In this document: positions 1-48,769 of the stretch, piece by piece
How positions within the stretch are numbered: position 1 is the first letter of the stretch
Layout of the letters: the number at the start of each line of letters is the position of its first letter
Origin: a virus
Lineage: Duplodnaviria; Caudoviricetes
Strand: one strand, 5' to 3'
IMG/VR virus record: IMGVR_UViG_3300037484_000573
Location: 1 to 48,769 of that record
DNA: 48,769 nt
Position numbers and translations under genes: made by a program
Notes under the pieces: model-generated
Seen by the model: the letters and a program-made list of their open reading frames with translations, nothing else
Told to the model about the DNA's origin: nothing
Database searches by the model: none

Positions 1-78
1 CATGATCATGGGGTTGCCAGTGTTGCAACCCTCACCTTGTACTGCTGGATAGAGATTATTTACCGGATAATTAACCAT
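1..78 (-). CDS. queE: 7-carboxy-7-deazaguanine synthase QueE, 5' fragment (runs off the window edge)
   Basis: Not in the ORF track. Manual translation from ATG at 78 gives MVNYPVNNLYPAVQGEGCNTGNPMIM, matching the QueE N-terminal 'QGEGxxxGxP' motif. Overlaps the stop of the DpdA-like gene. Confidence 0.8.
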   Translation of the reverse strand, partial: MVNYPVNNLYPAVQGEGCNTGNPMIM

Positions 79-889
79 TTCGCCTCGCATTCCAATATTC
101 TACCAAGTCAATAAGTGATTTTGCGTCATAACGCAACGATACGCGCTCGTATTGCTTTGTCCTACCTTTTTTCAAGTCCCAACCCTCACAAATATCATCC
201 CCAATTAGATGCCAATTAGCTTCTAAGTCAGATTGATCTGAGACAGTTATCCACTTTGTTTCCCCCTCACTATGATACATAATCCGACCAAAACGAGATG
301 CCGCAGTCATCCAGGTTGTACCATCAATTGAATTGAGGGGGTAGTCACGAATGATAGAGGGAGTTGTCAGCCCCAAGCCGTGAGTTTTGATAGTCGGGTT
401 ATACTTCTGGATTAGCTCAAAGCATTGGTCAAGAAAAATGCGTACTCGTTCTTTTTCGCCCTGTTTACCCTTTACAGCCAGAGCAATATAATCATCGCCA
501 CTTTCAAGCATCTGAATTAGGTATTTCCAATCGCTATCAAGATGAAACGTGCAAAGAGATTTGATGCCCTCTTTACGCATATAGGAGTGATTTTGCCATG
601 TGGCATCCGCATCCCCAATAACGTCAAGTGACATAATCACTTCAAACTGTCTACCGTAAATATCACAGTAAAGGGTGTAGGTACTCAGGTCTATCCTGGC
701 TCCTACCGTCATGGCTGAAAATGCACCACTATCAAGAAATAGGGGGATGCCCTTTTGAGTGGCATATTTAATCGCCTTATTGTCAGGGCCATTGCCAGAT
801 ATGTAATGATAGGAAACAAGGAAAGCGAGGTGAGGTAAGTCCTCAAGATATTTGTAATTTGAGCCAACCCCGGCAAGGTATACTTTCAT
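71..889 (-). CDS. dpdA: DpdA/TGT-like deazaguanine DNA transglycosylase
   Basis: TGT-fold motifs LFLDSGAFS, SLDVIGD, HGLGLT, YPLNSIDGTTW; adjacent to queE. Confidence 0.75.
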   Translation of the reverse strand: MKVYLAGVGSNYKYLEDLPHLAFLVSYHYISGNGPDNKAIKYATQKGIPLFLDSGAFSAMTVGARIDLSTYTLYCDIYGRQFEVIMSLDVIGDADATWQNHSYMRKEGIKSLCTFHLDSDWKYLIQMLESGDDYIALAVKGKQGEKERVRIFLDQCFELIQKYNPTIKTHGLGLTTPSIIRDYPLNSIDGTTWMTAASRFGRIMYHSEGETKWITVSDQSDLEANWHLIGDDICEGWDLKKGRTKQYERVSLRYDAKSLIDLVEYWNARRNG

Positions 890-3774
890 ACTTTCAATGC
901 CTCCAAATCGAACAGAGTTAATTGCTTACTCTCAGCGAGTGCTTTTTCGGCGTTGGAATTTGAAAGTACAAAATATTCAGGCTTAAGCTCCATTGCCACT
1001 ACCTTGCGCCCTGTTCTAATAGCCCGGTCTAAGCAAGTACCAGAGCCACTAAATGGAGTGAATACCAACTCACCGGGTAGGGTATACATCTCAATCGGGC
1101 GCTGAATAACGACAAGGGGCAAGGGGCAAAGATGCTTATCGGCATCCTCGGTATCATGGAAATTCTTACTCCTGTCCAGGCCCAAAGTCTCTCCCTCTTG
1201 AACATCAAACCAAATACCCAGCGCAGTTTGTACCATGTTAAGCCAGCGTTCTTCACGGGGCATCTTAGCCAACTTGCCAAAGTCACTATCGAAGCCCTTG
1301 TCAGGCCATGCACCTTCAGCGTATAGAATCCACTTGTCACCATACATTTCTGAGTAAATCTCAACTTCTAATCCCTCGCATTTCGGGCATTGGTCAAGTG
1401 ACATAGCGTTAATTTCACCTGATTTATAATTGCGAGTTGTCTTGCTGTCATACCCGATTAAGCTACTGGCGTATCCCTGCCAACCGCATGATTTGCAAGT
1501 TGCCAAATCCGCCACTGCCCTGTCACTTTCGCCAGGCTTTTTGAACAAAAGCATTGTACCATTCATAGCTGGGGCAATACGTAAACGGTCTTTCTCCATA
1601 TTACCCATTGCCAAATTTGAGACATGCTTGACAATACTCTGCATCTGCTGATTTTTGATAATCGGGATTTTGCCAACTAATACCCAGCCCGCTTTGGCTG
1701 CTGCGCGAGTTACTTCGCCAGTAACGTCAAACAAACCGACATTGCCATCTAATCCCTTGCGTAATGGCACATCCTCCAAGTGCATTGCCATAATTCTACC
1801 GGGCTTGGTGACTGTTTTCATCCCCTCAAGAAAGAACTGAAACTGCAACATGAAGTCATCCATGCCCCCTACCGCTCCGGCCCCCCTGGTATTGCCCATA
1901 TCAGCCGGGTCACGGCTATAGGTGAAAACGTCACCTGGGAACGGGGGGCTAAATACTGACAAGTCAACCTTGTCAATTAGGCTATCATACATACCCCAGA
2001 GCGTCTCATAGCTCATATTCTCTTGACGCGCTAACTCCCGTGCCTTAGCTGGCTTATCCGTTGCCAGATAAATCTCCCGTATCATCAGCATTGATTTGAT
2101 ACTATCAGCATGATAAAGCGAGTAGTCACGAGTGATAATAGGTTCATACTTGACTGATTCAAATTCAGACATAGGTGCAAAATCCTCCAATAATAAAAAG
2201 TCTTTTAGTTCGTCTGCCAGAGAGCCGATGTAAAGGCGCTCCTGATAGTCAAAGTCCTGTTGCATGCTCTTTTGTTTCTTGAGCACGTTTTGAATAATCA
2301 CTTCTTCATATGCCGTATAAACGAGGTAAATGAGTACTTGCTCCATTTGACCGTATCTGTGAACACGCTTCACGGCCTGAAAATATTGCTCAAATGAGTC
2401 TTGAAGTCCTGAGAATATTTCGATAAAGCAAAATTGGAAGTTTAGGCCAAAGCCGAGTATACGAGGTTTGCTGATAATTACATCTAGCTCACCATGTCGG
2501 AACTGGTCAATTTGAGACAGGCGCGTTTCAGGCTTAGTTTTGCCGGTAATATGAGCAACCCTATAACCCTCACTGAGGAGTTTACGCTCTAAAATGTCGC
2601 CCTCTTCATCAAATACTGTCCAGACTATAACCTGCTTGCCGGCATGTGAAACAATAATGTCATGGATAGCTTGTGGCTTATTTGAGGTGACATAGCTCGT
2701 TGCCTCATCTCCGTTGTAGACAAACCCCTTGCTAATCTGGCTGAATTTGCTACGCTGACCCATGTCGCTAGGGGGAACTGCTATACCGGGTAAATAAGCC
2801 TGTTTACCCTTTTTGGCCCATTTCTTAATCAGGTCATCTTGCTCAGGCGTCATGTCAACAAGGATGTGTATTTCCTTCCAGGGCTTCAAATCGCGTAGAT
2901 TATTGTCAAACCCATAACTTGCAGGTGAGCGCATGAAGATGCTCCAACTTGCTAGGTACTGATAAAACTTCTCGGTAGCATGCCGGCGCAAAACATACTC
3001 GCCATCTTTGTTGACGAAGTACATTGAATAAAACTCTTTTTCAGAGTTGATGTAGCCCAGCCACCAGCAGATCATGGCATACTCGGTTTTGTCGTTGGGT
3101 GCAGGCGTACCACTTGCAGCAATACGACGTGGCACAAACTTACAGGCGCTAATCAGGTTACGGGCTATCTTGCCATTGCCACCTTGCCCACCCTTAAGTA
3201 TGCTGGCCTCATCAAGTAATACCAGTTCAATGTTGCGAGGTAACTCATCAATCTTGATAAATGCCTCATGGTTGATAAAGGCCACTGATTCATCATCAAG
3301 CAAGGCCCATTCTTTCAAAGTACGCTTGGAGTTATGCAAGTTGACACTGGCCGGAAAGTCATCAAAAAACGTCTGACACATCTCCTGAGATTGGGTGAGG
3401 ATGTTGAGCGCTGTAATATAAAGAATTTTACGCTCTGGATAAGCGGCATGTACCTGCCGAGCTACCTCACCTAATGCGTAAGTTTTGCCCAGGCCAGGGT
3501 CTAAAAAGATGCCATAGCACCCCTTAATAAAACTCACCTTAGCAATTACTTGCTGATAATCAAAAAGCTTTTCGGTAACTGACAAGGGGAGCTTGATACG
3601 CTCCTGATAAAAGCCATCAACGTGATTAGCCGGAAATGTGATGGTATTGTCAATCACCTTGTAAGTAGGCAAACCACGAATAGCGATGTAATCCAGATAA
3701 GAGGCAAGTGAAAAGTCATTAAAGGTTAATTCGGCCTGATTGCCGGTTATGGTTGGAGTGTTAGTTAGTTTCAT
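886..3774 (-). CDS. SNF2-like helicase fused to an N4-C/N6-A DNA methyltransferase
   Basis: Helicase motifs LDPGLGKT, LLDEAS, SGTP, GFGLNFQ, QAVKRVHRYGQ. C-terminal FSPPF precedes FTPFSGSGT (beta-class order), with a CKSC..CPKC insert. Confidence 0.85.
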   Translation of the reverse strand: MKLTNTPTITGNQAELTFNDFSLASYLDYIAIRGLPTYKVIDNTITFPANHVDGFYQERIKLPLSVTEKLFDYQQVIAKVSFIKGCYGIFLDPGLGKTYALGEVARQVHAAYPERKILYITALNILTQSQEMCQTFFDDFPASVNLHNSKRTLKEWALLDDESVAFINHEAFIKIDELPRNIELVLLDEASILKGGQGGNGKIARNLISACKFVPRRIAASGTPAPNDKTEYAMICWWLGYINSEKEFYSMYFVNKDGEYVLRRHATEKFYQYLASWSIFMRSPASYGFDNNLRDLKPWKEIHILVDMTPEQDDLIKKWAKKGKQAYLPGIAVPPSDMGQRSKFSQISKGFVYNGDEATSYVTSNKPQAIHDIIVSHAGKQVIVWTVFDEEGDILERKLLSEGYRVAHITGKTKPETRLSQIDQFRHGELDVIISKPRILGFGLNFQFCFIEIFSGLQDSFEQYFQAVKRVHRYGQMEQVLIYLVYTAYEEVIIQNVLKKQKSMQQDFDYQERLYIGSLADELKDFLLLEDFAPMSEFESVKYEPIITRDYSLYHADSIKSMLMIREIYLATDKPAKARELARQENMSYETLWGMYDSLIDKVDLSVFSPPFPGDVFTYSRDPADMGNTRGAGAVGGMDDFMLQFQFFLEGMKTVTKPGRIMAMHLEDVPLRKGLDGNVGLFDVTGEVTRAAAKAGWVLVGKIPIIKNQQMQSIVKHVSNLAMGNMEKDRLRIAPAMNGTMLLFKKPGESDRAVADLATCKSCGWQGYASSLIGYDSKTTRNYKSGEINAMSLDQCPKCEGLEVEIYSEMYGDKWILYAEGAWPDKGFDSDFGKLAKMPREERWLNMVQTALGIWFDVQEGETLGLDRSKNFHDTEDADKHLCPLPLVVIQRPIEMYTLPGELVFTPFSGSGTCLDRAIRTGRKVVAMELKPEYFVLSNSNAEKALAESKQLTLFDLEALKV

Positions 3775-3786
3775 AAATCACCTATC

Positions 3787-4074
3787 CTATAGAAAACTTC
3801 CAGCACTAAACCCATTGTCAGTCCATTCATGAACCTGATTAAGCTCATCATGAGCTAATTCAACTTTGCCATATTCAATTGGCTCAAATCCAACCGGCTG
3901 CCCATTGTCACCCAATAAGGTGACAAACTCGCCTTCTGGTTGATATGTATCTAGTTCAGCCTCGATTGCCGATAATTCATCTTGGGCCTTATTTAAGCCG
4001 CGTTGGGTCAGCGCAGACATCATATCATCAATAACCCTAACTCGCTCAAGTAAATGGTCAATTGTAGTTTTCAT
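3787..4074 (-). CDS. hypothetical protein
   Basis: 95-aa ORF overlapping the upstream stop codon in an operon. Confidence 0.6.
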   Translation of the reverse strand: MKTTIDHLLERVRVIDDMMSALTQRGLNKAQDELSAIEAELDTYQPEGEFVTLLGDNGQPVGFEPIEYGKVELAHDELNQVHEWTDNGFSAGSFL

Positions 4075-4904
4075 AATAATCTCCTTAATTCCTGTACTGA
4101 TTCTGAATTTGTAATATTGTTTAATTTGGCCCAGAGGCTGATTACATCAAAAGTGCCACAGCCGGCATAGCATCCCCCTACGTTGGATTTTTTGTCAATC
4201 CAGAAATTGTTATGCCGCCCGTGAATTGGACAATCACCCCGGTAGTATCGCCCCTCACCATCTAGCGGTTTAGCAGTAGGCACAAACTCCAAAATTGATA
4301 AGCCATTTTTAACTTGCTCGATAATAGATTCGCTGTTGTTATGCTGGATAGTGGGTGCATACTTGCTCTGCTTTGCTAATGGGTAAACCACCGGGGCAAG
4401 GTAAAGAGGGCTATAGTTCAAAATTTGCTCAGGTGACACAACTTTGATATTCGTTGGGTCATCCAGGCTTGTGTACACTCGCCCTGATTCGTGTACGCTG
4501 GGCGGGGTAGTAACGAGCTTACCAGAGCATTTAATCTCATACAACGCACCCTGAATAGAGTTGAGTTTGGCCGGTTCGGAGAGGTAATAATAGACGTGTA
4601 CGCCCCGATTACTTGAGACGCGATATGTGTCTAAAATCTCAGGCTGATATTCTAATTGTAGGATGTACCACGCGGCCCAGTTTTCTACAGAATCGAAATC
4701 AAGGACGCAAATTCCGCACCAGCCAGTAACGAGGGCGATATTTTTAGGTCGGTTGTCGTCATACCAGAGGCTTATTTGTACCTCGGTGGGAAGTTGCGTT
4801 TTGTAAGGTGTCCATTGTACGAGTGGACGCTTAGAACGGTAACAAAGGGGAACTGAGGCGATGCCTTGAGATAGCCAAAAGAGAGCGGTATCTTTAGGAC
4901 ACAT
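4071..4904 (-). CDS. bifunctional primase-polymerase (Prim-Pol) with C-terminal zinc finger
   Basis: SKRPLVQW, NIALVTG, VLDFD, RGVHVYY, PPSVHESGRVY; C-terminal CPIH...CYAGC (CHC2-like). Confidence 0.85.
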   Translation of the reverse strand: MCPKDTALFWLSQGIASVPLCYRSKRPLVQWTPYKTQLPTEVQISLWYDDNRPKNIALVTGWCGICVLDFDSVENWAAWYILQLEYQPEILDTYRVSSNRGVHVYYYLSEPAKLNSIQGALYEIKCSGKLVTTPPSVHESGRVYTSLDDPTNIKVVSPEQILNYSPLYLAPVVYPLAKQSKYAPTIQHNNSESIIEQVKNGLSILEFVPTAKPLDGEGRYYRGDCPIHGRHNNFWIDKKSNVGGCYAGCGTFDVISLWAKLNNITNSESVQELRRLL

Positions 4905-5372
4905 TCAAGTACCTCTCCCTACAGTGATTTTAATCTCACCATCAAGCCACATTTGAAGCAGCATAGAAATTATGATAGACATTCTAAGGCCATTAGCTGC
5001 CCTCTTTACATCTTTCCATAACTTGGAAGAAATATATATAGAATGGACATAAGAATGGTTTACAGACGCGCCTCTTCTTGGAAATTCTTTGGCATTATAT
5101 CCCTGCTTTGCCCCTGCTGTATCCTGCCAAAATCGCTCTCTTTTATCTAGCAAAATATTGTCAGTTTCAACCAACTCTAAAATATCAAACTGAAAAGATT
5201 CAATTCCGTACTCGCTTGCATCAACCTGCATTTTCTTATTAACATGTATCCCTCGCTTAAGCTGATTGACGTGTTGTTTCCATCTATTCTCAATATCAAT
5301 AGATGAGCCAACATAAACCCGGCCTGTATCCTCTTGAGTTATTCGATAGATACCCGATTGTCTAACTGACAT
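4905..5372 (-). CDS. GIY-YIG endonuclease
   Basis: SGIYRIT...VYVGSS...RWKQH...GYN. Start moved to ATG 5372, just after the HTH gene stop. Confidence 0.85.
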   Translation of the reverse strand: MSVRQSGIYRITQEDTGRVYVGSSIDIENRWKQHVNQLKRGIHVNKKMQVDASEYGIESFQFDILELVETDNILLDKRERFWQDTAGAKQGYNAKEFPRRGASVNHSYVHSIYISSKLWKDVKRAANGLRMSIIISMLLQMWLDGEIKITVGRGT

Positions 5373-5373
5373 T

Positions 5374-5586
5374 TTATTCCGCCTCTGGCTTGAAACTAAT
5401 CTCCATTCGATAGCCCAATGCACATGCCAGCTTATCTAATGTAGAGAGTTTGGTATCGCGCGGCCAGCCATCAGGGGAAATTAAAGAGGTTACAGTGTTA
5501 CGTGATAAGCCAGCCTTTTTTGCAATCTGCTTGATTGTCTTATCACTTTTACCCTTCACTATAATTCGCAGTTCATTATCGCTCAT
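5374..5586 (-). CDS. XRE/Cro-like HTH regulator
   Basis: TIKQIAKKAGLSRNTVTSL...TKLSTLDKLACALG; first gene after a leftward promoter. Confidence 0.8.
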   Translation of the reverse strand: MSDNELRIIVKGKSDKTIKQIAKKAGLSRNTVTSLISPDGWPRDTKLSTLDKLACALGYRMEISFKPEAE

Positions 5587-5625
5587 CCATTTGCCTCCAA
5601 AAGCATAAATTAAGATATATTGAGC

Positions 5626-5655
5626 ATTATACCACTAGACAGTAACAAATGTCAA
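5626..5655 (-). promoter_or_regulatory. sigma70-type promoter, leftward operon
   Basis: TTGACA-18 nt-TATAAT with a TG extended -10. Confidence 0.65.
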
Positions 5656-5701
5656 GTACAAGTTTATTATGTCCACTTCGTAATGGACTTTGCACGGTCT
5701 A

Positions 5702-5730
5702 TTGACAAAATATCTAATCCATGATACAAT
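5702..5730 (+). promoter_or_regulatory. sigma70-type promoter, rightward operon
   Basis: TTGACA-17 nt-TACAAT, divergent from the promoter at 5626-5655. Confidence 0.7.
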
Positions 5731-5742
5731 CTCCATACGCTT

Positions 5743-5767
5743 AATCATATCAATCATATCAATCATA
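5743..5767. repeat. tandem 9-bp repeats, possible operator
   Basis: AATCATATC AATCATATC AATCATA just downstream of the rightward promoter. Confidence 0.5.
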
Positions 5768-5788
5768 AAAATTCAGGAGCGTAACAAA

Positions 5789-6136
5789 ATGCGAAGTCCC
5801 AAACAACTCCAAAGTAAGTCTAAAACCCACCAAGTAATCCCCCTAGATCATAATACATTTAATGTAAAATCCGGCGCATCTGGCAACAGTTACCTAGTGC
5901 GCTTATATGCTGATATTCCCGGCGGCATGTGTGACTGCAAGTGGGGCGAATATCGGCGCTATGCTGATTTTTACCGCTCTGGTTGCTCACACGTTCAAGC
6001 AGTTTACCGTCATTTGGAAGGGTTGGCAGGCCGGAACATCAGCACTTGGAGCGACATGACCGAAGTAGGTAAACAGCATCGCCCCTTTGTAAATATTGGA
6101 GATGATATTTTATTGACCACTAGAAAGGCAGGTTAA
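5789..6136 (+). CDS. SWIM zinc-finger protein
   Basis: VKSGASGNSYLV...CDC...GCSH; SD CAGGAG precedes ATG 5789. Confidence 0.7.
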   Translation: MRSPKQLQSKSKTHQVIPLDHNTFNVKSGASGNSYLVRLYADIPGGMCDCKWGEYRRYADFYRSGCSHVQAVYRHLEGLAGRNISTWSDMTEVGKQHRPFVNIGDDILLTTRKAG

Positions 6137-6206
6137 ATGAACTAAAAACCCCCCAAGTACCAAAACAACCCAAATTCAAACTTTATGTACTCAGGAGAAA
6201 ATTACA

Positions 6207-7097
6207 ATGTCACTTTTTGCACCAATTCCACAAGATGAAAATGGCGGGCCATTGCTCAAATTTGTTGAGGCAATCTTTTTCGTAACCGGCCCAAAGACTT
6301 CCAAAGATAACAAGCAGTTTTACAGCTTTGATTGTCAGGCTACACCCTGGATTGACCCCGATAACGTTCCTACTGACCCCGATGCAATGAAGGTTAGAAA
6401 CTTCAAAACGAATAACCATCCGGCTAATCGGCTATTCCCCAAGTTTTGGGAATCCTTTTGCATCAAAAGCCATGACGCAACCGGCGCTACAGTTTGGACG
6501 GTATTACCCGCTTTTCAGCATGCCCTCAAAACGCCGGATGATTTATTCACTCAATTGGGAGAGCAGGCCAAAGTTTTCCTTATCAGTTACCGCACCCCCT
6601 TACTTCTTGTTCCAGCCAAGCCCGATGATTTGGAGTATGCCAAAAATAATAACGCTTTTCACAAGATCACTCAAAATGAAATCGGGCAATGGATGAAAAA
6701 GGAATACCCCTGGCAATTAGAGAAAATTTATACTGACCGCGCCACTTGGGAAGCTGATGCGAAGGCTAATGCGTCAAGCAATCCAGCGCCGGTTGTCGCC
6801 CCGGCTAATGACCCCGACTATGCCGCCGCTTTAAAGCACCTGCCCGTACTCGTTAAGGCATCCGGCCTTAACGTTGCTACACTGGAAACAATCCTGAGTA
6901 GCAATCCCCACGTTGCCAAATTCTTCAACATCAACTCTACTGAGGTTAAGCACGCTGTAGCTACTCAGGTGATTTTGCAAACCGGCCCGACCGATGAAAA
7001 CGCTATTAAAGGCGTCTTAATCGGGCTTAATGGCGGCGCATATCTGGACATTGAATCACCGGAGATTGTTAGCCAACGGGAAAGTGTAGCATTTTGA
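6207..7097 (+). CDS. hypothetical protein
   Basis: 296-aa ORF with SD CAGGAG; no family recognised. Confidence 0.75.
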   Translation: MSLFAPIPQDENGGPLLKFVEAIFFVTGPKTSKDNKQFYSFDCQATPWIDPDNVPTDPDAMKVRNFKTNNHPANRLFPKFWESFCIKSHDATGATVWTVLPAFQHALKTPDDLFTQLGEQAKVFLISYRTPLLLVPAKPDDLEYAKNNNAFHKITQNEIGQWMKKEYPWQLEKIYTDRATWEADAKANASSNPAPVVAPANDPDYAAALKHLPVLVKASGLNVATLETILSSNPHVAKFFNINSTEVKHAVATQVILQTGPTDENAIKGVLIGLNGGAYLDIESPEIVSQRESVAF

Positions 7098-7345
7098 TGA
7101 GTGCCATCAACGCATCTTTAAGGGAATTTGGTGATGGTCAGTATATCGTTGCCTATGTCGAAGTGGATAATCCGGCCTATCAACGTATCCGGCATTTCAA
7201 AAGCGTAGTCAGGGAAGTACCATACTTCGATACCCGCAATAAAGGTAAACAAATTGGTACAGATTTTTACTTTGAAAGAAAAAATCGCCCTGGCGAAATC
7301 ATAAAGAGATTTGAAGCATTATTAGGAGTTAGAATAGAGAAATAA
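7094..7345 (+). CDS. hypothetical protein
   Basis: Overlapping start/stop with the upstream gene. Confidence 0.6.
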   Translation: MMSAINASLREFGDGQYIVAYVEVDNPAYQRIRHFKSVVREVPYFDTRNKGKQIGTDFYFERKNRPGEIIKRFEALLGVRIEK

Positions 7346-7419
7346 AACCTTGCAGGACGTGAAAAACAAGGTACTTTATCGGCCTATTTAACGACTAATC
7401 AGCAAAAAGGCAGACAACT

Positions 7420-8082
7420 ATGATAATCAAACTTGACAGCAGAGAGCCGCCCCATGTCTACAATGCCATTGCCGCGCATCCCCTGCTAGGTATCCCCCAA
7501 GTAATGATGTTAGAAACGGGTGACATACATCTCGACAACATCATTGTCGAGCGCAAAGAACCTAACGACTTGCTACAGAGTATCAAAGATGGGCGCTTGT
7601 TTAATCAGTGTGTAGCAATGCGGGCTGAAAGTGAGTTTTGTTACCTGTTAATTTGTGGACAGCTTACTTGGGGATTTGATGGCAAGATAACCGGAACTGG
7701 CTGGAATTTTCGCTCAGTAGAGGGCACATTGCTCCAAGTCCAAGAGTTAGGCGTGGGGGTAGTGCATGCCCAGAATAGCGAGGATTTGGCAACCTCCCTT
7801 GCCTGGCTGGTATCACGCCAAAAGACACAGCACACGTTTTTACCAGTGCGTAAAGAGATGTTGGCAATGATGCCAGATGCGCGTGTTTTGTCCTCTCTAC
7901 CCGGCATAGGTAATGAACGCGCCCTTGAGTTGCTAAAAGAACGCAACCTGAGAGATGCCCTTTTGTGCCTACTTGACCCGGCCTGTAAAGTTGACGGCAT
8001 AGGGCCAAAAACAGTAGCAAATCTCAGGCAATTATTTAACTTAACTAATAATCAGACTTTGGAGGTAAAAACAAATGAATAA
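7420..8082 (+). CDS. ERCC4/XPF-family structure-specific nuclease with HhH motifs
   Basis: LDSREP, GDI, IVERKEPNDLLQSIKDGRLFNQ; LPGIG and VDGIGPK hairpins. Confidence 0.9.
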   Translation: MIIKLDSREPPHVYNAIAAHPLLGIPQVMMLETGDIHLDNIIVERKEPNDLLQSIKDGRLFNQCVAMRAESEFCYLLICGQLTWGFDGKITGTGWNFRSVEGTLLQVQELGVGVVHAQNSEDLATSLAWLVSRQKTQHTFLPVRKEMLAMMPDARVLSSLPGIGNERALELLKERNLRDALLCLLDPACKVDGIGPKTVANLRQLFNLTNNQTLEVKTNE

Positions 8083-8881
8083 CGCTTTAGCAGTGGTACA
8101 AAATTCACTTATGGAAGAATGGCAACTCGACAAAGAACTAGGCGAGTATGCCGCCCGCTCTGGCATTGGCAATATGTATGAAAGCGCCTTGAAAGCACAT
8201 GTAGCCCGTGAGTTAGGCATTTCCAGCGCCGCCGCTTTGAACGGAGTTTACATTATCGAAGGCAAGCCCAGTATTTCCCCCGCGCTAGCATGGGCCTTAA
8301 TCGTTAGCCATCCTCAATTTGATGGCTACACCGAAAAGCGCATGACTGATGCAACTGGCGCTTTTTATGGTTGGGAAATCACCCTCAAACGCAAAAACGG
8401 AGTACAGGCTACACGGCGCTTTACGATGGAAGATGCCCAGCGCATCACAGTTGGCAAGAGCAATCAGAAGTTAGCCGATAAAGACAATTGGAAGAACTAT
8501 CCCGAAAACGTTTGCTATTGGCGAGCAATGGGCTTTACTCAAGACATTGTTTGGCCCGATGTAACATTAGGTATGAAACGAAGCGATGAATTAGGCGCTG
8601 ATATTTCGCCTGATGGCAACGTTATTCAAGCCCCTGCTAACTATGTCATAGAGATGCCGCAAACCCCGCCAGTGCCCGTGCCAGGGGAAGTTATACCCCA
8701 ATACGGAATTGATACGGCCCGACTAATCGAGCTTGCCTCAACTGAAGAGATTATGGCAGCTAACGGCGGGCAATTCCCCCTTACGCCAGAAGATGTTAAT
8801 CGCACCGTTCATGGGCTGGTTATATCGGGTAAAATCACGCTTGAGGTCCAAAATGAGCAGAGCATCCCTAACCCTGAATAA
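8075..8881 (+). CDS. RecT/Bet-like single-strand annealing protein
   Basis: ARELGI..ALNGVYIIEGKPSI, FTMEDA, NWKNYPENVCYWRA resemble phage RecT-like recombinases. Confidence 0.65.
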   Translation: MNNALAVVQNSLMEEWQLDKELGEYAARSGIGNMYESALKAHVARELGISSAAALNGVYIIEGKPSISPALAWALIVSHPQFDGYTEKRMTDATGAFYGWEITLKRKNGVQATRRFTMEDAQRITVGKSNQKLADKDNWKNYPENVCYWRAMGFTQDIVWPDVTLGMKRSDELGADISPDGNVIQAPANYVIEMPQTPPVPVPGEVIPQYGIDTARLIELASTEEIMAANGGQFPLTPEDVNRTVHGLVISGKITLEVQNEQSIPNPE

Positions 8882-9683
8882 TGGTGATTTAATCCTAACT
8901 AGCCCCTTTGACCGGGGGCTAGTTGAGGATATTAAAGGCATCCCTTACCACGATAGGCAGTACATGCCAGCTACCAAACAATGGAGAATAAAGTACATGT
9001 GGGGTAGTGATGTTGCCGCTATGTGTAAAAAGCACTTAGGGCAAGACGTGATTGTGCCTAGCCAAATAACGCAACGTGATGCCGGCCTGACTATCAAACT
9101 GCTAAAAGTCGAGTACATTGGTAGTGTCAAGGACAGGAGCGATGGCTCACAAACGGCTACGGGCTGGGCAAATGGCGGGTGGAATGTCATCTTCCCCCAT
9201 AACGTACTCAGAGCATGGTTTGCCGATGAAAGTAAACCCGATGAGGCTCCAACGAGATATGCTCAGTTAGGCGTCAAGCCAAAGGCGACGGCAGATGAGA
9301 TTAAAAAAGCGTATCGCCTGGCCGCTAAAACCTGGCATCCTGATCTAAATAAAGACCCTAGCGCAAGTGAGCAATTCAGGCTTATCCAAGAGGCATATGA
9401 GATGCTAGGTAATGAGCAACAACGCCGGAAATATGACGCTGGGCTAATGTTTGAACGGGATTATGAAAAGAGCGCCAAGAAGCGTAAAGAAGTTGTTACG
9501 GAGAAATTTGGATGGCAGCCCCCAATCAGGTGTGGATTTATGGTGTGTGAAGGCGTAGAGAGTTTGGGTCGATTTACCGTTGCCAAAATCCTCTCATGGT
9601 CAACAATTACAAACGAGCGAGGGGAAGAAATGGTAAGCTACTGGCAACGTGGGCAAGATACTTTTAGCGTGGAATGGCTATAA
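8853..9683 (+). CDS. J-domain (DnaJ-like) protein
   Basis: YAQLGV...EIKKAYRLAAKTWHPDLN...FRLIQEAYEML...RRKYD; SD GAGG before ATG 8853. Confidence 0.85.
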   Translation: MSRASLTLNNGDLILTSPFDRGLVEDIKGIPYHDRQYMPATKQWRIKYMWGSDVAAMCKKHLGQDVIVPSQITQRDAGLTIKLLKVEYIGSVKDRSDGSQTATGWANGGWNVIFPHNVLRAWFADESKPDEAPTRYAQLGVKPKATADEIKKAYRLAAKTWHPDLNKDPSASEQFRLIQEAYEMLGNEQQRRKYDAGLMFERDYEKSAKKRKEVVTEKFGWQPPIRCGFMVCEGVESLGRFTVAKILSWSTITNERGEEMVSYWQRGQDTFSVEWL

Positions 9684-9684
9684 T

Positions 9685-9785
9685 AAAATGAGGGGTGCAA
9701 GGAAATGATGAGCCTTTGCACCCCTCAAAAGAAAAGAGGTAAACCGTGACTAGAAAGATTATAACTAAAAAGCGTAAGCTGTCAA
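9685..9785 (-). ncRNA. putative antisense sRNA with promoter and terminator
   Basis: Minus-strand TTGACA-16-TATAAT (9785-9758); hairpin TGAGGGGTGCAA/TTGCACCCCTCA followed by T residues. Confidence 0.55.
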
Positions 9786-9862
9786 CAAAAGACATTTGGC
9801 TGTTGCTCGACTTGAGCTTACAGCATGGCTATCAAGCAGTCAATTGGGAGTTGTGGGTATGA
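9746..9862 (+). CDS. small 38-aa leader-type ORF
   Basis: SD AAGAGG, GTG start, MTRKIITKKRKLSTKDIWLLLDLSLQHGYQAVNWELWV; stop overlaps the next ATG. Confidence 0.55.
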   Translation: MTRKIITKKRKLSTKDIWLLLDLSLQHGYQAVNWELWV

Positions 9863-10092
9863 TAAAAATCTATCTTGACATTAGCCAAACTTACCATAAA
9901 GATATACCAGATGAAAAAACAGCCGATAGATTAGCTCACTTAATCAAGTATATTCTTGAAGATAAAATACCCCTCGATACGGTTGAAAAGGCCGTGCAAT
10001 CGCTTAATTGGAGCGAGGAAACTCAAAAGATTATAACCGATGCGGCTGATCTGGTATGGAATAAAATGCAAGAGGAAATTAAAAATGTCTAA
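9859..10092 (+). CDS. hypothetical protein
   Basis: ATG 9859 coupled to the small ORF; stop overlaps the VWA gene start. Confidence 0.6.
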   Translation: MIKIYLDISQTYHKDIPDEKTADRLAHLIKYILEDKIPLDTVEKAVQSLNWSEETQKIITDAADLVWNKMQEEIKNV

Positions 10093-10645
10093 TCAAATCG
10101 TAACCGGTTCTTTATCGGCTATTTCCCAAAGTACAGGTAAGGCGTTATCCGAATCCTTCATGAGCGCAGACGTGGTTATCGTTCTGGATTGCTCTGGTTC
10201 AATGGAAAGCCACGACGCGCCGGGTAATAAGTCACGTCGAGCTATGGCCCAAGAGCAACTTGTGAAGCTGCAAGCGAATAATCAGGGCAAAATAGCCCTG
10301 GTATGCTTTGCGAATTATGCCGTGTTTTCACCTGCTGGTATTCCGGTTGAGTGCGGGGGAACTACTAATCTAGCCGGCGCACTGTCCTATATTCAACCAT
10401 GTGATGATACGGGCATGAAGATCATCATAGTCAGCGATGGCAGTCCAGATGATGAGCAAAAGGCGCTGGGTATTGCTAAACAGTTTAAGACGCCTATCTC
10501 CTGCGTGTATACCGGGCCGGAAGATGACAGAGAGGGAGGCCGCGCATTTTTAGAGAAGTTGGCAAAAGCAACCGGGGGAACTGCGCTTAAAAGCGACATG
10601 CCGGGGTTACTTGAAAAAGAAGTGACGCTGCTACTTGAGGGTTGA
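10085..10645 (+). CDS. VWA-domain protein
   Basis: MIDAS motif VLDCSGSM, GGTTNL, IVSDGSP, LAKATGG. Confidence 0.85.
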   Translation: MSNQIVTGSLSAISQSTGKALSESFMSADVVIVLDCSGSMESHDAPGNKSRRAMAQEQLVKLQANNQGKIALVCFANYAVFSPAGIPVECGGTTNLAGALSYIQPCDDTGMKIIIVSDGSPDDEQKALGIAKQFKTPISCVYTGPEDDREGGRAFLEKLAKATGGTALKSDMPGLLEKEVTLLLEG

Positions 10646-10820
10646 TTAAAAACCCCAAGTAGGGTATAATGGAGAAACAAAAGGAGCGAGAAACTTTGCC
10701 GGGTAACTCGCTCCAATTTGTCTGCAAGGAAAATATTTCAATGTCAAATCTCTTTTTTATCTTAACATATTATCTCTGATCTGTCAAGAGACAAGGCTAT
10801 TTTTGCTTGTCTCTTTTTTA
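10642..10820. promoter_or_regulatory. helicase leader: sense promoter, antisense promoter, uORF and terminator hairpin
   Basis: Plus TTGATT-17-TATAAT (10642-10670); minus TTGACA-17-TAAGAT (10787-10759); hairpin 10683-10714; uORF 10741-10779; hairpin plus T-run 10786-10818. Confidence 0.6.
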
Positions 10821-10839
10821 ATTTACAGAAAGGGCAATT

Positions 10840-12264
10840 ATGGCAACTTCGCAACAGCAAACGCAACCCCCTAATACCCCCAAAACAAAAAATCCCAAAC
10901 TAACCCATACCGAGCTAGGCCGGTTATATTTAGCCCGACATAGAAAATATACCCTTTTTGCCAGGGGGTACTGGCATCGCTATTCAGGGGGGGTTTGGAC
11001 GCCAGTACCAGATTTTGAGATTGAAATGGAAGTATGGAATTTGATGGAGAGTTTTGAATCCGCACCTCACTTTTATCATCCTACCGATGGCATTAAAAAA
11101 AGCGTACTCAGCTATGTGCGGAGTAGCGTTAGCATATCAGAGGAAAAGTTAGATGCCTATCCCAACTTGATAAATCTCAAGAACGGCATTTATAACCTCG
11201 ATACTGATAGCCTTATTGACCATGACCCTATATACCTGTTGACCTCACAACTCCCCTTTGAATATGCCCCAGCTGCTACTTGTACATTTTGGGACTTATT
11301 TATTCAAACCACCTTCACCGATATAACGGGCAAGATAACCGATCAGGAGCTAATTTACTTTATTCAGGAGATAACCGGTTATTCCCTGACTACTGACATA
11401 AGTTATCAGGTTATGTTTTGGTGTATAGGCGAGGGCGAAAACGGCAAAGGGGTTTTATTCCACGTCTTAAACAAACTAGGCGGGGCAAGCGCAGCGCACG
11501 TTGATCTTAATATATTAAAGAAAGAGAAATATCAACTCGCCACCCTGCTAGGTAAAAGAATTGTTATGTGTAGTGAAGCGAATACCCATGATAACTTAGT
11601 TGAAGATGGCATTATCAAGGCGTATGTAGCTGGAGACCCTATTCCAGTTAGACAGATACGCCGGGAACCTTTTACCCTTTACCCCACTGGTAAGTTATGG
11701 TGGTCTATGAATCGCCTTCCCACCATAACGGATACAAGTCATGGCTTTTGGCGTCGCATGCGCCCTATCCCGTTTAATAACACGTTTGAAGATGGCAACC
11801 GTATTGTTGACTTGAAGGACAAGCTCGACTGTGAGCTATCCGGCATTTTTAATTGGTGCTTAATCGGGTTACGCCGGTTAAAAGCTAATCAGCGCTTTAG
11901 TCACTGTAGTCAGGTAGAGTTAATGAAGTTACAGCTACAAACCGAAAGTAATACTATTCGGCTATTTATCGAAGATGAAGCAGAAGTAACATGGATGAAT
12001 GCAATCGAGAAAAAGATAGACCCTAAAACAGTAGACGGATTAGAAGAATCATCAGCAGAAGTATATGACAGATATAAACAATGGGCTATCTTAAACGGTT
12101 ACAAACCCCTCTCTAATCGCAGTTTCAAGACTGAAATGGAATCCCTCAAATTTTACTATGGTAAAGATAAAAATAGGACAATGCGAGTTATAAAACGAAT
12201 TAAATTATCCAAAAGTAAAACATCAAAGTTTGCCCCTAGCAGTCCAACGCAATCCAGCTTCTAA
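10840..12264 (+). CDS. D5/P4-family SF3 replicative helicase
   Basis: INLKNGIYNL (D5_N), Walker A GEGENGKG, VMCSE, NRLP, GFWRR..IPF, C-terminal winged helix. Confidence 0.9.
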   Translation: MATSQQQTQPPNTPKTKNPKLTHTELGRLYLARHRKYTLFARGYWHRYSGGVWTPVPDFEIEMEVWNLMESFESAPHFYHPTDGIKKSVLSYVRSSVSISEEKLDAYPNLINLKNGIYNLDTDSLIDHDPIYLLTSQLPFEYAPAATCTFWDLFIQTTFTDITGKITDQELIYFIQEITGYSLTTDISYQVMFWCIGEGENGKGVLFHVLNKLGGASAAHVDLNILKKEKYQLATLLGKRIVMCSEANTHDNLVEDGIIKAYVAGDPIPVRQIRREPFTLYPTGKLWWSMNRLPTITDTSHGFWRRMRPIPFNNTFEDGNRIVDLKDKLDCELSGIFNWCLIGLRRLKANQRFSHCSQVELMKLQLQTESNTIRLFIEDEAEVTWMNAIEKKIDPKTVDGLEESSAEVYDRYKQWAILNGYKPLSNRSFKTEMESLKFYYGKDKNRTMRVIKRIKLSKSKTSKFAPSSPTQSSF

Positions 12265-12590
12265 GGACAGCAGGGACGCATGGGACAGATAAAAATGTCG
12301 CAATATACTATATATAAAAAATGGCTATTTTCACTGAAACTGTTAAGTAAAATAGCGTTACTCTTAGAATGTTTCTAGTATAGTGTCCCATGTGTCCCAT
12401 GTGTCCCCATTTATATATTTATATGACTAAACTTATAAAATCATATCTCTCAAAATGTGTCCTTTTAGGGACAGCAGGGACAGATAACATGCAATTTTCG
12501 TATAACGGTAAAATGCCTTGAATAGTGAAAATAGGCACAATCAAAAAGCTATCTGTCCCATGTGTCCCTAAAATATACAAAATGCGTCCT
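12264..12590. repeat. putative replication origin: convergent GGGACA/TGTCCC iterons
   Basis: GGGAC(A) at 12273, 12282, 12468, 12477; TGTCCC at 12384, 12393, 12402, 12554, 12563; 9-bp period with AT-rich spacers; immediately after the helicase. Confidence 0.7.
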
Positions 12591-12605
12591 GTTTTGAGGT
12601 GAAAA

Positions 12606-12953
12606 ATGGATAACCACACCCCCGAATACCTGGCATATCTCAACTCATTTACCTGGCATCTTAAGCGCTGGTTAAGGTTGAATTACGCCGGCCATAAGTG
12701 CGAGAATTGCGGCAGTCGTGAGAAGCTCCAGTGTCACCACAGGACATACGAGCGCCTATTCCACGAACGCATATCCGATCTACAAATCTTGTGCGAGGAT
12801 TGTCATCTCCTGGCAGATGCCCAGCGTCGGTATGACAAGGCGGTTAATACGTTCGCCACTAAAAAGTGGGGGGCAGCGTGGGTACAGGTGATGAGGCCAG
12901 ATGAGGCAAAGGCGGAGTTTGATAGATGGCTAGAATCAAAGCAAAGTAGGTAA
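12606..12953 (+). CDS. HNH endonuclease
   Basis: KCENCG...LQCHHRTY...LQILCEDCH. Confidence 0.85.
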   Translation: MDNHTPEYLAYLNSFTWHLKRWLRLNYAGHKCENCGSREKLQCHHRTYERLFHERISDLQILCEDCHLLADAQRRYDKAVNTFATKKWGAAWVQVMRPDEAKAEFDRWLESKQSR

Positions 12954-13024
12954 TAAAACAAACCCCTGCGTTACCTTGCCACTTGTAGTGCGTCTGATGA
13001 CAATCTACGCATTACCCCCAAAGC

Positions 13025-13067
13025 AAAAAATAGAGCCTACTCGTTATTGAGTAGGCTCTATTGATTT
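13025..13067 (-). terminator. intrinsic terminator, possibly bidirectional
   Basis: AATAGAGCCTACTC/GAGTAGGCTCTATT stem with a T-run on the minus strand. Confidence 0.75.
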
Positions 13068-13255
13068 AATGCTGGCGGACAGACCGAAGGTATTTTTTAT
13101 GGTGATTAACAGGGTTTATCCGGTTGGCTAATCCGGTATAGCCATATTGTGATTTATTGCCCTCCCTTGCCTATTCCACTGAGGGTATTAAGGTCACAAG
13201 GTACAAACGGGCGGCGATTACATTTGCGCTTGATCTGCGCGGGGCCGGCGAAATA

Positions 13256-13309
13256 CTAAAAGTTAATATGTTTCACAGCGGCAATTGCCGGGGCTGCACG
13301 GGCTTTCAT
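13256..13309 (-). CDS. putative 17-aa peptide
   Basis: SD AGGAGG 5 nt before ATG; MKARAAPAIAAVKHINF*. Confidence 0.4.
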   Translation of the reverse strand: MKARAAPAIAAVKHINF

Positions 13310-13500
13310 TTGGGCCTCCTGTGGAGATAATGATAAACGTTATCGGGTAAACCGTCCCGATTGCGGTTTGTCACCTATAGCGGGCTGGGCTACGGTTGAC
13401 GATTGATTTTAGACAATAACACGCACGTATAAAGAAATCCTCACTCTAAGTTTTGCCACAGTTTATCAGCCTGTCACCTCGCTTTCTGTGTTTCCAACAA

Positions 13501-13570
13501 TTGCGGATCACAGATTTGAACTGTGTCGAGAGGCTTATGAGACCCCCCAGTCTACCAAGACTTATCCGCA
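13501..13570 (-). tRNA. tRNA with CAT anticodon (Met/fMet; Ile2 not excluded)
   Basis: Acceptor TGCGGAT/ATCCGCA, D arm GTCT-TGGT-AGAC, anticodon GGGGT-CTCATAA-GCCTC, T arm CACAG-TTCAAAT-CTGTG; no encoded CCA. Confidence 0.8.
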
Positions 13571-13654
13571 GTATTAGCCCTTACTCCCCGTTGCCACTGT
13601 TCTGCGAAATGAGCCAAGACAGTAAGGGAGCGCACACACTAAGGGCTATTGATA

Positions 13655-13777
13655 AACAGCGGGCCGGATTCGATTCCGGCTTAATCCTTTTGGCGATTTA
13701 GGGTTTACGTGTTCCCTCGCCTTCGTTTAGGTAGCACACGTTCCGATACCTACACTTCCAAACAGTGCTGCCGCTGT
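13655..13777 (-). ncRNA. tRNA-like structured RNA without a canonical anticodon arm
   Basis: ACAGCGG/CCGCTGT closing stem, D-like arm, T-like arm GCCGG-AATCGAAT-CCGGC, and two inner arms with complementary loops. Confidence 0.55.
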
Positions 13778-14324
13778 CTATTCCGTTTTAGTGGGCCGGT
13801 TACACGTACCGGAGTCAGCCTTTCCTCATTTGGACGTGTTATTACCTTTGGCTCGACCGGCCCTATGTCATCCGCTTGCGCGGTTGTGACCTCAATAAAA
13901 GAGTTGCTCCCTGCCCCGCGCCTCACTTTACTGAGCGCAATGCTCTGTAAATCTATTGCACCATCCGGCCTTGTCCCAAATTGGGAAGGGCACTTTATTT
14001 AATGGCCGTCAACTCTTTATGTTGTTAATTTTGCCAGCGTATGCCGCTTAAGCGTACACTTACCCCTCACTGGCTATCTACAGGATGTTGGCATCAACGG
14101 CGCAATCTATTAAGCCAGGGCAATGACCCCCACTATGCTCCTGTAGATAAAACGTTGCGCCGATTACCCCCGGCGTTGGGGTTTGCCTCACTAAACCGTT
14201 TAGCTCATATAGAGCCTTGCATCTGCCCGTGCGTGATTAGCACGTAGCAAGTTATCACGGTAAAGAAGGCGGCTCAATCGGTTGTCAAGCCGGTAAATCT
14301 ATGACTACTTTTGAGCCTAATGCC

Positions 14325-14353
14325 ACTATAACCGATATTTGGGAATTTGTCTA
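14325..14353 (-). promoter_or_regulatory. promoter for the non-coding RNA cluster
   Basis: TAGACA-17-TATAGT pointing into the tRNA region. Confidence 0.6.
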
Positions 14354-14415
14354 CCCCTTTTTCACAGGAAAGTGTTACACAATCATTAAAATCTACAAAA
14401 TAAGTAAAATAATTA

Positions 14416-14444
14416 TTGACAGTAAAATCCAGATGTGGTATAGT
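14416..14444 (+). promoter_or_regulatory. sigma70-type promoter
   Basis: TTGACA-17-TATAGT with TG extension. Confidence 0.75.
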
Positions 14445-14472
14445 GGATACATCCTAAGTTTAGAGGTAAACA

Positions 14473-14778
14473 ATGTTTAAGAATTTTGTAGAAAATAAAA
14501 AACCAAAAGAAGGCGACTTGCAGGTTTGGCATATACCCCAAGTACCAGGTGCTCCATTTGAGGTTGCCGTATCTACTCCCCAAGAGGGTAAGCGAGTTAT
14601 GGCTATCCTGGCCGCCTATGATCTCTTTCAATTCCACTACAATATCAAGCCTGATTACTCTAACGCGCAGGGGTTGAATGTTTTTGAAGATGGCGAATGG
14701 CTAACGTGGTATGATGTAGATGGCAACGATATTGATGAATTAGAGATTAACGAAATGGGCGAATTGGTCTATGGCTAA
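14473..14778 (+). CDS. P22 gp17-like protein (superinfection-exclusion related family)
   Basis: VWHIPQVP..PFEVAV...LAAYDLFQ...IKPDYSNAQGL, recalled as this family's signature. Confidence 0.7.
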   Translation: MFKNFVENKKPKEGDLQVWHIPQVPGAPFEVAVSTPQEGKRVMAILAAYDLFQFHYNIKPDYSNAQGLNVFEDGEWLTWYDVDGNDIDELEINEMGELVYG

Positions 14779-15028
14779 AATCGGGAATCTCGACATTTAT
14801 TTTTCAGAAAACGATGCCAGTCTTTACCAGTGGCTAATTGAGCTAGGCAAAGCGGGTTACAATAAAAATAAATTGGGCCGGAATTGTCTTGAGATTGGCC
14901 GCCTCTTCTCTGGCTCTCTCTCCGAGGCACAAGATGCCGCTAATGCGCTTATCATTGTACGCAATCAATATGACAGTGTAGCTAATGCAATGGATGAGCA
15001 CAGGGTGTTATTTAAGGATGGTGAATGA
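14771..15028 (+). CDS. hypothetical protein
   Basis: Coupled ORF in operon. Confidence 0.6.
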   Translation: MAKIGNLDIYFSENDASLYQWLIELGKAGYNKNKLGRNCLEIGRLFSGSLSEAQDAANALIIVRNQYDSVANAMDEHRVLFKDGE

Positions 15029-15450
15029 TGACTAATTACACGCCTGGCCCCTGGACTGTTACTACTTTCAGTATCCTTCCTCGGATCGTTGCCAGTGAAA
15101 CCTACTCAGGATTTGACACTGGCCCTCAAGTGGCTAAGGGGGGAGGAGTGATGTTCAAAGTAGGTGACAAGGTAAAATGGACTTCTAGCAGTAGTGGAAG
15201 TTCAAAAACTAAAACGGGTGAGGTTTTGGTAATTATCCCCGCCCTGGCACGTCCTTACGAAGTTATGTATAGATTTAGCCCCCAGTGGCAGACCAAGTAT
15301 CATAATATCAGTGTGCCAGGGTATGGTATCTTACCGCGCAATCACGAATCCTATGTAATCGCAGTACCAGCCAAAACCAGTAAGGGCAAATTGAAACTAT
15401 ATTGGCCGGTTGTGAGCAATTTAGAGAAGGTGAATAATGACACCGATTAA
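15025..15450 (+). CDS. hypothetical phage protein, with a possible second start near 15151
   Basis: N-terminal YTPGPW motif; internal SD GGAGGA before MFKVGDKVKW. Confidence 0.6.
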   Translation: MMTNYTPGPWTVTTFSILPRIVASETYSGFDTGPQVAKGGGVMFKVGDKVKWTSSSSGSSKTKTGEVLVIIPALARPYEVMYRFSPQWQTKYHNISVPGYGILPRNHESYVIAVPAKTSKGKLKLYWPVVSNLEKVNNDTD

Positions 15451-15661
15451 CATTAAAACCCAACTCCCTATCGAGAGCCAGCGCTGTTTGTGGTGGCACT
15501 CTCGACATGAGCGTTGGTATTTTGGCCGCTGGCATTTAGAGATCGGTGATTATGCCCCCGGCTTTTTTTTGGGCGAACAAACAGGATATGTGTCCGATGG
15601 CATCGCTACTCATTGGATGCCTGAACCGGAAGCGCCAGAGGTGAATGATGCCTTACGATAG
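15437..15661 (+). CDS. DUF551-like small protein
   Basis: C-terminal ATHWMPEPEAP. Confidence 0.55.
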   Translation: MTPINIKTQLPIESQRCLWWHSRHERWYFGRWHLEIGDYAPGFFLGEQTGYVSDGIATHWMPEPEAPEVNDALR

Positions 15662-15887
15662 CGAAGCATCACGTTTGCAAGGTGAGATAGCCCAACTCGA
15701 AAAAGAGATTGAAACGCTCCAATGGTTATGCGGCCAGGGTGATGATGAATATAACGAGTTAGGTGATGCCAAAAGACTAGAATCAGTCAAATGCACCCTA
15801 ACCCGCCTTAGTCGTGAATTGGAATACAAAGAAATGAAGCTATCTATCCATCGGCAGCGCACAAAGGAAAGTGGGGTAAAGTATTAA
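15645..15887 (+). CDS. hypothetical coiled-coil protein
   Basis: SD GAGG; heptad-like sequence. Confidence 0.55.
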   Translation: MMPYDSEASRLQGEIAQLEKEIETLQWLCGQGDDEYNELGDAKRLESVKCTLTRLSRELEYKEMKLSIHRQRTKESGVKY

Positions 15888-15888
15888 G

Positions 15889-16488
15889 ATGACGGGATTA
15901 GTTTTATACCTTACCTGTTGTATTTATAACCGGAGATTTGTGGATCATCAACGGTTTATTGATTGGTCAATTACAAAGCTGAGAACATTCTGGATTGTGT
16001 TTTTCTCGCTTTTTATTGGGTTTTATTTAGCTGTAGCATTATCCTTTGACCCTCTTAGCAAAGGTCAAACATTCTTTCTTATGCTCATTTCAGTGTTCAT
16101 ACCGGGGCTTATAAATGCAGTTATGATAAAGGTTTATCCAACTGTCAAAACCATAGAGATAACCAAAGAAATACTTGTTAAACCTAACTCTGGATGTGGA
16201 ACTATTTACATCATTCGCCGGTCAGATGGTATTCTAAAGTTTGGTAAAGCTCAACGTCTATCAAGCAGGATAACCGAACATCAAAGAGATTATAAATCCA
16301 AGTTTAATGCGGTTGCATCTTGGGTAGTACCAGATATGGATTGCTTTGAATCATTAGCCTTATCGCTTACAAAACGATATTCATACCGTGAAGGCAATCG
16401 AAGAGAACTAAGAGAGATGTCTCAAGAGGAATTGAGTAAGTTTATTTTAACTTTTACCGATAAAGTTCAAGGGGGATGGATGCAATGA
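15889..16488 (+). CDS. membrane-anchored T5orf172/GIY-YIG-like protein
   Basis: Hydrophobic N-terminal helices, then GTIYIIR..GILKFGKA..LSSRITEH...E...RE. Confidence 0.65.
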   Translation: MTGLVLYLTCCIYNRRFVDHQRFIDWSITKLRTFWIVFFSLFIGFYLAVALSFDPLSKGQTFFLMLISVFIPGLINAVMIKVYPTVKTIEITKEILVKPNSGCGTIYIIRRSDGILKFGKAQRLSSRITEHQRDYKSKFNAVASWVVPDMDCFESLALSLTKRYSYREGNRRELREMSQEELSKFILTFTDKVQGGWMQ

Positions 16489-17213
16489 AGAGATTACCCT
16501 TAATTTTAGGTCTTATTTTTATCAGCGTTACCGTTCACCGTGTAGCTTTGTTCAGTGGTGGTGGATTTAATGGCTGGGCCGTTGCTTTGGCCCTGGCTAT
16601 CGGGGTGTTTTTATCGGCCTACTTTACCGAAATGAAAACCACTTCAAAACCCGCTTTGGTTGCCCTGGTTGCTTTTGTTTTGGTTGATGGTCTGTTTAAT
16701 GTCAGCGAGGTTTTGAAGTGGTCAGTCGAACAGGGCCGGTGGGATTTTGCTTTGAAGTTTTCGGAGCAAAGCAGCATTTATATTTACCGCTTCGCTGATC
16801 CGCTTTACGGTATTTTCCCCACGTTAGCCGCCGCCATGCTGGGCTGGCTATCGAAAGCGGCTGAGAAGCTAATTGTCAACCGCAAGGCCAATTGGAAAGA
16901 CAGACTATTGAATGGGGTTACTGATTGGTTACTTGGAGACGCGCAACCGACCGCGCAAAATGACGCAAAACCAGCGCCAGCGCCAGCGCAGATTACAGCG
17001 CAAAAAACTAACAAAACCGGCAAAATTAACCGAGTATCAAAGCGAGATTGGAGAAAAGCAGCCGTTACTATTTTGCGCGACAACCCTGATATTTCCGGGG
17101 CGCAATTAGGCCATAAATTGGGTGCAAGCGCTCGCACAGGGCAGAACATAATCAGCGAATTGGAGCAAGCCGGTATCATCCATAAAAATGGCAATGGCTG
17201 GCAGGTGAGGTAA
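16485..17213 (+). CDS. multi-TM protein with C-terminal winged HTH (Spd-like architecture)
   Basis: Four hydrophobic helices, an Ala/Pro/Gln linker, then NPDISGAQLGHKLGASARTGQNIISELEQAG. Confidence 0.65.
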   Translation: MKRLPLILGLIFISVTVHRVALFSGGGFNGWAVALALAIGVFLSAYFTEMKTTSKPALVALVAFVLVDGLFNVSEVLKWSVEQGRWDFALKFSEQSSIYIYRFADPLYGIFPTLAAAMLGWLSKAAEKLIVNRKANWKDRLLNGVTDWLLGDAQPTAQNDAKPAPAPAQITAQKTNKTGKINRVSKRDWRKAAVTILRDNPDISGAQLGHKLGASARTGQNIISELEQAGIIHKNGNGWQVR

Positions 17214-17335
17214 TGATACTCCTCATTCAACTCGCAATGGCTCAGCCAAACAGCACTACAGGCAATTACGTTAAAGAACTTACCGAGGCCGGCGCAATCC
17301 ACCGCAATGGATCGGGGTGGAAGGTGTTGCAATGA
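17213..17335 (+). CDS. 40-aa ORF duplicating the C-terminus of the upstream gene
   Basis: NYVKELTEAGAIHRNGSGWKV versus NIISELEQAGIIHKNGNGWQV. Confidence 0.5.
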   Translation: MILLIQLAMAQPNSTTGNYVKELTEAGAIHRNGSGWKVLQ

Positions 17336-17469
17336 AAACCCATGGATTTAATCTAATCCACAAGATAGATTTGGTGAAACAAATCGAGTCACTAATTGAG
17401 GCCGCAAAACTGGCAAATGACGAGGCTGGGGTTCGTTGGTTAGAAATTCTGAAAAGGCAATACCAGTAA
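17332..17469 (+). CDS. small hypothetical protein (45 aa)
   Basis: Manual translation; ATGA and TAATG overlaps at its two ends. Confidence 0.55.
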   Translation: MKTHGFNLIHKIDLVKQIESLIEAAKLANDEAGVRWLEILKRQYQ

Positions 17470-17801
17470 TGCAATCTGCAACCCACTGGCAACCGAGCTA
17501 TAGTCCCGATGATCGTCATAAGGCCGTTGACGCAATCTTGATTATTTGGAGCGAGTTACTTTTGCTCACCGATTTACTCATTAAAATCGCTCAATTGATG
17601 ACAGATAACCGAGTGGTCATCAGCCAGTCACTTGAGGCGATAATTGCCAACTTTGATATAGTGGTAATCCTGATTATGTGGATAGCCGGGCTAGTGCGCA
17701 CTATTAACGATGTAGCTATCTGGTATAGCGAGATTGACCGGCAATTGATGAGATGGTTTAGTCGGCTGGTCTATGTACCAGTGTATCGGGGGATAGGATA
17801 A
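17469..17801 (+). CDS. hypothetical membrane protein
   Basis: Two hydrophobic segments; coupled start at 17469. Confidence 0.55.
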   Translation: MQSATHWQPSYSPDDRHKAVDAILIIWSELLLLTDLLIKIAQLMTDNRVVISQSLEAIIANFDIVVILIMWIAGLVRTINDVAIWYSEIDRQLMRWFSRLVYVPVYRGIG

Positions 17802-17968
17802 TGGATAGACTATTTTTATTCGTTATTTGCATGGTGATATTCGCTTTAGGTATATGGCTAGGTCAGACCATTAAACCTGTTATGAGAGATGTTGTCACAC
17901 TTGATAACCGGCGCTGTATCCTCATCTATGAACAGGATGTAGTACACAAGTTTTGTGAGGCTAAATAA
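17801..17968 (+). CDS. small membrane protein (55 aa)
   Basis: MDRLFLFVICMVIFALGIWLG...; TAATG coupling at both ends. Confidence 0.6.
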   Translation: MDRLFLFVICMVIFALGIWLGQTIKPVMRDVVTLDNRRCILIYEQDVVHKFCEAK

Positions 17969-18075
17969 TGGACTTCGCAATTATCGTAGCTGCTTGCATC
18001 TGCTCACTTGGCCCAATAGCCGGGGCAGTATCCATTATGGCAGTATTTTATTTGTTGGATAGATTGGGGTTTTAA
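17968..18075 (+). CDS. small membrane protein (35 aa)
   Basis: MDFAIIVAACICSLGPIAGAVSIMAVFYLLDRLGF; TAATG coupling at both ends. Confidence 0.55.
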   Translation: MDFAIIVAACICSLGPIAGAVSIMAVFYLLDRLGF

Positions 18076-19289
18076 TGCTCATCACTCGCCTGATTGCTGC
18101 CTTGACCGTTGTTACCATCGCTGTCTGTGTACTGTTTGCAGATGTGATTATCGCTGCACTGTGGTGGATAGCCCTGATCGGTGGGGTGTTCCTGGCCGGC
18201 GCCGGGCTGATTACATTGGCAGTCGGGGTATTCCGGGCGCTGGGCGCATTTGAGGAATGGCAGGAAAAGCGGGCTACACGTCAACAAAAGAGCCTGCTGA
18301 TTGTACAAGATGGCATAGGGCAATCGTTTCTAATTAGGGCCAAAGATGATATTGTCGCCTTGACTACTAACCCTGGCTTTTTTATTAACGGCAAGGCCGC
18401 AGAGCCTACTCAAGCAGAGCTAATGATGCAAGCGCTATTCTTCCAGGCCATTGGTAAGGGTCATGTCAATCCAGGGCAACAGACTAGCCCGCTAATGTTA
18501 CCGGCCCCTGAATCCGTCCCTGATTTACTGCCCATACTCGACAAAGCGCAGCGGGTACTAATTCGAGCTATCTCAGGCGACGGTAAAACAACGCTCTTGC
18601 AGCACATCGCAGACCGGCGGCAAGGTGGGGTAATCGTGCTCGATTCGCAATCATACCCTGGCAAGTGGCCGGCAAAGTGCAAGGTCATCGGTACTGGCTC
18701 AAACCACGCCGCTATTTCTGTTGCTCTGGACAATCTCATTGAGCTAATGGTCAAGCGATACAAAGAAATCGGAGAGGGGCTAGTCCGGGAAGGTGAACAC
18801 CCCAAATTGACCATAATTATAGACGAATGGATGGCAATTGTCAGTGAGTGCGCTAATGCCTCAGATGTGATCCGCCGATTGCTCACCGAAAGCCGTAAGG
18901 CCGCCTTTAGCGTGTTTATCGCCTCGCACTCGGAACGTATCAAATCGCTTGGCCTGGATGGTAGAGGCGATTTACGCGACGGTTTTTTGATTGTGCGAAT
19001 CGAAAGCGAAAACGGACAATACACAGCGTCTTACGACTACGGACGTGGTGAGCGCCCTTGTCAGTTACCCGGCGAATACCAGAAGGCACAACCCGAACAG
19101 GTATTCGAGATCGAGGCAATAGCAGAGCCAGTTGCCAGTGATGAAGAACAGAGGGTATTGAATCTACTGGATGAGAATAAAAGCTATCGGGTTATTACTG
19201 AAAAAGTTTGGCAGCAGCGCGGTACATTTTACAATGATAAAGTTGACGAAATAGCTAAGAAGTTTGGCCGCGAAGTTAGAAAAAATTAG
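18075..19289 (+). CDS. membrane-anchored FtsK/HerA-superfamily ATPase
   Basis: N-terminal TM helices; Walker A AISGDGKTT, 'ELMVKRY', Walker B IIIDEW, ESRKA; C-terminal HTH-like tail. Confidence 0.75.
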   Translation: MLITRLIAALTVVTIAVCVLFADVIIAALWWIALIGGVFLAGAGLITLAVGVFRALGAFEEWQEKRATRQQKSLLIVQDGIGQSFLIRAKDDIVALTTNPGFFINGKAAEPTQAELMMQALFFQAIGKGHVNPGQQTSPLMLPAPESVPDLLPILDKAQRVLIRAISGDGKTTLLQHIADRRQGGVIVLDSQSYPGKWPAKCKVIGTGSNHAAISVALDNLIELMVKRYKEIGEGLVREGEHPKLTIIIDEWMAIVSECANASDVIRRLLTESRKAAFSVFIASHSERIKSLGLDGRGDLRDGFLIVRIESENGQYTASYDYGRGERPCQLPGEYQKAQPEQVFEIEAIAEPVASDEEQRVLNLLDENKSYRVITEKVWQQRGTFYNDKVDEIAKKFGREVRKN

Positions 19290-19410
19290 ACTTCGCACCC
19301 TAGAACCGTATCATTTCCAGCTTCGCATTTTGTCAATTCAGTCGAGTAGGGGTGCGAAGTAGGCAAATAACGAGTTTTGCAAAACTTATCACAAAGTCGT
19401 GTAAAAACTG

Positions 19411-19439
19411 TTGACAACATCACAACAATGTGTTACAAT
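19411..19439 (+). promoter_or_regulatory. sigma70-type promoter
   Basis: TTGACA-17-TACAAT. Confidence 0.7.
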
Positions 19440-19484
19440 GATTGCAACAAATTAAACATTCTTCTCAAAGAAAGGACTATCAAT

Positions 19485-19961
19485 ATGTCAAATCTAATTG
19501 AAGCAAAAGTAGGCTCTGAGCAACATTCAAGCGCGTGGGGTAAGGGCAACTTGCAGGGTACTCCAAAACTGGTAGCTGAGAATTATCAACGTGACCGACA
19601 TAATAGCTACACCGAAGGCGCAGTAGAAATCAGTGAAGGCACTATCATTTCCTGGTGGACTAGCGCCGGGGATAAATACGGCATGCACACGGCTGATTTT
19701 TACATTCTCAAAAGCGTAGCCAGCGCTGAAATGCTAGAGTTGGCCGGTGGATGCTACGGACGTGGCAATTATCTCAAGGGCAATTTTGAGATTTTAGCTC
19801 ACGCTGAAGGCAAAACAAAAGCCCCCCGCCTTATGAAGTGGTGGAGTGAATGGGCTAAATCAAACGGCGGTCAAACTGAGGCAATGGCTCAACATCTGGC
19901 AGCGCAAATTGAGAAACGTGGTAAATCAGAGCCGGATAAAATGGAGATACAAATTGCTTAA
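19485..19961 (+). CDS. hypothetical protein
   Basis: SD AAAGGA before ATG 19485, downstream of the promoter. Confidence 0.7.
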   Translation: MSNLIEAKVGSEQHSSAWGKGNLQGTPKLVAENYQRDRHNSYTEGAVEISEGTIISWWTSAGDKYGMHTADFYILKSVASAEMLELAGGCYGRGNYLKGNFEILAHAEGKTKAPRLMKWWSEWAKSNGGQTEAMAQHLAAQIEKRGKSEPDKMEIQIA

Positions 19962-20181
19962 TTTTGGTCAATTCATCAAATCAAAAAGGGAGAGCTTGAG
20001 GCTCTCCCAGCAATCCCTAACTGATGCCTGCGGGTTTGTTCACCGTGCCGAAATCAGCCGCTTAGAAGCTGGTAAACTCGAATGGAAGCTGTCTCAGGTT
20101 ATCGCCATAGCCGCATTATTTGGGATGCCAGCCAGTGAGTTATTGAGGGAGTTTGAAGGAACGAATAACGGTTCGCGTTAA
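19954..20181 (+). CDS. XRE-family HTH regulator
   Basis: FGQFIKSKRESLRLSQQSL...EISRLEAGK; TTG start with GGAG SD. Confidence 0.75.
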   Translation: MLNFGQFIKSKRESLRLSQQSLTDACGFVHRAEISRLEAGKLEWKLSQVIAIAALFGMPASELLREFEGTNNGSR

Positions 20182-20283
20182 AAGTGGACAGCCAAACAAA
20201 GTACCTTTGCCGGAAAAGTAAAGTACCTTTGGCCCTTATATTACCCCTCGCAATCGGTTATACTGGCATTATCAAAGTTAAAC

Positions 20284-20583
20284 ATTAACAACTGAGACAT
20301 TCACCGGAAGATAGTTAGAGCCAGTCCAAAGTAGTCTCATTAGACGAAATGGGCGATACTAGCACCGAAGTAGTAAGCGCTGGACAAAAGAAACCCTTAA
20401 CCGCCTAGACAGTGCCACTCCAAGTAGACCTCTCTAAAGAAGTCATAAAACCAACCGAGTGAGCAACGCAGGTAACAAGAGCATAAGGGGAACAGGGGGA
20501 GCGAGTAGTCAAACCAAACAGCGGGCGATGAAATCGGTTAGCAACAAATTGGTAAGCAGCCGGTGAATGTCTTAGAAGTTAAT
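20284..20583 (+). ncRNA. putative large structured RNA (~300 nt)
   Basis: Closed by ATTAAC..CTGAGACATTCACCGG / CCGGTGAATGTCTTAG..GTTAAT; no ORF in the track; inner stems present. Confidence 0.6.
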
Positions 20584-20620
20584 CCCCCGCCCAGAGGCTT
20601 ATCTGGGCAACAGGAGTAAT

Positions 20621-20869
20621 GTGATGTCAGTCAGAAGTCAACATAACCGAACTGAAAATACCGGTACTCGCGTAGGTGATAAGTATTTTATTATCCAGCG
20701 CGGATCAAGCCGGGCAACAGGTAGTAATTCAACCTTGTCATCAATGCGGCAAGCGGCCAAACGGTTTATAGAGACGCCGCAATTTACTGCTGATTGCCTG
20801 TACTATGATGGGTTTATGGTTAATGGAAAATGGCAATTTAGGGCAGTAGGATTAGGGCAAAAGTTCTAA
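20621..20869 (+). CDS. hypothetical protein
   Basis: SD CAGGAG. Confidence 0.6.
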   Translation: MMSVRSQHNRTENTGTRVGDKYFIIQRGSSRATGSNSTLSSMRQAAKRFIETPQFTADCLYYDGFMVNGKWQFRAVGLGQKF

Positions 20870-21111
20870 TGCCTAACCTCACCTGCCCCCTGTGCCACGC
20901 CCCAGTAGGGCAGCACGTAATCTTTGCCGGGGTTCTATCGCACGTAACCCCTTATGGTCAAACTGAAATGGCCCTAGAGGTAGGTGTAGCCCGTCAACAA
21001 TTTATTGACAAACCATCTACTGAAACATTGCAACGCTGGCAAGATACAATGGAGATGCGGGCCGAATACCGCAAGGCGCTAAAGTGGCAAACGAGGGGCA
21101 ATAATTGGTAA
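20869..21111 (+). CDS. hypothetical protein with CxxC
   Basis: CPLCH; coupled start. Confidence 0.55.
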   Translation: MPNLTCPLCHAPVGQHVIFAGVLSHVTPYGQTEMALEVGVARQQFIDKPSTETLQRWQDTMEMRAEYRKALKWQTRGNNW

Positions 21112-21228
21112 GGTACTTGCCCAAGAGGGCATCAAATTGGCCTAAAACTCTGCCCACATGGCACTATAAACCCGTCTCGTTATGGCTTATAATAGAGCCA
21201 TAGTCAAATATACAGGAGCAACCGACCA

Positions 21229-21399
21229 ATGAAACAGCGGAAATTTAGAACTACTCCAACTAATCAAAAAGACCAAATTAAATTTATGAGATTAACCAGT
21301 GACCAAAAAGAACTTGTACTTGATGAAGTTGAACGGCTTTATGATGGTACTCGGACTATGGCTCAATGCTGGAAATTAGCTCTCTTAGGGGCTGAATAA
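21229..21399 (+). CDS. small hypothetical protein (56 aa)
   Basis: Manual translation; SD CAGGAG; TATAAT upstream; TAATG overlap with the next gene. Confidence 0.55.
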   Translation: MKQRKFRTTPTNQKDQIKFMRLTSDQKELVLDEVERLYDGTRTMAQCWKLALLGAE

Positions 21400-21593
21400 T
21401 GCACACTCCCATAATTGCCTCAATTCTCTCCCAACTCGGTTTTGTCACCCGTATCACTTCAAGCGGCGTCATTGTCTCGCTTAGCCGGCCAGTGTCAACG
21501 CTTGAAGTTGAGTACGCCTTAACTCAGGAGTTTGAGGGGATTCAGTTTCAGGTGAGCCGGATTGGTCAAAATTCAATTTTAGTTCAGGAATAG
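21399..21593 (+). CDS. hypothetical protein
   Basis: Coupled small ORF. Confidence 0.55.
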   Translation: MHTPIIASILSQLGFVTRITSSGVIVSLSRPVSTLEVEYALTQEFEGIQFQVSRIGQNSILVQE

Positions 21594-21603
21594 GAACATC
21601 ACA

Positions 21604-21819
21604 ATGAAACACAATGTATCAATTGCAATGACTGAAAAGTATGTCCACATAACCCACTTTGCCCCCTCTGGCAGGCCGGGCTACACAAAAAGCTATCGCA
21701 ATGACAAGATAAGCCAGTACAGCCGTAATCGGGTTTATGCGATAGCTCACAGCAAGGCGACCCGTGCAACTATTAACAAAAGCGGTATTACTCAGTATTT
21801 TATTGAACAAGCTAACTAA
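21604..21819 (+). CDS. hypothetical protein
   Basis: SD AGGA. Confidence 0.55.
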   Translation: MKHNVSIAMTEKYVHITHFAPSGRPGYTKSYRNDKISQYSRNRVYAIAHSKATRATINKSGITQYFIEQAN

Positions 21820-21953
21820 CTGCACCTAGTAGAAACCACGAAAGGATTACCAATGTCACAAGAAAAACAGTTACCCGTTGAAAAAATAGTTGTCAGTCGT
21901 GAAACCGTTGAGCGTGTAGCCAAAGGGTTGTCAGACAACGCAAAGGGGAAGAA

Positions 21954-22151
21954 ATGAGCATAACCGAACAAATAGCCGAACTCAAGTCAATTCGCCGTGA
22001 TCTTAAAGGCGAATTGCGCTATGAGAAAGATGAAGAAGCAAAAGTGGTTCTATCTCAGCAACTTGAAGGCATCGAAGCGGCCATTAAAACTCTTGAGTAT
22101 GTCAAGGCTCAACTTGTGGCTAATGCCTATCTAATCGGGATTGGAGCATAA
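21954..22151 (+). CDS. hypothetical coiled-coil protein
   Basis: Small ORF in a tightly packed run. Confidence 0.55.
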   Translation: MSITEQIAELKSIRRDLKGELRYEKDEEAKVVLSQQLEGIEAAIKTLEYVKAQLVANAYLIGIGA

Positions 22152-22154
22152 ATA

Positions 22155-22391
22155 ATGCAACCCGCCCTATTTTGCCCATCTCATTATACTGGACATTTCG
22201 CAACCGTTCACTTTGTCAGCCCTGAATGGGGTTGGCAATGCACTTTTTGGGAGATGGGCAAACCAGCCGGTCACAAGTGGTTTACGGGCATAATAGAGGC
22301 GCTGTTGGAGTGCTTCAACCTGGGGTTAAGGTTGGCTAGTCCAGCAATGCAACGGGCGTTTACGGAAGATGTTATATTATCAGGAGAATAA
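22155..22391 (+). CDS. hypothetical protein
   Basis: SD GGAG. Confidence 0.5.
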   Translation: MQPALFCPSHYTGHFATVHFVSPEWGWQCTFWEMGKPAGHKWFTGIIEALLECFNLGLRLASPAMQRAFTEDVILSGE

Positions 22392-22394
22392 ACA

Positions 22395-22622
22395 ATGTCA
22401 CTACCAACGCAACACGGCGAAAATATAGCTAATGATATTCAGACAGAAGATGCCTATGGAGATTTTAATGTATTGACTACTGCCGATGTTTGGCTAATCC
22501 TGGACAATCTTCATACGCATTTTATGGATAATGGGAGTGAGAGTCATTCAAATTTGATGGATATGCTGTCAAGTTGGATGCAAGAATTAGAGCAATTCGA
22601 CAACGAATTACCACCGTTTTAA
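22395..22622 (+). CDS. hypothetical acidic protein
   Basis: SD CAGGAG; acidic, ends DNELPPF. Confidence 0.55.
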   Translation: MSLPTQHGENIANDIQTEDAYGDFNVLTTADVWLILDNLHTHFMDNGSESHSNLMDMLSSWMQELEQFDNELPPF

Positions 22623-22644
22623 TGGGCCGCAGTGAAGGGGTAAA

Positions 22645-23151
22645 ATGAAATTCCAAGATATTCCACAAATGACACAGGCACGTTATAGGGTTGACCTAAC
22701 CTGGAAATATTTACAAGATTCTCTAAAACGTTACGATAAAGATTATGGCCTTGACCTCGACCCTGACTTTCAACGCGCCCACGTTTGGACTGAGGCGCAA
22801 CAGATAGCCTATGTTGAGTATCAATTACGTGGTGGTATATCTGGCAAAGATATATTTTTCAATTGCCCCGGCTTTCAAGGCAATCGTAACAAAGTCGGCC
22901 CAATGGTTTTAGTTGACGGTAAACAGCGCCTTAATGCAATTGCCCTATTTCTACAAAATGAGATTCCAGCCTTTGGTTGCTACCTGAAAGACTATGAAGA
23001 TAGGTTGTACTCGCTCTTGAGTTTGAGTGTTCACATTAACAACCTTGACAGTTATCAGGCAGTTTTACAATGGTATCTGGACTTAAACAGTGGCATTGCT
23101 CACACTCAAGAGGAATTAGATAAAGTACGCAAAATGATGATAGAGGAATAA
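22645..23151 (+). CDS. stand-alone DUF262 (ParB/Srx-fold, GmrSD N-terminal-like) protein
   Basis: PDFQRAHVW and LVDGKQRLNAI motifs; ..LDLNSG. Confidence 0.8.
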   Translation: MKFQDIPQMTQARYRVDLTWKYLQDSLKRYDKDYGLDLDPDFQRAHVWTEAQQIAYVEYQLRGGISGKDIFFNCPGFQGNRNKVGPMVLVDGKQRLNAIALFLQNEIPAFGCYLKDYEDRLYSLLSLSVHINNLDSYQAVLQWYLDLNSGIAHTQEELDKVRKMMIEE

Positions 23152-23195
23152 TGGACAAACTAACTGAGGCCATCAAAAACGGTGCACATGGTTGG

Positions 23196-23224
23196 AAGCC
23201 GCTATAACAAGCGGCTTTTTTGTT
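23196..23224 (+). terminator. intrinsic terminator between convergent operons
   Basis: AAGCCGCT-loop-AGCGGCTT followed by a T-run. Confidence 0.75.
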
Positions 23225-23242
23225 ACCCCCAAATCCACCACA

Positions 23243-24037
23243 TCATACCCCAAATAATACCCGGCTTTGTTCGTACAGGCTAAATATTAACGCATCTGAC
23301 AGAGCCTCTTGGCTTAAAAACGCCAACGCAATTCTGCCCGTTATTGGTAGAGTTAAGTCCCCTCTAGCACCTATTAAAAAATTAGCCGTTGAATTAAAAA
23401 TTGTTGCCGGTATGGCCGTAACATTTGTCACTTTATTATTATTGGTAAAAATAGCCACTTCTGTTGAGGGCGTAAATCTACCTACTACAAAAAACCAACT
23501 ACCCGTTGAGATAGTTGTCGCACCTGTAGCTACAAATGTATTAGCGCCGGTACTTGATATAGCCATTTCAACAAAGTTGCCGCCTGTTTTGTAGAGTAGA
23601 TATGATTGCTGATTGCCGGTGGGATTCCACTTATTTATAATTATTTCAGTTGCTCCTAAATTCGTTAGCCATACCCACGCCCCCATCGTCAGGCCACGCG
23701 CCGCCGCCACAATAATCGCCTCATTGCCTAATATGTCAAAATCAGCTTCGTCTGCTCGACTCAGCCAATCGCCTACCCCATCAAAGGCCAGGTATGGCAC
23801 AAGTCCATTGTAAAAATTAAACTGTGGATTCCCGTTGTACGTCAGGGTCTTTGCTTGCCCTGATAAATCAAATGTGTTACCCGTGTTCCGTGACGCCGTG
23901 TTTAGAGGCCAAAAACCGACCAAACCCGGCAAGGTTTGAAATAACAGCTGCGCCCCCACCTCTGGCTTAATCAGTCCGTCAACCTGCCGTTGTAACAAGG
24001 TCAGCCGTTTGACTAGCTCTTGTATCTGAGCATCCAT
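23243..24037 (-). CDS. tail tip/receptor-binding protein with LamG (ConA-like) domain
   Basis: GLVGFWPL..DLSG, FDGVGDWL, TMGAWV, WFFVVG, FLIGA; last gene of the tail module. Confidence 0.75.
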   Translation of the reverse strand: MDAQIQELVKRLTLLQRQVDGLIKPEVGAQLLFQTLPGLVGFWPLNTASRNTGNTFDLSGQAKTLTYNGNPQFNFYNGLVPYLAFDGVGDWLSRADEADFDILGNEAIIVAAARGLTMGAWVWLTNLGATEIIINKWNPTGNQQSYLLYKTGGNFVEMAISSTGANTFVATGATTISTGSWFFVVGRFTPSTEVAIFTNNNKVTNVTAIPATIFNSTANFLIGARGDLTLPITGRIALAFLSQEALSDALIFSLYEQSRVLFGV

Positions 24038-25167
24038 TATGTTATCGTTCCCTCAAATTCAAGTCGTGCCTGGATTGTCTCACTACTATCCTGATTTTTG
24101 TTAATAATCGTTGACCGGATGATAGCCGGGAATTGGATATTTCTATAACGGGCCATAACCTGATAGCCATAATCCCAATCTCTACCAAAACGAGTACCGA
24201 TAGTATCAACCGGGTCAGCGCTAAAATTCACTTTCGGTCTACCCGCATCTAATGCCGCTTGCCCAATGGCAGTTACCCCGTTATTTGTTGCCTCATTTCT
24301 GGCATCAGCAAATCCCTCACATCTCCCCCAAATTGAGACGCCATATCTAGCCGAATCGCTCACCTGCTGAATGTTACGAGCTATTCCCTCACCTTGACCC
24401 CCGGCATAGATATAATTCTCTTCTTCGGTGTAGTCATACTCTAAGTGGGGGTTTTTCATATTGCCACTGGCCTGGTCGAATGTTACTCGGTCAGATACAT
24501 CTTGCCCCGGTTGCCCAATAAAGGTTTGAAACTGAAACGTTATCGAGCTACCTGTAACCACATTAGGCACAATATCAAAGAATACCTCAGTACCGGCTAC
24601 TCTTACCGCCTGTGCTATGGTTGGCAAAACCCCCTGCCCAGAGGAGGTTAAAAGGTAATCAAACGGGAATGAACGGGTAATCGTTGGGCCTAGTCCTAAT
24701 TGCCCTTGTATGCTCAAATTGGGCCATAGGCGTGTGCCTGCGCTAGGAACAGGAGCTACACCATCCGCTATTGCCTCAGTGACAATCTCTTTCATCATGT
24801 CATCAGCAAAGTCGGTTTTAGTGGCTTGTGCTGTGCCAGCATATGCGGCTACAATGCGCCGACGTAACAAGTCGTTACAATCTGGCCCTGATATGGTTAT
24901 CTGTTCCTGTGACCCTTCATAATCAAAGTTGAATTTACGGATAAAATAAGGACGCCATAAACCCAATCTACCCCCTTCCGGCGCTCTCCAAATTTGCACC
25001 ATAAAGTCAGGTTTAATAATTGAGAGGTCAAAACTTTTGGGTAAAGAGAGGTTAAACCAGCCGATTTTGTTTACCAGTCGAGAGGCTTGAAAACCTAATG
25101 CGGTAGAGAGTTGAGCAACACGAAGGCCGGCGCTATTAGTCAACCACAATTCGTAAGTTCCACTCAT
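24037..25167 (-). CDS. minor tail protein (siphovirus ReqiPepy6 gp37-like)
   Basis: LLRRRIV, YAGGQGEGIARN, RCEGFADAR, FGRDWDYG; position after the Dit-like gene. Confidence 0.7.
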   Translation of the reverse strand: MSGTYELWLTNSAGLRVAQLSTALGFQASRLVNKIGWFNLSLPKSFDLSIIKPDFMVQIWRAPEGGRLGLWRPYFIRKFNFDYEGSQEQITISGPDCNDLLRRRIVAAYAGTAQATKTDFADDMMKEIVTEAIADGVAPVPSAGTRLWPNLSIQGQLGLGPTITRSFPFDYLLTSSGQGVLPTIAQAVRVAGTEVFFDIVPNVVTGSSITFQFQTFIGQPGQDVSDRVTFDQASGNMKNPHLEYDYTEEENYIYAGGQGEGIARNIQQVSDSARYGVSIWGRCEGFADARNEATNNGVTAIGQAALDAGRPKVNFSADPVDTIGTRFGRDWDYGYQVMARYRNIQFPAIIRSTIINKNQDSSETIQARLEFEGTIT

Positions 25168-25171
25168 TGGG

Positions 25172-27763
25172 CTAATCCCACGACTTGAAACTATCTCTAA
25201 AAAGGATGTAAGCCGTAACCGTTGGCGCTCCGCTTGTCGCCACAAACGAGGTTAAATCCTGACTACCCGGTTGCAATGCCCAGATGCCAAAGTCTGAATT
25301 GGGCAAAACCGCATCAAACCGAGGCCCAAAAAAGCTGCTGATAACTGTCCTGTTAAGGGGATTCAAGTCAACTGTAAGCGTCTCACCATTTAGAAGTGAA
25401 TAGTTGAAAAGTATCTCTAACCCAATTGTCTCATTTTTAAGCGTCTCAATAATAGCAGTAGTGCCACCGCTTCGAGTGTAGACAATCTTGGGAAATGCCA
25501 GCGCACTACCGCCGTTCGAGGCTGTGATTTTACCGGCAAAGTTGCCTGTTCCTGATGTATCAAAACTTAGGAATAAATCATATTTTTGCTCTATAACTGG
25601 GTCAACAAATTTACTAGCTAAAACTCCATATACGTTAGGTACTCCTGGTAAATCTATATCAAGATGCGCCCATGCGTATCCATTCCATCGGGCTATACCC
25701 TCTGCCAGAGTTATTCCCCCAGCGCTGGCAAATCCACCTCCTACATACAAAGTACCATCCTGCCCAATAGACAGCGAAATGACAGAGCCACTAAGACCAC
25801 TCCCCAATGCCGCAAAAGAAGCTCCATTCCAAGAGGCAGTATAATTAGCCGTATTACCCCCAGCGGTAGTAAAATCTCCGCCCATATATACAAGCCCTGA
25901 ATTGGGGTCAACAACCAATCTATTAACTAAGGCGTTGAGTCCAGTTCCCAAAGCAGAAAAGGTACTGCCGTCCCATGAGGCAACATAATTAGCGGCTGTT
26001 CCTCCGATAGTGGTAAAAGTACCCCCCACATAAAGGATGTTGCCAAATCCGATAGCTAAAGCATTTACGGTAAAATTAGTACCTGTAGACAAGGCACTAT
26101 AAGCTGTGCCATTCCACATGACAATACCATCTGCATTGGCAATATTATTCCAATTGAGGAAAGAGCCACCGATGTATAAATTGCCAGATAAATCAAAGGC
26201 TAAAGCTCTTGCACTGGTTATGGCTGCTGCTCCCGTTAATGGCACGCCTACCGCTGCAAAAGCTGTACCATTCCAGACAGTTAGGTAATCAGCAGCCGCG
26301 ATTCCACCAGCGTCGGTAAATTGACCAGCAATATATACATCTCCGTTAGGCGCAATAGCGATAGCATTGACTATATTATTTAGTCCACTACCTAACGCCG
26401 AATAAACGCCGGTTTGTTTATTGTACCTAACGATATTATCAGCAGCAGCTATATTGTCAAAGTTACTAAAAGAGCCACCGATATAAATATAAGTTGCATC
26501 CTCCGCTAATGCCTGGGCATTTCCATAAGTTCCCGCCGCATTAGGCGGTCCAAGTGCTGACCATTGCCCTGTTGACTTTAACCTACCTGCAAATACCCGG
26601 AACGTATCACTGTCATTCGTATCAAGTACCGCCGCCGATTCGCCAATCTCATACCACATCGGGTCAGGGGCTACAAGTTGAATAGCCGCTTTTTCAACAA
26701 ACTTCTTTGTTTCTTCCCACTGGCTATCCTCAACCGGTGAAAAGGTCTTATTGTAGAACGCCGCCAAGTCACCTTCAAGGCCGCCCTGATAATAAGCACT
26801 TATTTCCTTTGGTACTCTCGCCCCATAGAATTGAAACTTGACTGGCTGATTATCGGGATAGGTATCTGAGGCCAGTGCCGTTATTAGCGCCTGCCGATTG
26901 TCGTGTAATTCCTGTTCACTATCGGCTATGAATTTGCCCACTAAAGTAAAGTTACGAGGTTCTAACTTGATGCTGTTTAACTCAGCGCCGGGTAAAAGGG
27001 CATAAGGGTCAAGCCCAATTGTGGGAGTTACCGCGCCTGTACCAACTACCTTTTGCACCAAAAAGCCATAGTCATCAAACAAATCTTGGGGCTTACCGCC
27101 GGCCCGTGATTGCCCACTACGGGTAGAAGTCGAGGCATTAGCCACGCCATTCCAACCACAGCCGGGTTGTGTGCCATCGCAGTAAGTTGTGTACTCTGTT
27201 TGGGCTTCTACCTGCACCCCGTCAACGTAGAAATCGCCACTACCTGGCCCTATTTGGGCAATGCGTACAAAAGTAGAGCCGTTGGCCCTAGAGCCATCAA
27301 AACGCACCCCGTATAAAAACCAGCCATCCCCATAAGTTTCAAGTAATTGCGCCTGTATTAAGGGAGATGCTTTGAGGATAAACCCCCACCGGGCCGGTAA
27401 CTTGCCTCTAACCCGCGCCGTTGCCCAGTAGGTTTGATTAGTAAGCGTGTTGCCTAAAGCAAGTTGTATACCCTGTGCATTACCCCCGGTTTGCAGTCGG
27501 TAGGACTGAATCCCATATTTCTGGAAGGTAGTCACCTGAGTGACGGTTGCCGCGCCCAATGCGACAAAGTTACCCGTTGTCTCCCCTGAGGGGTTGACTA
27601 CCTGGTTGGTAGTGGCAACTGGATTCACAAACCGCCAGCCGTTTGACATGCACTCAAGATTTACAGTAGTTCCCATGATGATCGGTAAATAGGTAAAGTT
27701 AGGCTCTTGTGCCTGAACTGGTAGACAGAATAGCAGTAATAAAAGAAGTAAAAGCCGTTTCAT
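25172..27763 (-). CDS. distal tail (Dit-like) protein with carbohydrate-binding-like N-domain and beta-propeller insertion
   Basis: Follows the tape measure gene; NQVVNPSGE..DGVQVE, IQLVAPDPMWY, repeats of 'LYxGGxF...A.WNG..FSALG.GL', LQPGSQ. Confidence 0.7.
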   Translation of the reverse strand: MKRLLLLLLLLFCLPVQAQEPNFTYLPIIMGTTVNLECMSNGWRFVNPVATTNQVVNPSGETTGNFVALGAATVTQVTTFQKYGIQSYRLQTGGNAQGIQLALGNTLTNQTYWATARVRGKLPARWGFILKASPLIQAQLLETYGDGWFLYGVRFDGSRANGSTFVRIAQIGPGSGDFYVDGVQVEAQTEYTTYCDGTQPGCGWNGVANASTSTRSGQSRAGGKPQDLFDDYGFLVQKVVGTGAVTPTIGLDPYALLPGAELNSIKLEPRNFTLVGKFIADSEQELHDNRQALITALASDTYPDNQPVKFQFYGARVPKEISAYYQGGLEGDLAAFYNKTFSPVEDSQWEETKKFVEKAAIQLVAPDPMWYEIGESAAVLDTNDSDTFRVFAGRLKSTGQWSALGPPNAAGTYGNAQALAEDATYIYIGGSFSNFDNIAAADNIVRYNKQTGVYSALGSGLNNIVNAIAIAPNGDVYIAGQFTDAGGIAAADYLTVWNGTAFAAVGVPLTGAAAITSARALAFDLSGNLYIGGSFLNWNNIANADGIVMWNGTAYSALSTGTNFTVNALAIGFGNILYVGGTFTTIGGTAANYVASWDGSTFSALGTGLNALVNRLVVDPNSGLVYMGGDFTTAGGNTANYTASWNGASFAALGSGLSGSVISLSIGQDGTLYVGGGFASAGGITLAEGIARWNGYAWAHLDIDLPGVPNVYGVLASKFVDPVIEQKYDLFLSFDTSGTGNFAGKITASNGGSALAFPKIVYTRSGGTTAIIETLKNETIGLEILFNYSLLNGETLTVDLNPLNRTVISSFFGPRFDAVLPNSDFGIWALQPGSQDLTSFVATSGAPTVTAYILFRDSFKSWD

Positions 27764-27777
27764 TTGTCCTCTGCATT

Positions 27778-30700
27778 TTAACCTACCATTGCTTGCATAA
27801 TGGCGTATTGATTGATAACCCCTTGCGGAGTAGCGCCACTATTAACTGTCATATCAAAGTTGTAATTTGAGATGCTTCCACCTTGCCCCCCACTTCCTAA
27901 AACAGGCGCTTGTACCATTGCCGGAACCTGGCTAATTAACTTACCTGTTGCCCGCATTACATCGGGGATTGAGCGCAAAATACCCCTACCCAATCCACTA
28001 CCGGCTAACTCGCCTTTGCCCATCATAACCTTAGATGGTGATGCTATTTGTAAATCCTTATTCACCTGTTCGATCATCGCTTGTACCAGCCGGTTAGTTG
28101 CCTCTACCATATCCGGTATAGAGGCATCAAGGCCCAATGTAATGCCACCCAAAATATCTTTGACGTTTAACCCGGCGTCACTAAGCGTTTTAACCAGGTC
28201 AAGCTGCTGCTGTAGGAAATTTAGCTTTTGCTGATTTTGTTGTAATTGTAAAATGTCATCCTGAATATCTCTTTGTTCTTGTAAGGCAACATTTAGCTTT
28301 TCTTGCGCCTGCGCCTGAGTTAAAACACTACCCTCAAAATTAACCGTTGCCTCGCCGCTTTTAACTAGCTCTTGTAAGGTTGATACGCGGGTATCAAGTA
28401 TATCAACACTTGCCCCTACGATATTGTTAAGCTGATTACCAATTGTCAAGGCTGTTGATGCCGCCTGAATAAATGCTTTCTGTTGTGCCTTTTTTAGCCT
28501 GGCAGTGGCATTAGCAAACTGCTCCAAGAATTGCCCAAATCCACCTTGAACAATTGACCCGGCTTCACCGCTAAAGACGTTTTGGCCTAATATCCCTGCT
28601 TCTCTGGCCAGCCTTCTGAATGTTTCCTCTGGATTGGCGCTTCCTAAAATCTCAGTCTGATTGCCGGCAAATACCCCACTTAGTTGCTGGGTTGCCATTT
28701 CTCGCTTACCAGTTTCAAGTCCTCTAAACTCAAAGAACCTTGCCAGGCCTCTTGTGGCCTGAGATACAATATTCTCGTTACTGGCTATATTCCGGTTAAG
28801 GTGGAGCAGGCTATCAATAGTACCCTGACTAATGGTCATTGTGCTAAGCGCACTACCTGCTTGCCCAGCGGCATTAGCGATACCCAGCAAGGCGGTTTCA
28901 AGGGGAGTAGGTGAGCCAGGGGTGAGAATATCAGGTAGAGTAAAGTCTGATACCGCATCGGCCAAAGCGTTGAAAAAGGCCGTTGCCTCTTTGATTGCAT
29001 TTTTAACCCCATCCATTGCCTTTTTGAAAATAGGCAGGACATTTTCAGCCATGTCCTTTAGTATCGGCCCTAGCCCCTCATTGCCCGTTAAATTCTCGCC
29101 GGCACTCGTAAAAATAGGGATGACTTTTTCTTGTATAAACTTCCACACCTCATTAAGCGCAGGTAATAATACCTTTTGCCATAATCCTGCCATTGCCTGA
29201 ATAGCCTTATTTACTACGGTCGTTATCAAGTTACCCACTGAGGCTAATAGAGGTAGGATGCTAGTGCTGATAAATCCCCATACAGCGCTTAAGGCCGGTA
29301 ACAAAACATTTGTCCATTGGCTAGATAAGTTATCTACAGCAAACCCGACAACGCTTACTAGAAAATCCTGAAGTTGCATCCAAAGGGGGAACATTGTACC
29401 ACTTACAAAGTCCCAAATAACTGTCATAGCTGGCAACAGGATATTTGTCCAAGTGTCAGCTAGGAATTGCAGCGCTATCGGGATATTCGTCATGAGCCAA
29501 GTAGTAAGCTGAGATAAAATCGGCTGAATAACCGCCCATGCCGCGAATGTCTTACCTTGAATATCGCCCCAATTCCCGGCCCACGCCGCGCCAAGCAACG
29601 CTGCCCCAGCGACAACTAACATAATCGGACTTACCAGGCTGACTATCCCGGCCACGATAGCCGCAAATACCCCACCGGCCAAAACAGCGCCCACGCCTAA
29701 TAATGCACCTTTAATCTCAGTAAAGTGGTCTATGACGAATTGCACTCCCACCGTTAAGGCGGGTAATAAGTTGGTTGACAAAAACGAGATAGCCGCGCCA
29801 AGTGTGTTAGTCAGCGTATTGGCCAATGTAGCTGAGTCCCCCATGATTAAGGTCATCAACTCAGATACCTTTTTGAACAGTAATGCGCCACCCTCTAATC
29901 CCAATGAGGCGAGTAAACCGCCCGCGCCAAACTTTTGAAATGCGGTAAATAGCTCTTGGCCCTTTTGAATGAGGCTATCAAAAAAGGCCACAATAGCCGT
30001 TGAGTTACCTGTTGCCAGTCCTGCTAGGGTAGAGGTGACTTGACGCAAGATAGGCAGGAATAAGTCACCCACCTGAATTTGAATGGCTTGGATGATACCC
30101 TGTAGAATTTCCCATGCACCCGACAGTGTATCAACGCGGGTTGCAGCAGCTTTGGAGGCTTGCCCACTTCTATTAACCGATACTGATAAATCTCTGAACT
30201 GTTGCTCAGTCATCCCCGATAAGGCCAGCAAGGTACGAGAGGCATCACTGCCCCCGATAACCGCCGCTGTATTAGCCCGTTGCTCATCACTCATACCGGC
30301 TAAGGCTTTATTCAAATCTCCAACAATATCACCCATTTCCCGCATTTTGCCAGAGCTATCAAAAACTGATATACCTAAGTCGGCCATTGCTTGCTTAGAT
30401 TCATCGGTTGGATTGGCAAAGCGTTGCAATAAAGTTTTGAGCGAAGTACCAGCATCAGAACCGCTTGAGAAACTAGAGGCAGTAGAGGCAATAATAGCGT
30501 TAAAATCAGATAATGATACGCCGGTACTGTTGGCAATCTCACCGGCATTAGCCAGGGCTAAAGCGTAATCATTAGCATCAAACTTACTCGCAACAAGTAC
30601 GCCGGTTATGCCGTCTGCAACCTGCTCTAAGTCACTCGCCTGTAAGTTAAAATTCTGCATAGCCCCGGTAGCAATATTTGCCGCTGTCCCAAAATCAGCC

Positions 30701-31242
30701 CCGGTTGCATTAGCCATAGCAATGGTAGATTCAGCCGCCCCGCCAAGTATCTGCGAGGTAGTTAGCCCATTTTGCCCAAGTAACTGAATAGCCTCAGCCG
30801 CCTGGGTTACGTTTACGGTTAGATTGGGATTAAGAGAGAGGTCTAAAATCTCTTGTTTAAGTGGGCCTACAGCGTCTTTTGTAACGCCCATTGTAGCCGC
30901 AATGTTAGCCATCTGTTGGTCAAGGTCTTTAGCTTGACCAACACCCGATATGGCAAAAGTGGTTATGCCTGCGCCCAATGCCAGTACACCGGTTAGGGCA
31001 GCGCCGCCGGCAATTGTCCCCACCTTTAGCAGCGAATCGCCTAGCCCGACAAACTGACCGGCTACAGCGGATAAGGGCGAACCTAAAGAAGAGAGGGCTG
31101 AACTTAGCCCCCCCGTTGATTTTTCAACTCCTTTAGCCTTCTTTTCAATACCATCATAGGCGTCAAGGATAGTTTTAGCGCCGGCCTCAAAGCTACGTAG
31201 CCCGGCAATTGCCGCCTCAAGCCCAACGGCTGGTAATGGCAT
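27778..31242 (-). CDS. tail tape measure protein (TP901-like core)
   Basis: 1154 aa, Ala/Gly-rich; GSDAGTSLKT, LGISVFDSSGKMR; Trp-spaced repeats; IASPSKVM. Confidence 0.92.
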   Translation of the reverse strand: MPLPAVGLEAAIAGLRSFEAGAKTILDAYDGIEKKAKGVEKSTGGLSSALSSLGSPLSAVAGQFVGLGDSLLKVGTIAGGAALTGVLALGAGITTFAISGVGQAKDLDQQMANIAATMGVTKDAVGPLKQEILDLSLNPNLTVNVTQAAEAIQLLGQNGLTTSQILGGAAESTIAMANATGADFGTAANIATGAMQNFNLQASDLEQVADGITGVLVASKFDANDYALALANAGEIANSTGVSLSDFNAIIASTASSFSSGSDAGTSLKTLLQRFANPTDESKQAMADLGISVFDSSGKMREMGDIVGDLNKALAGMSDEQRANTAAVIGGSDASRTLLALSGMTEQQFRDLSVSVNRSGQASKAAATRVDTLSGAWEILQGIIQAIQIQVGDLFLPILRQVTSTLAGLATGNSTAIVAFFDSLIQKGQELFTAFQKFGAGGLLASLGLEGGALLFKKVSELMTLIMGDSATLANTLTNTLGAAISFLSTNLLPALTVGVQFVIDHFTEIKGALLGVGAVLAGGVFAAIVAGIVSLVSPIMLVVAGAALLGAAWAGNWGDIQGKTFAAWAVIQPILSQLTTWLMTNIPIALQFLADTWTNILLPAMTVIWDFVSGTMFPLWMQLQDFLVSVVGFAVDNLSSQWTNVLLPALSAVWGFISTSILPLLASVGNLITTVVNKAIQAMAGLWQKVLLPALNEVWKFIQEKVIPIFTSAGENLTGNEGLGPILKDMAENVLPIFKKAMDGVKNAIKEATAFFNALADAVSDFTLPDILTPGSPTPLETALLGIANAAGQAGSALSTMTISQGTIDSLLHLNRNIASNENIVSQATRGLARFFEFRGLETGKREMATQQLSGVFAGNQTEILGSANPEETFRRLAREAGILGQNVFSGEAGSIVQGGFGQFLEQFANATARLKKAQQKAFIQAASTALTIGNQLNNIVGASVDILDTRVSTLQELVKSGEATVNFEGSVLTQAQAQEKLNVALQEQRDIQDDILQLQQNQQKLNFLQQQLDLVKTLSDAGLNVKDILGGITLGLDASIPDMVEATNRLVQAMIEQVNKDLQIASPSKVMMGKGELAGSGLGRGILRSIPDVMRATGKLISQVPAMVQAPVLGSGGQGGSISNYNFDMTVNSGATPQGVINQYAIMQAMVG

Positions 31243-31514
31243 TATTTTTTCCTTTTACGGGTAGCATTACGTTTAGCTTCCTCGTTTTGCTCATGAGCAT
31301 TTATTGCCTCAATACGCCATTGGGATTCGTACCAGGCCAGAATGTCAAGCCGGTCATCCAAGCTCAGGGCGTCAAAATCAGACGGTATAGCAATCCCCCG
31401 CTTATGTGAAGCCTCAAGCTCCCTGTACCTCCGGTTGTACTGCCAACCGCTTGACTTTAGTAGCGCTGGATGGCGTAGCGCCGTTAGTTTCTGGCTGTGC
31501 CACGTTATCTCGAA
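31242..31514 (-). CDS. frameshifted C-terminal extension of the tail assembly chaperone (gpGT-like)
   Basis: 90-codon +1 frame with no ATG, from ACC TTT CGA to a TAA overlapping the tape measure ATG. Confidence 0.7.
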   Translation of the reverse strand, partial: FEITWHSQKLTALRHPALLKSSGWQYNRRYRELEASHKRGIAIPSDFDALSLDDRLDILAWYESQWRIEAINAHEQNEEAKRNATRKRKK

Positions 31515-32022
31515 AGGTATCCATTCTAGCTGACACCTCTGGGTCAGTTACTTGAGTTTGACCAATGGCAGAGGCAAATAAGAATTGCCAGTCACCCGCG
31601 CTACGGATAACATACTCGGTTAGAAACTGGATGCGCCTATCCTCTAAATCAGTCGGGTAAGCTTCATCTGTCCTACTTTCAATACGGGCTATTTTGGAAT
31701 CGTATTGCTCAATCCCCCCGTCAACGTCAACGCAGTAGTCAATAATCGCTTCACCCTGGTCATTGATACGAGCTTCATCAATCGCCCTCTTTTTCTCAAG
31801 ATAGTGAGGGTCAGTCGGGTTGTCTACCTGCTCAGTACCATCAACCGTCTTAATCGTCTTTTTTGGCACTGATTCATAAGGATGATCTTTCTCTACCTTA
31901 GCCAAAACCCTGCGCCACAATTGAGACGGTATCGGCCTAACCCATATCTTGATGCCGCTTGTACATATGTGACTTTCGCCACTTTCAACTTTTTCTAATG
32001 CTTCTCTAGCTTTACTTGGCAT
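31414..32022 (-). CDS. tail assembly chaperone (gpG-like)
   Basis: Lies between the tail tube and tape measure genes, with a slippery site near its 3' end. Confidence 0.75.
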   Translation of the reverse strand: MPSKAREALEKVESGESHICTSGIKIWVRPIPSQLWRRVLAKVEKDHPYESVPKKTIKTVDGTEQVDNPTDPHYLEKKRAIDEARINDQGEAIIDYCVDVDGGIEQYDSKIARIESRTDEAYPTDLEDRRIQFLTEYVIRSAGDWQFLFASAIGQTQVTDPEVSARMDTFRDNVAQPETNGATPSSATKVKRLAVQPEVQGA

Positions 32023-32029
32023 CTATCTC

Positions 32030-33550
32030 CTAATTTAAGCCAGCCTTGATGATAACAGGATAACCCCCGAATAGCGCCCCGGCTGCAACAACTTCATTTA
32101 CATCACAACAGGCCAGTGCGTTGAGGTCAATACCGCTTTGGATAGTTTGGGTATAGTCCATGATAATCTCAACATCGTTACCACCCGCGCCGCCCGACAA
32201 GTCACGCAAGATTCTAGCGCGGGGGCCGGCGTCGTTGTGTAAAATGAACATTGCCTCCCCCGAACATGGCCCGCAGAAATCAATGTCATCAACCGTTCCT
32301 ACACTGTCACCATCAAAGGCTACACGGGTAAAGTTCAAGCCCTGATCTACAGACCGATAAATACGCCCGTTATTTGTGCCTATGTAAATCTCTCTACTGC
32401 GGTTAGGTGGGATAACAATATCAAGGATGTTAGCCGATGTAGTGGACGTTTCAGTAATGTCACTCCAGGTTTGCCCACCGTCTGATGACATAATCATAGC
32501 GCCGTTATTGCCGGCTGCTACAATCAAATCCTTGTCATAGGCAAAAACCGCGTTAATTGTTTCAGTAGTCAGCGTTGCGCTATGGGCTTCATTCCAGGTA
32601 ATACCACCGTCACCCGACTTAAGGACATAACCCCCAACACAACCAATCCACCACTCGCTTGACGTGCGCTTAAATAGTGCATTGTGATTAGTCGAAGGTG
32701 CGCGGGTCAGTACGACTTTGTTCCATTCGTTTTGGTCTTGAGTTGTCGAATCGTTGTAGGCAAAGGCGCTATCGCTATTGGACGTAACTCCAATCCGCTT
32801 ACCGGAACACTCGACATTTTCAGCGTTACCATTCAACCCTAGAATAGGTGTAACCGTCGCAGTAATCGCCCCTGATGCTAGGTTCTTAACCAGCTTAATC
32901 AGGTTAGGAGCAGCATAAGGCGCAGCGTCGGCATTGGTTACAGCAAAGAGTGTAGTACAGCCATCGCTTTCCACCCCACAATAACCTGCACATTTTGGGC
33001 TATCGCAATACTCAATATCGTTAATAAGTTGATCGCCCATCGTGGTGGTAGTGCCACCTATCCGCCCCGGTGAAATGTGCCTCACCTCATATTCGTTATT
33101 GGCGACAGCAGATGAGGTGACTAAAATCTCATCGTCATCCTCTGCGCTGGTTACAACCAAGTCATCATAACTTTTGGACTGTAAGCGCACATCACAATAC
33201 GACAAGATGAGGGGGTCGTAATTGGTGGTATCCTCACGCTCCCCACATATTGCATACCGTGCTCGTTGTGAAAAAGGACAGTTAAGGCGCTTGAGATAAT
33301 TTAGCTTCCCTAGTTTTGTCATCAAATCAAAGCTGATTAAATCAGGGGCACCCTGTATCATGCTGGATTGCCGGAAAGCCCCTGCGACTTTTGGGTCTTG
33401 ACAGAACTTACGTTCAAAGTCGCCAAAACCTACTTCCGGCCCCGACATAGAAGCGCAAGACGATAAGTAATACCAGGGATTGCCAGCCCCGCCCGGTTGC
33501 ACGTCCACATTGCCTTGTCCTTTACGGACTAATAATTCATCTGCCATCAT
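32030..33550 (-). CDS. probable major tail protein with C-terminal BNR/Asp-box beta-propeller
   Basis: Synteny upstream of the chaperone; Asp boxes SGDGGITW, SSDGGQTW, SVDQGLNF. Confidence 0.6.
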   Translation of the reverse strand: MMADELLVRKGQGNVDVQPGGAGNPWYYLSSCASMSGPEVGFGDFERKFCQDPKVAGAFRQSSMIQGAPDLISFDLMTKLGKLNYLKRLNCPFSQRARYAICGEREDTTNYDPLILSYCDVRLQSKSYDDLVVTSAEDDDEILVTSSAVANNEYEVRHISPGRIGGTTTTMGDQLINDIEYCDSPKCAGYCGVESDGCTTLFAVTNADAAPYAAPNLIKLVKNLASGAITATVTPILGLNGNAENVECSGKRIGVTSNSDSAFAYNDSTTQDQNEWNKVVLTRAPSTNHNALFKRTSSEWWIGCVGGYVLKSGDGGITWNEAHSATLTTETINAVFAYDKDLIVAAGNNGAMIMSSDGGQTWSDITETSTTSANILDIVIPPNRSREIYIGTNNGRIYRSVDQGLNFTRVAFDGDSVGTVDDIDFCGPCSGEAMFILHNDAGPRARILRDLSGGAGGNDVEIIMDYTQTIQSGIDLNALACCDVNEVVAAGALFGGYPVIIKAGLN

Positions 33551-34068
33551 TCCTCCAATTGCTTAGACACTCGTTTGAATGTGTTGTCAATAATCCGTTT
33601 GAAATCAGGTTCTATGTCCTCTGCAATCGTTTTGGAAAACTCCCGCGCCTCTGAGCCAGGATGGTGTACTACTTTGGCGAATACACGAGGGCCAGTTGAT
33701 ACACCCCCACCGCTTACCGTTCTAGCCGGTCTAGCCAGCGTCTTTGATTTGTATCCCGTGCGAAAGGATAACAATGGTACATTTTTTGCCGCTATCAAGT
33801 GAGACTCTGTCCCCTGGTCAACATAGCCGTAAATCTCAGCCGCTGGGCCGGTAGGAAAAACAGTAACCATTATTCGTTCAGCGTTGATAAACTTACGAGC
33901 TTTGAACACTGGCTTATTTTTCCAGTCAGCTACAACCAAGTTATGGGACTTAACAAGCGCTGGTTTTACTTCCCTATCCATTGCTTGCTCTAGCTCTTTT
34001 CGAGCTATGCTGTTTAGTTGGGTAATAAGCGCTCGTTTCTTGCCTTTCCTAATGCTACGGAATAACAT
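33547..34068 (-). CDS. neck/tail-completion protein (HK97 gp10-like)
   Basis: YVDQGTESHLI...VFAKVVHHPGSEAREF; position in the virion module. Confidence 0.6.
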   Translation of the reverse strand: MLFRSIRKGKKRALITQLNSIARKELEQAMDREVKPALVKSHNLVVADWKNKPVFKARKFINAERIMVTVFPTGPAAEIYGYVDQGTESHLIAAKNVPLLSFRTGYKSKTLARPARTVSGGGVSTGPRVFAKVVHHPGSEAREFSKTIAEDIEPDFKRIIDNTFKRVSKQLEE

Positions 34069-34396
34069 TCATCTTCTCAAATTCAGCTTGCGCCCATTCC
34101 TTGACGTGTTTAGGCCGATAGTCAGTAGTGTAGATATTACTTTTTGCTATATTGCACCGAGGGCAGAGCGGTTGAATATTTGTAATCCACGTTGACCCGC
34201 CTCTACTTGCTGGCTGTATGTGGTCGGGTGATAAATGACAATTACCTTTACCGCACTTCATACACTTGTAATCAGCAAACTCACAAAGCGTTTTCCATTG
34301 CTCAGGTGTAAAATAACCTACTGAGGCTTTACGCCGTCGCCCAATTCGGTATTGGACAGTTTTGGGTGATTGTCGGTAATAAGCTCCCCATTTCAT
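34055..34396 (-). CDS. HNH endonuclease
   Basis: KCMKCG...DHIQPASRGG...NIQPLCPRCN..K; start uncertain (ATG 34396 lies after a hairpin). Confidence 0.85.
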   Translation of the reverse strand: MKWGAYYRQSPKTVQYRIGRRRKASVGYFTPEQWKTLCEFADYKCMKCGKGNCHLSPDHIQPASRGGSTWITNIQPLCPRCNIAKSNIYTTDYRPKHVKEWAQAEFEKMNVIP

Positions 34397-34403
34397 AGGC
34401 AAT

Positions 34404-34430
34404 AAAAAAGGCGACTCAAATTGAGTCGCC
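34404..34430 (-). terminator. terminator-like hairpin
   Basis: GGCGACTCAA/TTGAGTCGCC followed by TTTTTT on the minus strand. Confidence 0.55.
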
Positions 34431-34476
34431 GCTAAGTACAAAGTACGCTAAGGCTAATTATTATTTTATGTTGATT

Positions 34477-34794
34477 TTAGTACAAGCTCTTAAATGCTTC
34501 CCCTGTCCACTTGGATATAGGTGCTGACTGCACTTGTATCCATTCCTGTCCATTCCAATTCCAAGAATTACCACAACCGTCCCATTTTGTCGTTAGACCT
34601 TCAACGAAGTTACCACCAATATAGAGAGTACCATCTTTCCCTACCTGCAAATTATTATCAGGATAATCAAACTCCCAAGTAGCTTTGTCGGGTAAGGTAT
34701 CATCTTGCGAAGTAGGCAATTGTATATTTGCTAATACTGGTAAAGTAGCAATAAGTGGAATTGATTTTATAAAATCTCGCCGGTTCATTATCAC
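34477..34794 (-). CDS. small protein with Tat-like signal and one propeller-type repeat
   Basis: MNRRDFIKS; DGTLYIGGNF..KWDG..WNG. Confidence 0.55.
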   Translation of the reverse strand: MIMNRRDFIKSIPLIATLPVLANIQLPTSQDDTLPDKATWEFDYPDNNLQVGKDGTLYIGGNFVEGLTTKWDGCGNSWNWNGQEWIQVQSAPISKWTGEAFKSLY

Positions 34795-34810
34795 CTCATT
34801 GATAAGTATA

Positions 34811-35084
34811 TCACATCATATGGTTATTGTCTACCACTTCATAAGTAGCTTCAAAAATATCAGGTTTACAGGGGTAATAATGCTCATTATCTGGGCTCTT
34901 GAATAATCCAATCGCCATTTTGAAGATAGGACTTTTGATTATGAATTGTTACCACCCATGCATCACCGATATATGTTTTACCATCACTAGAAGTTGACGG
35001 ATAGAACACCCCTTGAATTTTTGGCTTGTCATAAAAGAACTGCTCAGCATTTACGATTACTGGTTTCTTTCGGTATTGTCTCAT
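34811..35084 (-). pseudogene. conserved phage protein ('YRKKPV...PCKPDIF' type) split by a 1-nt frameshift
   Basis: MRQYRKKPVIV...GDWIIQEP stops at 34887; the +1 frame continues DNEHYYPCKPDIFEATYEVV to TGA at 34811. Confidence 0.65.
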
Positions 35085-36274
35085 TGTCTACCCATCTTAC
35101 CACCACGCCCCATTGCCATTTTTTTGACAATGCGCCACGCCTCCAATGCGCCTTTTGAGTACAAGTCCCAGGGCATCGAGGCCGCTTCTGGCGTCAATGG
35201 GTCAATATTCGCTCTATCACTTGCCCACATCTGCTGTGCTTTGTCACAAAAGTTACAAGGGGGTTCAGGTAACAGAACGTTAGTCAACTTGACGATAGCC
35301 CGTTCCAGGTTGGCATCCATTCGGCAATTTCTATCAAGTGGCAATCCAGCCCGATAATTAACACATACGCTTTCAGGGGGTAAATAGCAATCTAGTGGGG
35401 TAGTGTATTCATTGTTACCTGTCGCCGGTCTAGGACGAAAAAAGCCATGCCGCAAGTCGGTAGATTGAGCGCATCCCGTTTGTGTTCTATGAGCGCATGG
35501 GGCTTCTGTACATTGGCAAGTCCTGTCCCACTTGAGAGTAACCGGCAAAACGGTATTAACTGACCGGCAATAAACATCAACCGCCGTAACAAGATTACCC
35601 AAATCCCAATCTATTTTCCAGCGATTGTTATCACCCCCACCCCAGCTATTTTGTTCAGTGAGTAACCATAAATTCGGCTTGACAAATAGAGATGAATCGG
35701 CAGTAATCCGCATTGATGAGCCGTCAATATCCACCTTAATAGGGCGAATTTCCCAACGTGAATCCCCGGCATCTTCCGCCCCATCAACTACCCGAAAAAA
35801 CACAGCAACATCACAAGGGCGAGTACAGGCCGGTAAATCCTCATAAATTAACCCGCCGATTTGAGCTATCTCTTGACGCTCTAAGGGGTCATGGTCTAAG
35901 TCCAGATAGGTAACAGTCGCATTGGTTTGAACCAGGGTGAGTTTCTCGTAGCCATAAGCCTCAACATAGCCATAATTCGTCTTTAACTCTGCGTTCTGCC
36001 AATCCCACCTTACACCGGTTAAGCCTTCGAGTTGCAATTCATCAGTAACAAAAGTAGGAGAGGGTTGATAACCCAACTCGATAGCTATCATTTCCTCTGC
36101 TTGGGCCATTGTCCATGCCAGAGCATCACGGGCATCCTGATCCCACACTTCATCACAACCATCAGTCATAGGCGCTTTTTGCCCCCACATTTGATTAAAA
36201 TGCGTTGACCTAATCATCATGAATTTGGCCCATTGGTCAATAGGCAATTGTGTTACCGTATTAGACCGGCCCAC
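35081..36274 (-). CDS. putative virion head-tail joining protein, Cys-rich
   Basis: AEEMIAIELGY..P and VNYRAGLP..LERAIVKL resemble adaptor proteins; position upstream of neck and tail genes. Confidence 0.5.
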   Translation of the reverse strand: MGRSNTVTQLPIDQWAKFMMIRSTHFNQMWGQKAPMTDGCDEVWDQDARDALAWTMAQAEEMIAIELGYQPSPTFVTDELQLEGLTGVRWDWQNAELKTNYGYVEAYGYEKLTLVQTNATVTYLDLDHDPLERQEIAQIGGLIYEDLPACTRPCDVAVFFRVVDGAEDAGDSRWEIRPIKVDIDGSSMRITADSSLFVKPNLWLLTEQNSWGGGDNNRWKIDWDLGNLVTAVDVYCRSVNTVLPVTLKWDRTCQCTEAPCAHRTQTGCAQSTDLRHGFFRPRPATGNNEYTTPLDCYLPPESVCVNYRAGLPLDRNCRMDANLERAIVKLTNVLLPEPPCNFCDKAQQMWASDRANIDPLTPEAASMPWDLYSKGALEAWRIVKKMAMGRGGKMGRQ

Positions 36275-37389
36275 TATACCCCCGCTGCTATTGGGTCAAG
36301 TTGCAAAATCTCAGCTAGTTCGGGTTGCCCACCTTGATATGCTTCTGGACTAATCTCGGTTTTTAGTGGCGCTTGTACATGCCCATTTGGAGCGCCTACT
36401 CCAATCTTGAAATCAAGCCCACGCCCAGCTTGCCGGAATTGGCTAATATCATTGACATGGACTTCCAACTTATGGCCCGGCCCGTTGACATTGTAGCTGA
36501 TATTGGTAAACCTACCCACTACACCAAAACCCGCTTCACGCTGCCCACTGTACTCAACCCATACCTTTTCATTATTGGCATATTGGTCAAGTGTACTAGG
36601 GCTTGATTCATACCGTTGTGTAAATGTTTCAGGGGGAACATAAGTAGAACCCCCACCGCCACAGCATCCCACTGGAAGCCTCCCTTCATAAGCACTTTTG
36701 TGCTTATTATAAATAAGTTGTTTCATTTCAGGTTCACGCCGATTTACTTCGCGTAATTGGAGTGAACGGTTATTCTCATGCCGCCGATAGTGCAAAACTA
36801 CCTCATTAAGTTTCTGTCCACAGAAGCCAGCTAACCCACAACTAATCCAGTATTCAACATCCTCTAACCCCGCTTCTAAATCTACTTTCCAACCCCCCGC
36901 CCGTACATGCGCTTCAATCGAGTGCATTGAGGTGACTGTCATAATCCCTTCGGGGTCAAGGGACTTTTTGAAGTCGTACTCAGGCAGGCTCAACTCTTTA
37001 CCTAATTGCCATTCGCCATTTTGTTTAGTTAGTCGCCGCAAGTTACCATAAATCACTTTTGTTTTATCCCTGCGCCAGGTAGTAAACATAGTACCTAATG
37101 TTGACATATCGGCTAACATGTCATCAGCATCAAGGGGCAACAGGCAATCATAACGAGCTAAAGCAACTGCTGTATTGCGACAGGTACTTGGGCCGGACTT
37201 GTGAGTTGTGCGAAATTGTCGGATTTTATCAGAAGGATTAGCAAGGGTGATACCCATAGGTGAGGCGTCGTCAATTAACAGAAGTTCCCAATCTTCAAAT
37301 AGTTGGGATTGCACTGAGGCAATGGCTTCATTAAGCCATTCAAGTTTCTCGATAGTATCTATATAGGCCGGGGTTATGATTGAAATCAT
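36274..37389 (-). CDS. GT2 glycosyltransferase with C-terminal extension
   Basis: ISIITPAY, LLIDDAS, GPSTCRN, PLDADD, LEDVEYW, YRRH; then GCCGGGG and ~125 aa extra. Confidence 0.9.
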   Translation of the reverse strand: MISIITPAYIDTIEKLEWLNEAIASVQSQLFEDWELLLIDDASPMGITLANPSDKIRQFRTTHKSGPSTCRNTAVALARYDCLLPLDADDMLADMSTLGTMFTTWRRDKTKVIYGNLRRLTKQNGEWQLGKELSLPEYDFKKSLDPEGIMTVTSMHSIEAHVRAGGWKVDLEAGLEDVEYWISCGLAGFCGQKLNEVVLHYRRHENNRSLQLREVNRREPEMKQLIYNKHKSAYEGRLPVGCCGGGGSTYVPPETFTQRYESSPSTLDQYANNEKVWVEYSGQREAGFGVVGRFTNISYNVNGPGHKLEVHVNDISQFRQAGRGLDFKIGVGAPNGHVQAPLKTEISPEAYQGGQPELAEILQLDPIAAGV

Positions 37390-37404
37390 TTAATTTCCTC
37401 TGAT

Positions 37405-37641
37405 AAACAAAAAGGCATATCTAAACTAGATATGCCTGCTAAGGTAAAAACCGCTAAAGGCTTTTATAGGCACCTTATCTACCCGTTATTCCATCGCGCT
37501 CGGAGCTGCTGGCTCACAGGAAGCGACGGGAGGAGGTTGCCAAGCCCCCTTTATTTTATAATATTTGATTAAACTTATCCCGCACATGTCATTCATTGTA
37601 CGATAAATGAGTGTATCGGGCATCTAATCAAATAGTTATAA
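37405..37641 (-). ncRNA. structured intergenic region ending in a terminator-like hairpin
   Basis: Hairpin 37556-37641, nested stems 37455-37553, stem 37413-37437 plus T-run. Confidence 0.4.
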
Positions 37642-38577
37642 TCATTTATTTTGATACCAGCTTATGGTTTGCCTTAAGCCATCTTTCAAACTTACTTCTG
37701 GTAGCCAACCCAACTCTTTCGCTGTCCAGATACGTAAACCGCGCCGGGGTTGCCCATCCGGTTTGTCGCTGTTGTACTTGATTTTACCTTTATAGCCGGT
37801 TAGCTCTTTGAGATGCTCAACAATAATTGCTATTCTAACCTCATTACCGCTGCCCAAATTAACCGGTTCTGGTCTGTCGTATTTCTCAGCTAAGAGCATT
37901 ATACCACGAATTGCATCAGAAATAAATAGGAAGTCTCTTGATGCGTTGCCAGTTCCCCAAATCTCAACCGTATCAAGGTTATCTCGTCTGGCGTCAATGA
38001 ACTTTTTAATCAATGCCGGGATAACGTGCGATTGTAGGGGGTTAAAATTATCCCCTGGCCCGTAGAGGTTAGTTGGCAACAGGTAGATGCCATTTAAGCC
38101 GAAATCTTTACGGGCAAGTTGCAGGTGCAGCAGGGCCATACGTTTTGCTAGGCCGTAAGGTGCGTTTGTTTCCTCTGGAAAACCGTCCCAGATAGTACGC
38201 TCATCAAATGGAACTGTGGTGTATTTGGGATAAGCGCAAACCGTACCAATCTGGACAAACTTCCCCACGTTACCATTTTTGGCATGGTGGATAAGGTTGG
38301 TACAAATTTGCAGGTTGTCATAGTAGAGATCATAGCCGTGCTGCTGATTGTAGCCAATGCCACCGACGTTGGCCGCGAGGTTAAATAACACGTCAATTTT
38401 GCCAACATCTCTAAACATTGCCGCTGTGTCATCGTAGCGCCGGAAGTCGTAAACAAGTGAGCTTGGGTTAATCGGGATGCAACCGAGTTCATTAAGCTTA
38501 GCTGTAAGGTGAGTGCCGAGAAATCCAGATCCGCCGGTTATCAAGATAGTTTTATCTTGCCAGAAGTTAATACTCAT
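37642..38577 (-). CDS. fcl: GDP-L-fucose synthase
   Basis: TGGSGFLG, LAANVGGI, CAYP, YGLAK, NLYGPGDNF, SHVIPALI, WGTGNASRDFL, KPDGQPRR. Confidence 0.9.
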   Translation of the reverse strand: MSINFWQDKTILITGGSGFLGTHLTAKLNELGCIPINPSSLVYDFRRYDDTAAMFRDVGKIDVLFNLAANVGGIGYNQQHGYDLYYDNLQICTNLIHHAKNGNVGKFVQIGTVCAYPKYTTVPFDERTIWDGFPEETNAPYGLAKRMALLHLQLARKDFGLNGIYLLPTNLYGPGDNFNPLQSHVIPALIKKFIDARRDNLDTVEIWGTGNASRDFLFISDAIRGIMLLAEKYDRPEPVNLGSGNEVRIAIIVEHLKELTGYKGKIKYNSDKPDGQPRRGLRIWTAKELGWLPEVSLKDGLRQTISWYQNK

Positions 38578-38845
38578 AAGCCTCTTTTATTTTAATACCC
38601 AGTGACAAAATGTTATCTGGCCCTTTTGGAAATGGCATCCAATGGGTGACTCCGTAAACAGCATGTCCATAAATATCAAACCATAGTCCTCTTGTTCCAT
38701 CGTATATTTTGTTGCTATACCACCCAAAATACCCCCCGCTATCACTATCTGGCATTTGTTTTTCTACCCAAAATAAAACAGGTATATTATCAAATTCCGG
38801 TAGTTCATCTTCTATTGAAATCCATTCATTGTCTACCATCGCCAA
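38567..38845 (-). CDS. DUF551-family protein
   Basis: WISIEDELP...VTHWMPFPKGP. Confidence 0.75.
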   Translation of the reverse strand: MAMVDNEWISIEDELPEFDNIPVLFWVEKQMPDSDSGGYFGWYSNKIYDGTRGLWFDIYGHAVYGVTHWMPFPKGPDNILSLGIKIKEAYEY

Positions 38846-40593
38846 TTGTCCTCTGCTTTCTGTGGCTCAATCATCGCCAATAACTCGCTCGCTCGTGCCT
38901 CAAATGAGTGCTCCCTCAAAGCTAATCGCTCACCAGCAAGGGCTATAGCCGCCCGTTCTTTTTCGTGGTTTAGGTAGTATTTAATCTTCTTTTCCAACTC
39001 GCTAAAATCTTTCCAGATAATACACGTCTCACCGTCAACTAGTCCTAGCTTGTCCATGTCCCTAAACCACTGATGAGCCATAGCGCATCCACCGGCGGCT
39101 AGAATTTGGAATACCCGATTAGAGACAAATCCTGTATCGGGCCACTGGCTATCGCCTATTCCAATTTTGGCGGCACGATAGATTTTGCAACCCTCGGAAA
39201 AGTTATACATAGTTTGGCCTTGACTCCACTCAGCAGGCCAGCCGTTACCGTATAGGCCAAAAGAGAGGTTAAGACTTTTGAGCTTTTTAACCAACACTTG
39301 ACGCGCCGGTGAATAACCGCTTGCCAAAAAGACAACATCAAAAGGCATGCCACCCTCATAACCAACCCCATCAGGCTCATAACCAATTTGCCAGTAACCA
39401 GCATTAACGTCCATTGCCTTTTGCTTTTCAATAGCATCTCGGTTTACCCCCAATTGTAGATCAAAAGCCTTTGCCAATTTAATGCCATCTTCGCTCAACA
39501 AATTCTCAGGCCAAAAGTCACCATTCCAATTGATAAAGCGGGTTTTAGGATTATCCTGCTTAAGCCGGGCAATATCAGCCGCATTAATTTGCTCACCATT
39601 ATGGAGTTGGCTTAAGAAGATAGTAGGCTGAATTTTAGCCATCAATTCTTCTATCTCACCAAGCATACCAATTTCACCTAATTTTGCATATTGCTCTAAA
39701 TAATCATACTCAACCGTTAGCGCAACTTTAGCTAATGCCTCTCTTAACCCCCGCTTTTGTTCCTTTTGAATAGCCCATCCTTGCTCATAAATGGGTAGAT
39801 ACAAGACGCGCTCTTTAGCCACAATGGGATTGGTCAACATTGGGTAAGGCCGGATAATTGGCCCGACAGGTGAGCCGGGTAAGTCGAAGTGCTTCCACTT
39901 GCGCCCCCAAGTCCAGCTATCAGGGTGATGCCCCCCTACGGCACGAGGGTCTTTGCCCCCGGTTATATTGTTGACCTTGCGTAAGTCATCCTGTACTTCA
40001 TGGTCACTAATCTTTGCCCCCGGTATAGGTGATACTTGAAAGCCTAGCTCATACATCTGGGCCGATAACTCATTGTCACCCCCATAAGTATGCCCACCCC
40101 AGTCGCCCCACCAGCCCACTTTGTCACCTAGCCACTTGGGAACAATGCACACTTGACCGTAAGGCCGGTGTACTTGCTTGCCTTCATAAACACAAGGCAT
40201 CTGCTCTACATGCCAATCCTGCCCATTGCGGTTTTGATAAAAGCACCCCACGCCACAATCAGGGTTTGATTGCATATAGGTATAAGCGAGTAGGATGCTA
40301 TCGGTTACAAATTCAATATCATCATTAGCCAAAATGATGTAATCGGCTTGTGCTGCGTAACTTGCATCATTGAAAGCGCGAATAGCCCCAAGTAATTGAC
40401 CGTGCTGGATTAAATTTATATCAGGTTGACTCAAGCACCATTCAATAGTGCCATCCTGACTCCCGCCGTCTGTAAGCCAAAAGGCTAAACTAAGCCCAAA
40501 AATACCCTCAACCGAGGCACGGGCCGATTCTATCATACGCTGTAGGCTGTCTATGCGGTTGTAAGTGCCAGATACTACCGAGATGTCAGTCAC
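38833..40593 (-). CDS. two-domain glycosyltransferase (GT2 plus CgeB-like GT-B)
   Basis: N-half SVVSGTYNR, DGGSQDGT, ANDDI, YGGDNEL; C-half DVVFLAS, YGNGW, SNRVFQILAAGG, IKYYL..ER..IA..G...HSF..R. Confidence 0.85.
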   Translation of the reverse strand: MTDISVVSGTYNRIDSLQRMIESARASVEGIFGLSLAFWLTDGGSQDGTIEWCLSQPDINLIQHGQLLGAIRAFNDASYAAQADYIILANDDIEFVTDSILLAYTYMQSNPDCGVGCFYQNRNGQDWHVEQMPCVYEGKQVHRPYGQVCIVPKWLGDKVGWWGDWGGHTYGGDNELSAQMYELGFQVSPIPGAKISDHEVQDDLRKVNNITGGKDPRAVGGHHPDSWTWGRKWKHFDLPGSPVGPIIRPYPMLTNPIVAKERVLYLPIYEQGWAIQKEQKRGLREALAKVALTVEYDYLEQYAKLGEIGMLGEIEELMAKIQPTIFLSQLHNGEQINAADIARLKQDNPKTRFINWNGDFWPENLLSEDGIKLAKAFDLQLGVNRDAIEKQKAMDVNAGYWQIGYEPDGVGYEGGMPFDVVFLASGYSPARQVLVKKLKSLNLSFGLYGNGWPAEWSQGQTMYNFSEGCKIYRAAKIGIGDSQWPDTGFVSNRVFQILAAGGCAMAHQWFRDMDKLGLVDGETCIIWKDFSELEKKIKYYLNHEKERAAIALAGERLALREHSFEARASELLAMIEPQKAEDNWRW

Positions 40594-40771
40594 AATTATT
40601 CTCGTGATAGTTTATGTAAGCCTGTTGTCTTACTTTGGATTGTTTTAACCACTTGCCCATTGCTTTTGTAGCTATCTTATCTAACTTTTCCCACTTATCT
40701 CTTAATACCTGTTCTTTTTTACGGGCATCCAAAAACGCTTGTTCGAGTTGGCCGCAATTTACGCCGTCCAT
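40586..40771 (-). CDS. hypothetical protein
   Basis: Overlapping small ORF in operon. Confidence 0.5.
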   Translation of the reverse strand: MDGVNCGQLEQAFLDARKKEQVLRDKWEKLDKIATKAMGKWLKQSKVRQQAYINYHENNCD

Positions 40772-41319
40772 ATCACCCCGAATCCCCCGCCATTTTCAGC
40801 CCCGGTATGTAGCTCATCAAGCCGCAGTTTGGGCGACGGTAACTCAGCCCATGCTTTATCCATTCCCGGTCTGAATAGGTCATCAAAACAGACAACCGCT
40901 TTACTTGCCAGATACGGACGCCACGCCTCGTATTCCATCATTGTCTGCTCATAGGTATGGGTCGTATCAACGAATAAAATCCCCACATCCCCATATAACC
41001 GATGTATCTCTTTAGCCGCCAGAACGCTGTCACCTAACCAATAATGGAAATTCATAAAGTTTTGGCGAATATAACGGATATTATCCGGGTGGTCATCGGC
41101 GTTATCAATTCCCACTACACGCCCGCCTGAATAACCCCGGCATAGGTGAAGTGAGCCACCGCCACCGCAAACACCAAGCTCGATTGATAACGAGGGATGC
41201 AACTCAGCGGCAAGGTGCATTAGGAAACGGTAGTAAGGGGAAGGGGGGAACATTGTCTCAGGGAATGGTTTATCAGCCAGTGCTTTGTTAGCCAAGACGC
41301 GAAAGGTGTATTCGTTCAT
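40759..41319 (-). CDS. class I SAM methyltransferase (Methyltransf_24-like)
   Basis: PYYRFL, IELGVCGGGGS, GDS, LFVDTTHTY, CFDD. Confidence 0.85.
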   Translation of the reverse strand: MNEYTFRVLANKALADKPFPETMFPPSPYYRFLMHLAAELHPSLSIELGVCGGGGSLHLCRGYSGGRVVGIDNADDHPDNIRYIRQNFMNFHYWLGDSVLAAKEIHRLYGDVGILFVDTTHTYEQTMMEYEAWRPYLASKAVVCFDDLFRPGMDKAWAELPSPKLRLDELHTGAENGGGFGVIWTA

Positions 41320-41570
41320 AATATTCCCGCCATTCCTTTTAATATAGCCTTTTCCATCTCATCTTTATCAAGTATGCCACATAATGAAACGGCTTGTTTA
41401 ATAAAGTCCAGACTATAGGAATGTGACTTATAAAATTCCCAAACATCTTGACTTGTAGTTTTCGTTATCACCGCTATTTCATCTACTTTTAATTGTGTAG
41501 ATATGGCATTATCTATCATGGGTGATGAGGGAAGGAAAGTGGGGAAGATAATTCTGGGGAGTTTATTCAT
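41316..41570 (-). CDS. hypothetical protein
   Basis: Overlapping small ORF in operon. Confidence 0.5.
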   Translation of the reverse strand: MNKLPRIIFPTFLPSSPMIDNAISTQLKVDEIAVITKTTSQDVWEFYKSHSYSLDFIKQAVSLCGILDKDEMEKAILKGMAGIL

Positions 41571-42153
41571 AATCCGCTTTACTCCTGTTGATAAATATCG
41601 TTGTTTCCCACTTGTAATCCAGTATCGGCCCGTAGCCCATCATTGTGACCTTCTCCCAACCCGTCTCATAGTTACCGAACATTGCCTCGGTTTGTTTGAG
41701 GTAATACGGTCTATCGCCGGTGTTGTCAAGTACGATGCACCCGCCCGGTGCAACATGGTTAAAGGCGTGATGCAGGCAACTGACGCGGGCCATACCATCA
41801 ATAAGAATAAGGTCAAACAAGCCGTATTCATCAATAACCGAGGCATACTTTTTGAAGTTGACATCACCCAAGTTAGTCGAGCCGGATTTGTAGTGTAAGG
41901 GATTAGCTTTATCAGGGCCAATTTCACCCCTTTCATGAGGTATAAAATGATAGGCACTAAGTATCTTTTCTTTAGCTAATGTATCTATCATCTTGTCGTA
42001 AAAGTTACCATCATGCTCTACTGAAACTAATAGCGCATTTAACTCATTAGTAAAAAATAAGGTACTCTCCCCACTTCCCCACTCGAATACACGCTTGGGG
42101 TTAAGCTGTTTGATGTAATCAGTTACGAGGTAGGGAAGCCAGGGTTTATTCAT
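41563..42153 (-). CDS. class I SAM methyltransferase-like protein
   Basis: PWLPY, VFEWGSGESTLFF, SVEHD, LILIDGMAR, GGCIVLDN; start placed at MNKPWLP. Confidence 0.8.
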   Translation of the reverse strand: MNKPWLPYLVTDYIKQLNPKRVFEWGSGESTLFFTNELNALLVSVEHDGNFYDKMIDTLAKEKILSAYHFIPHERGEIGPDKANPLHYKSGSTNLGDVNFKKYASVIDEYGLFDLILIDGMARVSCLHHAFNHVAPGGCIVLDNTGDRPYYLKQTEAMFGNYETGWEKVTMMGYGPILDYKWETTIFINRSKADYE

Positions 42154-42745
42154 GGAGTAAAACAATGCCTTGAGTATTCCCCCGATGTAGTACATCCTTA
42201 AACAACCTTTTATCTCCTGGTAATCCATTAAAATACTGAACCATTCCTTTTCCGGGAGGGTCCACTAGCGGGTCAAAGAAGTCAGATGTAATGTCATCAC
42301 AAATCCAGATAGCTTCATCGGCTAACCATTTTGAATATGTATTCCACTCCATCTTACTCGCCAAATAATGATGACTACTATCCTGATAAACAATGCCTAT
42401 TTTCCCATACAGGGCTACAATTGCACCAACCGCTGCCCATGTATCAGATGATAATGAATCACCATCAATAAAATGATAATTGCTTTTTGCCCTATAACCC
42501 GGTTGATGAAAGTCAATACCAATAACTTGGCCGCCATATCCAACGGCTGCATTAGTCATATAGAGCGAGGCCATGCCGCTTTCTACTCCAATTTCCAACG
42601 CAGTGAACGGTTCACGCCAATTCATCAGGTGATATAAAAAGCGGTAGTAATTGCGCCGTTCAGGATTTTTTAGCGGGTCTACCTCGTTTGGTAGAGGCCG
42701 GTTTGATAGTTTGATTAGTCTCTCTATTTGCTTCCACATTGTCAT
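42146..42745 (-). CDS. class I SAM methyltransferase (Methyltransf_24-like)
   Basis: NYYRFL, LEIGVESGMAS, GDS, QDSSHHY, ICDDI. Confidence 0.85.
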   Translation of the reverse strand: MTMWKQIERLIKLSNRPLPNEVDPLKNPERRNYYRFLYHLMNWREPFTALEIGVESGMASLYMTNAAVGYGGQVIGIDFHQPGYRAKSNYHFIDGDSLSSDTWAAVGAIVALYGKIGIVYQDSSHHYLASKMEWNTYSKWLADEAIWICDDITSDFFDPLVDPPGKGMVQYFNGLPGDKRLFKDVLHRGNTQGIVLLHE

Positions 42746-43500
42746 AGATATGCCAAATACTTTGGATTGTATTCTCCGAATAGTTCAAGGTACTGCCCTT
42801 GCAATTCAACTATCCTTGAATAATTACCTTTTCTTTTTGACCACATCATAGCAACTGCTAGACTATTTTTCTTGTTATGTTCATTTGTTTTGGGCTTGCC
42901 CTTTGTGGCTTCTCTCATTTTTTGTACCCAACTTTCAGATAGCGTTTTACCCTTATTGGGACTTACCATTCCGATATGCCCCAAACTCATTTTCTTTTTA
43001 GTTTCCTCAGTTACGGAAGGTTTATTTCTCGCGCTAATGCTCATATTTTTTCTGTGTTCAAGTGTAATCTTGTCGCCCCCACCATAAAAGGGATGTTTCT
43101 CGCCATTGTGTTTTCCTTTATTTGCCTGACTTATTCTGTCCTTAGCTTCCTGACTAAGAGATTTTCCAAATCTTGGATTATTCTTGCCTGCACTAGCGCC
43201 CATCCCCCCGTCTGCCATATTCGTTAAGTTGATACCTCTTTTTCTGGCAGTGCTTATGTATTCTTTTTCAACCTCTTGCCAGTTATCCTCTGAGCATTTG
43301 CCGATAGTTATTAGGGTTGGTTTAAGATTGTTTGATAATAACTGTCTAATCCATCTTTCCTTGTGCGGATTATGACCACAATAACCTTTAGCCTCTTGTA
43401 TATGTTTCTCTAATCGCACCTCTGGGTTAACAGTTTTACCAATGTATCTCAGTTCTGAGGTTCTAGGATCGTAAAGCCCATAAATATAAACGACTTCCAT
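42742..43500 (-). CDS. GIY-YIG homing endonuclease with NUMOD3 repeats
   Basis: YIYGL.DPR...RYIGKT...RL..H, LTN..DGG, then repeated 'S.E.K.K.S' motifs. Confidence 0.88.
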   Translation of the reverse strand: MEVVYIYGLYDPRTSELRYIGKTVNPEVRLEKHIQEAKGYCGHNPHKERWIRQLLSNNLKPTLITIGKCSEDNWQEVEKEYISTARKRGINLTNMADGGMGASAGKNNPRFGKSLSQEAKDRISQANKGKHNGEKHPFYGGGDKITLEHRKNMSISARNKPSVTEETKKKMSLGHIGMVSPNKGKTLSESWVQKMREATKGKPKTNEHNKKNSLAVAMMWSKRKGNYSRIVELQGQYLELFGEYNPKYLAYL

Positions 43501-43665
43501 TTGGCGTCCTTTTGAGGAATAAAAAGCCCTGTATCAATCTACCCATTGCAGGACGCCAATCTTGCACATCAGGCAAACGATACAGGGCTTGATAACTAAT
43601 TTGATTAGTCCATAACTGCAAGATTGGCGTATAGGTATTATACCACATTTAGGCAGATACTCCAA
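43501..43665 (-). promoter_or_regulatory. promoter plus C4/CI-like antisense leader
   Basis: TTGGAG-17-TATAAT (43665-43637); 12-bp stem 43524-43535/43579-43590; inner loop complementary to 43617-43630 and 43501-43510. Confidence 0.65.
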
Positions 43666-44326
43666 TCTTTTTAGGTCTTCCCATCTTCTTTTTGGTAGGT
43701 TCTTTCGAGTTCACCAAAACGAATCCCATTGGAATTTCTTTATGAAGCCCCTCGGTAGATAGGTATTTAGGCTCTGGTAATTCATCCCAAAACTTAAGCA
43801 TACCATCGAAATTATAGCCAGCCGTAATGTCATCGCAGATTACTAAAGCTGGACTATCTAGCAAGGGTGAATATAAATCCCATTCAAGTTTGGCATATTT
43901 ATAATCGTGCCAAGCGTCTATGAAAAGAATCGAGATGGGTTGATTTAGTGCCTTAATTGGCTCTACTGCGTCCCAACTCCACATTTGCAAAAACGACATA
44001 TTTGGCAAATGAGCAACGGCCTCGTTGAGAGAGGCTAAACCGGCGTGATCTGAATCCTTGTGAATGTCAACACATACCACTTGCCCTTCCGGGTTGCCTA
44101 CTGCGAAATGGGCGGAGCTATCACCGCGCCAGCAACCAAGCTCAACAGTCAGGCGGGGTTTAAGCGTTTGGGCAATGAGGTAAAATAGCCGGTAGTAAGG
44201 TTGGGTATGCCCGACAATACCTATTTGCTCATTGTAACGAGCGTCAAGCCAGGCATTACCGGTGGGTTTCTCTTGGAGAGCAATGTCAATTAGAAGTTTG
44301 ATGTCTTGCAGGGTAAAGTTATTCAT
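43649..44326 (-). CDS. class I SAM methyltransferase (Methyltransf_24-like)
   Basis: PYYRLF, VELGCWRGDSS, LFIDAWHDY, ICDDI. Confidence 0.85.
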   Translation of the reverse strand: MNNFTLQDIKLLIDIALQEKPTGNAWLDARYNEQIGIVGHTQPYYRLFYLIAQTLKPRLTVELGCWRGDSSAHFAVGNPEGQVVCVDIHKDSDHAGLASLNEAVAHLPNMSFLQMWSWDAVEPIKALNQPISILFIDAWHDYKYAKLEWDLYSPLLDSPALVICDDITAGYNFDGMLKFWDELPEPKYLSTEGLHKEIPMGFVLVNSKEPTKKKMGRPKKIGVSA

Positions 44327-44709
44327 TTATTAGCCATCCCCCACAACCATGCCTGCACCCCCGATATAGCCATCAGGAGCATAAATAAATCAGTTACCGT
44401 CATTGGGTAAATTACGAATAGGAACAGGGGAATTGATAGCCAAACGCCTAAACAGTAGGGACATTCTAATGCCTCTGCTAACGAGTGCCATTTGTCATAG
44501 TACCTATCATCAATTGCAAGAGGCTTATTTTTATAATCAATCTTGTCTACTACTCCGGCTTCATACCACGCCTTATCCTTTGCCCAATAGCGCACACGCT
44601 TAAACAGGAATAGAGGGCCGTCATCACGAGCGATTAGGCGGGCTAGGCGGTAACAGGTAAAGATAGCCAGAGTGAGCCGGATTAAAAAATCAGGGTCCGA
44701 TAGGTTCAT
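44323..44709 (-). CDS. DUF1360-like membrane protein
   Basis: YRLARLIARDDGP...LECPYCLGVW plus TM helices. Confidence 0.7.
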   Translation of the reverse strand: MNLSDPDFLIRLTLAIFTCYRLARLIARDDGPLFLFKRVRYWAKDKAWYEAGVVDKIDYKNKPLAIDDRYYDKWHSLAEALECPYCLGVWLSIPLFLFVIYPMTVTDLFMLLMAISGVQAWLWGMANK

Positions 44710-44920
44710 CTTGCTCCAAAAACACAAAGGTGGCGTACTCGCCATTATCCCAAGCAAGCATTTTACCGTCCATTAAAGCCTCAATATGTTCTCGTTTAAG
44801 TAATATACACTCAGATCCAAAATGATGCCCATATTTGTCGGCTTCTGCTTGCGTTGCGTTTAGGATTATTGCTTTATTCTCTGGGTCAGTCCAATCCAAC
44901 CAACTCATTTGTATTCCCAC
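44690..44920 (-). CDS. hypothetical protein
   Basis: Small ORF overlapping both neighbours. Confidence 0.5.
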   Translation of the reverse strand: MGIQMSWLDWTDPENKAIILNATQAEADKYGHHFGSECILLKREHIEALMDGKMLAWDNGEYATFVFLEQDEPIGP

Positions 44921-45797
44921 TCCTAAGCGCCTCGACTAACCCCGGCTGCAATTCATAGCGTGTTTTGCCTACGTGCCAGCATAGCAACTTGGGCAAGTTG
45001 TAGGGGGATTCGGTTTTAGTCCAATCCTCATCTAACAATGCCCTAGTGTACCATTCGCTCTCTACCATATGTGGTTGCTGCCCATTGCTTTTATTGTAGT
45101 ATGGGATCGTAGGTTCCTCGTGCCAAAACGGGGCATGCATCCGTCGCCGGCCTGGTATCAAATCACGAAATGCACCAAGCAGTGATACGTCGGTTATCAT
45201 CTCATTCGTGAAGTCCCTAATCCCGAATTGTCCTAAGTCACCCCACTGGGGAAACATCTCACCGCCATAGTTGCTACAGATAGCCGCATCCCAACTGCGA
45301 GTTGTGTTCATACCATCCCCCACAAACTCAAAGTTGCGCTTGCCCTCGTTAAAGTCATCCCCCTTTGTACCTACCCGGTGTACTAAGTGAGGGAACCACT
45401 TAACATACTGAAAATTATTGGCATATTGGATGCGCCAAAAGGATAGGTCAAACTTGCCAGCCTCAAACTTTTTAGCCATTAGCCGTAACACGTCCTGATG
45501 CCATATCTCATCAGATTGCCAATAAATGACATGGGGATTATGGCAGAAGTCAACGAGATCATTTGCCAGATGAGCGAATACCCCGGCGTCTTGATAAGGG
45601 AATGAATGTTCAAGTATCAGCTTTACTTTGGGGTTATGGCTGGCTATGTCCTGTAGAAATTCTATTGTGCCATCTTGTGATCCTAAGTCCATTATGACCA
45701 TTTCATCAACAAAGGGCATAAATTGGGCCATTGATTCAGGGAGGCAAAAGCCGCCTGTAAAGGTGTTACGAATGAAGCAGCAGGCAGAGAGATTCAT
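44886..45797 (-). CDS. GT2-like glycosyltransferase
   Basis: LSACCFIRN, FVDEMVIMDLGSQDGT, QSDE (DxD-like). Confidence 0.8.
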   Translation of the reverse strand: MNLSACCFIRNTFTGGFCLPESMAQFMPFVDEMVIMDLGSQDGTIEFLQDIASHNPKVKLILEHSFPYQDAGVFAHLANDLVDFCHNPHVIYWQSDEIWHQDVLRLMAKKFEAGKFDLSFWRIQYANNFQYVKWFPHLVHRVGTKGDDFNEGKRNFEFVGDGMNTTRSWDAAICSNYGGEMFPQWGDLGQFGIRDFTNEMITDVSLLGAFRDLIPGRRRMHAPFWHEEPTIPYYNKSNGQQPHMVESEWYTRALLDEDWTKTESPYNLPKLLCWHVGKTRYELQPGLVEALRSGNTNELVGLD

Positions 45798-46018
45798 TCG
45801 ATAACCTTTAGAGACCTTGCTATATCGCTCAAAGTTTCCTCACTTGTCTTACTGGGTACTTGAATAATTATTTCCAGGTTAGTTAGCAACTCTGCCATTC
45901 TAGCAACAATCAACTTTGAATTATGCCCATCTGTGCCATGTCCAAATTGTTGAGCATAAAACTGACTAAACTCAATCTCTTTTTGTTGTCTTTCATCAAA
46001 TAATTTTAACCAGTTCAT
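45794..46018 (-). CDS. hypothetical protein
   Basis: Coupled ORF. Confidence 0.55.
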   Translation of the reverse strand: MNWLKLFDERQQKEIEFSQFYAQQFGHGTDGHNSKLIVARMAELLTNLEIIIQVPSKTSEETLSDIARSLKVIE

Positions 46019-46257
46019 TTAACACCCTCAATAGGTTTATCAAAGAATGTAATATCATCTACTGAAAGCCAGATGCCATCTTGGGTTTGCATCATACAAC
46101 CCCCAAAGAATCGCCACTCAAAACTTCTGTCTGGGTTTAATTCAGCCAAATTACTACAGAAATTCATTCCAAATATAGTAGAAATCCCAATTATGGGCAG
46201 TATAAAAATACTGATAACTAGAACAACTACTCCTAAAAAACGAAGCAACTCTTTCAT
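46015..46257 (-). CDS. small membrane protein
   Basis: N-terminal TM helix; C..W..FGGC. Confidence 0.55.
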   Translation of the reverse strand: MKELLRFLGVVVLVISIFILPIIGISTIFGMNFCSNLAELNPDRSFEWRFFGGCMMQTQDGIWLSVDDITFFDKPIEGVK

Positions 46258-46258
46258 T

Positions 46259-46642
46259 TTAATATCCTAGTCCATCCAATAAAGATTTTGCAACTGACCA
46301 TCTGGTATAATGAGCACAAATACAAGTGCAAGTTGGGACTAATCTTTGAACCGCCAAACATCTATCAATGTAATCATCAACGAAAAGCTCAATTTGATAC
46401 TCCTGTACTATCTGTGCCTTTCGTTGCCTGATAATTGCCTCATCCATTGTATCACTAAAACTTAGATTGATAGCCCCTGATTTATCGCAAACATATTGAC
46501 GCCTATTATGGTCATATTCGCCGGGATGACAATGGGAGATAAGATAAACCTGATGACCTAAATCAATAAGACGCTGAATAGTGACAATCCATCCCTCTGG
46601 GTCGTTATCCATAACCCCACCGTAATCAAGCCCGATTTTCAC
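46259..46642 (-). CDS. HAD-like protein
   Basis: KIGLDYGGV (variant motif I), YLIS, RKA, LFVDD. Confidence 0.6.
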   Translation of the reverse strand: MKIGLDYGGVMDNDPEGWIVTIQRLIDLGHQVYLISHCHPGEYDHNRRQYVCDKSGAINLSFSDTMDEAIIRQRKAQIVQEYQIELFVDDYIDRCLAVQRLVPTCTCICAHYTRWSVAKSLLDGLGY

Positions 46643-47496
46643 TTCAGGTCCCTTAACCCTTCCTCTACTCCTCTAAACTTTAACCCCAGCGCCTTAACCT
46701 TGCCCAGATCATAAGCCGTATCAATTGGCCGGGGTGCTATCCCCTTTAGCTCACTTGTGGCAATCGGTTCAATTCGATTGCTGTCAACCTTGTTATGTTT
46801 GGCAACGGCCAGGCCAAAATCGTATAGTGTCATATGGTCATCAGAGGCGACATTGTAAATCTGGTTTTTGTCACCCTCAACAAGTTGCCAGATTGCGCTG
46901 GCTACATCCTCCGCTAATGTCGGCTGCCAATATACGTCATTAACGAGCTTAACCGTTTCACCCATTGCCAGCTTTTGAGTAATCGTTGTAAACCAGTTAG
47001 GCCGGCCCCCTGGGTAGGGATAACCGTAAAGCATAAAAGGCCGGATGATTAGCCAGTTATCAGAGATTGCCATAACCAAGTTTTCAGCTTCACGTTTCAG
47101 GCTGCCATAACGGTTGACTGGCACACGCTCTGATAATTCACTGTAGGGAGGATTGTCACCCTTATACACGGCATTGGTAGACAGGTAGACAAAACGCCCC
47201 CTACCCGTTGCCTCAACTACATTGCGAGTACCTAGCACGTTAATATTGTGGCACTCAACAAAGTTGTTTTCGGCATAGTCAACACTGCCAACCGCAGCGC
47301 AATGGATGACTAAATCAGGCTTAACCCGGTCAAAGACATAACCAACTTGAGACTTGTTAGTAATATCTAGGTGGTAGCACGTCAAACCGTCAATGTGATT
47401 AGTAAACCACGTCAAATCAAAGTTGTAATGTGGGCAGGACTTAATCAGATAACGTGCTAAAAGGGAACTACCCCCTGTGATTAGAACTTTCATCAT
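46639..47496 (-). CDS. rmlD: dTDP-4-dehydrorhamnose reductase-like SDR
   Basis: KVLITGGSSLL, KPDLVIHCAA..VDYAE, INVLGT, YLST, PVNRYGSLK, PTLAEDVA, APRP. Confidence 0.8.
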   Translation of the reverse strand: MMKVLITGGSSLLARYLIKSCPHYNFDLTWFTNHIDGLTCYHLDITNKSQVGYVFDRVKPDLVIHCAAVGSVDYAENNFVECHNINVLGTRNVVEATGRGRFVYLSTNAVYKGDNPPYSELSERVPVNRYGSLKREAENLVMAISDNWLIIRPFMLYGYPYPGGRPNWFTTITQKLAMGETVKLVNDVYWQPTLAEDVASAIWQLVEGDKNQIYNVASDDHMTLYDFGLAVAKHNKVDSNRIEPIATSELKGIAPRPIDTAYDLGKVKALGLKFRGVEEGLRDLK

Positions 47497-47639
47497 GGCT
47501 GCAACCAATAGCATAATCCGAGCAGGAATGACAAGCCAATAACAGTAGCAATCCAACCGCGCCTGTCAGCCTCGTTTAATTCAGCCTCTTTGAATTGGTA
47601 ATGTTCGTGTACCGTCTCGGTTATAATGTGCTGCGGCAT
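47493..47639 (-). CDS. small membrane protein
   Basis: MPQHIITE... with a C-terminal TM helix; coupled to the next gene. Confidence 0.45.
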   Translation of the reverse strand: MPQHIITETVHEHYQFKEAELNEADRRGWIATVIGLSFLLGLCYWLQP

Positions 47640-48082
47640 TTTCTCAACCATAAATATAAGTAAATCCATACATACCACATAAACGAGTGATAAACAAAGA
47701 ACCAAGCAAAACGAGCTAGTGTAACTACAGTCAGGATAAGCCAATAAAAAGAGTTTCTAATCCCGCGCTGCCAATAAGGGACAGGTAATGGTAATTGTGT
47801 TTTCTCGCCTGTGGTACAATCATAATCAGTTACTCGCCCATGATCCTTGCAGATATAAACAAGCTTGTTATCTAGTGACATATCTAAGTAGGGCATGAGT
47901 GGTACAAGATTAAAGATAAAATCCCGCTTGCGACCGCAAATGTAACAATTGGGCCATCCATTGTAGTAATAGGCATCATAAGCGCCCTGCAATCCTCTGG
48001 CCCAATACCAGCAGTCACAAAATAGCCTTTTAAGGGATGGTCTAAACTCAATGATTATGTGTGCATTTTCGCTTATGTCCAT
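47621..48082 (-). CDS. hypothetical protein (CxxC, C-terminal TM)
   Basis: CYIC, CKDH, hydrophobic tail. Confidence 0.5.
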   Translation of the reverse strand: MDISENAHIIIEFRPSLKRLFCDCWYWARGLQGAYDAYYYNGWPNCYICGRKRDFIFNLVPLMPYLDMSLDNKLVYICKDHGRVTDYDCTTGEKTQLPLPVPYWQRGIRNSFYWLILTVVTLARFAWFFVYHSFMWYVWIYLYLWLRKCRSTL

Positions 48083-48236
48083 ATGTCACAATTACCTTAC
48101 CCTTAACTTCACCGTCAACCTCTATTGCCTCATACTTGGCAATGAGGATTGTTTCAGTGGTATCACGGATGATACCCACTTTGCCAACCTCGTAAATAAT
48201 GTCTTTTGGCAAGTCAAAGATTTGACCGACTTTCAT
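48048..48236 (-). CDS. hypothetical protein
   Basis: Coupled ORF. Confidence 0.5.
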   Translation of the reverse strand: MKVGQIFDLPKDIIYEVGKVGIIRDTTETILIAKYEAIEVDGEVKGKVIVTYGHKRKCTHNH

Positions 48237-48463
48237 TAGTGCTTTCCATTTAGAAAAAGCTGTATTCTTTTGTCAATATACTTGTTGATTGCTCGTTCTA
48301 AACTCTTTAGAGCCATTTGTTGAGACATCTCATCTGCCTTTTCATCAGGCATTTGACGTTCTCTACTATTCATAGCTCGCAACTCAACTTTATTGTAATG
48401 CTTTATTAAGCGCATTATTTCTTTCATTAGCAATGTCCACTTTGCCCCATTGGAAAGTAACAA
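48236..48463 (-). CDS. hypothetical protein
   Basis: Coupled ORF. Confidence 0.45.
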   Translation of the reverse strand: MLLSNGAKWTLLMKEIMRLIKHYNKVELRAMNSRERQMPDEKADEMSQQMALKSLERAINKYIDKRIQLFLNGKH

Positions 48464-48678
48464 TGGTTATCATCCCTAAACCATTCTAGCCAGTCGAGCA
48501 AACCAATGCGCCAAATTGCATTTGAGTCGCTATCGGGCAAGGGCACAAAAGTATCGTTGGCAATGTTCCAGTTGTAACAATTATACCGTAATTCCGTACT
48601 CGGCATAGTTTGTGTAATACGAACCATCTTCATTAAACCTGTTGTGATGAAAATAGCGATAATCAGGCCCAAGTACAT
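48427..48678 (-). CDS. hypothetical membrane protein
   Basis: Hydrophobic N-terminus; may extend upstream. Confidence 0.4.
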   Translation of the reverse strand: MYLGLIIAIFITTGLMKMVRITQTMPSTELRYNCYNWNIANDTFVPLPDSDSNAIWRIGLLDWLEWFRDDNHCYFPMGQSGHC

Positions 48679-48769
48679 AACGATACCTGCCAGCCGATTT
48701 ACAGTAGTAATGTATCCGGCCCTCTAGCATTGCATGGTATTCGGGCATCTCAGGATAGTCCCTCGGATT

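What the first reader, a model, noticed from the sequence alone, without database searches (positions are those of the whole stretch)
13655..13777. tRNA mimic with kissing loops in place of the anticodon arm
Seen on the minus strand: a 7-bp acceptor-like stem (ACAGCGG/CCGCTGT), a D-like arm with GG in the loop (GCACT-GTTTGGA-AGTGT), and a T-like arm (GCCGG-AATCGAAT-CCGGC) stacked directly on the acceptor. Between them are two arms (TAGGTA/TACCTA and GGCGA/TCGCC) whose loops carry the complementary ACGTGT and ACACGT. It lies about 85 nt from a real tRNA. Inference: a non-decoding tRNA-shaped RNA, such as a decoy for anticodon nucleases or tRNA-sensing proteins, or an RNase P/Z processing element.
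Basis: partly seen in the sequence, partly recalled or inferred. Interest (0 to 1): 0.75.

Follow-up and report, generated by a model that had tools for sequence, protein, structure and literature searches.

The report
Self-locked tRNA mimic in a phage
A phage carries a conserved gene for a tRNA-shaped RNA with no codon-reading loop: two hairpins with matching tips stand in its place and are predicted to lock together, so it is likely a non-decoding tRNA decoy of the same unexplained kind as the stable RNAs of phages T4 and T5.

Summary
The element is real. It lies on the minus strand of a phage contig, inside a ~1.3-kb non-coding stretch with a promoter-like site, a terminator-like site and a CAU tRNA.

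One distinct homologue was retrieved, at 89% identity, in a phage that shares few proteins. It keeps all 38 proposed pairs, with two compensatory changes in the D stem and a third at the base of the extra arm. Both loop hexamers are unchanged, so the kiss is conserved but not shown by covariation.

The acceptor helix, T arm and D-loop GG remain. The anticodon loop, the U8-A14 and G15-C48 core contacts and an encoded CCA are missing. Rfam and ARAGORN give no match.

The closest known RNAs are T5 RNA1/RNA2 (same frame, no kiss found) and T4 RNA C (complementary loops invariant in 5 of 5 aligned phages, but on other arms). All are of unknown function.

Best reading: a processed, non-decoding tRNA decoy. 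That function is inferred and expression is untested. The scan noted this design earlier on other DNA (AI notes). Verdict: new variant of a known, unexplained kind.

The parts
14325..14353 (-). Sigma-70-like promoter (10 of 12 matches, 17-nt spacer) that would drive the non-coding unit
   Evidence: consensus match only; a similar site lies upstream of the unit in the homologue L128 (read by eye)
14155..14261 (-). Separate conserved RNA module: three-way junction followed by a candidate H-type pseudoknot (14182-14158)
   Evidence: 97% identical over 107 nt in G001; fold; pseudoknot read by eye
14020..14075 (-). Separate conserved hairpin module
   Evidence: 95% identical in G001; also in contigs of run X1
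13793..13891 (-). Upstream module: GCAA-tetraloop hairpin (13891-13867), then a domain closed by 13863-13856 with 13800-13793. Its interior differs in G001; in the window it holds a second copy of both hexamers, paired as an ordinary stem
13652..13781 (-). The tRNA-shaped RNA with its 11-bp closing helix (7-bp acceptor plus 4-bp extension); no encoded CCA
   Evidence: conserved block 13646-13784 at 89% identity in G001
13752..13768 (-). D-like arm, 5 bp, 7-nt loop with GG
   Evidence: Two pairs changed on both sides in the homologue, A-U to G-C and C-G to A-U
13729..13751 (-). Arm 2 at the anticodon position, 4-5 bp, 13-nt loop with the hexamer at 13741-13736; no U33-type 7-nt loop
   Evidence: Identical in both sequences
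13692..13721 (-). Arm 3 at the variable-arm position, 5 bp + bulge + 3 bp, 10-nt loop with the complementary hexamer at 13712-13707
   Evidence: Basal pair G-C in the window, C-G in the homologue; loop identical
13663..13680 (-). T-like arm abutting the acceptor: 5 bp with an 8-nt loop or 6 bp with a 6-nt loop; keeps U55-C56-G57-A58 but has A at position 54
   Evidence: Identical in both sequences; pair probabilities 0.89-1.0
13501..13570 (-). tRNA with CAU anticodon (ARAGORN: Met; Ile2 not excluded), no encoded CCA; absent from G001
13367..13497 (-). Separate conserved module downstream of the tRNA
   Evidence: 79% identical, with gaps, in G001; also in run X1 contigs
13029..13062 (-). Intrinsic-terminator-like hairpin closing the unit
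   Evidence: 93% identical in G001

Best explanation
This is a conserved phage gene for a tRNA-shaped RNA without an anticodon loop, likely cut out of a longer non-coding transcript by the host's tRNA-processing enzymes and likely acting as a cleavage-resistant tRNA decoy. Shown here: the secondary structure, its strand, its conservation as a discrete module and the lack of a decoding loop. Predicted: arms 2 and 3 pair tip to tip over 6 bp and close the end where an anticodon would be. Inferred: the D-loop GG and T-loop UCGA form a tRNA elbow; RNase P cuts about 12 bp from the T loop, inside the 11-bp helix; the 3' end is trimmed and may receive CCA. Inferred, weakest step: the mature RNA occupies host proteins that read the elbow and acceptor arm, most plausibly tRNA-attacking or tRNA-sensing anti-phage proteins, while offering no anticodon loop to cut.
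For: All 38 proposed pairs hold in both sequences; 2 changed on both sides and 2 on one side, and a third two-sided change sits at the base of arm 3 beside a 1-nt indel. Placing 14 random substitutions on the element broke no pair in 0.02% of 200,000 trials, and did so with two or more compensatory changes in 0.0015%; the helices were proposed before the homologue was seen. The element is 89% identical while third codon positions of the neighbouring HNH gene are 55% identical over 113 codons and the spacers between modules give no BLAST match. It behaves as a free-standing unit: G001 has a 167-aa HNH gene ending directly at its 5' flank and lacks the tRNA on its 3' side, as homing-nuclease genes sit among tRNAs in T4 and T5. 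T4 RNA C, a stable RNA validated by Northern blot (PMC9697503, passages), has two complementary loop hexamers invariant in 5 of 5 aligned phages. RNase P, RNase Z and many proteins read the elbow, and viral tRNA mimics copy it (PMC4810234, passages).
Against: Only two distinct sequences were seen; the X1 contig with the full element shows the same listed changes as G001, so it is not independent. The hexamers never vary, so the kiss has no covariation support. In the window's sequence the energy model favours another hairpin by 3.3 kcal/mol that would bury one hexamer (the kiss itself is not scored). C8, U14 and A48 replace the canonical core bases and the T loop is non-standard, so elbow formation and RNase P cleavage are not assured. 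The conserved helix extension and flanks fit a role inside a longer RNA as well. No target protein is identified, and the host is unknown. High identity could partly reflect recent exchange of the module.
Confidence: 0.4

Rival explanations
1. The tRNA shape is a processing signal: it draws RNase P and RNase Z to cut the polycistronic non-coding transcript and free the neighbouring RNA modules, and the released piece has no further job.
For: It sits between other conserved modules. G001 has no ARAGORN tRNA at default settings, so this would be the only tRNA-like cut site in its unit. The T arm, 3' acceptor strand and trailer form the longest invariant run, and a third phage contig shares only the 19 nt at 13647-13665 with the element. 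Long non-coding RNAs use tRNA mimicry this way (PMC4810234, passage).
Against: Arm 2 with its loop and most of arm 3 are invariant, although RNase P and RNase Z read the elbow and acceptor side. The complementary loops would be unexplained.
Confidence: 0.22
2. It is one domain of a single large structured RNA spanning the unit, in the manner of GOLLD or ROOL, with the complementary loops used between molecules to build an oligomer.
For: Modules keep the same order in the window, G001 and a third contig. The closing helix runs on to 11 bp with conserved flanks and no CCA. GOLLD and ROOL lie near phage tRNAs and use kissing loops between chains (PMC12286853, passages). The window has a second copy of both hexamers just upstream.
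Against: No Rfam match to either family. A protein gene on the 5' side and a tRNA on the 3' side come and go right at the element's edges, and the spacer to the next block is 245 nt in the window against 896 nt in the relative. The second hexamer pair is absent from G001 and folds as an ordinary stem.
Confidence: 0.15
3. It is a charged or chargeable tRNA mimic used on the ribosome or as a carrier for a phage or host enzyme, rather than a sink.
For: Acceptor and T arms are intact and abut; the phage's real tRNA also lacks an encoded CCA, so CCA addition by the host is plausible.
Against: No tmRNA call, no G3-U70 pair, no tag frame; the two extra arms are too bulky for a normal decoding site (inference); no partner gene was recognised among the proteins scanned.
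Confidence: 0.13
4. It is a decaying tRNA gene or a chance fold with no function.
For: Only one distinct homologue was found; the window's lowest-energy fold is not the cloverleaf.
Against: Compensatory changes with no broken pair, identity far above the neighbouring gene's third positions, and retention in a phage with a different replication module.
Confidence: 0.04

Closest known systems
Phage T5 RNA2 and RNA1 (AY543070, 32959-33083 and 30501-30644; annotated 'tRNA-like stable RNA with unknown functions')
   Same: Acceptor, D arm and T arm kept around an enlarged middle; no decoding loop; set among tRNAs and HNH genes. RNA2 has nearly the same length (125 nt) and acceptor-to-T spacing (96 against 97 nt). 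It was the top match of my model in 16 kb of T5 DNA, though weak (13.6 bits, rough E 0.0045).
   Different: No useful sequence similarity. In the predicted folds RNA2 has one long branched arm and RNA1 a long arm plus a variable arm, with no 5-bp match between those middle loops. Their T loops are canonical.
Phage T4 RNA C (species 1 RNA, rnaC; AF158101 70908-71046)
   Same: tRNA-like acceptor and T arm, no anticodon loop, no encoded CCA, and two hairpins whose tips carry complementary hexamers, invariant in T4, G4498, EcS1, KM16 and Melville. Role unknown (PMC3014915, PMC9697503; passages).
   Different: In RNA C the pairing arms are a long arm at the D position and the arm before the T arm; here a normal D arm is kept and the pair joins the anticodon-position and variable-position arms. 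Different hexamers, and no significant match by BLAST or by my model.
YrlA bacterial and phage Y RNAs (PMC4201824, passages)
   Same: Non-decoding RNA with D- and T-like arms; one member is cut by RNase P and gains CCA.
   Different: No Rfam match, no GNCGAAN0-1G motif in the element, and no Ro60 (TROVE) family among the proteins scanned.
GOLLD and ROOL RNAs (PMC12286853, passages)
   Same: Phage non-coding RNAs near tRNAs that use kissing loops.
   Different: Hundreds of nucleotides in one fold; no Rfam match here; this unit is broken up by inserted genes.

Membership tests
Canonical tRNA | 7-bp acceptor stem abutting a 5-bp T stem | tested here: met
Canonical tRNA | 5-bp anticodon stem with a 7-nt loop and U33 | tested here: not met
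   13-nt loop on a 4-5-bp stem; no ARAGORN call
Canonical tRNA | Core bases U8, A14, G15-C48, G18-G19, U54-U55-C56-R57-A58 | tested here: not met
   GG and U55-C56-G57-A58 present; C8, U14, A48 and A54 deviate (read; numbering is mine)
Intron-containing tRNA | Removing one internal stretch restores a normal anticodon arm | tested here: not met
   ARAGORN with introns at a lowered threshold made 38 calls in the window, none for this element on the minus strand
tmRNA | G3-U70 acceptor, tag reading frame, pseudoknots inside the RNA | tested here: not met
   A3-U70; no tmRNA call; no Rfam match. The features are recalled.
YrlA / Y RNA | GNCGAAN0-1G motif and a Ro60 gene nearby | tested here: not met
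   Motif absent by inspection. No TROVE among 40 window proteins or among 53 of 61 G001 ORFs of 110 aa or more; both records may be incomplete.
GOLLD / ROOL | Match to the Rfam covariance model | tested here: not met
T4 RNA C | Sequence homology and arm order (long D-position arm, one further arm, T arm) | tested here: not met
T4 RNA C | Two hairpin tips with conserved complementary hexamers (my own observation on RNA C, not a published definition) | tested here: met
T5 RNA1/RNA2-type tRNA-like stable RNA | Acceptor, D and T arms with an enlarged non-decoding middle | tested here: met
T5 RNA1/RNA2-type tRNA-like stable RNA | Common descent (sequence homology) | tested here: inconclusive
   Weak model score of 13.6 bits, carried by the shared frame; no significant BLAST match
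T4/T5 stable RNAs | Accumulates as a discrete processed RNA in infected cells | not testable with these tools
   Needs RNA from infected cells

The most novel reading that the evidence does not exclude
Kiss-locked tRNA mimics are a recurrent, convergent class of phage counter-defence RNAs. They keep the elbow and acceptor as bait and seal the anticodon end with a loop-loop helix, so that tRNA-cutting or tRNA-sensing immune proteins are bound and neutralised. This one sits in a modular non-coding island whose sister copy also carries a lone CRISPR-repeat-like sequence, which would make the island an all-RNA anti-defence cassette and give T4 RNA C a function.
Probability: 0.22. Interest if true: 0.82.

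Novelty: new variant of a known kind. Interest (0 to 1): 0.5.

Why it matters
T4 RNA C/D and T5 RNA1/2 are annotated as stable RNAs of unknown role. An unrelated phage with the same logic (tRNA top half kept, decoding end replaced by two complementary loops) turns that into a testable structural claim: break the hexamer pair, restore it by a swap, and measure folding, processing and phage fitness. The same test can be run on T4 RNA C in laboratory E. coli. If the decoy reading holds, it adds an RNA-only route of phage counter-defence against tRNA-targeting immunity.

Tried and rejected
Homologue searches that gave nothing new:
- Annotated phages, distant blastn: 1 record, a 46-nt match outside the element.
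- Loose hexamer pattern in viral contigs: 121 loci from 10 of 64 parts of the collection, none real.
- Metagenome pattern: 4 matches, all chance T-arm strings.
- Acceptor-pair pattern: 34 loci, 1 real, the G001 contig again.
- Two patterns from other modules: 0 loci, and 1 locus that was again G001.
- Prokaryote genomes: 1 match of 22 nt with no model hit.
- Relatives by protein: L001, L127, L163 and L166 lack the element; 1 of 4 whole records searched had the unit.

Sequencing runs: 1 DNA run listed, no RNA holder listed; this says nothing about expression. The middle of a third phage's element (X1, 1992-nt contig) was under 80% alike and could not be read.

Slips: pair counts and model R1 used misregistered structure strings and were discarded; searches are the correct ones. 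With two sequences the shuffle control is uninformative (136 of 500). The descriptor test (0 of 1500 shuffles) was built from the element and is partly circular. fHe-Yen9-01 (L179) was left out of the RNA C alignment because no T loop was found in it, so 5 of 6 loci were aligned.

Ideas dropped:
- Coding role: the overlapping ORFs are on the plus strand and the flanks are not conserved.
- Second kissing pair upstream: an ordinary stem, absent from G001.
- CRISPR-DR35 match: plus strand, 15.7 bits against a cut-off of 35.
- attP role: no integrase among the proteins scanned.
- Host assignment from the tape measure protein: uninformative.

Nine paper searches found no description of this RNA or of a loop-loop pair in T4 RNA C. 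The library lacks most subscription and older papers, and no supplements were read.

Full report
Setting. The window is a whole 48,769-base virus record. It is a tailed phage with primase, helicase, tape measure, tail and sugar-modifying genes. No capsid or portal family was recognised, so it is probably partial. The host is unknown. Between an HNH gene ending at 12953 and the next plausible gene at 14473 there is no minus-strand ORF of 60 aa or more except a 74-aa frame at the promoter end. A promoter-like site at 14353-14325 and a terminator-like hairpin at 13062-13029, both on the minus strand, bracket about 1.3 kb that holds a CAU tRNA at 13570-13501 and the element.

Observation. Folding beats shuffles (z -2.9; z -4.0 with the extended helix). 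A perfect 6-bp match between the two loops arose in 0.4% of loop shuffles and 1.0% of random segment pairs. The closing helix is 11 bp with no CCA behind it. For the window's sequence the energy model prefers, by 3.3 kcal/mol, a hairpin that fuses the D arm and arm 2; that model does not score the kiss, whose isolated duplex is about -8 kcal/mol. Rfam gives nothing credible, and ARAGORN does not parse the element even with introns allowed.

Homologues. Run X1 showed a contig holding 13646-13784 with 14 differences and one insertion, with the flanks replaced. A conserved 19-mer then found IMG/VR contig G001, 89% identical over 140 nt. The changes listed for X1 are the same as in G001, so these count as one sequence. 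A third contig in X1 shares the neighbouring modules and 19 nt at the element's 3' end, but its middle could not be read. G001 shares few proteins with the window (11 tblastn matches, two of them from reverse-strand frames) and has a DnaB helicase where the window has a D5-type primase. Yet it keeps the RNA modules in order: 14155-14261 at 97%, 14020-14075 at 95%, the element, 13367-13497 and the terminator. Third codon positions of the shared HNH gene are 55% identical.

Structure. All 38 proposed pairs hold in both sequences. Two D-stem pairs change on both sides and two acceptor-helix pairs move between A-U and G-U, which also fixes the minus strand. The basal pair of arm 3 is G-C in one and C-G in the other. 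Random placement of 14 substitutions broke no pair in 0.02% of trials. The homologue's lowest-energy fold is the five-way form, with D-arm pair probabilities of 0.53-0.59 and arm-2 probabilities of 0.32-0.40. The hexamers are unchanged: 0 of 12 positions differ against 9 of 55 other unpaired positions, which fits the kiss but does not prove it. By my numbering the elbow bases G18-G19 and U55-C56-G57-A58 are kept, while U8, A14, C48 and U54 are not.

Autonomy. In G001 a 167-aa HNH gene ends directly at the element's 5' flank, and the tRNA on the 3' side is missing. Genes and tRNAs thus come and go at both edges, as homing-nuclease genes do in the T4 and T5 tRNA clusters. This favours a separate RNA cut from a shared precursor over a domain of one large fold, but it is inference; no RNA data were available.

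Mechanism. Most likely (0.40) the RNA is released by RNase P and 3' trimming, folds with a tRNA-like acceptor arm and elbow, seals its lower end by the loop-loop helix, and binds host proteins that read tRNA shape without offering an anticodon loop. The elbow is read by RNase P, RNase Z and many proteins, and viral mimics copy it (PMC4810234, passages). Rivals are a pure processing signal (0.22), a domain of a GOLLD- or ROOL-like oligomer (0.15; PMC12286853, passages), a chargeable carrier (0.13) and a relic (0.04). No target is identified.

Comparison with known RNAs. Earlier scan notes pointed to T4 RNA C, which I checked. RNA C has an acceptor, a T arm and two hairpins with complementary tip hexamers. 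These are invariant in 5 of 5 aligned Tevenvirinae sequences, even where the arm has diverged (a sixth locus was left out). There the pair joins a long D-position arm to the arm before the T arm, and there is no sequence match to this element. The T5 record lists RNA1 and RNA2 as tRNA-like stable RNAs of unknown function. RNA2 has the same frame and spacing and was my model's best, weak, match in that region, but its middle loops show no comparable pair. The roles of T4 RNA C and D are stated as unknown in two papers read in passages (PMC3014915; PMC9697503). YrlA features are not met (PMC4201824, passages). So the element works like the T4 and T5 tRNA-like RNAs and joins T5's frame with T4's complementary loops, but it is not shown to be a homologue of either.

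Novelty and verdict. Nine paper searches found no description of this RNA or of the RNA C loop pair; older and subscription papers and all supplements were unseen. The scan's own notes record similar designs in other phages and what appears to be the sister locus; these are unchecked AI notes and are not counted as support. The feature is real and under selection for structure, a new variant of a known but unexplained kind. Interest 0.5.

Noticed in passing
window 14155-14261 (-); L128 3320-3426: The most conserved module of the unit (97% over 107 nt): a three-way junction followed by a compact candidate H-type pseudoknot at 14182-14158. No Rfam match.
   Followed up: partly
L128 about 2786-2818 (-): A lone 33-nt sequence in G001 that looks like a type I-C CRISPR repeat (likeness recalled; Rfam gave no match), just upstream of a hairpin that begins with the same 8 bases and is shared with window 13891-13867. 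A candidate RNA anti-CRISPR; absent from the window.
   Followed up: partly
window 13793-13863 (-): Domain closed by a helix conserved in G001 (8 bp here, about 14 bp there) with an unrelated interior. In the window it repeats both hexamers of the element as a stem, which could allow strand exchange with the element's loops.
   Followed up: partly
L128 2139-2642 (-): HNH_3 homing-type endonuclease gene inserted into the non-coding unit, its stop codon abutting the element.
   Followed up: partly
window 13576-13647 (-): Long hairpin between the element and the CAU tRNA, present in the window and replaced in G001 together with the tRNA.
   Followed up: no
window about 12300-12600 (+); L001 7411-7763: Repeated short TGTCCC-containing motifs after the D5-type primase gene, shared with another phage; likely a replication origin.
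   Followed up: no
window 71-889 (-): Queuine tRNA-ribosyltransferase-like gene (PHROG 887, E 2e-35) beside a helicase-methylase fusion; may serve DNA base modification (inference).
   Followed up: no
L176 409-547 (-), phage T4 rnaC: The two hairpin tips of T4 RNA C carry complementary hexamers invariant in five phages; my paper searches found no mention of this.
   Followed up: partly
L183 6960-7084 (-), phage T5 RNA2: The long middle arm ends in a second T-loop-like hairpin that is complementary over 6 nt to the true T loop region.
   Followed up: no
L166 3254-3344 (+): A 91-nt tRNA-Thr with an AGT anticodon and a long extra arm next to an HNH gene in another phage; unusual for threonine.
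   Followed up: no

Follow-up and report, generated by a model that had tools for sequence, protein, structure and literature searches.

Large structured RNAs of phages are few in the accounts available, in which ROOL and GOLLD stand without a known function. ROOL averages 581 nt and GOLLD exceeds 800 nt, both are often found near tRNAs (PMC5737381, PMC12286853), and both form RNA-only cages (PMC12286853); the raiA motif RNA, another structured orphan of medium to large size, is 205 nt long (PMC12286853). The largest viral survey (PMC10690425) required three copies in IMG/VR, and the RNAs that it reports are no longer than 151 nt. In T4-type phages, genes of unknown function are gained and lost by recombination at repeated early promoters as PeSL cassettes, which consist of a promoter and a terminator stem-loop (PMC2839356).

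The segment described here, from an environmental phage, resembles ROOL and GOLLD in being a large, multi-stem, phage-encoded orphan RNA, but at 300 nt it is half their size or less, is built of repeated sarcin-ricin-type modules, has no match in Rfam and would head an early-type transcript. Its nearest tRNA, the tRNA-Met at 13501-13570 on the minus strand and the only one found by ARAGORN in the window (the whole virus record, 48,769 bases), lies 6.7 kb away and on the other strand. Candidate contacts for pseudoknots of the ROOL/GOLLD type are present, none with visible covariation. With the raiA motif RNA it shares the standing of a medium-large structured orphan, and differs in having no Rfam match and in being phage-borne, patchy and mobile. 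The filled and empty versions of its promoter recall the module shuffling of PeSL cassettes, except that the cargo is a 300-nt RNA and there is no terminator; the promoter recurs in several contigs of one environmental sequencing run (X4), but only once in the window record. A conserved non-coding unit with compensatory changes was found, of the kind of the large structured phage non-coding RNAs, and we conclude that among structured phage RNAs it represents a new family, neither ROOL nor GOLLD.

No Rfam family matched at gathering threshold in the window, in agreement with the earlier sequence-only reading, which could not place the RNA as tmRNA, RNase P, SRP or an intron; with Rfam 15 at E<=10, positions 20100-20800 gave only one chance match, to a eukaryotic lncRNA (E 4.7). 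The families thus left without a match include ROOL, GOLLD, raiA, OLE, tmRNA, RNase P, SRP, 6S, T-box and the ribozymes. A tmRNA (none by ARAGORN), a T-box (UGGU is present, with no synthetase gene) and a CRISPR-repeat mimic were rejected for want of an Rfam match, and a retron or DRT RNA because no reverse transcriptase is found among the 64 ORFs and the neighbours are small unknown ORFs. Searches with blastn against phages and plasmids gave no real homologue. Pattern scans of IMG/VR (2, 6, 4, 4 and 34 matches) returned nothing alignable to the RNA beyond the pattern itself, and the 10 of the 34 matches examined in full all lay inside long ORFs; a scan of GTDB gave no matches, and one of JGI metagenomes gave 69 without a real homologue. 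With blastn and nhmmer, too, none was found over 69 loci. Of the 69 metagenome matches, 13 are unrelated and 56 (L014:3001-3019 and 55 others like it) come from a single group II intron family, whose domain I (group-II-D1D4-7) shares a 19-nt stretch of the 3' junction of the RNA. We regard the 19-mer as a coincidence because there is no similarity outside it (40-54% of shuffles score equally), and an intron relic was rejected for its different pairing partner and for the absence of a domain V match and of a reverse transcriptase gene.

Among 34 whole related records blastn gave eight weak chance matches, six of which were inspected, and a single-sequence covariance model of 20358-20545, run over 35 records and 39 sources, found the window only. 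The 35 related phage records, reached through the helix-turn-helix (HTH) and minor tail genes, hold no detected copy, so the RNA appears to be rare even in its own phage group, exact patterns and a single-sequence model being apt to miss distant relatives and thus not proof of absence. The window itself has a single copy. No description of the RNA was found in the literature as represented by listings and the starts of abstracts, and five of its short motifs are absent from the searchable part of the supplement to the largest survey (PMC10690425).

The segment, its promoter and its neighbours

The record is linear, has an estimated completeness of 66%, and belongs to a tailed phage, as indicated by tape-measure and minor tail genes, a D5-type primase and a helicase-methylase among the 64 ORFs scanned. 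The host might be a member of the Chloroflexota. The RNA segment is placed between the gene for an XRE-type HTH protein, ending at 20181, and a run of small ORFs without known family (20621-23151) that is convergent with the tail genes. Its features are listed below; here and throughout, coordinates of three digits are the last three digits of 20xxx positions.

19960..20181, + strand: XRE-type HTH gene (Pfam HTH_3, E 2.7e-7), upstream of the promoter
20198..20231, + strand: pair of direct repeats of 12 bp, 22 bp apart; both are gapped palindromes, AAAG-TAC-CTTT
20259..20264, + strand: -10-like hexamer TATACT, with a poor -35 region and a start predicted near 20271
20284..20583, + strand: structured RNA cassette, 300 nt, its ends set by the contig of run X3
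20284..20307, + strand: 5' strand of the closing helix, in which an AA/AA loop separates 6 bp from 16 bp
20308..20323, + strand: 5' junction strand, conserved, kept in a divergent X5 piece (20285-20323)
20324..20354, + strand: predicted arm 1 (helix 324-328/350-354, AGUA/GAA module, hairpin 334-337/342-345)
20364..20538, + strand: predicted arm 2, a long irregular helix (outer helix 364-368/534-538, then an AGUA/GAA module)
20539..20559, + strand: 3' junction strand, the most conserved, with one common change, T20549A
20560..20583, + strand: 3' strand of the closing helix; beyond 20564 this arm is different in X11
20589..20616, + strand: 7-bp hairpin without a U tract (shared by X9 only), then AGGAG; outside the cassette proper
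20621..21111, + strand: two small ORFs, 82 and 80 aa, 3' of the RNA in the window

The sequence-only reading had drawn the segment as 20284..20608. The unit is real but ends at 20583, the hairpin that reaches 20608 being common only to X9, and pieces from X2, X4 and X5 end at 20282-85 or 20582-83. The closing stem that it had described is present in full, with 16 bp joining 20292-20307 to 20560-20575 (pair probability 1.0, -26.8 kcal/mol) and the extension ATTAAC/GTTAAT at 20284-89/20578-83; the single G-U pair, G20294-U20573, favours the + strand, which is also backed by G-U-type variation inside the segment (G334-C345 to G-U, G373-U529 to G-C and U381-A520 to G-U). The stretch is likewise free of ORFs, with none of at least 40 aa inside and stops in all six frames. 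Two small + strand ORFs, at 20349 and 20528, are interrupted in variant copies, and a peptide-coding leader was rejected because the 19-codon ORF acquires a stop there and the ATG at 20528 is lost. Folding z-scores against shuffles were -3.77 on the + strand and -2.26 on the - strand; with the closing stem taken away, the interior is no more stable than shuffled sequence (z +0.63), so thermodynamics alone supports the closing helix only. Long-range stems are not unique to this segment, and a 20-bp stem is found in the window at 12272/12569. The stretch that holds it (12264-12600), directly after the D5-type primase, is ORF-poor, has GGGACA/TGTCCC units repeated in both orientations and an AT-rich core beside this 20-bp inverted repeat, and is likely to be a replication origin.

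Downstream, the hairpin (20589-20608) and the Shine-Dalgarno-like AGGAG (20612-16) that had been noted are both present; the AGGAG falls outside the closed fold, and no intrinsic terminator was found near or after the RNA in the window. Neither the 82-aa nor the 80-aa ORF belongs to a PHROG, Pfam or NCBIfam family, small distant relatives being found for the former, which is the first after the RNA; no family was found for the upstream 194-aa ORF. The next -10-like site comes only two short ORFs downstream of the RNA. No transposase or reverse transcriptase is encoded among the 64 ORFs of this 66% complete record.

The TATACT that had been taken as a -10 element just upstream stands at 20259-64, and is not called as a promoter by a consensus scan. 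The promoter piece 20163-20275 is shared with X2, and 20215/20222-20265 with X4. Of the two repeats upstream (20198-20209 and 20220-20231), the nearer is found again, along with the -10 region, in X2 and in several contigs of X4, and its recurrence in X4 suggests a family of regulated phage promoters. The gapped palindromes are likely to be boxes at which a protein binds the promoter; inverted repeats are bound by HTH dimers (PMC13551039), and the neighbouring HTH protein (P0001 is its 75-aa form, starting a few codons earlier), for which six relatives at 71-88% were found, is perhaps the regulator of these boxes.

Elsewhere in the record, a large cluster (36277-47556) of glycosyltransferases, NDP-sugar epimerases, an RmlD-like gene and three methyltransferases may serve DNA or virion glycosylation, and the replication module includes DnaJ-domain and von Willebrand A-domain genes (8733-9680 and 10040-10642). 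A queuine tRNA-ribosyltransferase-like gene adjoins the helicase-DNA methylase fusion (74-3774), where its function may presumably be deazaguanine DNA modification.

Copies in other environmental DNA

Words from 20150-20750 recur in thirteen DNA runs, which come from 10 studies, and in no RNA run among the matches listed. Eight of the runs were examined (X6-X8, X12 and X13 enter no count). In X1 the stretch 20205-20355 is unchanged, and this run was excluded from the counts because it is a possible source of the record. Pieces of the RNA are present in all seven remaining runs, which come from seven studies and are labelled as drinking water, soil (three), landfill and freshwater, with one unlabelled. 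A contig of 462 nt in X3 carries exactly 20284-20583, without gaps and with 13 differences (287 of 300 letters, 96%), while neither of its flanks is related to the window; conservation of the interior in X3 is about 97%.

The 5' flank is visible in three runs, and in all of them a -10-like site lies about 20-25 nt upstream: TACAAT in X3, TATAAT in X5, and in X4 a sequence that aligns with the promoter region of the window with few changes. The 3' flanks are six different sequences (X2, X3, X4, X5, X9 and X11). In four of the six (X2, X3, X4 and X9) AGGAG follows close behind the RNA and then gives way to differing sequence; it is absent from the 30 letters given for X5 and X11, and no target duplication is common to the six.

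The same promoter also occurs without the RNA. In X2 record 4, the last part of the HTH gene together with the promoter (20163-20275, two differences) is followed directly by AGGAG and ATG; in two X4 contigs the promoter is joined to a leader which in another X4 contig comes after the RNA; and in the syntenic phage L086 the HTH gene, a promoter and the first gene are found without it. The segment is thus a swappable cassette, a discrete and conserved non-coding unit directly behind a phage promoter, and it is likely to move between promoters by recombination at short shared leader sequences. The heptamer AAGTTAA is found twice, in the leader (20275-81) and at the 3' end of the RNA (20576-82), and recombination between these copies would produce the empty allele.

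Predicted fold and paired changes

The minimum free energy (MFE) model was computed prior to examination of the variants, and predicts an RNA with two arms, its ends held together by a long terminal helix. Arm 1 ends in a 4-bp hairpin (334-337/342-345) with a CAUU loop. Arm 2 continues from its outer helix through 373-374/528-529, 378-382/519-523 and a predicted 383-385/508-510 with an AGUA/AAA module, and has an inner domain with helices 416-420/457-461 and 427-429/442-444.

Two-sided changes that keep predicted pairs are found in arm 2, as G379-C522 to A-U in X4 and as U374-A528 to C-G, C380-G521 to U-A and U381-A520 to G-U in X11; in both runs the two sides are on separate short contigs (depth 2-15, X11 2), so that their linkage is assumed. 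One-sided changes that retain pairing are G373-U529 to G-C in arm 2 and G334-C345 to G-U in arm 1, the latter in X3 and X4. A change of U335-A344 to C-G is seen on a single molecule, in the loose end of one X5 contig, which does not have helix 324-328/350-354 in register. The four two-sided changes compare with a null mean of 0.32 (P about 0.00015), and five broken predicted pairs with 13.4 expected (P 0.00005), the null being the same substitutions placed at random in 20,000 draws. Input to the test was X3, X4 records 9 and 10, and X11 records 2 and 4; the same changes are repeated in X4 records 9 and 11 and in the pieces from X5, X9 and X10, which were therefore not included. Variants came from pieces pooled per run and not from an alignment of full-length homologues, and the variant tables seem, from the counts, to omit changes within about 30 letters of piece ends, so that variation in the closing helix and in the partners of 395-397 goes unseen. 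Two of the five broken MFE pairs are U398-A485 (X3 and X4), one is the weak pair 544-549, and two have unseen partners; T398C fits an alternative helix, 394-398/495-499, that costs 2.4 kcal/mol.

These compensatory changes, from few variants and with linkage assumed within runs, support the long inner arm 2 that was missing from the sequence-only reading. Its four inner complementary pairs all exist as letters, but three are contradicted or weakened as pairs. GTCCA/TGGAC has a probability of 0.0; GTCCA pairs with TGGGC at 20350-54 (0.97), and 20381-82 are part of a covarying helix. TAACCG/CGGTTA likewise scores 0.0, and in X3, X4, X5 and X10 its end pair is lost through T20398C. CCCTTA/TAAGGG is weakened, with a probability of 0.6 and its fifth pair broken by the same T20398C, and CACTC/GAGTG holds up at 0.96, with no variation there.

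The motif RAGUAG occurs four times (at 329, 368, 422 and 503), against 0.18 expected per 300 nt. In three of the four cases an internal loop between helices sets AGUA opposite GAA or AAA (330/346, 369/530 and 504/386, the last depending on the predicted 3-bp helix); the fourth faces AUA and is atypical. Both AGUA-GAA and AGUA-AAA are among the listed sequences of the sarcin-ricin motif (PMC1865062), and the three modules fit this motif at the level of sequence, although the phage RNA differs from the sarcin-ricin/loop E case in that there is no GAGA-capped ribosomal loop and in that variants change two of the modules: the one at 369 is AUAA in X11, accompanied by the matching change A533U, and the partner strand in arm 1 is CAA in X5. 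The change C482T (X4, X5, X9 and X10) creates a fifth AGUA.

The two junction strands, 308-323 and 539-559, are retained in the divergent copies of X2 and X5 beside arm sequence that is unalignable, which suggests a conserved core with variable arms. Local matches to these two copies start at 20539, and the 3' strand is also kept in X4, X9 and X11. UUAGAG at 20315-20 is complementary to the loop CUCUAA at 20432-37, a contact that is predicted only. The CAUU loop (20338-20341), which is kept in X5, could pair with AAUG at 20548-20551 in the copies with T20549A (X2, X4, X5, X9 and X11), a 4-nt contact that is within chance.

Possible roles of the RNA

The sequence-only reading proposed an undescribed large phage non-coding RNA or else an antitermination or processing leader. 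The first is sustained by the absence of an Rfam family, the discrete conserved unit and the compensatory changes, and the second remains as its rival. The segment is likely to be a folded RNA gene that acts early in infection, and we lean, tentatively, towards a trans-acting RNA that is probably cut out at its terminal helix and binds a host protein. It would be transcribed from the TATACT promoter together with the next small genes, and would close on itself, so that the ribosome-binding site behind it stays accessible. The 22-bp end helix may be cut by RNase III or another double-strand RNase, with release or protection of the RNA there; a compact tertiary fold could then present the repeated AGUA (sarcin-ricin-type) loops to a host protein early in infection, with the RNA serving as decoy or scaffold in the manner of the small early host-takeover proteins that may be encoded nearby. 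Release by an RNase and protein binding by the AGUA loops are suggested by the anatomy of the RNA and by general knowledge. We favour a trans-acting gene because the segment is conserved while its neighbours change, because the promoter exists without it, and because its self-closing fold spares the ribosome-binding site and small early-type cargo genes lie around it. Against this, every visible 5' flank is a promoter and there is no terminator, which a cis-acting leader fits equally. The lack of a folding signal in the interior, the assumed linkage of the paired changes, the variation within the AGUA modules and the rarity of the RNA in its own phage group also count against it.

If the RNA is a trans-acting early product, the cargo of host takeover extends from small proteins to large RNAs. 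A bolder version, which we consider improbable, is an RNA-only host-takeover or anti-defence gene that is traded between early promoters like a protein gene, its sarcin-ricin modules acting as decoys for host translation factors or for defence toxins that target rRNA. The natural filled and empty versions of the promoter offer a ready comparison of cis and trans action, and an RNA of 300 nt is easily synthesised for probing or cryo-EM.

The main rival, somewhat unlikely in our judgement, is a portable cis-acting 5' leader that folds during transcription and raises expression of the genes that follow, whether through antitermination, protection of the 5' end, or recruitment of a protein by the AGUA loops. 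Antitermination RNAs include put and EAR, and the first route would be like theirs. Such a leader is consistent with the position of the segment, which comes straight after a -10-like site both in the window and in each of the three runs with a visible 5' flank, with the AGGAG close behind it in four of six 3' flanks and with the lack of an intrinsic terminator after it; it accords less well with a promoter that drives genes without the RNA in X2 and X4, with downstream genes that are unrelated among the copies, and with the two short ORFs that are all that precede the next -10-like site in the window. Three hundred conserved nucleotides would also far exceed the need of a stabilising hairpin.

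We think it quite unlikely that the RNA is catalytic or binds other RNA, as a ribozyme, as an oligomer like ROOL or GOLLD, or as a binder of tRNA 3' ends through the conserved UGGU at 20550-53. That the junction strands by the closing helix are the most conserved while the arms vary would suit such a function, as would unpaired stretches with loop-loop complements (20315-20/20432-37, for example), and the cages formed by ROOL and GOLLD are a precedent (PMC12286853); there is, however, no match to a ribozyme family and no covariation for any tertiary pair, and a complement of 4 nt is within chance.

It is improbable that the segment is a selfish, non-autonomous element, MITE-like or mobilised as RNA, which targets promoter leaders and whose fold spares the gene downstream. 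Its sharp ends at an inverted repeat, the filled and empty versions of one promoter, the 7-bp AAGTTAA at both ends in the window and a leader-like repeat around the X4 copy all point that way. The deep interior covariation points instead to a selected RNA fold, and no transposase or reverse transcriptase was found among the 64 ORFs (of a record 66% complete); a MITE or IS-derived repeat as such was rejected on the one copy in the record, the differing 3' end in X11 and 3' flanks without a shared target duplication.

That only the closing stem is meaningful, as RNA or as a DNA hairpin, around a neutral interior is very improbable and already largely refuted, in spite of the interior z of +0.63 and the further long stems in the window, by the conservation of the interior in X3 between unalignable flanks, by the four two-sided changes that keep interior pairs, and by two changes that involve G-U pairs acceptable only to RNA of the + strand.

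Across 965,997 bases of related loci and the window there are 11 ORF-poor long-range stems, and only that of the RNA itself encloses more than two RAGTA. In the window, about 1.5 kb with few convincing ORFs (12951-14470) contains a 15-bp hairpin at 13029-13062, the minus-strand tRNA-Met and further hairpins, and possibly represents more non-coding RNA or divergent promoters. Three stretches in related phages (L098:3204-3410, L100:12878-13084 and L120:11946-12258) are 207-313 nt long and ORF-poor, with 13-bp closing stems; they are unlike the RNA described here, and are possibly other structured RNAs.
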